Shown: positions 1-41,795, counted from the first letter of the stretch. The stretch: 41,795 nt of DNA from a bacterium (GCA_046331705.1 JAXLQJ010000061.1:1-41795), one strand, 5' to 3'. Notes: generated by a model not told the origin, from the letters alone. Made by a program: numbers and translations.

Positions 1-1
1 C

Positions 2-277
2 TTCCGCTTCGTCCGCGAACATCCGCCCTCGGGAGGCGAAGAGATTGAGCAAGGTCGCGGGTCCGCACAGCGACCCGTTGCGCTGCCAGCGCAGCATCCG
101 GCTGTATTCGCGGGCCACGGGCAGCGACCACGCCCGCTCCAGCAGCGCGGGGTCGCGGATGACGGCGTGAGCGATCGCCTCGGCAGGGACCTTGGGCGGA
201 CCTGAGACCAGGGGTGGGCCGCAGCCGGTCCACAGGGCGACGACCGCCAACACCTTCCACACGGATGGGCATCGCAT
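2..277 (-). CDS. Phytochelatin synthase-like / papain-fold cysteine peptidase, probable lipoprotein (partial, runs off window start)
   Basis: Absent from the ORF track. Manual translation from ATG 277: MRCPSVWKVLAVVALWTGCGPP...LLERAWSLPVAREYSRMLRWQRNGSLCGPATLLNLF. Has the Q-x5-CGPA catalytic motif of PCS/C39-like enzymes and a hydrophobic N-terminus ending LWTGC. Confidence 0.65.
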   Translation of the reverse strand, partial: MRCPSVWKVLAVVALWTGCGPPLVSGPPKVPAEAIAHAVIRDPALLERAWSLPVAREYSRMLRWQRNGSLCGPATLLNLFASRGRMFADEAE

Positions 278-641
278 GGCGCGCACTCTAGCCCTGAAGT
301 GAGGCGAAGCGCCTGGGTCCGGACTCGGTGAGGTTTCTCGGGGAGCTTTCCGAGCCCCCGCGCCGCGAGAGATGCGGCTCTCGCGCGGCCCCACCCGAGC
401 GGGCTCGCGCAGCTCGCCGTCGCGCCGCGGGCGCGTGAAGTCCTCGCGTGCGGATTCTCGTGGGATTCATCGACGCGCTCCGTTCAGGTCCAGCGCGTGC
501 GAGCCGTGAGCCGATTGCCGGATTTCGCCACGGAGCCGACGGAGTGGCGCACGAGCGCAATCGCCACGTTCGGCCGGCAATGCGGCACCCGGTCCGGACC
601 CACCGCGTTGTCGAGCTTGCCAACAGCGTCGGGTGACGGGA

Positions 642-658
642 CGTGGGGAATCACCACA
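642..658. promoter_or_regulatory. Putative upstream activator site 1 for a sigma54 activator
   Basis: CGTGGGGAATCACCACA, an imperfect copy of the palindrome at 746-762. Confidence 0.55.
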
Positions 659-744
659 CCCCCCCCGCGCTCGTCGATTCCGCTCCAAATCTCATGATCT
701 CAGGGCGTTGCGCCGGATCGCGGCGGAGCGCGCCAGCGCGGCGT

Positions 745-763
745 CTGTGGGGATTTCCCACAG
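745..763. promoter_or_regulatory. Putative upstream activator site 2 (palindrome)
   Basis: CTGTGGG-GATTT-CCCACAG, 7-bp perfect arms, about 90-100 bp upstream of the -24 element. A degenerate copy CGTGGG-CAGGC-CCCGAC follows at 768-784. Confidence 0.65.
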
Positions 764-803
764 GCCTCGTGGGCAGGCCCCGACTCGGGGCGCCAGCACC
801 GAT

Positions 804-830
804 CTTTTTATCAGCAATATCGAATACTTA
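804..830 (+). promoter_or_regulatory. Putative IHF binding site
   Basis: TATCGAATACTTA (818-830) matches WATCAANNNNTTR with one mismatch and is preceded by a T-tract. It lies between the UAS and the sigma54 promoter, in an AT-rich island. Confidence 0.6.
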
Positions 831-845
831 AACGGGCAAACTCGA

Positions 846-863
846 TTTGGCGTGCGCCTTGCT
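846..863 (+). promoter_or_regulatory. sigma54 (-24/-12) promoter
   Basis: TTTGGCGTGCGCCTTGCT: GG(849-850)-N10-GC(861-862) in TGGC...TTGC context, about 60 bp before ATG 922. A sigma54 activator is encoded in the same locus. Confidence 0.85.
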
Positions 864-921
864 CATGGCACATCCCCAAGCCGGGCGATGACAGCCCGGC
901 CGTCGACCCGAGGAGGTTGCC

Positions 922-1602
922 ATGACCGTCGCGCTCGTTCTCGCCATCTTCGCCGCGTTCATCACCATCGACGTGATCCGCAACGCGATCGTCTCCCGCA
1001 AGCGGGTTCCCGTCCGCGTTCCCGACGCCGAGCCGGTGCCCGTGCTCGCTCCCCTCGCGCCGATCTGGGTGGCGGGCTACCAGATGCCGGAGGAGCTCCA
1101 CTACCACCGCGGTCATACCTGGGCCCAGGTGCTGCCGAACGGCCGCGCCCGGATCGGGCTCGACGACTTCGCGCGTCAGCTCGTCGGCCGCGCCACCGCC
1201 CTGCGGCTGCCCGAGCCTGGTGAGCGTGTTCGCCAGGGCGCCAACGCCTTCGGCGTGCGGGTCGGGCACCGTGCGGTTTCGTTGGTCGCTCCCCTCGATG
1301 GCCACGTGGTCGCCGTCAACCCAGCGCTCGCCGAGAACCCGGCGCTCGCGTCCGACGAGCCCTACGGCCGCGGCTGGCTGGTCGAGATCGAGCCCGCCGC
1401 CATCAAGCGTGGCCTCAACAACCTGCTCTCGGGCGGGCTCGCCCAGCGCTTCATGGAGCACGCACGCCAGCAGCTCGAGCTCGGTCTGATGGCGCTCTCC
1501 GGATCCGTGCTGCAGGACGGCGGCGTTCCGATCGCCGACTTCGCACGCGAGCTCTCCGACGAGGACTGGCAGCGGCTGACCCACGAGCTCTTGCTGGCCT
1601 GA
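922..1602 (+). CDS. Membrane-anchored glycine-cleavage-H-like protein lacking the lipoyl-lysine
   Basis: H-protein motifs YHRGHTW, RIGLDDFA, LPEPG, APLDGHVVAVN, EPYGRGWL. N-terminal TM helix, AGGAGG RBS. His116 occupies the lipoyl-Lys position. Confidence 0.85.
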   Translation: MTVALVLAIFAAFITIDVIRNAIVSRKRVPVRVPDAEPVPVLAPLAPIWVAGYQMPEELHYHRGHTWAQVLPNGRARIGLDDFARQLVGRATALRLPEPGERVRQGANAFGVRVGHRAVSLVAPLDGHVVAVNPALAENPALASDEPYGRGWLVEIEPAAIKRGLNNLLSGGLAQRFMEHARQQLELGLMALSGSVLQDGGVPIADFARELSDEDWQRLTHELLLA

Positions 1603-1639
1603 CGCACCGTACGGACCTCGACACTTCGGAGCAACGACC

Positions 1640-3604
1640 ATGACCGCCCAACCCCACGGCTTGCTGATCGACACCACGCAATGTGTCGGTTGCGGCTCCT
1701 GCGTGAACGCCTGCCTCGAAGCTCACGGCGCCACCGGCGACGCGAGCGAGATCACCGGACTCTCGGCGAACGCCCGCACCGCGCTCGTCCAACACGAGGA
1801 CGTGTGGCGCCGTCAGCTCTGCATGCACTGCGTGAACCCCTCGTGCGCGAGCGTGTGCCCCGTCGAAGCGCTGCGGAAGACCCCCGAAGGCCCGGTGGTC
1901 TACGACGAGAGCCGCTGCCTCGGCTGCCGCTACTGCATGCAGGCGTGCCCGTTCGGCGTGCCGACCTACCAGTGGCTGAGCGCCAAGCCGGCGGTGGTGA
2001 AGTGCGACTTCTGCGTCGATCGCCAAGCACGCGGCGAGCCCACCGCGTGTGCCGCGGCCTGCCCCGCGGGCGCCACCACGTTCGGCGTCCGGGAGGAGCT
2101 GATCCGCGAGGCGCACGAGCGCATCGACCAGAGCCCGGACGTCTATCAGCCCCACGTCTACGGCGAGCACGAGATCGGCGGCACCTCGGTGCTCTTCCTG
2201 TCGGCGGTCCCGTTCGAGAAGCTCGGGTTCCCGATGGGCCTCGGCGACGAGCCGCTGCCCGATCGCACCCGGCGGGCGCTGGCGCGCATCCCGGGCATCG
2301 TCACCGTGGGCGGCGCGCTGCTGTGGGGCGTGTGGTGGATCACCAATCGTCGCGAGGAGGTGGCGCTGGCGGAGGCCGAGCGTGAACGCGAACGCGCGGC
2401 GGCGCCGCCACCCGAGCCGCGTCGCCGCGGCCGCTTCCAGCTCACCTTCTGGCGCACCTTCTTCGTGCTGCTCGCCATCGCGGGCAGCGTGCTGGTGGGC
2501 ATGCGCTACGGCGCCGGGCTCGGCTCGGTCACGAACCTGAGCGACCGCGTGCCGTGGGGACTCTGGGTGGGGTTCGACGTGCTGTGCGGCGTCGGTCTCG
2601 CCGCCGGCGGATTCACGATCACCGCCATGGTGCACCTCTTCCACGCCAAGCGCTTCGAGCCGATCGTGCGACCGACGGTGCTGACGGCGTTCCTCGGCTA
2701 TCTGCTGGTGGTGGCGGCGTTGCTCCTCGACCTGGGACGGCCGTGGAACCTGTGGCATCCGCTGGTCATGTGGAATCCGCACTCGGTCATGTTCGAGGTG
2801 TCGTGGTGCGTGATGCTCTACACGACCGTGCTCAGCCTCGAGCTCTCGGGCATGGTCTTCGAGAAGCTCGGCTGGAAGCGCGCGCAGCGCTGGCAGCGCA
2901 GCGCCACGGTGCCGCTGGTGGTGACGGGCGTGCTGCTCTCGACGCTGCACCAGTCGTCGCTGGGCGCCGTGTACCTGATCGTCCCCGGCAAGCTGCACCC
3001 GCTCTGGTACAGCCCCAACCTGCCGTGGATCTTCTACGTCTCGTCGATCTGTGTCGGCCTCGCGATGGTGGTGGTCGAGTCGCGGTTCTCGTCGCGCGCC
3101 TTTGGACGCGAGCTCGAGGTGGAGCTGGTGAGCGAGATCGGCCGCATCCTGGTGGCGGTGCTGGCGGTCTACGCGGCGCTGCGCTTCTTCGACCTGACCT
3201 CGCGCGGCGTGCTGGTGCAAGCCTTCACCGGTAGCTACGAAGCGCGCATGTTCTGGGTGGAGATCGCGCTCGGGCTGTTGATCCCGTCGGCCTTGCTCAG
3301 CACGCCCGCCGGGCGCCGCAGCCCGCGCTTGCTCTACGCGGCGTGCTTGTCCGTGGTGCTGGGATTCGTCGCCAACCGGCTCAACGTGAGCATCACGGGG
3401 TTCGAGGGCCACGAGGGACACTACATCCCCGCGTGGTCGGAGATCCTGATCAGCGTGATGCTGGTCGGCGTCGGCTTCGCCGGCTTCGCCGCCGCGGCGC
3501 GCGTGCTGCCGGTGTTCGGCCCGATCGCCCGCGGTGAGCGCGCCGCCTCGGCAGCGGCGGGCGCGCCGCCGGCGCTGCCTCCGGCCGTCGGCGGAATGGT
3601 GTGA
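1640..3604 (+). CDS. Fused 4x[4Fe-4S] ferredoxin (HybA/FdnH/HmcB-like) + NrfD-family membrane subunit (HybB/HmcC-like)
   Basis: Cys motifs CVGCGSCVNAC, CMHCVNPSCASVC, CLGCRYCMQAC, CDFC..PTACAAAC; YGEHEIGGT; one TM helix; then PWGLWVGFD, DLGRPW, SVMFEV, STLHQSSLG, ANRLNV and multiple TM helices. Confidence 0.88.
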   Translation: MTAQPHGLLIDTTQCVGCGSCVNACLEAHGATGDASEITGLSANARTALVQHEDVWRRQLCMHCVNPSCASVCPVEALRKTPEGPVVYDESRCLGCRYCMQACPFGVPTYQWLSAKPAVVKCDFCVDRQARGEPTACAAACPAGATTFGVREELIREAHERIDQSPDVYQPHVYGEHEIGGTSVLFLSAVPFEKLGFPMGLGDEPLPDRTRRALARIPGIVTVGGALLWGVWWITNRREEVALAEAERERERAAAPPPEPRRRGRFQLTFWRTFFVLLAIAGSVLVGMRYGAGLGSVTNLSDRVPWGLWVGFDVLCGVGLAAGGFTITAMVHLFHAKRFEPIVRPTVLTAFLGYLLVVAALLLDLGRPWNLWHPLVMWNPHSVMFEVSWCVMLYTTVLSLELSGMVFEKLGWKRAQRWQRSATVPLVVTGVLLSTLHQSSLGAVYLIVPGKLHPLWYSPNLPWIFYVSSICVGLAMVVVESRFSSRAFGRELEVELVSEIGRILVAVLAVYAALRFFDLTSRGVLVQAFTGSYEARMFWVEIALGLLIPSALLSTPAGRRSPRLLYAACLSVVLGFVANRLNVSITGFEGHEGHYIPAWSEILISVMLVGVGFAGFAAAARVLPVFGPIARGERAASAAAGAPPALPPAVGGMV

Positions 3605-3632
3605 CGACGGCTCGCGTTCTCGCAGCACGCTC

Positions 3633-3670
3633 GGCGCCGGCCCCCCAGAGCTCGGGGAGCCGGCGCCTTC
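3633..3670 (+). terminator. GC-rich hairpin after the HybAB-like gene (possible weak terminator or processing site)
   Basis: GGCGCCGGC...GCCGGCGCC outer arms with a CCCC/GGGG inner stem, followed only by TTC (no strong U-tract). Confidence 0.3.
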
Positions 3671-3771
3671 GCCGCTGCCGCGCGCGGGCCGTCGCGGTCC
3701 CGAAGGCGCTGTCGCGCTCTCGGACCATCTGCTAACTCGTCAACCCGCTCGTCTCGGACATCCTCCCTGTC

Positions 3772-5415
3772 ATGCCTCTCGCCACGCTTCGCGAAGCGCT
3801 CACCCGCCGGCTCGGCTTCCGGTTGGGTCTCTTCCTGGTGCTCGGCAGCGTCGCGATCCTGGGAGTGATCGGGGTGTGGAACGTGGCGCTCCACCGGCGC
3901 CAGCTCACCCATCTGGTCGAGGTGCAGGCCACCCAGCTCGCTGGCGTCGTGCGTCGCTCCACCCACGAGGCGATGCTGCGCAACGACTCCCGCGCCTTGC
4001 GCGGGATGGTGGATGCGCTGGCCAGTGAGAAGGACGTCCAGCGCATCCGGGTGTTCGACAAGCAAGGCCGCATCAGCATCTCGACCGAGCGCACCGAAGA
4101 GGGGCAGCCGGTCGACATGGACGCCGAGCAATGCGTCTCGTGCCACGGCGCGGGACGGCCCCTCGAGCGGCTGACGATCCGCGAGCGCACGCGGATCTTC
4201 GGCCCCGCGGGCCGCCGCGTGCTCGGCGTCATCGCACCCGTCCAGAACGAGCCGGCGTGCTCGAACGCCTCCTGCCACGCCCATCCGCCCGAGAAGACCA
4301 TCCTCGGAGTGCTCGACGTGCAGCTCTCCCTCGACGAGGTCGACGCGAGCGTCGCCGCATCCGAGCGCCAGCTGGTGTTCGCGCTCTCGCTCACCGCGCT
4401 GCTGCTGCTCGGCCTGAGCGGCGTGGTCACGTGGCGCTTGGTGCTCAAGCCCGTCCACCAGCTCACCAGCGCGGCACCGCTGGTCGCGGCCGCGGACTTC
4501 TCGGTGCGCGTTCCTTCGCTGGGCCACGACGAGATCGGCAAGCTCGTCGACGCCTGGAACGCGATGGTCGAGGACCTGGGCGAGACGCATGCGCGCCTCG
4601 CCGACGCGAATCGCACGCTCGAGGAACGGATCGCGGCGAAGACCCAGGCGCTCGAGAAAGCGCATCGCCAGATGGTGCTGGTGGAGAAGATGGCGTCGCT
4701 CGGCAAGCTCGCGGCGGTGGTCGCCCACGAGATCAACAATCCGCTCGCCGGCGTGGTGACCTACGCGCGGCTCCTGCGCCGGCGGCACGGCGAGGACCCC
4801 GTCGCGGCGAGCAAGCTCGCGGGGCCCGACACCGAGCGGATCCTGGAGCTGATCGAGAGCGAGACCGTGCGCTGCGGCAACATCGTGCGCAACCTCCTGC
4901 TCTTCAGCCGCGCGCCGACCGCCCACTTCGCGTCGGCCGACGTCAAGCAGCTGCTCGAGCGTTGCGCGCTTCTGGTCGGACATCGCCTCGAGCTGCAGGA
5001 GCTCACGCTCGAGACGCGGATCGCGCCGGAGCTGCCGGCGATCGTGTGCGATGCGGCGCAATGCCAGCAGGTGATGCTGGCGTTGCTCATGAATGCCATC
5101 GACGCCACGCCACCGGGCGGGCGCATCACGCTCGCCGCGGCCCCGCGGGGAGATGGCGGCGTGCGCCTCGAGGTGGCCGATACCGGCCGCGGGATCCCGC
5201 CCGAGGTGCTGCCGCGGATCTTCGAGCCGTTCTTCACCACCAAGGAAGCGGGCGCGGGAGTGGGCCTCGGCCTGGCGGTGGTGTACGGAATCGTGGAACG
5301 GCACCACGGCCTGATCGACGTGGTCTCGGCGCCCGGCGAAGGAGCTAAGTTCATCGTCGAGCTACCCGCCGATCCGCGCGCGGCGCCCTCTCCCGACCCA
5401 TCCCCGAAGGCGTGA
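3772..5415 (+). CDS. Sensor histidine kinase with periplasmic c-type heme motifs, HAMP, HisKA and HATPase domains
   Basis: Two TM helices flank CVSCH and CSNASCH. HAMP (DEIGKL), H-box AHEINNPL, N-box NAIDA, DTGRG, FEPFFTTK, GVGLGL. Confidence 0.92.
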   Translation: MPLATLREALTRRLGFRLGLFLVLGSVAILGVIGVWNVALHRRQLTHLVEVQATQLAGVVRRSTHEAMLRNDSRALRGMVDALASEKDVQRIRVFDKQGRISISTERTEEGQPVDMDAEQCVSCHGAGRPLERLTIRERTRIFGPAGRRVLGVIAPVQNEPACSNASCHAHPPEKTILGVLDVQLSLDEVDASVAASERQLVFALSLTALLLLGLSGVVTWRLVLKPVHQLTSAAPLVAAADFSVRVPSLGHDEIGKLVDAWNAMVEDLGETHARLADANRTLEERIAAKTQALEKAHRQMVLVEKMASLGKLAAVVAHEINNPLAGVVTYARLLRRRHGEDPVAASKLAGPDTERILELIESETVRCGNIVRNLLLFSRAPTAHFASADVKQLLERCALLVGHRLELQELTLETRIAPELPAIVCDAAQCQQVMLALLMNAIDATPPGGRITLAAAPRGDGGVRLEVADTGRGIPPEVLPRIFEPFFTTKEAGAGVGLGLAVVYGIVERHHGLIDVVSAPGEGAKFIVELPADPRAAPSPDPSPKA

Positions 5416-5420
5416 GAGCC

Positions 5421-6800
5421 ATGAGCGAGACCGACCGACGCCGTCCCCCTTCGATCCTGATCGTCGACGACGAGACCATCGTCCGGCAGTCGCTCGCGGA
5501 CTGGTTCCGCCAGGACGGTTACGACGTGCAGACCGCGCAGAACGGCAAGGAAGCGCTGCGGCTGCTCGCGGATCGCCCCGCCGACATCGCGTTCGTCGAC
5601 ATCAAGATGCCCGGGATGGATGGCCTCACGTTGCAGGGCCGCCTGGCGGAGGCACAGCCGGATCTCACGGTCATCGTGATGACGGCGTACGCGTCCGTGG
5701 AATCGGCGGTGACCGCGCTCAAGGCGGGGGCGTACGACTACATCACCAAGCCGTTCGATCCCGAGGAGCTCTCGCTCCTGGTGCGGCGCGCTGCCGAGCA
5801 CCGCTCGCTGCGCACCGAGAACCAGCGCTTGAAGGAGCAGCTCGAGGCGGTGGTGTCGCCGGCGCCGATCGTGAGCCGCTCGGCGGCGATGGCGCGGGTG
5901 AAGGAGATGATCGCGGCGGTGGCCGAGTCGGACGCCACCGTGCTGGTGCGCGGCGAGTCGGGAACGGGCAAGGAGCTGATCGCGCGGGCGATCCATGCGC
6001 GCTCGGCGCGCCGCTACGGGCCGCTGGTGGTCGTGAACTGCGGCGCGCTCGCCGAAGGGGTGCTCGAGAGCGAGCTCTTCGGTCACGAGAAGGGGGCGTT
6101 CACGGGCGCGCAGCACCGTCACAAGGGCAAGTTCGAGCTCGCCGACGGCGGCACGATCTTCCTGGACGAGATCGGCACGGTCTCGCCGCGGATGCAGGTC
6201 GAGCTGCTGCGCGTCCTCGAGGAGAAGACGGTGACCCGCGTGGGTGGCCAGCAGCCGGTCGCGCTCGACTTCCGGGTGATCGCCGCGACCAATCAGGACC
6301 TCGACGCGATGGTGAAGGCCGGCCAGCTCCGCGAGGACCTCTACTGGCGATTGCACGTGTTCGTGATCGAGATCCCGCGGCTCGCCGAGCGACGCGAGGA
6401 CGTGGTGCCGCTCGCCGAGCATTTCGTGGATCACTACGCGCGCGCCATGAACCGCGGGCCGGTGAAGCTCTCGGCGGCGGCGCGCGAGGCGCTCGAGAGC
6501 TACGACTGGCCGGGAAACGTGCGCGAGCTGCAAAACGCCATCGAGCGCGCGCTGGTGCTCGGCGGCTCGCCCGAGATCCAGATCGAGGCGCTGCCGCTGC
6601 GCGTGCTCGGCACCCGCACCGAGGGCGAGCACCGCTCGCTCGCCGAGGTGGAGAAGGAGCACATCCTGCGGGTGCTCGCGGAATGCGACTGGAACATCTC
6701 TCGTTCGGCACGCGTTCTCGAGATCGATCGCGGCACGCTCTACGACAAGATCAACCGCTACGAGCTCAAGGCTCCCAGCGCGTCGGGTCGGGGCGGCTGA
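5421..6800 (+). CDS. sigma54-dependent response regulator (NtrC/AtoC/ZraR family)
   Basis: REC domain (IVDDE, DIKMPGMDG, KPF), GESGTGKE, GAFTGA, FLDEI, WPGNVRELQN, C-terminal Fis-type HTH. Start ATG 5421 or GTG 5412. Confidence 0.95.
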   Translation: MSETDRRRPPSILIVDDETIVRQSLADWFRQDGYDVQTAQNGKEALRLLADRPADIAFVDIKMPGMDGLTLQGRLAEAQPDLTVIVMTAYASVESAVTALKAGAYDYITKPFDPEELSLLVRRAAEHRSLRTENQRLKEQLEAVVSPAPIVSRSAAMARVKEMIAAVAESDATVLVRGESGTGKELIARAIHARSARRYGPLVVVNCGALAEGVLESELFGHEKGAFTGAQHRHKGKFELADGGTIFLDEIGTVSPRMQVELLRVLEEKTVTRVGGQQPVALDFRVIAATNQDLDAMVKAGQLREDLYWRLHVFVIEIPRLAERREDVVPLAEHFVDHYARAMNRGPVKLSAAAREALESYDWPGNVRELQNAIERALVLGGSPEIQIEALPLRVLGTRTEGEHRSLAEVEKEHILRVLAECDWNISRSARVLEIDRGTLYDKINRYELKAPSASGRGG

Positions 6801-6837
6801 GCCGGCGCGTCCCGCGCCGACGGCGAGACGCGCGCTC

Positions 6838-7440
6838 GTGGACCGCGTCGAGCCAGCATCTCCGCAGCACGAGTCGGCCACGGCCATTCAGCGCGTGAGC
6901 CTGGTTCCGGTCGCGCTACCGATCGAGACCGCGCAACGACTCGCTTCGCTCCTCAGCCGCCGGGTCGCCGTCCCGTGCGAGGTGAGCCCTCGTGCCGAGG
7001 TCGAGCCACCGCCCCGGCTGGGGACGCGGGCCCAGCACGACGCCGACGCGTTGCTGCGCGGGCTGGGCGCGCTCGCCATCCCGGCGCGGACGGTGGTGGT
7101 GGGCGTCACGGCGCTCGATCTCGCGATCCCGGTGTTCACCCACGTGTTCGGGCGCGCCATGCTGGGCGGACCAGCGGCGCTGATCTCGCTCGCGCGGCTC
7201 GGCCCCGAGTTCTACGGCGCGCCGCCCGATCCCACGCTCACCCTCGAACGCGGCGTCACCGAGATCCTCCACGAGCTCGGTCACGTCGCGGGGCTCGACC
7301 ATTGCGCCGACCGAGGCTGCATCATGAGCTTCGTGCCGAACGTCGAAAGCCTGGACCTGCGCGGTCGCGGCTTCTGCGTGCGCTGCGCCGAGCGCACCGC
7401 GGCGCGCGTCCCCCTCGCCCACGCGCCGGGCGCGCCGTGA
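6838..7440 (+). CDS. Archaemetzincin-family Zn metalloprotease (M54)
   Basis: HELGHVAGLDHC..GCIMSF..FCVRC: metzincin HExxHxxGxxH, Met-turn and Cys4 zinc site. Confidence 0.88.
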   Translation: MDRVEPASPQHESATAIQRVSLVPVALPIETAQRLASLLSRRVAVPCEVSPRAEVEPPPRLGTRAQHDADALLRGLGALAIPARTVVVGVTALDLAIPVFTHVFGRAMLGGPAALISLARLGPEFYGAPPDPTLTLERGVTEILHELGHVAGLDHCADRGCIMSFVPNVESLDLRGRGFCVRCAERTAARVPLAHAPGAP

Positions 7441-7494
7441 CCGCCTGTCCCACGCACGGTCGTACGGCCGCGCGCATGGCATCCTGAGCTCCCC

Positions 7495-7866
7495 GTGACC
7501 GCCGCCCCATCGCCCTTGCCGCCCCGTCGCGACCGCGAGTACCGCACCATCGCGGCGCTCATCGAGCGCTTCTGCCGCGATCATCACGCGCCCGCCGCAT
7601 CGCTCTGCGACGAGTGCGCGACCCTCACGAGCTACGCACGCAAGCGACTCGAACGCTGCCCGTACGGCGACGAGAAGCCGACCTGCGTCCACTGCCCGAT
7701 CCACTGCTACCAGCCCCGGATTCGCGAGCAGATCCGCGACGTGATGCGCTACGCGGGGCCACGGCTGCTGATCCAGCATCCGATCCTCGCGGTGCGGCAC
7801 TGGCTCGACGAGCGCAAACCCTTGCCCGAGCGTCCCCGGCGCGCGGGGACCCCCGAGCGCTCCTGA
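7495..7866 (+). CDS. ygbA: YgbA-family (nitrous-oxide/NO-stimulated promoter family) Cys-rich protein
   Basis: RE..TI....FCRDHH, LCDEC..L..YA..RL..CPYG..KPTC..CPIHCY, MRYAGPR....HP..A..H pattern. Confidence 0.88.
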   Translation: MTAAPSPLPPRRDREYRTIAALIERFCRDHHAPAASLCDECATLTSYARKRLERCPYGDEKPTCVHCPIHCYQPRIREQIRDVMRYAGPRLLIQHPILAVRHWLDERKPLPERPRRAGTPERS

Positions 7867-7957
7867 CGCATCGCGTGCAGCGGCGGAAGCGGACGCGGCA
7901 AGAGTGCCGCGTCCGATCCTCGCCTCGACCCAGCGCTCGCGGCGCGCTCGGCGCCGG

Positions 7958-8527
7958 CTATCTCACCGGCGCCATCAGATGCTGATACGGAGTCCCGGCC
8001 CACATCACGTACGGCACGCTCGTGTCCGGATCGGCGCTCTTGGGATAGCCGTCGTAGAAGGAGGGATCGGCGCCGACGATCATCACGTGCGGCCCGGTCT
8101 TGATCCAATGATTGGATTCCGTCGGCTGGGTCGCGTAGGGATCGGTATTGCTGGCGTCGGTGCCGCCCGCGAGCATGTACATGAAGCCGACCTTGCCGGC
8201 TGGCGGTGGCTGATGGCTCATCCACGCGTGGACCCACTCGCTCGAGTTGGCGTCGAAGCACATCGGGTCGGGTCCGGGGGTCGCGGGGCTGTCCGGCATG
8301 CAGGTGAAGCCGTTGGTCCCGGGCTTCAGGGTGCGCATCGTGCCGTCGGCCTCCATGGAAACGATGGTGGCGTTCTTGGCGACGTTCGCCGGCGCGGCGG
8401 CCATGGCACTCGCGATGAGCTGCTTGTCGGTGGGCTTCGCCGCCGCCTTCTCGGCGGCCGAGCTCGGCGCCGCCGCCAGGACGGTCACCGCGGCGATGAG
8501 GGAGATCAGGGCGTGCTTCGTCTGCAT
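7958..8527 (-). CDS. Hypothetical secreted protein, Met/His-rich, two Cys
   Basis: AGGAGG RBS before ATG 8527. Sec signal MQTKHALISLIAAVTVLAAAPSSA; protein-like composition (GTNGFTCMPD, DPMCFD, GPHVM). Confidence 0.8.
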   Translation of the reverse strand: MQTKHALISLIAAVTVLAAAPSSAAEKAAAKPTDKQLIASAMAAAPANVAKNATIVSMEADGTMRTLKPGTNGFTCMPDSPATPGPDPMCFDANSSEWVHAWMSHQPPPAGKVGFMYMLAGGTDASNTDPYATQPTESNHWIKTGPHVMIVGADPSFYDGYPKSADPDTSVPYVMWAGTPYQHLMAPVR

Positions 8528-8734
8528 CGAGCTCCTCCTTCCGCCCGCTTGGGGCGCTTGGGGATGGGATCGTTCAGAACAGCGCTGCGCCTGCCCGCAC
8601 GGTAGCCAAGCCGCCGCCTGCGGCCGAGAACGACGCCAGCGACGAATGGCCACGCCCCCGGATACCCGCGGCCCGAGCCGAGCCGCGCACCCGGCGCGGG
8701 GACAGCCGCTCGCCGTCGCGGCCGCGGCCGAGGC

Positions 8735-10252
8735 TCAATCCGGGTAGAGCGACCGAATGCGCTCGGCGTCGAACCCGCCCACGGTCGGCGCGGTGAACGC
8801 CTCGAAGACCTTGCTGTCGTCGCGCGGGTCGAGCTCGGCGATCCGCGTGCGGAGGCCCACGGCCAGCGGGTCGAAGACCAGGATGTTGCCGTTGCCCAGC
8901 CCGTCGCAATCGCCCGCCACGAGCGAGAACGCCGGCGGGTGAAGGTCGGGATCGATGAAGTCCCAGACCTGACGCGCGGTGCGGTGCTCGGGATCGATGC
9001 GATAGCGCACGCAGCGGCTCCGCAGGGTGTCGATGGCGTTGTCGTAGACGAGGATGTCGCCGTCGGGGAGCTCCTCGACGTCGTGTTGTCGCGCCGGCAG
9101 GCGGCCGCCCGGCTCGAGCGCGAGAAACGGCCAGTCGTCGTCCTCGTGGGTGCGCGGATCGTCGCTGCCGAGCACCCAGCGCAGCTTGCCGTCGGCGAGC
9201 CCCATCTCGAACACCATGCGCTGGTCGAGCGCGCTCAGGAGCACGCTGTCGCGCTTCGGCACGTACGTCACGTTGTTCAAGTGGCACCAGCCGCGCACCA
9301 GCGACGAGCCGGGGTACCAGTGGTTCCAGTACGGGAAGAGCGCGTCGAGGCGGATTCGGTGCGGCGCCAGCACGTCGAGCATCGCCCAGCGGCGAGCGAC
9401 GTGCCCGGCGCCATCCAGCTCGACCAGCGAATCGGCGACCAGCTCGAGCGTGTTGGGCCCGGGCGGATCTCCGGGCGGGAACCCCGAGACCGGCACCAGC
9501 TCGGACGTCTGGGCGAGCAGATGGCCATCGGGCAGCACGTCGAAGTCGTGGTGGAGCATCTCGAGCCCGAGGGCCGCGGCGGCGTATTCGCGCACCAGGC
9601 GGCCGCGCAGGTCGATCTCCACGATGCGCTCCCACTCGGTGCCCGCCACGTACGCGATGTTGCCGCTGGCGAGGCGCTGGACGTGGGTGACGATCACCGG
9701 CGGCTCGGGTCGGTGGTACCAGACCGGCACCCCAGCCGCGTCGTAAGCAGCGATCCAGCCGGGATCCAGACCGCTCAAGCCCACGAGCGTGACCCCGGGC
9801 TCCATCCGCTCGGGCTGACTCACCCGCACGTCCAGCGTGGGAAACCCGGCGGGCAAGGGCTCGGTCGTGAAGCTCAGCGAGCGGTCCGGCACCACGCCCT
9901 CGCCCGCCAGCACCAGCTCGTAGCGAGTCTCGGGGGCGAGGCCGAGAAGCAATACCTCGTGCGAGGTGCCAGGGCTCGCCGTGAGCGTGCCCGACTCGGG
10001 GACCGTCCAGGTGCCGCTCGGACCCACCACCGAAACGCGCGGGCGGACGGCGCGCGCGGTCTGGAACGAGACCAGGGCGCTCTGCCTGTTCACTGGCTCG
10101 AGCGCCACGCGCGCGGCGCTCACGGCGATCGTGGGGCCGCCCTCCGCACCGCATCCACTCGCCGCGAGCCACGCACCGGCCAGCGCCGCGGCGAGCACCG
10201 CGCGCGCGTGCCCTCGGGCGCCCCGGCTTCGCGGCGCGCTGGACCCGCTCAC
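8735..10252 (-). CDS. Arylsulfotransferase (ASST)-family lipoprotein
   Basis: GTG start overlaps the SDR stop (GTGA). Lipobox-like LAASGC, Ig/FN3-like N-domain (HEVLLLGLAPETRY), HHDF, WCHLN, QHD, YDN motifs. Confidence 0.78.
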   Translation of the reverse strand: MSGSSAPRSRGARGHARAVLAAALAGAWLAASGCGAEGGPTIAVSAARVALEPVNRQSALVSFQTARAVRPRVSVVGPSGTWTVPESGTLTASPGTSHEVLLLGLAPETRYELVLAGEGVVPDRSLSFTTEPLPAGFPTLDVRVSQPERMEPGVTLVGLSGLDPGWIAAYDAAGVPVWYHRPEPPVIVTHVQRLASGNIAYVAGTEWERIVEIDLRGRLVREYAAAALGLEMLHHDFDVLPDGHLLAQTSELVPVSGFPPGDPPGPNTLELVADSLVELDGAGHVARRWAMLDVLAPHRIRLDALFPYWNHWYPGSSLVRGWCHLNNVTYVPKRDSVLLSALDQRMVFEMGLADGKLRWVLGSDDPRTHEDDDWPFLALEPGGRLPARQHDVEELPDGDILVYDNAIDTLRSRCVRYRIDPEHRTARQVWDFIDPDLHPPAFSLVAGDCDGLGNGNILVFDPLAVGLRTRIAELDPRDDSKVFEAFTAPTVGGFDAERIRSLYPD

Positions 10253-11124
10253 ATGAAGCGCAGCGGCGGGTTCTCGCGAGCGAGGATCCCCTGCAAACGC
10301 TCGCGCACCCGCTCGTCGGTCTGCTCGCTCTCGGGAAGGATCCAGAAGCGATCCCGGCGGATGCCGTCGATGGCGAGCTCTGCGACCTCGGCGGGCTCGG
10401 TCACCGCGAACTCGAGGCCCGCCGACTCGATCATGCCGCGGATGTCTTCCAGCGTGGGCGGCGGCGAGTCCGCCGGCTTCTCGTCCGGGAAGTCGGCGGG
10501 ACGATTGCGGTAGGCCGTGAAGATGTTGGTGCGCACCAGGTGCGGCCCGGGGAACAGCACTCCCGCCTTCACGGGCGCCCCGGACATCGAGAGCTGCGCG
10601 TGCAGCACCTCGGCCACACACGTGACCGCGGCCTTGGCCGCCGCGTAGATCGGCGTGGTGGGCAGCGGAAAGAGACCGCCGTTGCCCGACGAGGTACAGA
10701 TCACGTGCGCCTCTTCGTCGCGTTGCAGCAGGATCGGCACGAACGCCTTGATGCCGTTGAGCACGCCGAAGAGGTTGACGTCGAGCACCCAGCGCCAATC
10801 GGTCTCGGGAGAATCCCAGATCATCGAGCGTGTCTCGTCGGTCCCGACGCCCGCGTTCAGGAAGACCAGCTGGACGCCGCCGTAGGTCTCGAGCGTCTTG
10901 GCGGCGAGCGCCTTCACGGCGTCGAGCTTGCGCACGTCGGTGACCACACCGATCACCTCGTGACCGCGGGCGCGCATCTCGCTCACCGACGCATCGAGCG
11001 CCTTCGGCTCGACGTCGGCGAGCACGATCTTGACGTGCTCGCGCGCCAAGCGATCGGCGATGGCGCGGCCGATGCCGCTCGCTCCACCGGTGATGACCGC
11101 GACCTTGCCGGCAAAGTCCTTCAT
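10249..11124 (-). CDS. Short-chain dehydrogenase/reductase
   Basis: TGGASGIG, NAG, catalytic Ser (TSS) and YAAAK. ATGA overlap with the upstream gene. Confidence 0.93.
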   Translation of the reverse strand: MKDFAGKVAVITGGASGIGRAIADRLAREHVKIVLADVEPKALDASVSEMRARGHEVIGVVTDVRKLDAVKALAAKTLETYGGVQLVFLNAGVGTDETRSMIWDSPETDWRWVLDVNLFGVLNGIKAFVPILLQRDEEAHVICTSSGNGGLFPLPTTPIYAAAKAAVTCVAEVLHAQLSMSGAPVKAGVLFPGPHLVRTNIFTAYRNRPADFPDEKPADSPPPTLEDIRGMIESAGLEFAVTEPAEVAELAIDGIRRDRFWILPESEQTDERVRERLQGILARENPPLRFM

Positions 11125-11939
11125 GCCGCCTGCTCCGACGCGAGCGCGACCTCGAGACCGGGGAACATCGGATCGTCGTAGCGCTGGTGGATGAAGGGCG
11201 CCAGCCACTCTCCCGGCACCGAGCGCAGCACGGCGCCGCTCGATTCGACGTCGCTCACCTCGAGCTCGAGCGTCACGAGCTTGCGCACCGGCAGGTCCGC
11301 CACCGGATCGAAGGGCGAATCCGACAGCAGCACCTCGCCGTCCAGGACCTCCGTGCTCGCCATCACCAGCTTCCATTCGAGACGGCAGAGCAACGGATCA
11401 CCGTCGAAACCTTGCGCCGGCGGCGGCGCCGGGAGCGCCTTGAAGGTGTAGGCGCGATCGACGCGATTCGCCGGCTTGCCACGACGCACGGCGCGTCCGC
11501 GCAGCTCGAGGTACGGGATGCCCATGCGGCTGATGCGGCCCACGTGGAACCCGTGCTCCTCGCCGAGCGTGATCTCGGCGAGCTTCTTGGGCTCGCCGTA
11601 GATCTCGCGTCCGCCCACGACGGCGGCCTCCGTGGTCATGGGCATGGTGAGCGGGTAGAGGCCCTCGACGCCCTCGTAGCTGCACGTCACGCCGAAGGTC
11701 CCGGCGCCGAGCGGAAACGTCATGTCGCCCGGCAGATGGATGGTCACGTCGCTCACGATCGCGTGGACCTCGGGCCGTGCAGCGGGCGCGAGCGGGCGCG
11801 GCAGCACCGCCGCGATCAGCTCGGGGTCGGTCTCGTAGATGGCGCGGATCGAGCGCACCTCGCTGCGGAGGTAGCCGGGTCCCGCCGCGCGCGCCTCGGC
11901 GAGCTGCTGGGCGGATTTCGCGTAACGCAGTCGTGCCAT
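11121..11939 (-). CDS. Acetoacetate decarboxylase-like superfamily protein
   Basis: YETDP, LPRPL, GREIYGEPKK (Schiff-base Lys motif), DPVADLPV. AGGAG RBS. Confidence 0.88.
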   Translation of the reverse strand: MARLRYAKSAQQLAEARAAGPGYLRSEVRSIRAIYETDPELIAAVLPRPLAPAARPEVHAIVSDVTIHLPGDMTFPLGAGTFGVTCSYEGVEGLYPLTMPMTTEAAVVGGREIYGEPKKLAEITLGEEHGFHVGRISRMGIPYLELRGRAVRRGKPANRVDRAYTFKALPAPPPAQGFDGDPLLCRLEWKLVMASTEVLDGEVLLSDSPFDPVADLPVRKLVTLELEVSDVESSGAVLRSVPGEWLAPFIHQRYDDPMFPGLEVALASEQAA

Positions 11940-11996
11940 GGATCGGTGCTCCTCGATGCGATGGGTGAAGGGGCGCGATGGTAACCCCGGAAGGGC

Positions 11997-13211
11997 TCAG
12001 CCCGCGAGCGCGGTGGGTGCGTCCGTCGGCAGCGAGAGATCCTCGGGGCGCGGGCCAATGCGCGCGACCAGTGGAGCCAACGCCTCGACGTCGAAGCCGT
12101 AGACGTTCGCTGCGGTGCCCCCGAGCATCTTGCGCACGTCCTCGTCGGGGATGTCGTGGAAGGACTCGGACATGAACTTCCGCGTGTACGGCCACGCCCC
12201 TTCGGGGTGCGGGTAATCGCTGCCCCACATCATCCGGTCGACGCCGATGAGGTGCCGCATCTCGACGTCGACGCGGCTCGTGACCGAGGCGCCCACGAAG
12301 CAGTTGCGATCGAAGTACTCGCTCGGCTTCATCTTCATCTCGCTGCGATAAGGCGCGAGCTTGGCGGTGAAGTGGTTCGCCTCGAAGCGCTGATCCATGA
12401 GGGCCTTGAGCTCGGGCACCCAGGACGCGCCCAGCTCGGTGATGACGAACTTGAGCTTGGGGTGACGCTCGAAGACGCCGCTCCAGATCAGGAACCACGC
12501 CGGGCGGGTCGACCACCACGCCACCTCGGTGATGAAGATGCCGATGCAGCCGGGGTGGTCGCCGTAATCCTCGGTGGGCGCGGCGCCGCCGTGGATGTTG
12601 ACCGGCATGTCGAGCTCTTCGCAGAGCGACCACACGGGCTCGTAGACCGGCGAGTGGTAAGGCTCGTGCTTGCCCCACATCGGGCCGATGAAGACCCCGC
12701 GCAGCCCGTGGGCGTGCGCCCAGCGGATCTCCTCGACGGCGCGCACGGGATCGTGCGCCATCGGGATCACCGCCATCCCCGCGCGGCGCTTGGGCGACTG
12801 CTGACAGAACTCGGAGATCCAGCGGTTGTGGGCCTTCGCGCCGGCCCAGATCAGCTCGCTCGGGACCTCGGGGGGCAACGTGAGCCCGGCGCCGAAGGGC
12901 GGCAGGTTCCCGTCGTTGACCCCGTCCGGGAAGATCACCTCGCCGGCGATCCCGTCGGCGTCGAGCTGGCGGGTGCGCTCGTCGGAATCCCAGGCACCCT
13001 TCCAGCCGTCGCCGGTGTCGCGCCGCCACGCCGCCTTGAACTCGTCGGGCATGAACTTGCGCGTCAGCCGCTCGACCTCCTGCTCCTGGATCGGCAGCGC
13101 CGCGTCGAACATCTCGCGGAACTCCGGGTCCACGTAGTCGCGATAACGCGCGCCCGGCAACCCGGCGTGGCAATCGGAGGAGATGACGAGGTAGCGATCG
13201 GTCTTGCTCAT
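11997..13211 (-). CDS. Amidohydrolase_2-family metallo-hydrolase/decarboxylase
   Basis: True start ATG 13211 (ATGA overlap with the Rieske stop). ISSDCH, NIHGG, GVFERHPKLK, WGSDYPH. Confidence 0.9.
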   Translation of the reverse strand: MSKTDRYLVISSDCHAGLPGARYRDYVDPEFREMFDAALPIQEQEVERLTRKFMPDEFKAAWRRDTGDGWKGAWDSDERTRQLDADGIAGEVIFPDGVNDGNLPPFGAGLTLPPEVPSELIWAGAKAHNRWISEFCQQSPKRRAGMAVIPMAHDPVRAVEEIRWAHAHGLRGVFIGPMWGKHEPYHSPVYEPVWSLCEELDMPVNIHGGAAPTEDYGDHPGCIGIFITEVAWWSTRPAWFLIWSGVFERHPKLKFVITELGASWVPELKALMDQRFEANHFTAKLAPYRSEMKMKPSEYFDRNCFVGASVTSRVDVEMRHLIGVDRMMWGSDYPHPEGAWPYTRKFMSESFHDIPDEDVRKMLGGTAANVYGFDVEALAPLVARIGPRPEDLSLPTDAPTALAG

Positions 13212-14263
13212 GCGTGGCCCTCCGCTTCCCGATGCTCGAGGGGCTGCGCGAGCGTGCGGTCTCGCGCTGCCGCTGCAGGCGCCGCCGCGTTCGGCCGCTG
13301 CGCGGCCTCGGTCACGGGACGCGAGTAGAACTGACGCACCCACTTCCGGAACTCGGCCAGCTCGCGATCGGCCTTGCAGAGCACCGGATCGGGCCGATGG
13401 ATCTTGTTCTCCCAGATCGGGATGTCTTGCTTCACGCCTTCGATCGCCCACGGCAGGAACTCGGCGCCCACCGTGTCCGCGAGGTCCTCGCCCACGGTGA
13501 TGAGCCAGCGCGAGACGCAGCGGTGCGCGTCGATGGGGCTGGTCGAGGTGTACATGAGCAGGCCCTTCTCGCCGAAGCCCATCATGCGCACCGAGGTGAG
13601 GCCGAGCCCCCAGGTGTCGCGCTCCAGATCCACCGTGAACTTGCCGTAGGGCGTGTCGTTGGTGTGCTTGCTGCGCACCCGCAGGAACCGCCCGCCTTCG
13701 CCGTACGAGATCTCCACCTCGTCCTCGGGCGGGCCGTGGTGCACGTAGAGGAAGTGCTGAGGATCGAGGTTGTTCTCGGCCATGTCCTGCATGTGCACGC
13801 CGACCTCGACCTCGTGGATGATCGGCTCGGTCCAGCCTTCCCCGCCGATCTCGCTCAGCTCCGGCACGTCCCAGGACGGCGGCTCGTCCTCGGCGTGCCG
13901 CCAGACCAGGATCATGCGGTTGCGCTCGATCACCGGCCACGACTTCTGGCGGGCCCGCGGCGGGATCGAATCGCAGTAGGGGATCGACTCGCACTGGCCG
14001 CTCGCCCCGAACTCCCAGCCGTGGAACGGACAGCGAATGCGCTCGCCGAGCACCCGACCACCCTGCCCCAGATGGGCGCCCAGGTGCGCGCAGTACGCGT
14101 TCAGCACCACCGGCTTGCCGGCGCGTGTACGAAAGACGACCAGGTCCTCGCCGAAGTAGTGGATCTTCCTCACCTCGCCCGGCACCAGGTCCTTCGACCA
14201 GCCGACGCAAAACCAGCCGTTGGGCAAGGGCAACGCGGTGTCGTGATTGACCGGCAGCTTCAA
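13208..14263 (-). CDS. Rieske non-heme iron oxygenase (KshA / cholesterol 7-desaturase-like)
   Basis: CAH..CPFHGW Rieske ligands, EN.LDPQHFLYVH mononuclear iron site, DIPIWENK. AGGAGG RBS before a TTG start. Confidence 0.9.
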   Translation of the reverse strand: MKLPVNHDTALPLPNGWFCVGWSKDLVPGEVRKIHYFGEDLVVFRTRAGKPVVLNAYCAHLGAHLGQGGRVLGERIRCPFHGWEFGASGQCESIPYCDSIPPRARQKSWPVIERNRMILVWRHAEDEPPSWDVPELSEIGGEGWTEPIIHEVEVGVHMQDMAENNLDPQHFLYVHHGPPEDEVEISYGEGGRFLRVRSKHTNDTPYGKFTVDLERDTWGLGLTSVRMMGFGEKGLLMYTSTSPIDAHRCVSRWLITVGEDLADTVGAEFLPWAIEGVKQDIPIWENKIHRPDPVLCKADRELAEFRKWVRQFYSRPVTEAAQRPNAAAPAAAARDRTLAQPLEHREAEGHA

Positions 14264-14320
14264 CGGTGCCTCCTGGCTCGCGACGTCGACCGGGCGCGAA
14301 TGCCGGTGACCACGGTGACG

Positions 14321-14386
14321 ATCCTAGGCGCTCGTGTCTCCGCGAGGCGAGGACCGCCGAGGCCAATCACCGGACAGAAGCGGCCA
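14321..14386 (-). promoter_or_regulatory. Putative AraC-activated promoter of the Rieske operon
   Basis: Tandem boxes GGAC-N6-GGCCA at 14351-14365 and 14372-14386 (21-bp period). -10-like TAGGAT on the minus strand at 14326-14321. Confidence 0.6.
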
Positions 14387-14402
14387 CCCCTGACGGCGGC
14401 CC

Positions 14403-16067
14403 TCAGCCGTTCCTTCCCAGCGCGAGGCGGGAGGGGATCCAGAGCGCGCGGGTGTCTCCACCCGGGTCCGCCACCACCGACGTCGTGACCGTGGGTCCGT
14501 CCGCGTCGAACACCATCGTGGGACGGAGCGCCGTGTCGTAGGGCGGCCACGACAGACCGCCGCGGACGCTCGGATCGCCGGTCCGCGCGAACGCGATCCA
14601 CGCGTCCATCATCTGGTCCACGAGCGCGCGCGGCGCCGACTCGCCCCCGGGGCCGTAGCAGCCCGGCCAGCCGTCGGGCGTACCGAGCGTGAAGCCCACC
14701 TCGGCGGCGTGGCGTGCGCCCATGTCGATGCCGGGGTGATCCGGGCTCGGCGGCACCCAGTCGAAGCGGTAGACGAAGACGTGGCCAGGCTCGAACGCGA
14801 GCTGGGACTCGGCGAGGTGCAGGATCGGCAAGCGGAAGAGTGCGTCCGTCCCGATCGCCATCGAGATCAGATTGGGCGGCAGCCCGGGGTTGGACCGCTG
14901 ATACGCGTCGACGGCGTCGGCGGCGCTCACGCCTTCGGCCAACGCGTTGGTGAGGAGCTCGAGGAGCGCGATCGGGATCGCCGGCACGAAGAGCGGGGAC
15001 TGGAGGAACGAGATGCGGGGCAACCAGCCGCGCGCCTCGTCACGCGTGGTGCCGGTGAGCACCGGCACGTGCGCCGCGGAACCCAGCTCGACGGCGCGCA
15101 TCGGCGCCACCGGGAACACCACGCCATCGAACGTGGGACCGAAGCTGCCGTCGCCAAGCGCGGCCTGTGCGGCGAGGAGATCCGCGACCGGCGCGTCTCG
15201 AAGCTGACGTTCGTCGTCGAGCCCGAGCGCCGCCGCCAGCTCGCCGGTGACCGCTCGCGCGGCCTGCCAGGGCCGGATCAGCGATGCGACGTTGGCTTGC
15301 ACGATCGCCTTGTGGATCAGCTCGCTCCCGCCGGGCAAGCCCAGCAGCGCTGCCACCGCCATCCCACCCGCCGACTGACCGAAGAGCGTCACGTTGCCGG
15401 GATCGCCGCCGAACGACGCGATGTGGTCGCGCACCCAGGTGAGCGCCAGGCGCTCGTCGAGGATCGCGGCGTTGCCGCTGCCTTCGACACCCTCGAGCTG
15501 GGTGAAGCCGAGCGCTCCCAGCCGGTACTCGATCGAGACCACCACCAGCTGGCCGCGGGCCGCGAGGCGCGCTCCCGAATAGAACGGGTCCTCGGTGCCC
15601 TCGTACGCGAAGGCGCCGCCGTGCACCCACACCATCACCGGCCGATGGCCGTCGTCCGCGGAGGGCGTCCAGACGTTGAGATGGAGACAGTCCTCGTCCT
15701 GACGCGTGTAGACGTAGCCGAACTCCTCGGGCGGCTGCGGGCAGGCCGGCCCGAAGGACGTGGCGTCGACCCGCGCCGGCCACGACTGCACGGCGAGCGG
15801 CGGCGCGAAGCGACGAGCGCCGACAGGCGGCTCGGCATACGGCAGGCCCAGAAACGCCGCCACACCCTCGGTCGTCACGAATCCTTGCGCCGTGCCGAGC
15901 GAGGTGACGGCCGTCGTGTTCGGCGCCCCAGGGATGCCCGGCGCGGACGCGCCGCTGGCGCAGGCGGCAACGAGCGTCAGCACGCAACACGCGATCCATC
16001 GCCGAGCACGCAGGTCGTCGGCCCGTGGCGAGGGCACTCGCTCGCGAAGACCCGAGCCGCGAGCCAT
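14403..16067 (-). CDS. Type-B carboxylesterase (pNB esterase-like), probably exported/lipoprotein
   Basis: FLGLPYAEPP, EDCLHLNVW, WVHGG, GGDPGNVTLFGQSAGG, GTTRDE, GARHAAE. Start uncertain; ATG 16067 precedes the hydrophobic segment ending LVAAC. Confidence 0.88.
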   Translation of the reverse strand: MARGSGLRERVPSPRADDLRARRWIACCVLTLVAACASGASAPGIPGAPNTTAVTSLGTAQGFVTTEGVAAFLGLPYAEPPVGARRFAPPLAVQSWPARVDATSFGPACPQPPEEFGYVYTRQDEDCLHLNVWTPSADDGHRPVMVWVHGGAFAYEGTEDPFYSGARLAARGQLVVVSIEYRLGALGFTQLEGVEGSGNAAILDERLALTWVRDHIASFGGDPGNVTLFGQSAGGMAVAALLGLPGGSELIHKAIVQANVASLIRPWQAARAVTGELAAALGLDDERQLRDAPVADLLAAQAALGDGSFGPTFDGVVFPVAPMRAVELGSAAHVPVLTGTTRDEARGWLPRISFLQSPLFVPAIPIALLELLTNALAEGVSAADAVDAYQRSNPGLPPNLISMAIGTDALFRLPILHLAESQLAFEPGHVFVYRFDWVPPSPDHPGIDMGARHAAEVGFTLGTPDGWPGCYGPGGESAPRALVDQMMDAWIAFARTGDPSVRGGLSWPPYDTALRPTMVFDADGPTVTTSVVADPGGDTRALWIPSRLALGRNG

Positions 16068-16189
16068 CCACGTCGCAACGGCAGCCCGCCACCCGCGGGC
16101 CGAGGTGCTGCCGCTCGGGCGCCCCGCCCAACGATGGATGCGTCGGGGATGCGCCGTCCCGCGTGCCGGAACCCGGTGAATCATCTCGC

Positions 16190-16220
16190 GCACCCTTCGC
16201 ACCCTTCGCACCCTGCGCAC
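16190..16220. repeat. 9-bp tandem repeat (GCACCCTTC x about 3.4)
   Basis: GCACCCTTC GCACCCTTC GCACCCTGC GCAC read directly. Confidence 0.8.
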
Positions 16221-16405
16221 ATCGTCGGCGCTGCGGGTTTCCCTTTGGCGTTCACTGCTGACCTCGCTGGGCGGATCGTCGGTGCGGGCACCGTCGTCGA
16301 TCGCGCATGTCGTACGCGGGAGCCAGCGGAGCCGCGTCGTTTCGCGCCGCGAGCTCGTCGAACCACGTGAGGCCGTCACCGGGCGGGTTGGCGAGCGCGT
16401 CGGAA

Positions 16406-16470
16406 AGTCTAGGAACGCGCGCCCGCGGCGACGAGGACCGAAGCGGCCAATCATGGAACGCGAACGGACA
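16406..16470 (-). promoter_or_regulatory. Putative AraC-activated promoter of the carboxylesterase
   Basis: GGACCGAAGCGGCCA (16435-16449) and GAACGCGAACGGACA (16456-16470), 21-bp period. -10-like TAGACT on the minus strand at 16411-16406. Same geometry as 14321-14386. Confidence 0.6.
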
Positions 16471-16513
16471 GCCTTGACGCGCCGGTGCGAGCTTCGAGAG
16501 CTTTAGGCGAGTG

Positions 16514-17551
16514 ATGGACTGGAACCGTCCCCGCCCCGGCCGCACGGCACGCCTGATGGCGCGGATCGCGCTGCCCATCGTCGCACAGCTCGAGCTCGCG
16601 GGCGCGGACGTGGACGCGGTGCTGGCGGCGGCGGGATTGCGGCGAGCGCAGCTCGAGGATCCCGACGGGCGGATCGATCACGAGCATTGGGTGGCGCTGC
16701 TCGAGATCGGCGCGATGGCCACCCACGACCCCTGCTTCGGCGTGCACGCCGCCGAGCAGCTGTCGAGACGCAGCTACGCGCTTCCGGCGCTGCTCATCCA
16801 GAGCCAGCCCACCCTCGAGGAAGGCCTCGCGCGGCTGGACCGCTACTTCCACATCGTCCACGAGGGCATGGTGCTGAGCCTGCTCATCGACGGCGGCATC
16901 GGCTGCTACCGGATCGATTTCCTGCCCGGCCTCGCCTACCCTCGCATCCTGGCGGAACACATGGTTGCGATCGGCTCGGTGCTGGGAGTCCAATTCCTCG
17001 GCAACGACTGTCCTCGTCCGCGCGAGGCCCGTTTCGCCCACACCGCGCCTGCCGACACCTCCGAGCACGAGCGCGTGATTCGCGGACCGGTGCGGTTCGG
17101 CAGCGAGCACACGGAGATCGTCTTCGATCTGGGCACGCTGCGCATGCCGCTCGACAGCGCCAACACCCACCTCGGCGCGATCCTCGAGGACGAAGCGCGC
17201 CGCATCGCCCAGCGCCTGCCCGCCACCTCCACCCTGGCGGGACGCTGTGTCGCGTGGATCCGCAGCGAGGTGCACGCCGGTCGCGAGCCACGCATCACCT
17301 CCATGGCCGACGAGCTGCACGTGGGCGAGCGCACCTTGCGGCGACGTCTCGAAGGCGAAGGGACGAGCGTGCGCGCCCTGGTCGACGAGGTGCGCGGCGA
17401 GATGGCGCGGGCCCACGTCGCGTCGGGTCGCCTTTCCCTCGACGAGATCGCGCTCTTGCTCGGCTTTTCCGAGGCCGCGGCGTTTCGGCGCGCGTTCAAG
17501 CGCTGGACGGGTGTGAGCCCGAGCGAGTACCGGCGCGAGGCGGGCCCATGA
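16514..17551 (+). CDS. AraC-family transcriptional regulator (OruR-like, N-terminal ligand-binding domain)
   Basis: C-terminal double HTH: MADELHVGERTLRRRL, IALLLGFSEAAAFRRAFKRWTGVSPSEYR. Confidence 0.93.
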   Translation: MDWNRPRPGRTARLMARIALPIVAQLELAGADVDAVLAAAGLRRAQLEDPDGRIDHEHWVALLEIGAMATHDPCFGVHAAEQLSRRSYALPALLIQSQPTLEEGLARLDRYFHIVHEGMVLSLLIDGGIGCYRIDFLPGLAYPRILAEHMVAIGSVLGVQFLGNDCPRPREARFAHTAPADTSEHERVIRGPVRFGSEHTEIVFDLGTLRMPLDSANTHLGAILEDEARRIAQRLPATSTLAGRCVAWIRSEVHAGREPRITSMADELHVGERTLRRRLEGEGTSVRALVDEVRGEMARAHVASGRLSLDEIALLLGFSEAAAFRRAFKRWTGVSPSEYRREAGP

Positions 17552-17597
17552 TCCCCCCGGACGCGGGCCGATTCCCCGCCCTGCGCACCCGACGGCC

Positions 17598-18716
17598 ATG
17601 AGCCACACCCGATACTTCGCGAGGGACTACGCCGAAGCGCGGCGACGATTCTGGCGCGCCGCCGAGCAGGCGAACGCACGGGTCGAGAGCCACGTTCTCG
17701 ACGTGCGCGGACCCGCCGACGAGGAGCTCGCGATGGACGTGGTGCGCGTCGGCCCGCGCCAGCCCTCCCGGCTCCTCGCCGTGAGCTCGGGCCTGCACGG
17801 CGTCGAGGCGTTCGTGGGTAGCGCGCTCCAGACGCTGCTTCTCGACACGGCCACCGAGATCCTGGCCGCCCATCGCGGGCTCGGCCTGTTGCTGGTACAC
17901 GCGGTCAACCCCTTCGGCTTCGCCCATCTCGATCGCGCCAACGAGCGGAACGTCGACCTCAACCGCAACTTCGTCGCGCATCCCGCGGGGCACCGCCCCA
18001 ACCCCGACTACGAAACGCTGGCCGACGACATCGCGCCGGCGTCGCTCGACGACGAAGCCGATCGCGCGCGCCTCGACAGGCTCGGCCGCTTCGTCGCCGA
18101 GCACGGCGCGCGACGATTCGAGAACGCGGTGAGCGGCGGCCAGTACACCCACCCACGCGGGCTCTATTTCGGCGGGCACGAGATCCAATGGTCCGCCGAG
18201 CGGCTGCTCGGCAGCGCGCGCACCGCCGCCGAGGGCGTGGAGCGAGTCGCGTGGATCGACGTCCACACCGGGCTCGGCGCGAGCGGCCAGGTCACGCTGC
18301 TCAGCGACCTGGCGCCGGCGGAGCCGGCCTATCAGCGCGCGGCGCGCTGGTACGGCTCGGACCTCCAGAGCCTCGTCGGCGGCGAAGCGCTGTCGGTCGT
18401 GACCCACGGCTCGCTCGATGTGGCGCTCCTCGACGCGCTCGGCGCGGCGCGCGAAGCCACCATGGTGACCGCCGAGATCGGCACGCGGCCGCCGGAGGCG
18501 GTGTTCTTCGCGCTGCGGGCGCGCAACTGGCTTTGCCATCACGGCGAGCTCGCCCCCGATCATCCCCGGACGCGGGCGATCCTCGCCGCGATCACCGACG
18601 CGTTCGATCCCCGCGACGACCGGTGGCGCGAGCGGGCGCTCTTGGAAGCCCGCCGGAGCGTCGCGGCCGCCGTCGCCGGTCTCGGCGCGCCCGCCTCCGC
18701 GCACGCACCACGCTGA
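17598..18716 (+). CDS. DUF2817 / M14 zinc carboxypeptidase-like protein
   Basis: F..DY.EAR.RF N-terminus, SGLHGVE (HxxE), VNPFGF, VDLNRNF, IDVHTG. Confidence 0.85.
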   Translation: MSHTRYFARDYAEARRRFWRAAEQANARVESHVLDVRGPADEELAMDVVRVGPRQPSRLLAVSSGLHGVEAFVGSALQTLLLDTATEILAAHRGLGLLLVHAVNPFGFAHLDRANERNVDLNRNFVAHPAGHRPNPDYETLADDIAPASLDDEADRARLDRLGRFVAEHGARRFENAVSGGQYTHPRGLYFGGHEIQWSAERLLGSARTAAEGVERVAWIDVHTGLGASGQVTLLSDLAPAEPAYQRAARWYGSDLQSLVGGEALSVVTHGSLDVALLDALGAAREATMVTAEIGTRPPEAVFFALRARNWLCHHGELAPDHPRTRAILAAITDAFDPRDDRWRERALLEARRSVAAAVAGLGAPASAHAPR

Positions 18717-18812
18717 GCGCGGCCTTCGCCCACGCCCGCCGTCACGACCGCAGAGAGCCCCGCCCTGCCAATCGGTCCACCGACGGCTCGTCTCCATCGA
18801 GGAGGTTCGCTC

Positions 18813-19982
18813 ATGAGGTGTCGTCACGTCCCGCCCCCGGCCAGGTCCGCCGTCCGCGGAACGCTGCTCGCGGCGCTGATCGCGTGGAGCCCGGGAGCGC
18901 AGCGCGCAGCACGCGCGGATGACGCACCGGTCGCGTCGCCGGCCGCCGCACCGCTGTCGCGGATCGTGTTCGGCTCCTGCATTCGGCAGGGTGCTCCGCA
19001 GCCGATCTGGGACGCCATCGTCCAGTACGCGCCCGATGCGACGGTGCTGCTCGGCGACAACGTCTACGCCGACACCGAGGACATGGCGCGAATGCGCGCG
19101 CTCTACGCCCAGCTCGCCGCCGAGCCCGGGTTCCAACGATTGCGCGCCGCCACGCGCCTCTACGCGACCTGGGACGATCACGATTACGGAGGCAACGATG
19201 CCGGCGCCGAGTACCCGATGCGCGCCGAGTCGAAGCGCGCGTTCCTGGACTTCCTCGGCGAGCCCGCGGACTCGCCGCGCCGGCTGCGCGACGGCGTCTA
19301 CCAATCGTACGTGCTCGGTCCCGAAGGCCGCCGCGTGCAGATCATCCTCCTCGACCTGCGCTGGGTCCGCAGCCCGCTGGTCTCGGGCCTCGCCGGGACG
19401 TCGCCAAGCGGCGGGCCGATCGAGGGCTACCTGCCGAACGACGATCCCGCGGCGACGATCCTCGGGCCGGACCAGTGGAGCTGGCTTGCGCGCGAGCTCG
19501 AGCGACCCGCCGAGCTCAGGCTCATCGGCTCCTCGATCCAGGTGCTCGCCGAGGACCACCCGTACGAGAAGTGGCGGAACTTTCCGCGCGAGCGCGATCG
19601 CTTGCTTGCGCTGATCCACTCGACCGGCGCGCGCGGTGTGGTGTTTCTCTCCGGCGATCGGCACGATGCCGAGCTCTCGCTGCTTCCCGCCGCCGGCGGC
19701 GTCGACGGGCTCACCGGCGAGCGCACCCCAAACCCGGCGGCGTACCCACTCTTCGACCTCACCTCGTCGTCGTTCAACGCGCCGCGCCCCTGGACGTGGG
19801 ACGTGAACCGGCACCGGATCGGCGACGTGTTCTGGGGTGCCAACTTCGGCACCGTCGAGATCGATTGGTCGCAGCCCGATCCGCTGGTCACCCTCGGGAT
19901 CCGCGACGCGACCGGCACCCGCGCCTTCGGCCACACCGTCCCGCTCTCGACGCTCGCCCCGCACACGCTCGGCAGCCGCTGA
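18813..19982 (+). CDS. phoD: Alkaline phosphatase D family protein
   Basis: FGSC, LGDNVYAD, TWDDHDY, LLDLR, LGPDQWSWL, LSGDRH. Signal-like N-terminus, GGAGG RBS. Confidence 0.88.
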   Translation: MRCRHVPPPARSAVRGTLLAALIAWSPGAQRAARADDAPVASPAAAPLSRIVFGSCIRQGAPQPIWDAIVQYAPDATVLLGDNVYADTEDMARMRALYAQLAAEPGFQRLRAATRLYATWDDHDYGGNDAGAEYPMRAESKRAFLDFLGEPADSPRRLRDGVYQSYVLGPEGRRVQIILLDLRWVRSPLVSGLAGTSPSGGPIEGYLPNDDPAATILGPDQWSWLARELERPAELRLIGSSIQVLAEDHPYEKWRNFPRERDRLLALIHSTGARGVVFLSGDRHDAELSLLPAAGGVDGLTGERTPNPAAYPLFDLTSSSFNAPRPWTWDVNRHRIGDVFWGANFGTVEIDWSQPDPLVTLGIRDATGTRAFGHTVPLSTLAPHTLGSR

Positions 19983-20044
19983 GCGCAGGCGTCCGGGCGT
20001 AGGACGCAGGGCACCGGGCACAGGGCACAGCGCGGGGCGCCACC

Positions 20045-20086
20045 GCAAAGAAAACGGGGCCAGAGCGAAGTCCGCTCTGGCCCCGT
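20045..20086 (-). terminator. Rho-independent terminator of the protease gene
   Basis: 14-bp perfect stem ACGGGGCCAGAGCG (20054-20067) / CGCTCTGGCCCCGT (20073-20086), followed on the minus strand by TTTCTTT; 22 bp after the stop. Confidence 0.88.
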
Positions 20087-20108
20087 CGGGGAAAACGCGT
20101 GCGAGGGT

Positions 20109-23100
20109 TTACGCGCGACGGCGACGCCGTGCGCGGAACCCGAAGACGAAGAGCGACGCGGGGATCAGCCACAGGCCCAGATCGATCGGCACCTCGAAGC
20201 CGCGCTCCGCGTCACCCGCCACGGCCGCCTCCGCATCCTGCGGCGTGGGGTTGCAGCCCGTCTGCGGCGGAGTGTTGGGATTGCAGTCGTTGTCGACGCC
20301 ATCCCGCGGGACCTCCGTCGCACCCGGATTCACCGCCGCGTTGGCGTCGTCGCAGTCGGTGGCGGATCCAGCCGGGCAAGCCGCGTTGCCCGGATTGCCG
20401 TAACCGTCGCCGTCACCGTCCACGCACGCCGACGCGCAGCTCGGGTCCGCGGAGTCCGCGAGCCCGTCACAATCGTCGTCGATGCCATTCGAGCAATTCT
20501 CGGTGGCGCCCGGGTTCACGGCGGCGTTGCCGTCGTTGCAGTCGAGCTGCGGGAAGCTGCACACCGGCGACGCGGGGTTGCCGTAGCCGTCGCCGTCGCC
20601 ATCCGAGCACACCGGCGTGCTGCTGCACACGTAGGTCTGGCCGGTGAGGTAGAGCGTCCACGAGTTGAGCGTGCCGGTATCCGCACCGGCGGTGTCCTGA
20701 ACCGTCAGCTTCCAGTTACCCGCCGTCGCTCCACCGACGAAATCGGCGAGGGCGCCTGGGCCGTCCGGTGCCGCCGTGTCCGGATAGGTCGCGACGATGT
20801 TGTCGGCGCTGCCGCCCGAGTTGTTGGCCAGGGTGACCACGGTGCCGCTCGGCGACTCGAGCTTCACCACCAGATCCCCTCGGTAGGTGTGGGTGATGTT
20901 GACCGCCACCCGCACGTTCGTGACGTTGCCGGTGTTGGGCACCGAACGGGTGGACGTGATGCCGGCCGCAGGGCTGTCGGGGATCGCGATGGGCGTATCC
21001 GTGGACGCGTAGGCGTTCTCGCTGCCGGCGACCGAGGCGCCCACGACCTGTGTGAAGGAGTCGTTGAAGGTTCCCTGGCCGGTGGCGATGGCGAGATCGA
21101 AGTCGATGGTGGTGCCGCACGCGACACCCGAGCTGACCGAGTAGCTGTAGTGCGGCGCGAGCGAGGTGGCCTGCGAGTTCGCAGGCACGTTGGGGAAGCT
21201 CGCGACGTTGTCGGTGATCGTGATGCCCGGGGTGGCGGTGCTGAGCGTCGCGCTCACGCCGGTGGACGGCTGCGAGTTGCTCGCGAGGGTGACCGACGAC
21301 TGGATGGACTCGCCGGGCTCGACGACGCCGTCGCCGTCGCCGGCCGAGTCGTCCACCGCGCTCGACTCGTAACGGAGCTCGGGACCCGAAGCCGGGGTGG
21401 TCGTCGCGCAGTTCGACGCCGACCCGAAGCAAGCCGCGGCAGAGCCCTTCGGCACGACGATGTACGAGTACGGCTCGCCGTTTTGCAGGCCGGTGTCGTG
21501 GAACGAGGTGCTGGTGGTGGAAGCGACCTTGATCTTGCCGAACTCGCACGCGAACACGCCGTCGGTGCGGTACACCTCGTACGAGCTGGCGCCGGCGATC
21601 GCGTTCCAGCTCAGGTCGGCAACCATGTTGCCGCCGTTGGCGTTGAGCGCGGGGGCGGCCACCGGCGTGCCGCTGCAGCCGGAGGTCGCGACGACCGGCG
21701 TGCCGCACGCGATCTGGTGACGGTTGAACGCGGCGTAGATCGCCGCCATGTGCGGGGTGCCGTCGTTCAGGTTGCCGTTGTCGTCGTCGGCCGCGAGGTA
21801 CTGCTGGTAGCCGCTGGTCGCCGCGCAACCACCGTTGGGTGCTCCGCCCGAGTAGCCAGCGCCCATGTTGCCGCCGCCGATGAAGAGCAACCGGGTCGCG
21901 ACCGTGTGGGCGGTCTGCTCGTCGAGGCTGTACGGCGCCGACTTGAGGTCGCGCTTCCACAGGTCCCAAACCGATTCCGAGTACGGATGGCCGGTGCAGT
22001 GCACCGCGCCGCTGCAGTTCGCGTTCGCCCACGTGTACGTGTGCGGCTGACCCGAGGCGTGCTTCGCGTAGTCGATGTCGCGAACGCCCGTGCAGGCGGT
22101 GCAAGCATCCCCGAAGCCGCTGCAATTGCTGGCCGTGAAGTTGCGCCCGATGCACGACGTGTTGAGACGGAACGCCGCGTAGAGATCGGCGACACCCTCC
22201 TGGGTGATGGCGACGATCGAGGGGTTTGCATCGTTGTCGTCCAGACCATGCCCCCACTCGTGATCGAACACCGCCGCGATCTCACCGGTGTTCGCGCAAC
22301 CGCCGCCCGACCGGTAGAAGTTCACGGTCGAGCCGTTCCAGAAGGCATTGCAGGTCTGGTTGATGTTCATGTTGGCGGTGAGCTGCTGCTGCAACCAGGT
22401 GTTGCTCGGAAGCTGGCCGCGCGCCATCTGTTTGATGCGGTTGAGCTCGTAGAAGCCGCTGCGCGATGCGTGGGTGTTGCCGGCGCCGCCCACGCCTGGC
22501 GTGGTGCAGTCCGTGCCGCTCGAGGCGCCAAAATTCAGGTTGGTCGCCGAGCTGAGCGAGCTGGCGCCGCAGCCGTCGCTCATGTTCACGTATTGCCCGG
22601 TCAGGCTGGCGCTGATGTTGCCGTCGACTGGCGCGATGTTCCCGCCCGCGTCCGACGTCACGTTCCCACCGGTGGTGGTCACGGTGGCAAACGGCATGGC
22701 CCAGCCGCTCTGCTCGACGCCATCCGGAGCGACGCCATCGTTCGTGACGGGATAGACGCCGCCCTTGACCTCACGCTCGGTCGCGTAGTCGTTGGTGTCC
22801 TCGAACGACAGCAGCTCGCCGCTCAGGGCATCCACGAGAGCCTCGAACCGGCCATCGCTGCCCGCGAAACGCGGCCGGACCACCCACGCGAGGCGGTAGC
22901 CGTAGCCCTTGCCCACGTCACCGGCCGCTTGCGCCTTCGCGGTGGCCACGAGGTTGAGCTCGCTCTTCCCCCACACCGTCGCGCTGGCGAACGGCCGGCC
23001 GTGGTCACGCGCCGTGGCGAGCGCCGCGTCCGCGGTGATCGTCGGCGTCGTGGAGACGTCGATGTCGCCCCACTGGGCCAGGCCGAGGAGCGTGAGGTTG

Positions 23101-23696
23101 CCGTGATTGATCACGGCGCTCAGGTACTCGCCTCGAACCGCCACACCCTTCACGACGCGCGGCAGGTAGACGTGGATGATCGAGCCGCGCTCGTGGCTCG
23201 TCACCCGCGCCGAGACCGCCGTCTCCGCCAGATCGAGGCGCAGCGCCTTGGCGTTGCGTTGCAGGTAGGAGCCGAACGCCTCGCCGGCCGCGGACTCGAG
23301 CGCGGAGTCGGTGGTGGGCGCGGCCTCGCCGATCCCTTGCCAGCTCAGGTTGTTGCCCACGCCCGAACCGGGAATGAGTGGCTGCGAAGGCGTGATGGTC
23401 GCCCAGCGGCCGCTGCGGACGTCGATCCGGCCACGGTCGTTGGCGACGCCGAGCGCCGAGAGGTCGTTCGCCGCGCGGGTCGCAGCATCGCCCGACAGCT
23501 CGGCGGGAAGCTTGTAACTCGTCTCGATGTCGAGAGCCGCGTTGCGGAACTCCTTGCCATGCAGCCCGGATGCTTGCGGCTCATCGAAGGCCCGAACCGG
23601 GCTGGCTGCCGCCAGCGCGAGCGTGCACACGATCGCCAGCGTCGCTGCGGGCGATCGGGTGAACCGGCCAAAGTGCGAACGGTTTCGTCTCAACAC
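20109..23696 (-). CDS. Large secreted Zn metalloprotease (M4/M36 gluzincin-like) with propeptide, P-domain, MopE-like repeats and C-terminal membrane anchor
   Basis: AAGGAG RBS then GTG 23696; signal peptide ending SPVRA. CNAFWNG, DHEWGH, EGVAD, P-domain ITHTYRGDL...GTLNSW, two DGDGDGYG..DCxD..PGA.E..DGxDxDC repeats, terminal TM + RRRRR. Confidence 0.88.
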   Translation of the reverse strand: MLRRNRSHFGRFTRSPAATLAIVCTLALAAASPVRAFDEPQASGLHGKEFRNAALDIETSYKLPAELSGDAATRAANDLSALGVANDRGRIDVRSGRWATITPSQPLIPGSGVGNNLSWQGIGEAAPTTDSALESAAGEAFGSYLQRNAKALRLDLAETAVSARVTSHERGSIIHVYLPRVVKGVAVRGEYLSAVINHGNLTLLGLAQWGDIDVSTTPTITADAALATARDHGRPFASATVWGKSELNLVATAKAQAAGDVGKGYGYRLAWVVRPRFAGSDGRFEALVDALSGELLSFEDTNDYATEREVKGGVYPVTNDGVAPDGVEQSGWAMPFATVTTTGGNVTSDAGGNIAPVDGNISASLTGQYVNMSDGCGASSLSSATNLNFGASSGTDCTTPGVGGAGNTHASRSGFYELNRIKQMARGQLPSNTWLQQQLTANMNINQTCNAFWNGSTVNFYRSGGGCANTGEIAAVFDHEWGHGLDDNDANPSIVAITQEGVADLYAAFRLNTSCIGRNFTASNCSGFGDACTACTGVRDIDYAKHASGQPHTYTWANANCSGAVHCTGHPYSESVWDLWKRDLKSAPYSLDEQTAHTVATRLLFIGGGNMGAGYSGGAPNGGCAATSGYQQYLAADDDNGNLNDGTPHMAAIYAAFNRHQIACGTPVVATSGCSGTPVAAPALNANGGNMVADLSWNAIAGASSYEVYRTDGVFACEFGKIKVASTTSTSFHDTGLQNGEPYSYIVVPKGSAAACFGSASNCATTTPASGPELRYESSAVDDSAGDGDGVVEPGESIQSSVTLASNSQPSTGVSATLSTATPGITITDNVASFPNVPANSQATSLAPHYSYSVSSGVACGTTIDFDLAIATGQGTFNDSFTQVVGASVAGSENAYASTDTPIAIPDSPAAGITSTRSVPNTGNVTNVRVAVNITHTYRGDLVVKLESPSGTVVTLANNSGGSADNIVATYPDTAAPDGPGALADFVGGATAGNWKLTVQDTAGADTGTLNSWTLYLTGQTYVCSSTPVCSDGDGDGYGNPASPVCSFPQLDCNDGNAAVNPGATENCSNGIDDDCDGLADSADPSCASACVDGDGDGYGNPGNAACPAGSATDCDDANAAVNPGATEVPRDGVDNDCNPNTPPQTGCNPTPQDAEAAVAGDAERGFEVPIDLGLWLIPASLFVFGFRARRRRRA
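20278..20610 (-). repeat. Two intragenic MopE-related (putative metal-binding) Cys/Asp repeats
   Basis: CSDGDGDGYGNP..DCNDGNAAVNPGATENCSNGIDDDCD and CVDGDGDGYGNP..DCDDANAAVNPGATEVPRDGVDNDCN. Confidence 0.8.
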
Positions 23697-23913
23697 GATG
23701 CTGCTCCTTTGTCGCCCCGCAGCCATCGACGCTGCGGGCAGTGTGCGGACCGGTGCGCCTCGGATGGCTCGGGTCCGGTGATCCTCGAAATGCGCGAAGT
23801 CGGTTTTGGAGCGGAAGTCGAGATTACGCCTCCGACACCGCTGGACGCAACGCGGGAGCCGCATTTTCTCCCTGCGGTGGATCGAGGCGAGACGGGAGCT
23901 GCCGCGCGAGGCG

Positions 23914-25782
23914 ATGATCGAGCCCGTGCCGCGCCCGGTCCGATTCCGATCCAGCTCGCCGACGCCCCGTCCGGCCCAGCGCCCGAGCGCCGCCGCGCCG
24001 AGCGTGCCGGCGACGACGCTCGCGCTGGTCGCGCTGGCGCTGGTGCTGCGGCTGCTCTTCTGGCAGGCCACCGCCGATCGCGGCTGGCCCGACTCCGCCG
24101 CCTACCAAGGCGATGCCGCGATGTGGACGCGCTGGGCCGAGGCCATCCGCGACGGCATCCCCTTCGAAAACGGCCTGCCGCTGCGCCCGCCGGGCGCCGC
24201 CTACCTGATTGCCGCGCTCAGCGGCGATGGCCCGCTGCCCATCGCGCGCCTCAAGCTCGCCTGGTGCGTGCTGGCGTCACTGACCGTGGGCCTGGTCCAC
24301 GCGGCAGTGCGCAGGAGCTTCGGACCCGATGTCGGGCTGGCCGTCGGGGTCCTCCTTGCCGGCTCCACCGGGTGGATGATCCTCGCGACCTCGCTCGACA
24401 ACGAGACCCCTTACCTGACGCTGGTGGCGACGACGTGGGTCCTGTGGCCGGCCGTCGTGCAGGAGCGAGGTGCCGCGGCGCTGGCGGCGTGGGCCGCGCT
24501 CCATGCGTTGGCCTGCCTGGTTCGCGCGGAGCACGTGCTCTATCTCGCGCTGTTGTTCCCCTGCCTGGCGGTCGCGTGGAGGGCCGAGGGGCAGCGGCGC
24601 GGGCGCCGGTCGCTGGCGGGCGTCGGCGTGTCGCTGGCGGTCTTCGTGCTGGTTCTGGCGCCGTGGCATTGGCACGCGTGGGCCGCGCTCCACCGCCTCA
24701 ACCACGGTCCCGTGCAGCTCGAGCCCGGCGCGCGGCGCATGCAGGAAGCCATGGAGCGGCGTCTGGCGGGCGTCCGGTGGGAGCCCGAGGCGACGGCCGA
24801 GCTCGAGACGCTACCCGCCGTGAGCCGCGACACCGCTCGCCTCTTCATCGGCGCCACCCACTGGGTTCGCGGCGAGAGCGTCGTGGCGCCGCCCGCGCTC
24901 GCCATCCTCGCGGACGCCTTCGGCGCGGTGCCGCGACCGCTGCCGGCGCATCCGTTCGTGGCGTGCTACGGCGGCCTCAACTTCGCGCTCGCCAACGACG
25001 CGCGCGCGCCCGGCGGTTTCGCGCGCGGCCCGCTCGACGATTCGCCGCCGCTGGTCGGCGGCGCCGATCGCTATCCGCTGGCGCTCGTCCAGGGGCTGCC
25101 GCCCGCGTCGCTGAGCCTGACGTACCCGCCACACCTTCGCTTGCTCGCGGACGGTTATCGCGTGGGCTGGGAGTCGATCCGCGCCGATCCTGCCCGGTTC
25201 CTCGTGCTCGCCGCCACCAAGCTCGGGACCTTCTGGAAGGGCGCGACACTCGGGCTCGGAGGCTGGAACCTCCCGCTCGGGCTCTCCGGAACACGAGCGC
25301 CAGTCGACCTGGTGGTGCCCAGGACGACGTTCGCGACCACGGCGTGGCGGCTCGCGGTGCTGGTGCTGGCGGGCTTGGGGCTCGCGCTGGCTCGGCCACG
25401 CGCGGCCTTGGCGCCCTGGCTCGCGTACCTGGCGAGCAAGATCGTCGTGACCGTGGCGTTCTTCGGTTACGCGCGGTTCGGCGCGACGGTGATTCCGGTG
25501 ATCGCATTGCTCGCGAGCCTCGGCGTCGCCGGGCTCGTCGAGCGAGTCACGGCTGTCCGCGCGGCGCGGCCGCGACGTCTGCCCCGCTGGCCGGTGTGCG
25601 CGGCGGCGCTGGCGATGGCGTTGGTGGCGGCGGAGGCGATCCGCTGGCAACGCGCTCCCACGCTCAGCCTGGGCGAGCGCCGGGTCACCGCGACCGAGCC
25701 CTTCCCGCCCGACGATCCGCGTGATCTTCTGCTCCGTGTCGGCAGCGCCGACACCGATCGACCGAAGCGCGCGGCGCCCTGA
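23914..25782 (+). CDS. Polytopic GT-C fold glycosyltransferase (PMT/ArnT-like)
   Basis: Many TM helices, Asp in the first loop (YQGDA), RPPG, NETPY, LVRAE, LAPW, GGLNF, YARF. Start uncertain. Confidence 0.65.
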   Translation: MIEPVPRPVRFRSSSPTPRPAQRPSAAAPSVPATTLALVALALVLRLLFWQATADRGWPDSAAYQGDAAMWTRWAEAIRDGIPFENGLPLRPPGAAYLIAALSGDGPLPIARLKLAWCVLASLTVGLVHAAVRRSFGPDVGLAVGVLLAGSTGWMILATSLDNETPYLTLVATTWVLWPAVVQERGAAALAAWAALHALACLVRAEHVLYLALLFPCLAVAWRAEGQRRGRRSLAGVGVSLAVFVLVLAPWHWHAWAALHRLNHGPVQLEPGARRMQEAMERRLAGVRWEPEATAELETLPAVSRDTARLFIGATHWVRGESVVAPPALAILADAFGAVPRPLPAHPFVACYGGLNFALANDARAPGGFARGPLDDSPPLVGGADRYPLALVQGLPPASLSLTYPPHLRLLADGYRVGWESIRADPARFLVLAATKLGTFWKGATLGLGGWNLPLGLSGTRAPVDLVVPRTTFATTAWRLAVLVLAGLGLALARPRAALAPWLAYLASKIVVTVAFFGYARFGATVIPVIALLASLGVAGLVERVTAVRAARPRRLPRWPVCAAALAMALVAAEAIRWQRAPTLSLGERRVTATEPFPPDDPRDLLLRVGSADTDRPKRAAP

Positions 25783-25823
25783 GCGTCGCCTTCGCCACAC
25801 CCACGCGAGCGCATCCGAGAGCC

Positions 25824-26165
25824 ATGCGATTCCGCTTTCTCACCGTCGTGCTGGTGGTCGCGACCTCCTGCGCTGGCTCGGCCAACGGCCCGGCGTGCGG
25901 CGGCTCGAGCGAGGGCGAGTGCATCGCCGCGGGCGAGTGCACGTTGCTGCTCGTCAGCGACCGTCCCGGCGACTATGTCTGCGTCGCCGCACGGAACGCT
26001 TGCGAAGCGGGCTTCGTCCAGCGCGATGCGAGCGCCGCGGCGTGCGAGCAGAAGGCCGGCTGCCGGTTCGTGCCCGCCGAATGCTATTGCCCGCCCGACC
26101 TGACGTGCGTGTGCGGCGGCGGCCCACCGGCCCAGTGCGTCCCCGACGCGAGCGGACGCGGCTGA
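25824..26165 (+). CDS. Small Cys-rich secreted protein / lipoprotein
   Basis: Signal MRFRFLTVVLVVATSC, then 12 further Cys in about 97 aa. Fills the gap between two co-oriented genes. Confidence 0.75.
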   Translation: MRFRFLTVVLVVATSCAGSANGPACGGSSEGECIAAGECTLLLVSDRPGDYVCVAARNACEAGFVQRDASAAACEQKAGCRFVPAECYCPPDLTCVCGGGPPAQCVPDASGRG

Positions 26166-26239
26166 GGGCTGAGGGATCGTTCGACGATGCCCGGCCGCAC
26201 CAGGCATTGCCCGCGCAGCCGGGAACGAAGCGCGAGCCG

Positions 26240-27301
26240 ATGAAGCTCGGAGCAGCCGCGCGCGTGCGCATCGCCCTCGCTCGTCCGCTGGTGCGCGTGG
26301 GGCTCGGCAATCGCGCGCTGCGCAGGTGGCTCGCCCGACGGCGACGCGACGACGTCCGTGGGCGCGGACTCGACGAGCACACCGCCGCCGTGCTCGGCCT
26401 CGACGACGTCGACGGCGGCTCGCGGATCTGGCGCCAGACTCCGGCGGTGGCGCGCGCCAGGCTCCTCGAATCGCTGGCGATCGTCGACGAAGCGCCGCAC
26501 GCGGCCGTCGCCGTCCGCGACCTCGCCCTGCCCGGGCCAGCGGGCCCGATCGCCGCGCGACTCTACGAAGCACCCGGGCTCGAACGCCCGGCGCCAGGGC
26601 TCGTGTACCTGCACGGCGGTGGCCACACCCTCGGCGACCTCGACAGCCACGACGCGCTCTGCCGTCGCTTGGCGGTCGAGGGTCGCCTGCGGGTGGTGTC
26701 GGTGGACATGCGGCTCGCTCCCGAGCACCCGTTCCCCGCTCCCCTCGACGATTCGCTCGCGGCGTTTCGCGCGGTGGCCGCGCGCACCGGTGAGCTGGGC
26801 ATCGACCCCGCGCGCCTGGGCATCGGCGGCGACAGCGCAGGCGGAAATCTCGCCGCCGTGGTCGCCCTCGAGACCCGCCGCGACCCGACACCCCCCGCGC
26901 TCCAGTTGCTCCTCTATCCGGTGGTCGACTTCACGTTCTCGCACCCGTCGCACACCGCGCTCGCCAACGGCTACTACCTCACGCGGCGCGCGATCGATTG
27001 GTACGCCGGCCACTACCTCGGAGGACGCGACGAGCTTCGCACCGACCCACGCGTCTCGCCGCTCGTCGCACCCGACCTGGCGGGCGCGGCGCCCGCGTAC
27101 GTGGTGGTCGCCGGCTTCGATCCCCTGCGCGACGAGGCCGTCGCCTACGCGGACCGCCTCGCCGCCGCCGGCGTGCGGGTGGAGCTCGTGGTCGAGGCGA
27201 ATCTGATCCACGGGTTCGCGCTCATGACGGCTGCCGTTCCCGCGGCCCGCGCCGCGACCTCCCGCTTCATTCGACGCGGCGCCGAGCTGCTGCGCGCCTG
27301 A
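26240..27301 (+). CDS. HSL-family alpha/beta hydrolase (esterase/lipase)
   Basis: YLHGGG, RLAPEHPFPA, GDSAGG, FDPLRDE, IHGF. Start ATG 26240. Confidence 0.93.
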   Translation: MKLGAAARVRIALARPLVRVGLGNRALRRWLARRRRDDVRGRGLDEHTAAVLGLDDVDGGSRIWRQTPAVARARLLESLAIVDEAPHAAVAVRDLALPGPAGPIAARLYEAPGLERPAPGLVYLHGGGHTLGDLDSHDALCRRLAVEGRLRVVSVDMRLAPEHPFPAPLDDSLAAFRAVAARTGELGIDPARLGIGGDSAGGNLAAVVALETRRDPTPPALQLLLYPVVDFTFSHPSHTALANGYYLTRRAIDWYAGHYLGGRDELRTDPRVSPLVAPDLAGAAPAYVVVAGFDPLRDEAVAYADRLAAAGVRVELVVEANLIHGFALMTAAVPAARAATSRFIRRGAELLRA

Positions 27302-27344
27302 ACGGCGCGAGCGGCGGCAGCGCCCGCGCCGCAAGCGGACGCGG

Positions 27345-28607
27345 TCAGCGGGCCCGCGCCGTCACCGGCAGGCTCGTCAGCCGACGCACGAAGAAGCTCG
27401 GCACGTGGCTCGGCGGCGCCGACCACGCGCTCTCGAGCCACGCGGTTCGCGCCAGCGCGACCTCCAGCGCGATCTGCGCCTGCCGGCGCGCCAGCGTCGC
27501 GCCGATGCAGTGATGGATCCCGACGCCGAACGCGAGGTGGTTGCGCAGATTCGGGCGATCGAGATCGACCGCATCCGGGTTCGGGAAGACGCTCGCGTCG
27601 CGATTGGCGGCGGCCCACAGCAACATGAGCCGCGTACCCGCGGCGATGGCCTGGCCGCCGAGCACGGTGTCGCGCCGGGCGACGCGGAAATGGCCTTGAA
27701 ACGGCGATTCCAGGCGCAGCGTCTCCTCCACGAACGCGGGGATCCGCTCCGGCCGCGCGCGTAGCTCCGTTTGCAGCGCCGCGTCCTCGACCATGAGCCG
27801 CAGCGCGCTCGCGATCAGGCTGGTGGTGGAGTCGTTCCCGGCAACGAAGAGCTGGAACACGATCGAGAGGACCTCGTCCTCGCTCAACTGCTCGGGTCCG
27901 TCACCGACCATGCGCCCGAGCTCGCCGACCAGATCGGCGCGGTCGGCGCGGCGCGCCGCTGCGCAGTGGGCGCGCAAGTAGTCGGCGAGCTCGATCGCCT
28001 GCATCGCCGCGGCCGCGAAGCCGTCCGCGTCCAGCAGACCGTTCACGGTCGCCACCGTCGCGTCGGACCACGCGCGCAGCCGCTCGAGATCGTCCGCGGG
28101 CAGGCCGAGCAGCTTCACGATCGTGCCCATCGGGAGCGCCACCGCGAGCGCCGGGAGCCAATCCGTCGCTGCCGACGCCGACGCCGCGTCCACCAGGCGC
28201 TCGGCGCGCGCGCGCACGTCGGCCTCCAGCGCCGCGACGCGTTCCACGGAAAACGCCTGGTTGGCGAGACGGCGCTGAGCGCCGTGGCGCGGCGGGTCCA
28301 CGGTGGCGAGCACGTCGACGATCGGGTTCATCCCCGTGAGGTCCAGCAAGGTGGGCAGCGAATCCGCGTGCGCGGTGAGGACCGCGACGATGTTCGAGGA
28401 GTAGTCCTCCACGGCGAGCGCCGTCTCGCGCACCAGCGCGTAGGGCGCCACCACGCGATAACCGGCACGCGCGAGCTCGAAGATCGGCGCCTCGCGGCGC
28501 AGCCAGTCGTAGAACGCGAACGGGCTCTCGACGGTCTCGGGAGCGTAGGGGTCGATCGGCGGTTCGGGGCTCGCGGTCGAAGCGGCCTGCTCGGCGGCGG
28601 TGGGCAT
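27345..28607 (-). CDS. Cytochrome P450
   Basis: DPPRH, I-helix AGNDSTT, ETLR, AANRD, heme motif FGVGIHHCIG. AAGGGAG RBS before ATG 28607. Confidence 0.95.
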   Translation of the reverse strand: MPTAAEQAASTASPEPPIDPYAPETVESPFAFYDWLRREAPIFELARAGYRVVAPYALVRETALAVEDYSSNIVAVLTAHADSLPTLLDLTGMNPIVDVLATVDPPRHGAQRRLANQAFSVERVAALEADVRARAERLVDAASASAATDWLPALAVALPMGTIVKLLGLPADDLERLRAWSDATVATVNGLLDADGFAAAAMQAIELADYLRAHCAAARRADRADLVGELGRMVGDGPEQLSEDEVLSIVFQLFVAGNDSTTSLIASALRLMVEDAALQTELRARPERIPAFVEETLRLESPFQGHFRVARRDTVLGGQAIAAGTRLMLLWAAANRDASVFPNPDAVDLDRPNLRNHLAFGVGIHHCIGATLARRQAQIALEVALARTAWLESAWSAPPSHVPSFFVRRLTSLPVTARAR

Positions 28608-28638
28608 CGTGAACGCTCCCTTGTTGCGGTCCGAATCC

Positions 28639-28660
28639 TTACTTACAGTACTGTAAGTAA
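28639..28660. promoter_or_regulatory. TetR operator (perfect 22-bp palindrome)
   Basis: TTACTTACAGT|ACTGTAAGTAA between the divergent P450 and TetR genes; its last base is the A of the TetR ATG. Confidence 0.88.
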
Positions 28661-29382
28661 TGACTCGCTCACGGTCAACGCACGGGACGCGCTCGGGCGG
28701 GACGCGACGACCGGCGAGCGCGCCGGCTCGGCGCAGTCGGCGCGCAGCGGACGCCGCTCGCGAACGAATCCTCGCCGAGGCCGAGCGAGCGCTCGTCGCC
28801 TCCGGCCCCGAGGGCGTGCGGGTGGCCGAGCTGGCCCGCAAGCTCGGGATCACCCATCCCGCCATCCTCCATCACTTCGGCACGCGCGAAGCGCTGCTCG
28901 AATCCGTCGTGGCGCGCGCGCTCGAGCGACGCTACGCCGAGGTGGTGACTCGCCTGTCCGCGGGCGACGACGCCCTCGGCACCGCTCGCGGGCTCCTCGA
29001 GGCCGCGTCACGCGCGTTCGCGCGCGAGGGCACGAGCCGTCTCGTGGCCTGGCTGGCGCTCGGCTCCGACCCGGACCGAGCGCTCGGCCCGCCGCGCTCG
29101 CTCGCCCCCGTCGCGGAAGCCGTGGACGCGGTGCGCGGTGTCGCCGGCGCGGGTCGCCGCGGTCGTTCGAGCGAGGCGAGCCTCTTCGCGGTCCATCTCG
29201 GCGCGCTCTTGCTGCTGGGAGAGCCGGTTCTCGGCCCCGCCATCTGGACCGCCCAAGGACGGCGCTGCACGCCCGCGCGCGAGCGCGCCTTTCACGACTG
29301 GTTCACGCAGCTCTTGAGCAACGCGCTGCTCGAGACCGCGCCGGACGCGCGCCGTCCCGCCGTACGCCCCCGCCGGCGGTGA
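28660..29382 (+). CDS. TetR/AcrR-family regulator
   Basis: RERILAEAE..GPEGVRVAELARKLGITHPAILHHFGTREALL HTH. Confidence 0.92.
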   Translation: MTRSRSTHGTRSGGTRRPASAPARRSRRAADAARERILAEAERALVASGPEGVRVAELARKLGITHPAILHHFGTREALLESVVARALERRYAEVVTRLSAGDDALGTARGLLEAASRAFAREGTSRLVAWLALGSDPDRALGPPRSLAPVAEAVDAVRGVAGAGRRGRSSEASLFAVHLGALLLLGEPVLGPAIWTAQGRRCTPARERAFHDWFTQLLSNALLETAPDARRPAVRPRRR

Positions 29383-29494
29383 GCGAGCGCGCGGTTCGCC
29401 GCTTCCGTCGCTTCGACGAACGGCGCGCGCGCCGTTACATCTGCGCTGTCCCACCGCTGTGCCGTTCTCCGGTGGCGACCCGAGCGATCACACC

Positions 29495-30520
29495 GTGCCA
29501 CGCAAGATCGCCGCCGCCAGCCTGGCCTTCGTGGCCTCCACGGTGACGGCGCTCGCGCTCGGCGAGACGGCCCTGCGCTTGGTGCCTCGCCGGGCGAGCC
29601 CCGTGTTCGATCGTCCGACCCACCTCGTCGGACCGGCGCGCAACGACGTCGTGCGGCACGTCGAGCCCATCCCGCCCAAGGCGAACCGGACGTACCGGAT
29701 CTTCGTGCTCGGTGACTCGTTCACCTGGGGCACGAACGTCATGGCGGACGCGACCTATCCCGCCCATCTGAGCTGGGTGCTCAATCGAACCTCGACTCGT
29801 CCCTTCGAGGTGTTCAACTACGGCGTTTCGGGATCGTGCACGGCCGATCAGCTGACCCTCTTCGAGAGCCTCGCCGGGCACGAGCCGGACATGGTCGTGA
29901 TCGGGTACTTCCTGAACGATCCGGACCCGGGGCGGCGCACCCCCAAGCGCGTGGCGGCGCTGATGCGACGATTGGAGCAGCCACCGCGCTGGGAATCCTG
30001 GTTGCGGAGCCATTCGGAGCTGGCCCGGGCGATCCTCTTCCGTGTGTGGTCGGCGCGGCTCGTCGACGAGCAGATCCGCTACTTCCGCGCGATCCATCGG
30101 CCCGAGGGCGACGTCTGGCAACGTCACGCGCGCGAGCTCGAGTACCTGCCGGCGCTGGCACGCTCGGGCGGCGCCGAGGTGCGGGTGGTGATCTGGCCCC
30201 ATCTCGGCTTCCCGCTGGATCGGAACTATCCGTTCCAGGACATCCACGAGCAGCTGGCCAGCACCTTCGACTCGCTCGGAGTGCAGTACCTGGACTTGCT
30301 CGACACCTTCCGCGGCGTGCCTCACGAGCGACTCGAGGCGGTGCCCCAGCTCGACCCACACCCCAACGAGATCGCCCACCGCATGGCTGCCGACGCGATC
30401 TTCGCGTGGTTGCGGGATACGACGCCGCTGGTCGACCGGGCGATCGTTCCGGGTCGCCTCGTGGTCAACCAGCCCGTGCCCTCGGTGCGGATGCGGCTCG
30501 CGCCGCTGGACGTCCGCTGA
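29495..30520 (+). CDS. Membrane-anchored SGNH/GDSL hydrolase
   Basis: Blocks LGDSFTWG, NYGVSG, YFLND, DPHPN; N-terminal hydrophobic anchor. Start GTG 29495 or 29459. Confidence 0.85.
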   Translation: MPRKIAAASLAFVASTVTALALGETALRLVPRRASPVFDRPTHLVGPARNDVVRHVEPIPPKANRTYRIFVLGDSFTWGTNVMADATYPAHLSWVLNRTSTRPFEVFNYGVSGSCTADQLTLFESLAGHEPDMVVIGYFLNDPDPGRRTPKRVAALMRRLEQPPRWESWLRSHSELARAILFRVWSARLVDEQIRYFRAIHRPEGDVWQRHARELEYLPALARSGGAEVRVVIWPHLGFPLDRNYPFQDIHEQLASTFDSLGVQYLDLLDTFRGVPHERLEAVPQLDPHPNEIAHRMAADAIFAWLRDTTPLVDRAIVPGRLVVNQPVPSVRMRLAPLDVR

Positions 30521-30653
30521 TCGCTCGGGCCCGTCGCAGCGCACCCGGATCACGATCGTCATCGACGCCGTTGCAGCGGCGCTCGGCCTCGCCCCGCTCC
30601 ACGCTCGGGCCGCCGTCACCGGACTCCGCGCGCCCCGCCGATCGTCGCGTTGC

Positions 30654-31352
30654 TCAGCGCGCGCGCCGCGCGACGCGTGGCCCGCTCCGCGACCGCCGCA
30701 CCCGCCGTGGCTCGCCGGCGAGCTCGCGCCACACACCGGCCACCAGCAGCCGCACCAGGACGCGAAAGCGCTCGACCTCGGCAGGCGCCAGGGAACCGCG
30801 CTCGGCGAGCTGGAACATGAGCTGCTCCACCGCCAGCAGCACGGCACGCACCAACAGCGTATCGATCTCCAGGTGGAGATCGTCGCGCACCCACCGAGCG
30901 ATGTCCTCGACCATCGCCTCCAGCACCTCCGCGCGGTAGGGCGCGAACTCGCTCTCCGGACGAATCGTCTCGCGATAGAGCGCACGCAGCGCTGCACCGC
31001 CGTGCGCCACGAGCTCGAGCGCTCCCGTGAGCGCCCGGTCGGCGACCTCGACGGGATCGCCGCCGCGCTTGTCGAGCGCCGCGATGGCGCCCAGGAAGAG
31101 CGCGTTGCCGTCCCGGAAGATCTGGTGGAAGAGCGCCTGCTTGCTGGGGAAGCAACGGTAGAACGTCTGTCGCGACACGCCGGCTTCGCCGAGCACGTCC
31201 TCGACGCTCACCTGCTCGTAGAGCTTGGTCTCGAGCACTTTCAGCGCCGCGACCAGGAGCGCGACGCGCTGCCCGTCCACGCCAACACGGCGGTGAGCGC
31301 GGCGGCGGGCGGAGCGGCGCGGCGACTTCGGCTCTGGCTTGGGGCGTGGCAT
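30654..31352 (-). CDS. TetR/AcrR-family regulator
   Basis: LLVAALKVL..YEQVSVEDVLGEAGVSRQTFYRCFPSKQAL HTH. ATG 31352 chosen because longer starts run through the operators. Confidence 0.9.
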   Translation of the reverse strand: MPRPKPEPKSPRRSARRRAHRRVGVDGQRVALLVAALKVLETKLYEQVSVEDVLGEAGVSRQTFYRCFPSKQALFHQIFRDGNALFLGAIAALDKRGGDPVEVADRALTGALELVAHGGAALRALYRETIRPESEFAPYRAEVLEAMVEDIARWVRDDLHLEIDTLLVRAVLLAVEQLMFQLAERGSLAPAEVERFRVLVRLLVAGVWRELAGEPRRVRRSRSGPRVARRAR

Positions 31353-31387
31353 GCGCGGCTCCGCACGGCGTTCGCGGGGGTTGCGCG

Positions 31388-31439
31388 AATCATACATCGT
31401 AGTATGATTAGATCGAATCATACATTAATGTATGATTCG
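31388..31439. promoter_or_regulatory. Tandem TetR operators
   Basis: AATCATAC-ATCGTA-GTATGATT (31388-31409) and the perfect 26-bp CGAATCATACATT|AATGTATGATTCG (31414-31439), 28-bp period. Confidence 0.9.
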
Positions 31440-31461
31440 GCACGTCGAGAGGAGGCCACCG

Positions 31462-32310
31462 ATGAGCACCGCCGATGACCGTCTCGCAGCCGCGTCCGCC
31501 CCGCGTGAGACCACCTCCGCGGACTCGCTGGCGGATCGCCTGCCGGCGCTCGGCGCCGATTGGTCGCTCGCGCGGACGCGCGAGCTGCTGCGTCAGCGCC
31601 GCTGGACCTGGGCTCGCGCCGAGATCCTGATCGCGGAGGTCGCGGTGGACCGCGTCGTGTCGCGCGCGTGGCTACCGCCTGCGCTCGCGCTGCCGGCGGC
31701 GCCTGCGCGCGCCACCGTGTTCGTCGCCCACTACCCCGACACCGCGATGGGCTTCGCGTACCGGGAGGCGGGCGTGCTGTTGCACGCGACGCTGCGGCGC
31801 AAGCCGGTGCTGCATTGCGCGTGGATGGTCGTCGACGACGACACCGCGCTGATCCTCGGCCGCGAGCTGCTCGGCTTTCCCAAGAAGCTGGCCTGGATCG
31901 AGCTCGAGACCCGCGAACGGCGCCCGCGCGGCGCCGTCGAGCGGCGCGGCGCGCGGGTGCTCGCGATGGACGCGCTCTGCGCACCGGCGACGGCGGCGCC
32001 GCGCGCGGCGTTCCCGTTCCCGATCGTCAACCTCCGCGGCATCCCCGGCGTGCTGCCGCAGTGGCTGATCGCGATGCGACCCAACGAGCGTTGTCACGGG
32101 TGCGAGGCGGTCACGTTCCGCATCACCAGCGAGGCGAGCGCTTGCGACCCGCTCGCGACCCTCGGTCTCGCCGGTGACCACGCCGGCCACCGGCTGATCG
32201 TCGACCTCGGGCACCCGGACGCTCCCGGCGCCTCGCGCGTGCCCGCGGTGCCGACGTCGTGGCTCGGACCCACTTGGCTCTGGAAGGCCTACCCGTTCCG
32301 CGCTTGGTGA
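31462..32310 (+). CDS. Acetoacetate decarboxylase-like superfamily protein
   Basis: WLPPAL, YPDT..GFAYREAG, MVVDDD.ALILGRELLGFPKK, DPL. AGGAGG RBS. Confidence 0.85.
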   Translation: MSTADDRLAAASAPRETTSADSLADRLPALGADWSLARTRELLRQRRWTWARAEILIAEVAVDRVVSRAWLPPALALPAAPARATVFVAHYPDTAMGFAYREAGVLLHATLRRKPVLHCAWMVVDDDTALILGRELLGFPKKLAWIELETRERRPRGAVERRGARVLAMDALCAPATAAPRAAFPFPIVNLRGIPGVLPQWLIAMRPNERCHGCEAVTFRITSEASACDPLATLGLAGDHAGHRLIVDLGHPDAPGASRVPAVPTSWLGPTWLWKAYPFRAW

Positions 32311-32349
32311 CGCGTGTTCCACGCGCGCGCCCCTCGAGGAGCATCCCCG

Positions 32350-33069
32350 ATGCCTGACGACCGGACCTTCGAGCGACTACGCGAAGTCGTCGACGAGCTC
32401 GCCCGCAACGGCGAGATCTCGTCGCCACCCATCGTCCCGCGCCTCGCGCACGTGGTGCTCAACGTCCCCGACGTCGACGCGGCGCTCACGTTCTACGTCG
32501 GTTTCCTGGGCTACACGGTCACCGCCGTCGACCGGCAGCTCGGCGTGCATTTCCTCTCGGCGGGCGACGATCACCACACCATCGCCCTCGGCGAATGCCT
32601 GCCGCGCGGACCGCGCGCGCTGTGGCGCTGGCCACGCCTGGCGCCGCGACTCGCGCGGTTGCTGCGCGTCCGCTTCTCCGACGAACGCTCCGCGACCGGC
32701 AAGCGGCGCGTGCGACCGACGCTCGGCGCCGTCCGCATGGCGCTCAGGCCCGGGCTTCAGCACATCGGCTTGCGCGTGGCGAGCGAGGCCGAGCTGAGGC
32801 GCCTCTACGACACGCTGCGAGCGCGCGGCATCCGCGTTCAGTGGGCGGTGAACCACGGCGACATGATCAAGGGTCTCTACGTCCACGACGGCAACGGCAA
32901 CATGGTCGAGCTCTTCGTGGACGGGCCCCGCGGGCGCACCGTGCTCGATCTCGCCCGACGGGCGGGCGGATTCCACGCCTTTCAGCGCGTCGTCGCCCGC
33001 GTGGGCGCGCCCGACGAGCTGGCGAGCTTCGACCTCGATCCCGAGACCGAGCTCGCGCGAGGCTCGTGA
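32350..33069 (+). CDS. VOC-family protein (glyoxalase / extradiol dioxygenase-like) with internal insertion
   Basis: LAHVVLNV, FY..FLG, DHHTIAL, GLQHIGL, HG....LYVHDGNGNMVEL. GAGGAG RBS before ATG 32350. Confidence 0.82.
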   Translation: MPDDRTFERLREVVDELARNGEISSPPIVPRLAHVVLNVPDVDAALTFYVGFLGYTVTAVDRQLGVHFLSAGDDHHTIALGECLPRGPRALWRWPRLAPRLARLLRVRFSDERSATGKRRVRPTLGAVRMALRPGLQHIGLRVASEAELRRLYDTLRARGIRVQWAVNHGDMIKGLYVHDGNGNMVELFVDGPRGRTVLDLARRAGGFHAFQRVVARVGAPDELASFDLDPETELARGS

Positions 33070-34118
33070 TGCCCGGATACGAAGAATTCACCGTCCCCTA
33101 CGCGCGCGTCGCGGACCGGACACTCGCGTTGCGCATCACGCGCCCCACCGGGCTCGGCGCGGGCCCTTTCCCGGTGCTGCTCGATTTCCACGGCGGCGCC
33201 TGGACCCATTTCGACCCGCGCGTGGACCTGGCGTGGTGTCGCGAGCTGGCGCGCGCCGGCGTGCTCAGCGCCTCGGTGGAGTTCCGGCTCGCGCCCGAGC
33301 ACCCGTGGCCGGCGTTCCTCGCCGACGCCCGCGCCGCGCTGCGTTGGGTCACGGCGCACGGCGCAGCGCTGGGCGCCGATCCCGCGCGGATGGGCACCAT
33401 CGGCGGCTCGACAGGCGGGTTCCTCGCGGTCCTCCTCGCGCTCTGCCCGCGGACCGAGGGCGAGACGCCGACGCCCGCCCTCGACACTCCCGACACGCTC
33501 GCGCCGGCGACGCCACGCGTCGCGATCGGCTTCTACCCGATCCTCGACGTGGTCGGCCGCTACCGGATGGTCCGCGGGGCGCACTTCTCGCCCACCGCGC
33601 GATTCCTGCGCGAACGAATCGGTCCGCCGCGGCGCGGCGCCGGCCGACACCTCGCCGCACCGATCGCGCGGCTCGAGCGCTTGCACGCGCTCAAGACGCG
33701 CCACGGCCGCGTGGGACGAAGCGTGGGCACCGCCGTGAACCGCGCGCTCGCGCTCGCGAGCCGGCTCGACTTCGTACGCCTCGCGGTCTTCGAGGAGCTG
33801 GCGGCGAATCACGAGGGTGCCTTCGCGTCGCTCGCCGCGATGCACGAAGCCTCGCCGCTGGCGCGGGTCGAGGAAGGCCGGTTCCAAGCCAAGCCGGCGA
33901 TCCTGGTGATCCAGGGCCGCGAGGACATCAACCTCACGCCGGCGATGAGTGAGCGCTTCGCGGACGCGTACCGACGCGCGGGCGGCGAGATCACCGTCGC
34001 GATCGAGCCCGGGTTCCCGCACGCGTTCGCGTCGATCCCGAGCGCCCAGTCGGATCGTGCCATCACCCGCACGCTCGCGTTCCTCGACGCCCAGCACCTC
34101 GTCCGGCCTCACGCCTGA
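33069..34118 (+). CDS. Alpha/beta hydrolase (HSL-like) with basic insertion
   Basis: TGATG overlap with the VOC gene. DFHGGAW, FRLAPEHPWP, GGSTGG, QGRED, PHAF. Confidence 0.88.
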   Translation: MPGYEEFTVPYARVADRTLALRITRPTGLGAGPFPVLLDFHGGAWTHFDPRVDLAWCRELARAGVLSASVEFRLAPEHPWPAFLADARAALRWVTAHGAALGADPARMGTIGGSTGGFLAVLLALCPRTEGETPTPALDTPDTLAPATPRVAIGFYPILDVVGRYRMVRGAHFSPTARFLRERIGPPRRGAGRHLAAPIARLERLHALKTRHGRVGRSVGTAVNRALALASRLDFVRLAVFEELAANHEGAFASLAAMHEASPLARVEEGRFQAKPAILVIQGREDINLTPAMSERFADAYRRAGGEITVAIEPGFPHAFASIPSAQSDRAITRTLAFLDAQHLVRPHA

Positions 34119-34148
34119 GCCGCGCAGGAGTCACGAAGGAGCCACGCC

Positions 34149-35048
34149 ATGCCTCGAGCCCATGCCTCGCATCGCCCGGCGCGCCGTGCTCGTCCCGCGG
34201 ACGTCGAGATCACGGTGCGCAAGCCCAGCTTCGACTTCAGCGACGTGCCCGCGTACTGGTTCGGCGGGAGCCCGTGGAAGACCCATTTCGGCACGGCCTT
34301 GATGCTGGTGTTCCCGAGCGGCGAGCGCTTCGTCGTGCAAGGCGTGCGCAGCTTCGAGCCAGCGCTCGCCGATCCGGCGCTGCGTCAGGACGTCGCGCGC
34401 TTCTGCGCCCAAGAGGGATTCCACAGCCGCGAGCACGGCAAGCTGAACCGATTCCTCTTCGAGCAAGGCTTCCCCGGTCTGCGCTGGTTCGAGCGGCTGC
34501 AGTCACGGACCATGAAGCGCATGTCGCGCCATCTGCCCAAGCGCTTCCAGCTGGCGCTGGCGGCCTCCATCGAGCACCTCACCTCGAGCTTCGGCCACCA
34601 GGCGCTCGCCACACGCGACGACCTGGAGCCCATGCACCCGGTGCTGCGCGAGCTTCTGATCTGGCACGCCATCGAAGAGATGGAGCACAAATCCGTGGCC
34701 TTCGACGTCCATCAGGCGACCGGCGGCTGGCATGCGACCCGCGTCGCCGGGCTCCTCCTGATCCTGCCCATGTTGCTCGCGGTGACCTACGCGATCTTCC
34801 TCTACCTGCTCGCCGCGGACGGTCGACTTCTCGACGGCCGCATGTGGAAGCGCGAGCTCCTCGACCGGCTGATCGCCGACGGCAAGCGGGTGCTCGCCGG
34901 CGCGCGCCCACGCGGGCTCTTCGGCGCCCTGCCCTACGACGTGATCGCCTTCTTGAGGCCCTCGTTCCATCCCTGGGACGTCGACGATCGCGCGCTCATC
35001 GCGAACAGCAAGCACTACGATCCGATGGCCGTGCTGCGCGCGAGGTGA
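34149..35048 (+). CDS. Predicted metal-dependent hydrolase family (ferritin-like ExxH dimetal protein)
   Basis: FPSGERF, QEGFHSREH, IEHLT, WHAIEEMEHKSVAFDV, PSFHPW. AAGGAG RBS. Confidence 0.85.
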   Translation: MPRAHASHRPARRARPADVEITVRKPSFDFSDVPAYWFGGSPWKTHFGTALMLVFPSGERFVVQGVRSFEPALADPALRQDVARFCAQEGFHSREHGKLNRFLFEQGFPGLRWFERLQSRTMKRMSRHLPKRFQLALAASIEHLTSSFGHQALATRDDLEPMHPVLRELLIWHAIEEMEHKSVAFDVHQATGGWHATRVAGLLLILPMLLAVTYAIFLYLLAADGRLLDGRMWKRELLDRLIADGKRVLAGARPRGLFGALPYDVIAFLRPSFHPWDVDDRALIANSKHYDPMAVLRAR

Positions 35049-35087
35049 AGGCTCGGGATCGCCGCGGCTCCACGGTGCGCGAGCCGC

Positions 35088-35741
35088 TCAGCGCGCCGCC
35101 TGCGCGGGTCGACGATGGGCCAGCAGACGCTGCAAGCGCAGGTGTTCCTCGCGCTCGCGCTCGTCGAGCGTCCGCCGGATCGCGGCGAGGCGCGCGGTGA
35201 GCGCCGGGGTCACGCGGTACTCGAGGACGTTCACCTGACGCGAGGTGCGCGACACCGCCTCCCCGACCCGACGCAAGAGCGCCTCCCGCCCTGCCGCGTC
35301 GAGCAGCAACTCACCCAGACGCTCGATCTCGGTCGCCGCGGTCGCCGCGGCAGCGCCGAGCGCGGCCGGCGGCGTGCCGCGCGCCGCCAGCGTGCGGCGG
35401 AGCGCGGGACGGCCGACGATCTCGGCGACCGGAATCCCCCACACCCGGCCGTCGCGGATCTCGACGGCGAGCGAGCGTCCCGGCCAGCCGATCGCGCGCA
35501 GCCCTGCACAGCCTTCGTCGGCGAGCGCCGCCGCCAACGCCGGGTACGCGACCGCCGCCTGCTCGGCGATGGCCGTGCGCAGCTCGACCGCCGGCCGCGC
35601 CACCCGGAAGAGCTCGCTCACCAGCGCCTCGCGCTTGCGCCGCAACAGGCCCGACCCCTTGCGCACCCGCTCCAGGCGGCGCGCCGTCTGGACGAGGTTC
35701 TGGCGAGTCGCGGCGCCGGTGCGCGGAGTCGCCGCGCTCAC
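35088..35741 (-). CDS. ntpD: V/A-type ATP synthase subunit D
   Basis: ATRQNL..G..LLRRKREAL, TSRQVNVLEY, LDEREREE. GTGA overlap with subunit B. Confidence 0.9.
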   Translation of the reverse strand: MSAATPRTGAATRQNLVQTARRLERVRKGSGLLRRKREALVSELFRVARPAVELRTAIAEQAAVAYPALAAALADEGCAGLRAIGWPGRSLAVEIRDGRVWGIPVAEIVGRPALRRTLAARGTPPAALGAAAATAATEIERLGELLLDAAGREALLRRVGEAVSRTSRQVNVLEYRVTPALTARLAAIRRTLDEREREEHLRLQRLLAHRRPAQAAR

Positions 35742-37171
35742 GGGACCGCTCCCGCGGCGTCGACGGCGGCGGTCGCGGCGGCGCGCGCGGCGCGATCCGC
35801 ACGGCGCGCCTCCCAGGTCGAGTCGCGAATCCGGATCAGGTCGTCGCGATCGAGGGTCTCGAGCAGCCGCCAGCCGGTCTCGATGGTCTCGCCGATCGTG
35901 CGCCGCGCTCCGGCCTGGCCCACCAGCTCCGCCTCGAAGCGATCGGCGAACGCGAGCGCGCGGCGATCGGCGTCGGCGAGCCCCGCCTCGCCGACGATCG
36001 CCGCCATCAGACGGGCCTCGCGGCCCTGGGTGTAGCTCGCGTAGAGCTGGTCGGCCCAATCGCGGTGCTCGGCCACCGTGTGCGACGCACCGATGCCAGA
36101 GTTCATGAGTCGCGACAACGACGGCAGCACGTCGATCGGCGGCGACACGCCACGCCGGTGCAGCTCGGGGCTGAGCACCAGCTGGCCCTCGGTGATGTAG
36201 CCGGTGAGGTCCGGGATGGGGTGGGTCATGTCGTTGTCGAGCATCGTGAGGATCGGCAGCTGGGTCACCGAGCCGGGCCTGCCGTCGAGGATGCCGGCGC
36301 GCTCGAGGAGCGCCGCGAGATCCGTGTACATCGAGCCGGGGTAGCCGCGGCGGCCGGGGATCTCCTCGCGCGCGGTGGCCAGCTCGCGCAAGGTCTCGCA
36401 GTAGTGCGCGAGGTCCGCCATCACCACCAGCACGTGCAAGCCCGCGTGGAATGCGAGGAACTCGGCCTGAGCGAGGGCCACCCGCGGCGCCAGGATGCGT
36501 TCGATCGAGGGGTCGCGGGTCTCGTTGAGATAGAGGACCGCGCGCGCCAGTGCTCCCGAGCGCTCGAAGCGCTCGAGGAACGTCTGCGTCTCGCGGGTGG
36601 TGATGCCCATGCCCACGAACACCACGGCGAAGGGCTCGCCGCGGGGCGCGCGCGCACCCTCCACGATCTGCGCCGCCAGCTCGAGCCCCGGCAGGCCGGC
36701 CCCGGAAAAGACCGGCAGCTTCTGGCCGCGCACCAGCGTGTTGAGCCCGTCGATGGCCGAGATCCCGGTCTCGATGAAATCGCACGGCTTGGCGCGGCGC
36801 GCCGGATTCATCGGCGCGCCTTGGACCGAGCGCAGCTCTTCGCCGACGGGCGGCGGCAGCCCGTCGCGGGGACGGCCGGCGCCGTCCAGCACGCGCCCGA
36901 GAAGCTCGCGCCCCACGGGCACGGACGCCACCTCGCCGGTGAGCACGACGTCGCAGCGCGCGGGCGCCAGACCGAGCGTGTCGTCGAGGACTTGCACGAC
37001 GGTCAGCGCCTCGCCCGCGTCGATGACCTGCCCGCGGCGCGCGGCCTGGCCCGGCATCGCGATCGTCACCCATTCGCCGAGGGCCACGCGGCGCGTGCCG
37101 CGCAGGAAGAGCAGCGGCCCCGACGACCCCGAGGCGCCGTGGTACGTGCGCGGCGGCAACGGACCGATCAC
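35738..37171 (-). CDS. ntpB: V/A-type ATP synthase subunit B
   Basis: ETGISAIDGLNTLVRGQKLPVFSG, PGRRGYPGSMYTDLA, THPIPDLTGYITEGQ, LPSLSRLM. Confidence 0.96.
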   Translation of the reverse strand: MIGPLPPRTYHGASGSSGPLLFLRGTRRVALGEWVTIAMPGQAARRGQVIDAGEALTVVQVLDDTLGLAPARCDVVLTGEVASVPVGRELLGRVLDGAGRPRDGLPPPVGEELRSVQGAPMNPARRAKPCDFIETGISAIDGLNTLVRGQKLPVFSGAGLPGLELAAQIVEGARAPRGEPFAVVFVGMGITTRETQTFLERFERSGALARAVLYLNETRDPSIERILAPRVALAQAEFLAFHAGLHVLVVMADLAHYCETLRELATAREEIPGRRGYPGSMYTDLAALLERAGILDGRPGSVTQLPILTMLDNDMTHPIPDLTGYITEGQLVLSPELHRRGVSPPIDVLPSLSRLMNSGIGASHTVAEHRDWADQLYASYTQGREARLMAAIVGEAGLADADRRALAFADRFEAELVGQAGARRTIGETIETGWRLLETLDRDDLIRIRDSTWEARRADRAARAAATAAVDAAGAVP

Positions 37172-38961
37172 GGCGCCGCCTGCGCAGCCGCCTGTGCCGG
37201 CGGCGCCGCCGCGCCAGCGCCGAGCGCGTCGATCGCTGCCGCCGCGCGCGCCGCGCGTTCCTCGATCTCGGCGAGCGGCGCGAGGCGGATCGCCGCCAGC
37301 ATGCGCCTGAGCGGCCCGAGCTCGAGCGCGTCGAAGCGCACGCCACCCTGAATTCGCTCCGCGGCAACCCGATGCGCGCGCACCACCAGCTCCGCGAGGC
37401 GGCTGGTCTTCGCGGGCGGCGAGGCCGCGTCGTGGGGATCGAAGGCGCTCTGTCCGAGCACCACGTCGCGCGCCAGCCGCGCCGTCTCGAGCAGCAAGCG
37501 GTCCTGGTCCTGGAGCGCATCGGGCCCGACCAGCCCGGCGATGTCGAGGACCTCGCGGCCGCGACCGAGCAGCGCCAGCAGCTCGCGCCGCAGCTCGCTC
37601 CACTGCGCGGCGCCGCGCGCGGCGAACCACGGGCCGAGCCGCTCCGCGTACGCCGAGTAGCTGGTCTCCCAATCCACCGCGGGGAACTGGCGCTGGTGCG
37701 CGAGCGCGGGATCGAGCGCCCACAAGGCACCCGCGACCCGCAGCGTCGCCTGCGTCACCGGCTCGGCCAGGTCGCCGCCAGGAGGCGAGACCGCGGCGAT
37801 CAGGGTCACCGAGCCGGTCCGCGGCTGCGCGCCGCCGCACGCCTCGACGCGCCCCGCGCGCTCGTAGAACTGACCGATGCGATTGCCGAGATACGTCGGA
37901 TAACCCTCCTCGCCCGGCATCTCGGCGAGACGCGCGCCGATCTCGCGCAGCGCTTCCGCCCAGCGCGACAGGCTGTCGGCGAGCATCAGCACCCGGTAGC
38001 CCTGATCGCGGTAGTACTCCGCGATCGTCATGCCCAGGTACACGGACGCTTCCCGCGCCGCCACCGGCATGTTCGAGGTGTTCACCACCATCACCGTGCG
38101 GTCGAGGATCGAGCGCTGCGTGGTCGGATCGACGAGCTTGGGGAACTCCTGAAGCACCTCGGACATCTCGTTGCCGCGCTCGCCGCAACCGACGTAGACG
38201 ACCACGTCCGCGTCGGCGTGCTTGGCGAGCGAATGCTCGATCACGGTCTTGCCGGTGCCGAACCCGCCCGGCACCGCCACCGAGCCGCCCTCGGCCACCG
38301 GGAAGAAGAGGTCGAAGACCCGCTGCCGCGTGACCAGCGGCCGATCTCCCGGCAACCGTCGCGCGACCGGCCGCGGCTCGCGCACCGGCCATCCGTGGGC
38401 GAGCGCCAGCGGCGTGCCATCGGCGAGATGGCCGATCGCTTCGTGGACGGTGTACGACCCCGCCGCCAGATCGGCGATCACCCCGCTCGTCCGCGGCGGC
38501 ACCAGCACCCGGTGCTCGAACCCGCCGCGCTCGATCACGGTTCCGAGAACGTCGCCGCCGCGGACGCTCGCACCCGCAGCAGCGAGCGGCAGGAACGAGA
38601 AACGCGCGGCGCCGTCGAGGGTGGCCGCCCGCGCGCCGGGCTCGATGAAGGCGCCCATGGTGGCCGCCAGCACAGGCAACGGCCTGCCGACGCCGTCGAG
38701 GATCGAACCCAAGAGCCCCGGACCGAGCTGCGCCGCGAGCGTCTGCCCGGTCCCTTCCACCGGCTCTCCGGTGGCGAGCCCCGAGGTGTCCTCGTAGACC
38801 TGGAGGGTGGCGGTCGCCTCGTGGATGCGCACCACCTCGCCGAGCAAGCCGCGCGCGCCGACGCGCACCAGCTCGTAGAGCGCGGCGCCCCGCATCGGCT
38901 CCGCCTCGGCGAGCGGCCCCGCCACGCGGACGAGGCGCGCGGCTTCGTCGGCGCGGGTCAT
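37168..38961 (-). CDS. ntpA: V/A-type ATP synthase subunit A (catalytic)
   Basis: P-loop GGFGTGKT, GCGERGNEM, NTSNMPVAAREAS, MPGEEGYP, VSPPGGD. Confidence 0.96.
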   Translation of the reverse strand: MTRADEAARLVRVAGPLAEAEPMRGAALYELVRVGARGLLGEVVRIHEATATLQVYEDTSGLATGEPVEGTGQTLAAQLGPGLLGSILDGVGRPLPVLAATMGAFIEPGARAATLDGAARFSFLPLAAAGASVRGGDVLGTVIERGGFEHRVLVPPRTSGVIADLAAGSYTVHEAIGHLADGTPLALAHGWPVREPRPVARRLPGDRPLVTRQRVFDLFFPVAEGGSVAVPGGFGTGKTVIEHSLAKHADADVVVYVGCGERGNEMSEVLQEFPKLVDPTTQRSILDRTVMVVNTSNMPVAAREASVYLGMTIAEYYRDQGYRVLMLADSLSRWAEALREIGARLAEMPGEEGYPTYLGNRIGQFYERAGRVEACGGAQPRTGSVTLIAAVSPPGGDLAEPVTQATLRVAGALWALDPALAHQRQFPAVDWETSYSAYAERLGPWFAARGAAQWSELRRELLALLGRGREVLDIAGLVGPDALQDQDRLLLETARLARDVVLGQSAFDPHDAASPPAKTSRLAELVVRAHRVAAERIQGGVRFDALELGPLRRMLAAIRLAPLAEIEERAARAAAAIDALGAGAAAPPAQAAAQAAP

Positions 38962-39287
38962 CCCAGCCTCACGCGATAGCCGATCGCCTGACGCAACAGC
39001 TCGACCACGAACGCCTCGGGCCCACTGGTGGCGGGGCGAAAGCTCGGTCCCGGGAATGGCACGACCAAAGGCAGCGAGCGGCGGGCGATCTCGCGCGCGG
39101 CCGCGGGATCGAGCGCCGCGTAGACCTCGTCCTCGACCAGCACCACGCCGAGGGTGGGATCGGCGAGCATGTCGCTCAGCACCCGCGCGCCGGCCGCCGC
39201 GTCCTCGACCTCGCACGTGGCGAGGCCGGCGAGCGCGAACCCGGCGCTCACCGCTGGACGGCCGACGACCACGACCCCCTTCGCCAT
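38958..39287 (-). CDS. ntpF: V/A-type ATP synthase subunit F
   Basis: GFALAG, RQAIG; size and position in the operon. Confidence 0.9.
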   Translation of the reverse strand: MAKGVVVVGRPAVSAGFALAGLATCEVEDAAAGARVLSDMLADPTLGVVLVEDEVYAALDPAAAREIARRSLPLVVPFPGPSFRPATSGPEAFVVELLRQAIGYRVRLG

Positions 39288-39291
39288 CGCC

Positions 39292-40362
39292 TCAGACCTC
39301 GGTCAGCCCCGCGCGCCGAATCTCGGGCGGCACGCCGAGCGCGATGCCCCAGATGAGCGCGCGCAGGTTGCGTACCTCGTTGCGCAGCGCGAGAAAGAAG
39401 AGCGCCACCCGCGCCGGCCCGATCGGCGCGCTCACGACGCGGCCCCGCAGGATGCGCGCGCGCCGCGCCGCCAGCGCCGTCTCGAGCGTCACGGGATCGC
39501 CGGCCGCGCCGCGCACCGCCGCGGCCAGGCCACGATCGCGGCGCTCGCACGCGGACGCGAGGATCGCGCTCGCGTCGCTGGCCTCCGCGGCGCTCGCCGC
39601 CGCGACGAAGGCCGCGCGATCGAGCACCGCACCGCCCTCGACGAACGCGCGTGGCGCGTCGACGTCGTGACCCTCGGCGGCGAGACGCAGCGCCGCCTGG
39701 AGATTGCTCGCGTCGACGATCTCGGCGACCAACGCGGTGAGCGGTTCGCCGACGCGCGCCGCCCCGAGCGTCGCCGAGCGGGCAAACGCATCGACCAGCG
39801 CCGCTTCCACGCGGAAGAGATCGGGCTCCGCGCCCTCGCTCACCACCGGCGCCAGCGCGGCGCCGAACGGATGGCGCCACGCCACCAGCAGCGCCACGAT
39901 TCGCGCCGGCCGCGGCTCGCGGGCGAGAAGCTCGAGGGCGCGATTCGGCAAGCCGGGCGTGGGCACCAGGCCGGCGAGACGGCTCTCCGCGGGCGCACCG
40001 ACCACCGCGCCACGAATCAGCGCGCGCACGCTGCGCAGATCCTCGGCATCCAGGAACACCGCGAGCGCGTCGCGCGCTCCGTCGACGTCGAGCCAGCGCG
40101 CCAGCGTGCCGATCGCGTGCGCCGCGTGTCGCCGCACGGCCAGCTCGAGGCCGAGCGCCGTGGGACGCGCGGGTGCCGCGCTCGCTCCCGGCACCGCACG
40201 AGGCGCCGACGAGCCGGCTTCGGCCACGGGGATCCCTGCGCGCGCGAGGCGCGCCGCAAGCGCCGGTAGATCGGGGGCCTCCGCGAGCTCGTCGAGGGCG
40301 CGCCGATCGAGGCGACGAGCCATGAGCCCGGCGGCGCGGGTCGCGACGGCCTCCCAGCGCAT
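39292..40362 (-). CDS. ntpC: V/A-type ATP synthase subunit C (d)
   Basis: ATG 40362 (TGATG overlap). D..NL motifs, EVRNLRALIWG; position between E and F. Confidence 0.85.
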   Translation of the reverse strand: MRWEAVATRAAGLMARRLDRRALDELAEAPDLPALAARLARAGIPVAEAGSSAPRAVPGASAAPARPTALGLELAVRRHAAHAIGTLARWLDVDGARDALAVFLDAEDLRSVRALIRGAVVGAPAESRLAGLVPTPGLPNRALELLAREPRPARIVALLVAWRHPFGAALAPVVSEGAEPDLFRVEAALVDAFARSATLGAARVGEPLTALVAEIVDASNLQAALRLAAEGHDVDAPRAFVEGGAVLDRAAFVAAASAAEASDASAILASACERRDRGLAAAVRGAAGDPVTLETALAARRARILRGRVVSAPIGPARVALFFLALRNEVRNLRALIWGIALGVPPEIRRAGLTEV

Positions 40363-40949
40363 CACGGCGCCTCGCTCGCCACGCGCGCGGCGATCGCCGG
40401 CAGCAGCGCCGCGCGCGACCGGACCAACCGCGCCTCCAGCGTCGCGTCGATCTCGAACGAGCCGTCGACGGCTTGCACCCGAGCGCCGGTGCCCGCCCCC
40501 GCGTCCGCCTCGATCCGCACCCCGCGGCGACCCGCGAAGCGCTCCCCGAGCGCGGCGACGAGCTCGGGCGAAGCGCGCACGAGCACCGCGGCCTCGCCGG
40601 CGCAGTCGATCGCATCGCCGACGGCGGCGGCCACCCGCTCGCGACTCGCAGTGCTCGCCAGCAGCTCGGGCAGTCGTTGCCGCGCCAGCTCCATCACCCG
40701 CTCGAGGGCCTCGGCGCGCGCCGCGAGCACCCTGCTCTCGGCGCCGTGTCGCGCGGCGGCGATCGCCTGCCGAGATTCGGCGCGCAGCTGCTGCTCGCTC
40801 GCAGCGAGCCTGCGCTCGCGCTGACGTCGGCACTCGGCGGCGGCGGACGCGCGGATCCGCGCCGCGTCCTCTTCCGCGGCGCGCACCACCGCGGCGGCGC
40901 GCTCGTCGGTCTCGCGCTCGAGCGCCGCGAGTAATCGATCGAGAGCCAT
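40362..40949 (-). CDS. ntpE: V/A-type ATP synthase subunit E
   Basis: MALDRLL, coiled-coil N-half, IDATLEARL; position after K. Confidence 0.85.
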   Translation of the reverse strand: MALDRLLAALERETDERAAAVVRAAEEDAARIRASAAAECRRQRERRLAASEQQLRAESRQAIAAARHGAESRVLAARAEALERVMELARQRLPELLASTASRERVAAAVGDAIDCAGEAAVLVRASPELVAALGERFAGRRGVRIEADAGAGTGARVQAVDGSFEIDATLEARLVRSRAALLPAIAARVASEAP

Positions 40950-40959
40950 GACGTCCTCG

Positions 40960-41184
40960 TCAGCCCGCGCCGCCGCGCAGCAGGATCATGAGCGCCACGA
41001 CGAAGCCGAGGATCACCATCGTCTCGGGGATGGCGAGGAGGATGATCGCGGTGGTGCTGAGCTCGGGCTTCTCGGCGAGGCTCGCCGCCGCGGCGGGACC
41101 GATCCGGGATTGGGCCCACGCCGTCGCCAGCGCCGGCACGGCGATCGCGACCGCTGCACTCAACACGATGGCCAAGGTCTCCAT
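40960..41184 (-). CDS. ntpK: V/A-type ATP synthase subunit K (c), single hairpin
   Basis: AAGGAG RBS before ATG 41184. AQSRIG..AEKPE..AIPET with the conserved Glu; 74 aa. Confidence 0.93.
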   Translation of the reverse strand: METLAIVLSAAVAIAVPALATAWAQSRIGPAAAASLAEKPELSTTAIILLAIPETMVILGFVVALMILLRGGAG

Positions 41185-41204
41185 GAGCAGCTCCTTCGTC
41201 CTCG

Positions 41205-41795
41205 TCACACGGCATCGGCGAGCGCCGGCCGAGGATGCGCGAGAGGTCGATACGAATGCCCCCCTGGGCTGAAGAACGTGCCGAAGAACTCCACGTAATG
41301 AAGACGCAGCGCGTGAACCACGGGGCCGAAGAGCCCGAGGGCGAAGTTCACGGCGTGGAAGAGCAGCGCGAAGAGCGCGCCCACCAACGCGCTGCCGAAC
41401 GCGCCGACCATGTGGTTGGCGACCACCGCGAACATCACCGACGCCGTGCCGAGCGCCATGATGCGCGCGTAGGACAGCACGTGGGCGAACGCCATGAAGA
41501 GCTCGATCGGCGCGACGATGCCCTCCACCAGCACCAGCACCGGAAAGCCGAGCAACACCGCCACCACGAGGGGACGGAGCAGGCCCGCGGGCAGCACCCG
41601 CAACGCCGCCAGCACCGCGACGCCGATCAGCACCAGCATGACGGCGGAGATCGCGTGGGCCGCGGCGGTACGCCCGTGCACGCGGAGATTCGTGAGCACG
41701 CCCAAGACCAGCCCGAGCAACACGTGGACGGAGCCCAGCGCGAACGCCAGCCCCAGGAACGCCACCACGCGCTCGCCGCGGTCGAAGAAGAGCGG
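41205..41795 (-). CDS. ntpI: V/A-type ATP synthase subunit I (a), C-terminal part (partial)
   Basis: LSYARIMALG (essential Arg), HALRLHYVEFF. Continues beyond the window end. Confidence 0.93.
   Translation of the reverse strand, partial: PLFFDRGERVVAFLGLAFALGSVHVLLGLVLGVLTNLRVHGRTAAAHAISAVMLVLIGVAVLAALRVLPAGLLRPLVVAVLLGFPVLVLVEGIVAPIELFMAFAHVLSYARIMALGTASVMFAVVANHMVGAFGSALVGALFALLFHAVNFALGLFGPVVHALRLHYVEFFGTFFSPGGHSYRPLAHPRPALADAV

Follow-up and report, generated by a model that had tools for sequence, protein, structure and literature searches.

We analyzed a 41.8-kb stretch of bacterial DNA (hereafter the window) and found six co-oriented genes on its + strand, between positions 922 and 7866. 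They encode a GcvH-like protein of 226 aa (GcvHL, 922-1602), a HybA-HybB fusion of 654 aa (1640-3604), a sensor histidine kinase (3772-5415), an NtrC-type sigma-54 response regulator (5412-6800), an archaemetzincin (Peptidase_M54, 6838-7440) and a YgbA-family Cys-rich protein (7495-7866). GC3 was 0.89-0.93 across the six ORFs, the coding signature of the host genome (8.2 Mb, 71% G+C), and all six are real genes. The first-pass annotation had placed the ORFs at these same positions, as a self-contained set behind a sigma-54 promoter, and this description was borne out, with the promoter located at 848-863 and rpoN found in the host genome. The organism was detected in activated sludge and wastewater, in sequencing runs of 12 studies.

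The sigma-54 (-24/-12) promoter, TGGCGTGCGCCTTGCT, agrees with the consensus at 10 of 12 positions, GG and GC included, and is the sole + strand sigma-54 site of such quality in the window. Upstream of it lie two activator sites, the imperfect palindrome GTGGGGAATCACCACA (site 1, 643-658), a conserved island in the genus alignment, and the palindrome GTGGGGATTTCCCACA (site 2, 747-762), near-invariant in four genomes of the genus. Their centres are ~104 bp apart, and the centre of site 2 is ~95 bp upstream of the promoter GG. Both sites stand out as conserved when the four genomes are aligned, and it was only through this phylogenetic footprinting that the palindromes surfaced; an inverted-repeat search of 560-925 returned none. 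When the whole genome was searched with the activator motif, only site 1, site 2 and one match on contig C18 were obtained, the last of which we attribute to chance, since it is intragenic and has no sigma-54 site within 2.5 kb. Scans of 400-8700 gave 0 sigma-70 promoters and a single terminator-like site, within the first gene and below chance, and both scans are uninformative at such high G+C.

The promoter is a shared feature of related loci. A strict TGGC-N7-TTGC precedes the GcvH-like gene in 24 of 79 loci (0.008 expected per 320 nt), and a site with GG/GC and at least 9 of 12 positions in 50 of 79 (0.095 expected per 400 nt). The motif lies 5' of the GcvH-like gene even where the kinase, regulator and protease genes stand upstream of that gene.

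The GcvH-like protein is assigned by Pfam and NCBIfam profiles, alignments, fold prediction, the lysine position and its predicted packing on HybB. It consists of an N-terminal TM helix (~2-20), a variable linker, an H-protein fold (~55-157) and a conserved helical tail of 69 residues, in which Asp-Gly-Gly (199-201) is invariant. The score against Pfam GCV_H was 77.6 bits (cut-off 22.2), which identifies an H-protein fold, and the best Foldseek match was the E. coli H-protein (E 1.7e-8). The curated GcvH profiles were missed (TIGR00527, 78.0 against a cut-off of 115.85; NF002270, 84.8 against 117). In the alignment, His116 takes the place of the lysine in the ESVKAAS motif of E. coli, and residues 113-119 include no Lys, so the protein is, as proposed earlier, non-lipoylatable in this organism. 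It also has zero Cys, and hence no evident redox group. In the family of 80, position 116 is Gly in 56 members, and position 117 is occupied by Arg in 42 members and by Lys in 18; because these 18 have a Lys one residue past the lipoyl position, lipoylation of some family members may occur.

Natural variants place the same domain in other settings. In P0215, a multihaem cytochrome c is fused through a TM segment to a GcvH-like domain, and in deltaproteobacterial variants the domain is fused to a cytoplasmic Cys-rich module. A search for longer proteins containing the GcvH-like sequence gave one weak match, P0121, with no Pfam domain. Two ideas about the tail were considered. That DGG might be a ubiquitin-like end freed by the protease may still hold but is unsupported, as all 80 members and the fragments inspected keep a conserved stretch of 25 residues beyond DGG, with none ending at that point; that the tail might be a free-standing module was rejected because short profile matches are mostly gene fragments of the same family. 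The GcvH-L protein of the SirTM/macrodomain operon is lipoylated and soluble. Its structure from the Staphylococcus/Streptococcus system (PDB 5a35) was a structural match at rank 22, and it is likewise an H-protein paralogue outside glycine cleavage, in an operon linked to redox stress. The protein described here differs from it in having no lysine at the site, and in its membrane anchor and 69-residue tail.

The HybA-HybB fusion is a single frame of 654 aa, in which residues 6-251 match HmcB/HybA and 273-626 match HmcC/HybB. Profile matches, cysteine conservation, hydrophobic segments and charge bias resolve it into a signal-less domain with four [4Fe-4S] clusters (1-215), a tail-anchor helix (~218-241), an Arg-rich linker and a 10-helix NrfD/HybB domain (~269-626). 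Conservation extends to many polar HybB residues and to all 16 Cys of the four [4Fe-4S] motifs, the latter kept in 62-63 of 63 homologues; the HybB half has 10 hydrophobic segments and a Pfam NrfD score of 85 bits. The fusion also occurs in three related genomes (L013-L015), and an independent assembly contains it in one piece (run X1, record 2, 234-4853). HybA lacks a Tat or Sec signal here, as do 59 of the 62 homologues; 5 residues of the frame precede the first strand, and an upstream extension is impossible.

With regard to family, the fusion is paralogous to the hydrogenase-linked HybA (45% identity) and HybB (36%) of the same genome. It missed the NCBIfam cut-offs for HybA and HybB (195.8 against 263 and 291.5 against 450), and its best NCBIfam matches, HmcB (244.8) and HmcC (314.3), were also below their cut-offs of 420 and 550. 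Compared with the E. coli Hyd-2-type HybA/HybB and the operon on host contig C8, it belongs to the same families and has a 16-Cys Fe-S subunit with a C-terminal tail anchor and a 10-helix HybB, but there is no Tat signal and no adjoining hydrogenase genes, the parts are fused in this genus, and a GcvH-like subunit is added. The hydrogenase-linked HybA paralogue, in contrast, carries the Tat signal SRRSVLK. The Fe-S and NrfD pair also resembles the HmcB/HmcC core of the Hmc and Nhc complexes of sulfate reducers, which serves periplasmic cytochromes rather than a catalytic site; unlike Hmc and Nhc, the locus has neither an HmcA/NhcA cytochrome nor HmcDEF, and is controlled by the cassette's own two-component system.

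We predicted the complex of the GcvH-like protein with the fusion and obtained a score of 0.73, the best of 3 controls being 0.00. Of 157 solved complexes, 116 attain this mark, as do 2 of 215 mismatched pairs, and the score applies to the TM-helix contact, not to specificity for HybB over other membrane proteins. At least 64% of contacts were common to the runs, and the pLDDT of the partner was at least 75. The confident interface joins GcvHL residues 1-20 to residues 270, 307-312, 537-544 and 570-606 of the fusion, and only the TM helix, not the GcvH-like soluble domain, is confidently placed. The model thus predicts that the N-terminal helix of the GcvH-like protein packs on HybB.

Charge distribution gave a predicted orientation for the complex. 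The HybB loops on the N-terminal side hold 2.1-3.1 K+R each, versus 0.6-1.5 on the opposite side; a conserved RR(E/D)EV follows directly after the HybA tail helix, the GcvHL helix is followed by R/K, and exactly one helix separates the Fe-S domain of the fusion from the HybB N-terminus. By the positive-inside rule, the GcvH-like soluble domain is predicted to be cytoplasmic and the Fe-S domain to lie on the opposite face. The arrangement of P0215 leads to the same cytoplasmic placing of the GcvH-like domain. The natural fusion fixes the relative topology of the parts, and in doing so exposes a puzzle, namely a signal-less four-cluster Fe-S domain predicted to sit on the membrane's outer side. 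A Tat-signalled partner could account for this, or the predicted topology could be wrong.

The fusion and kinase genes are separated by a gap (3605-3771, + strand) that can form a long G+C-rich hairpin (MFE -90.4 kcal/mol, z = -3.36), with none of 200 shuffles equally stable and no T tract. Judged from its position between the structural and regulatory halves, the hairpin may serve attenuation or transcript processing.

The kinase is arranged as TM1, a periplasmic domain with two c-type haem motifs (CxxCH at 121-125 and Cx4CH at 163-169), TM2, HAMP, HisKA and HATPase. Its sensor domain scored 29.8 bits against Mcp40H-20 (PF21563, cut-off 27), the family of the haem-c periplasmic domains of Geobacter chemoreceptors, with which it shares a CxxCH; here, however, the domain is joined to a kinase instead of a chemoreceptor, and a second haem motif is added. 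In an alignment-based count, 51 of 64 homologous kinases have both motifs; with the window's own included, the second, either Cx4CH or CxxCH, is found in 52 of 65 sequences. We predict that haem is covalently attached to the sensor domain. The start of the regulator gene overlaps the kinase stop by 4 nt, and the regulator comprises REC, AAA+ with GAFTGA and a Fis-type HTH (HTH_8). Together with HisKA/HATPase, the -24/-12 promoter and rpoN, these domains define an NtrC-type sigma-54 two-component system, in which phosphotransfer and activation by the pair are predicted.

The archaemetzincin retains an intact HExxHxxGxxH (here HExxHxxGxxHC) and a Cys4 site, the motif lying at 145-161 and a CxxC at 180-183. 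It scored 70.6 against the Pfam family (cut-off 24.4) and 119.7 against the NCBIfam subfamily, under the cut-off of 145. HExxH is kept in 58 of 59 homologues, and the HExxH...H/C positions in 57-59 of 59; the protein is a putative protease. It is the sole M54 gene in the genome, and in six of six genomes (the host and five others) the single M54 copy is the cassette copy. CarG of Myxococcus xanthus is an archaemetzincin-like transcription cofactor (PMC3427221). Gln replaces its catalytic Glu, whereas the protein described here retains HExxH. Both are bacterial M54 relatives, linked by a weak NCBIfam match of 61.7 bits, far under the cut-off of 250. The last gene, the sole copy of its family in the genome, encodes a YgbA protein (PF11756, YgbA_NO) with 142.2 bits in Pfam (cut-off 25) and 126.4 for NF007714 (cut-off 88).

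To assess conservation, we collected 245 relatives of the GcvH-like protein in species-representative genomes and examined 79 loci, 47 of them with full flanks. Kinase, regulator and M54 were each present in 47 of the 47, HybA/HybB in 38 and YgbA in 2, both from the host's own genus; related loci are kin, and these counts therefore overstate independence. The order GcvHL>HybA>HybB>HK>RR>M54 was found in 40 loci. As HybAB is missing in 9 of 47, the quinone module is not essential to the core function. The invariant core is thus the kinase, the regulator, the protease and the GcvH-like protein, as judged from gene content; the quinone module is an addition found in most loci, and YgbA a local one.

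Own-phylum genomes numbered only 6, and for this reason we took 301 Acidobacteriota genomes as an unbiased sample. M54 was present in 100 of them and the GcvH-like type (E <= 1e-35) in 37, all of which had M54. In 24 of the 37 the two genes lay within 8 kb on one contig, in 11 on different contigs and in 2 far apart. Carriers of the cassette are soil, sediment and wastewater bacteria from at least seven phylum-level groups.

These surveys redraw the unit proposed by the first-pass annotation. The expected co-occurrence of the GcvH-like protein, kinase and M54 was found widely, across phyla, and the kinase, regulator and M54 belong to the unit in every full-flank locus; HybAB is part of it in most loci, and YgbA proved to be a genus-specific appendage rather than a member of the set. 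The Zn protease, which had been regarded as an accessory, is instead a core component by its presence in all 47 loci and its single copy in the six genomes. Full-text literature searches, one of them swamped by general sigma-54 papers, gave no published description joining these families, and the cassette, as had been supposed, is apparently undescribed.

The annotation had also noted the lack of a catalytic subunit. The window contains no gene for a hydrogenase, a molybdoenzyme or a multihaem cytochrome, and thus neither a hydrogenase neighbour of HybA/HybB nor an adjacent HmcA. Nor was a conserved partner gene found within 9 kb across the 79 loci, where no other ORF cluster occurred in more than 12. 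A catalytic subunit is not a regular member of homologous clusters either; a [NiFe] hydrogenase gene set stands just upstream in 8 of the 79 loci, all of one clade.

Taken together, we give about even chances to the reading that the cassette is a conserved, autoregulated, redox-responsive device that regulates expression of the GcvH-like protein and its membrane module. The membrane kinase, with its two-haem periplasmic sensor, would phosphorylate the NtrC-type activator, which would bind the two palindromic sites and fire the sigma-54 promoter. The first and universally regulated product would be the lipoate-free GcvH-fold protein, anchored via its N-terminal helix to the NrfD-type HybB half of the fusion. 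The resulting complex would hold four [4Fe-4S] clusters outside, a quinone-interacting core in the membrane and, facing the cytoplasm, the GcvH-like domain and its conserved tail. From families and context, we infer that the module couples redox carriers of the periplasm to the quinone pool (these carriers may be the haems of the kinase itself, which would constitute feedback); that the signal sensed is a redox one; and that the cofactor-less GcvH-like domain acts as a cytoplasmic adaptor or regulatory handle. The co-occurrence of the two genes suggests that the archaemetzincin probably acts on the GcvH-like domain. PspF-pspA and ZraSR-zraP of E. coli are sigma-54 envelope-stress operons with a dedicated first-gene product. 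They share with the cassette an NtrC-family activator, a regulon of about one adjacent operon, and a membrane- or envelope-associated first product that may feed back; however, their products come from unrelated families, the set here includes a protease and a quinone module, and feedback in the cassette is our proposal.

A wider reading, which we offer tentatively and hold to be possible rather than probable, is that the sensor kinase, sigma-54 activator, archaemetzincin and lipoate-free, DGG-tailed GcvH-fold protein form a four-part signalling/effector system of a new type, in which the H-protein fold would have become a cofactor-less adaptor. This adaptor, fused or anchored to interchangeable redox inputs (HybAB, a multihaem cytochrome or an 8-Cys domain), would relay their state across or along the membrane, with the archaemetzincin as its dedicated processing enzyme.

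The locus might instead be an ordinary inducible respiratory module with its partner encoded elsewhere, which we consider rather unlikely. HybAB would then form the membrane arm of a Tat/Sec-signalled enzyme or cytochrome, which would carry HybA out, and the GcvH-like protein and protease would be assembly or maturation factors, as HybD/HycI are for hydrogenases. Signal-less Fe-S subunits of this superfamily (DmsAB, QrcBC) normally ride on a Tat-signalled partner, which would suit a HybA that is signal-less though placed outside by the topology, and the conserved cluster cysteines and polar HybB residues also fit a working respiratory module; yet the 79 loci share no partner gene within 9 kb, and the core persists in the 9 loci without HybAB. 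Five further NrfD genes and two hydrogenase loci of the host genome might supply a partner, but the Hyb-type [NiFe] hydrogenase of this genome (contig C8) adjoins a Tat-signalled HybA and a HybB of its own, and the activator site motif occurs at no other promoter of the genome. The hydrogenases adjoining the cassette in 8 of 79 loci would also suit this reading, but their subunit composition is that of cytoplasmic NAD(P)-linked enzymes, for which HybAB is not required.

It appears improbable that the cassette serves a response to nitrosative or oxidative stress, with NO or O2 as ligands of the haem sensor and with the operon safeguarding or repairing Fe-S or haem proteins of the periplasm and membrane. 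In favour are the YgbA gene that this genus has added, from a family associated with NO stress, the membership of the sensor domain in the haem-c sensor family of Geobacter, and the organism's occurrence in sludge and wastewater; still, YgbA is confined to 2 of 47 loci, and the conserved core holds no known detoxifying or repair enzyme. The picture of the first-pass annotation, with a cytoplasmic Fe-S domain and the GcvH-like protein replacing the catalytic subunit as its direct redox or docking partner, is in our view very unlikely. The missing export signal of HybA speaks for it, as do the deltaproteobacterial fusions to a Cys-rich module, which suggest that the fold often stands beside a metal or redox module. 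With one helix between, however, all charge-bias indicators put the Fe-S domain opposite the HybB N-terminus, the linker and the GcvHL domain, the predicted interface is a TM helix on HybB, loci with a Tat-signalled HybA retain the same parts, and the GcvH-like protein offers no evident redox group.

If the archaemetzincin does process the GcvH-like protein, the family would gain its first physiological substrate, as we know of none for archaemetzincins from archaea to humans. To our knowledge, non-lipoylated H-protein paralogues have no known role and 'orphan' NrfC/NrfD modules no known catalytic partner either, and the cassette gives all three a testable joint context. About a third of the sampled Acidobacteriota have the protease and at least 12% have the GcvH-like type; the cassette is common, and it may represent a widespread coupling of periplasmic or quinone-pool redox state to gene expression.

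In one metatranscriptome, we also observed four near-identical contigs of the locus, one of which spans the GcvHL/HybAB junction, a weak hint that the locus is expressed.

Six plus-strand frames lie at 922-7866, and in a window of 71% G+C their G+C of 0.89-0.93 at third and 0.44-0.55 at second codon positions is the coding signature of such a genome. The leading gene (922-1602, +) encodes a GcvH-fold protein of 226 aa, named GcvHL, which matches GCV_H with 77.6 bits but stays under both NCBIfam GcvH cut-offs. It is followed by a HybA-HybB fusion of 654 aa (1640-3604, +), with the HmcB/HybA match in the first 251 residues and the HmcC/HybB match in residues 273-626. The Fe-S part holds 16 of 16 cysteines of its four [4Fe-4S] motifs, and these are conserved in 62-63 of 63 homologues. 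Next comes a histidine kinase (3772-5415, +), whose periplasmic domain scores above the cut-off of the Pfam haem-c sensor model PF21563 (29.8 vs 27) and carries the haem motifs CxxCH at 121-125 and Cx4CH at 163-169. The remaining genes encode an NtrC-type activator (5412-6800, +; REC, sigma-54 AAA+ and HTH_8 domains), an archaemetzincin (6838-7440, +; Peptidase_M54) that retains HExxHxxGxxHC plus the CxxC of the second metal site, and a YgbA-family protein (7495-7866, +; YgbA_NO). The 167-nt gap between the fusion and kinase genes (3605-3771) can form a long G+C-rich hairpin without a T tract (MFE -90.4 kcal/mol, z = -3.36), which may be an attenuator or processing site and may uncouple the two halves of the operon.

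Upstream of these genes we found a sigma-54 promoter, TGGCGTGCGCCTTGCT (848-863, +), agreeing with the consensus at 10 of 12 defined positions; it is the sole plus-strand site of such quality in the whole window. When the upstream regions from four genomes of this genus were aligned, most of the sequence proved divergent; the islands that stayed conserved were the -24/-12 element, the ribosome-binding site and a pair of 16-bp palindromes (643-658 and 747-762, centres about 104 bp apart). We took these palindromes as activator sites and searched the 8.17-Mb genome (95.7% complete) with a degenerate pattern derived from the eight sites in the alignment and tolerant of one mismatch. Only the two cassette sites and one site on contig C18 of the same genome matched, and the reversed-pattern control also gave one match. 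The C18 match lies within a long frame and has no sigma-54 site within 2.5 kb. By this site-pattern criterion, the predicted regulon of the activator is the cassette operon alone, so that "self-contained" is a fair description and the operon itself has to encode the physiological output. The first-pass annotation, which had called the locus self-contained and sigma54-driven, is thus borne out by the promoter, by rpoN being encoded in the genome, and by there being no second functional activator-site match in it.

To the co-occurrence of these genes across genomes, which the same annotation had left to be checked, GcvHL gave access. In a clustered protein collection it has 749 relatives at E <= 0.001, most of 217-240 residues and 50-58% identical, whose only annotation at source is that of a glycine cleavage H protein. 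When one genome per species was scanned with a pattern, 245 relatives came up, and the loci of the best 79 of these were compared by searching the six window proteins against all their frames. The records are labelled Acidobacteriota (including Vicinamibacteria and Thermoanaerobaculia), Planctomycetota, Krumholzibacteriia, Latescibacterota, Gemmatimonadota, Rokubacteria and several deltaproteobacterial groups. The order GcvHL, HybA, HybB, kinase, regulator, protease was found in 40 of the 79 loci, and many others show the same order ended by a contig edge; kinase, regulator, protease, GcvHL without HybAB occurs in 9 of 79, and GcvHL, kinase, regulator, protease in 3 of 79. Among the 47 loci with full flanks (at least 6.2 kb downstream and at least 5.5 kb upstream), kinase, regulator and protease are each present in 47/47 and HybA and HybB each in 38/47, counts that come from related, non-independent genomes and are descriptive, not a test. 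YgbA had been proposed as an accessory of the cassette; it is present in only 2/47, both of the window's genus, and is a local addition there. All-against-all clustering of every frame of at least 100 residues yielded no further cluster in more than 12 of the 79 loci, the widely shared clusters being the cassette families plus one large antisense cluster.

Since the 79 loci were chosen via GcvHL, the reverse check used an even sample of 301 Acidobacteriota genomes, for which the result tables were compared by eye. Of these, 100/301 have the protease family and 37/301 the GcvHL type (profile E <= 1e-35), and all 37 are among the 100 with the protease. In 24 of the 37 the two genes share a contig and are no more than 8 kb apart; 11 have them on separate contigs, and in 2 (genomes G224 and G284) they are far apart. 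Both in the window's genome and in 5/5 other genomes from five groups, there is a single protease gene, and it is the cassette's. These counts, too, come from related genomes and are descriptive. The window's own small phylum is represented in the comparison by six species-level genomes of one family and two genera; the cassette is present in 5/5 genomes of one genus, and the single genome of the other (100% complete) lacks both the protease and the GcvHL type.

HybAB is probably a quinone-linked module, and we looked for the enzyme it might serve. Outside the cassette, the window carries genes for unrelated enzymes and for a V/A-type ATPase. Six NrfD genes are present in the genome, and contig C8 bears, at 3000-13000 (locus L092), a complete operon of the Hyd-2 type (hypA, hypB, small subunit, HybA, HybB, large subunit). 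Its HybA opens with a classical twin-arginine signal; the HybA part of the fusion aligns to it from just after that signal with 45% identity, and the HybB parts share 36%. Because this hydrogenase has its own Tat-signalled HybA and its own HybB, the cassette module is, on sequence evidence, a signal-less paralogue and not the hydrogenase's membrane arm. A second, divergent hydrogenase large-subunit match was seen on contig C3. Among the 79 loci, 8, all of one acidobacterial clade (L018, L037, L041, L045, L048, L052, L065 and L074), have a four-subunit [NiFe] hydrogenase set directly upstream and co-oriented, 2-8 kb from the cassette, consisting of an Fe-S subunit, an NAD-binding Fe-S subunit, small and large subunits and the HycI protease. 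We take this subunit set to be that of cytoplasmic NAD(P)-linked group 3 hydrogenases, which do not use HybAB; it hints at a link to hydrogen or cytoplasmic redox metabolism but is not a regular partner. The earlier statement that no catalytic partner is encoded alongside stands for the window, and no such partner recurs regularly across the 79 loci.

The GcvHL model reaches a mean pLDDT of 66 (above 80 in the domain) and matches the E. coli H-protein best (E 1.7e-8), so the predicted fold is that of H-protein. The lipoyl-lysine position is occupied by His116, with no Lys at 113-119 and no cysteine in the whole protein; of 80 members, 56 have Gly at position 116, and at position 117 there is Arg in 42 and Lys in 18. 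Outside the H-protein core, His62, Asp81 and Asp-Gly-Gly 199-201 are invariant; the last sits in a helical tail of 69 residues, which is found behind the domain in every case. A profile of this tail matched 864 cluster representatives at E <= 0.001, and those inspected were full-length members, fragments or fusions. Deltaproteobacterial members carry Cys-rich modules in place of the membrane helix. Their loci have the sigma-54 motif before the GcvHL gene even with kinase, regulator and protease upstream of it, which makes the GcvHL gene the promoter's one constant target. In most of these variants (L077, L079, L080, L082-L084, L088, L091, also L017), a GltD-like Fe-S flavoprotein is encoded downstream of GcvHL, followed in 6 by a methylenetetrahydrofolate reductase gene; these neighbours point to cytoplasmic redox metabolism.

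In the fusion, just one hydrophobic helix (about 218-241) lies between the Fe-S domain and the start of the HybB helices, and this makes the fusion informative on topology. Loops on the side of the HybB N-terminus average 2.1-3.1 Lys+Arg each and the alternate loops 0.6-1.5 (59 homologues plus the window), in agreement with the termini on the N side described for ten-helix NrfD proteins (PMC8076601). A conserved RR(E/D)EV follows the HybA tail helix, the fusion linker is Arg-rich, and GcvHL has a helix at its very N-terminus, then Arg/Lys residues. In the library protein P0215 (413 aa), a signal sequence and a four-CxxCH cytochrome c3-like domain precede one TM helix and a GcvHL domain with the DGG tail; the cytochrome module is necessarily periplasmic, which places the GcvHL domain on the opposite face. 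Another, P0223, has a GcvH-like tail, then a c7-type trihaem cytochrome. Four indicators agree on a predicted arrangement with the Fe-S domain outside and the linker and GcvHL domain inside. As to export of the Fe-S domain, 59 of 62 HybA homologues, the window's included, have no room for a signal, many with a stop codon 1-20 codons upstream, and a Tat-like leader was found in three variant loci.

We predicted the complex of the fusion (alignment of 45 rows) with GcvHL (24 rows). It scored 0.73 (runs 0.68, 0.75 and 0.73), a value reached by 116/157 solved complexes and 2/215 mismatched pairs, a calibration that is only rough since own alignments were used. At least 64% of contacts are shared between the runs, and partner pLDDT is at least 75. 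The confident interface joins GcvHL 1-20 to fusion residues 270, 307-312, 537-544 and 570-606 in HybB helices; the GcvHL N-terminus adjoins the Lys/Arg-poor loop 594-606 and residues 14-20 adjoin Lys/Arg-rich ends (270, 570), consistent with the charge-based topology. The soluble domain has no confident placement. The N-terminal helix is thus predicted to pack on HybB, the best of three controls, which may or may not have been membrane proteins, scoring 0.00. The suggestion that GcvHL heads the operon in place of a catalytic partner is not supported: the predicted contact is a helix on HybB, and the charge-based topology puts the GcvHL domain on the face opposite the Fe-S domain.

Taken together, the two-haem domain of the kinase may sense periplasmic redox state or a ligand, whereupon the activator would fire the sigma-54 promoter. 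GcvHL with HybAB would be the working product of the operon, HybAB joining the quinone pool to periplasmic carriers, perhaps the sensor's own haems, which would provide feedback. HybAB stands alongside in 47/51 loci whose kinase has two haem motifs and is missing in 8/13 with haem-less kinases. The haem-less kinases come mostly from one clade, and several of the exceptions to this association are truncated genes. The GcvHL domain could be a cofactor-less cytoplasmic handle, on which the protease probably acts; the latter appears cytoplasmic because it has no signal and has a Cys4 zinc site.

Psp and Zra are single-operon sigma-54 stress systems, and the regulatory logic of the cassette resembles theirs. 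Functionally, the module resembles the Fe-S/NrfD core found in Hyd-2, Hmc and Nhc, but it lacks their defining features in signal, partner genes and curated scores. The window adds a natural HybA-HybB fusion that fixes topology, an in-genome contrast between a signal-less HybA and its Tat-signalled paralogue, activator sites unique in the genome, and unbiased co-occurrence counts. For archaemetzincin, published work suggests a requirement for activating factors or stringent specificity, and CarG, a myxobacterial relative, is described as a transcription cofactor (PMC3427221). Outside subscription journals, we found no paper joining archaemetzincin with sigma-54 and none combining glycine cleavage system H, NtrC and 4Fe-4S; judged by title and abstract, none of the listed papers pairing cassette families was relevant and the archaemetzincin literature held no such cassette, in keeping with the initial remark that no description of this combination was known.

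DNA that is nearly identical turns up in runs from activated sludge, wastewater and digesters, 12 studies in all. One metatranscriptome contains four short contigs with 0-1 differences (1556-1733, 2242-2392, 2373-2523 and 4064-4228), the first of which spans the GcvHL stop and the fusion start; this is no more than a hint of transcription, with DNA carry-over possible. Elsewhere in the window, two acetoacetate-decarboxylase-family genes (11121-11939, -; 31432-32310, +) neighbour genes for a Rieske/KshA-like oxygenase, a P450, a carboxylesterase and AraC and TetR regulators, apparently a catabolic region with no relation to the cassette. A 1320-aa protein (20109-24071, -) combines a proprotein-convertase P-domain with MopE-type metal-binding motifs, and the V/A-type ATPase genes (catalytic A subunit and E subunit; 37168-40949, -) lie close to the window end.
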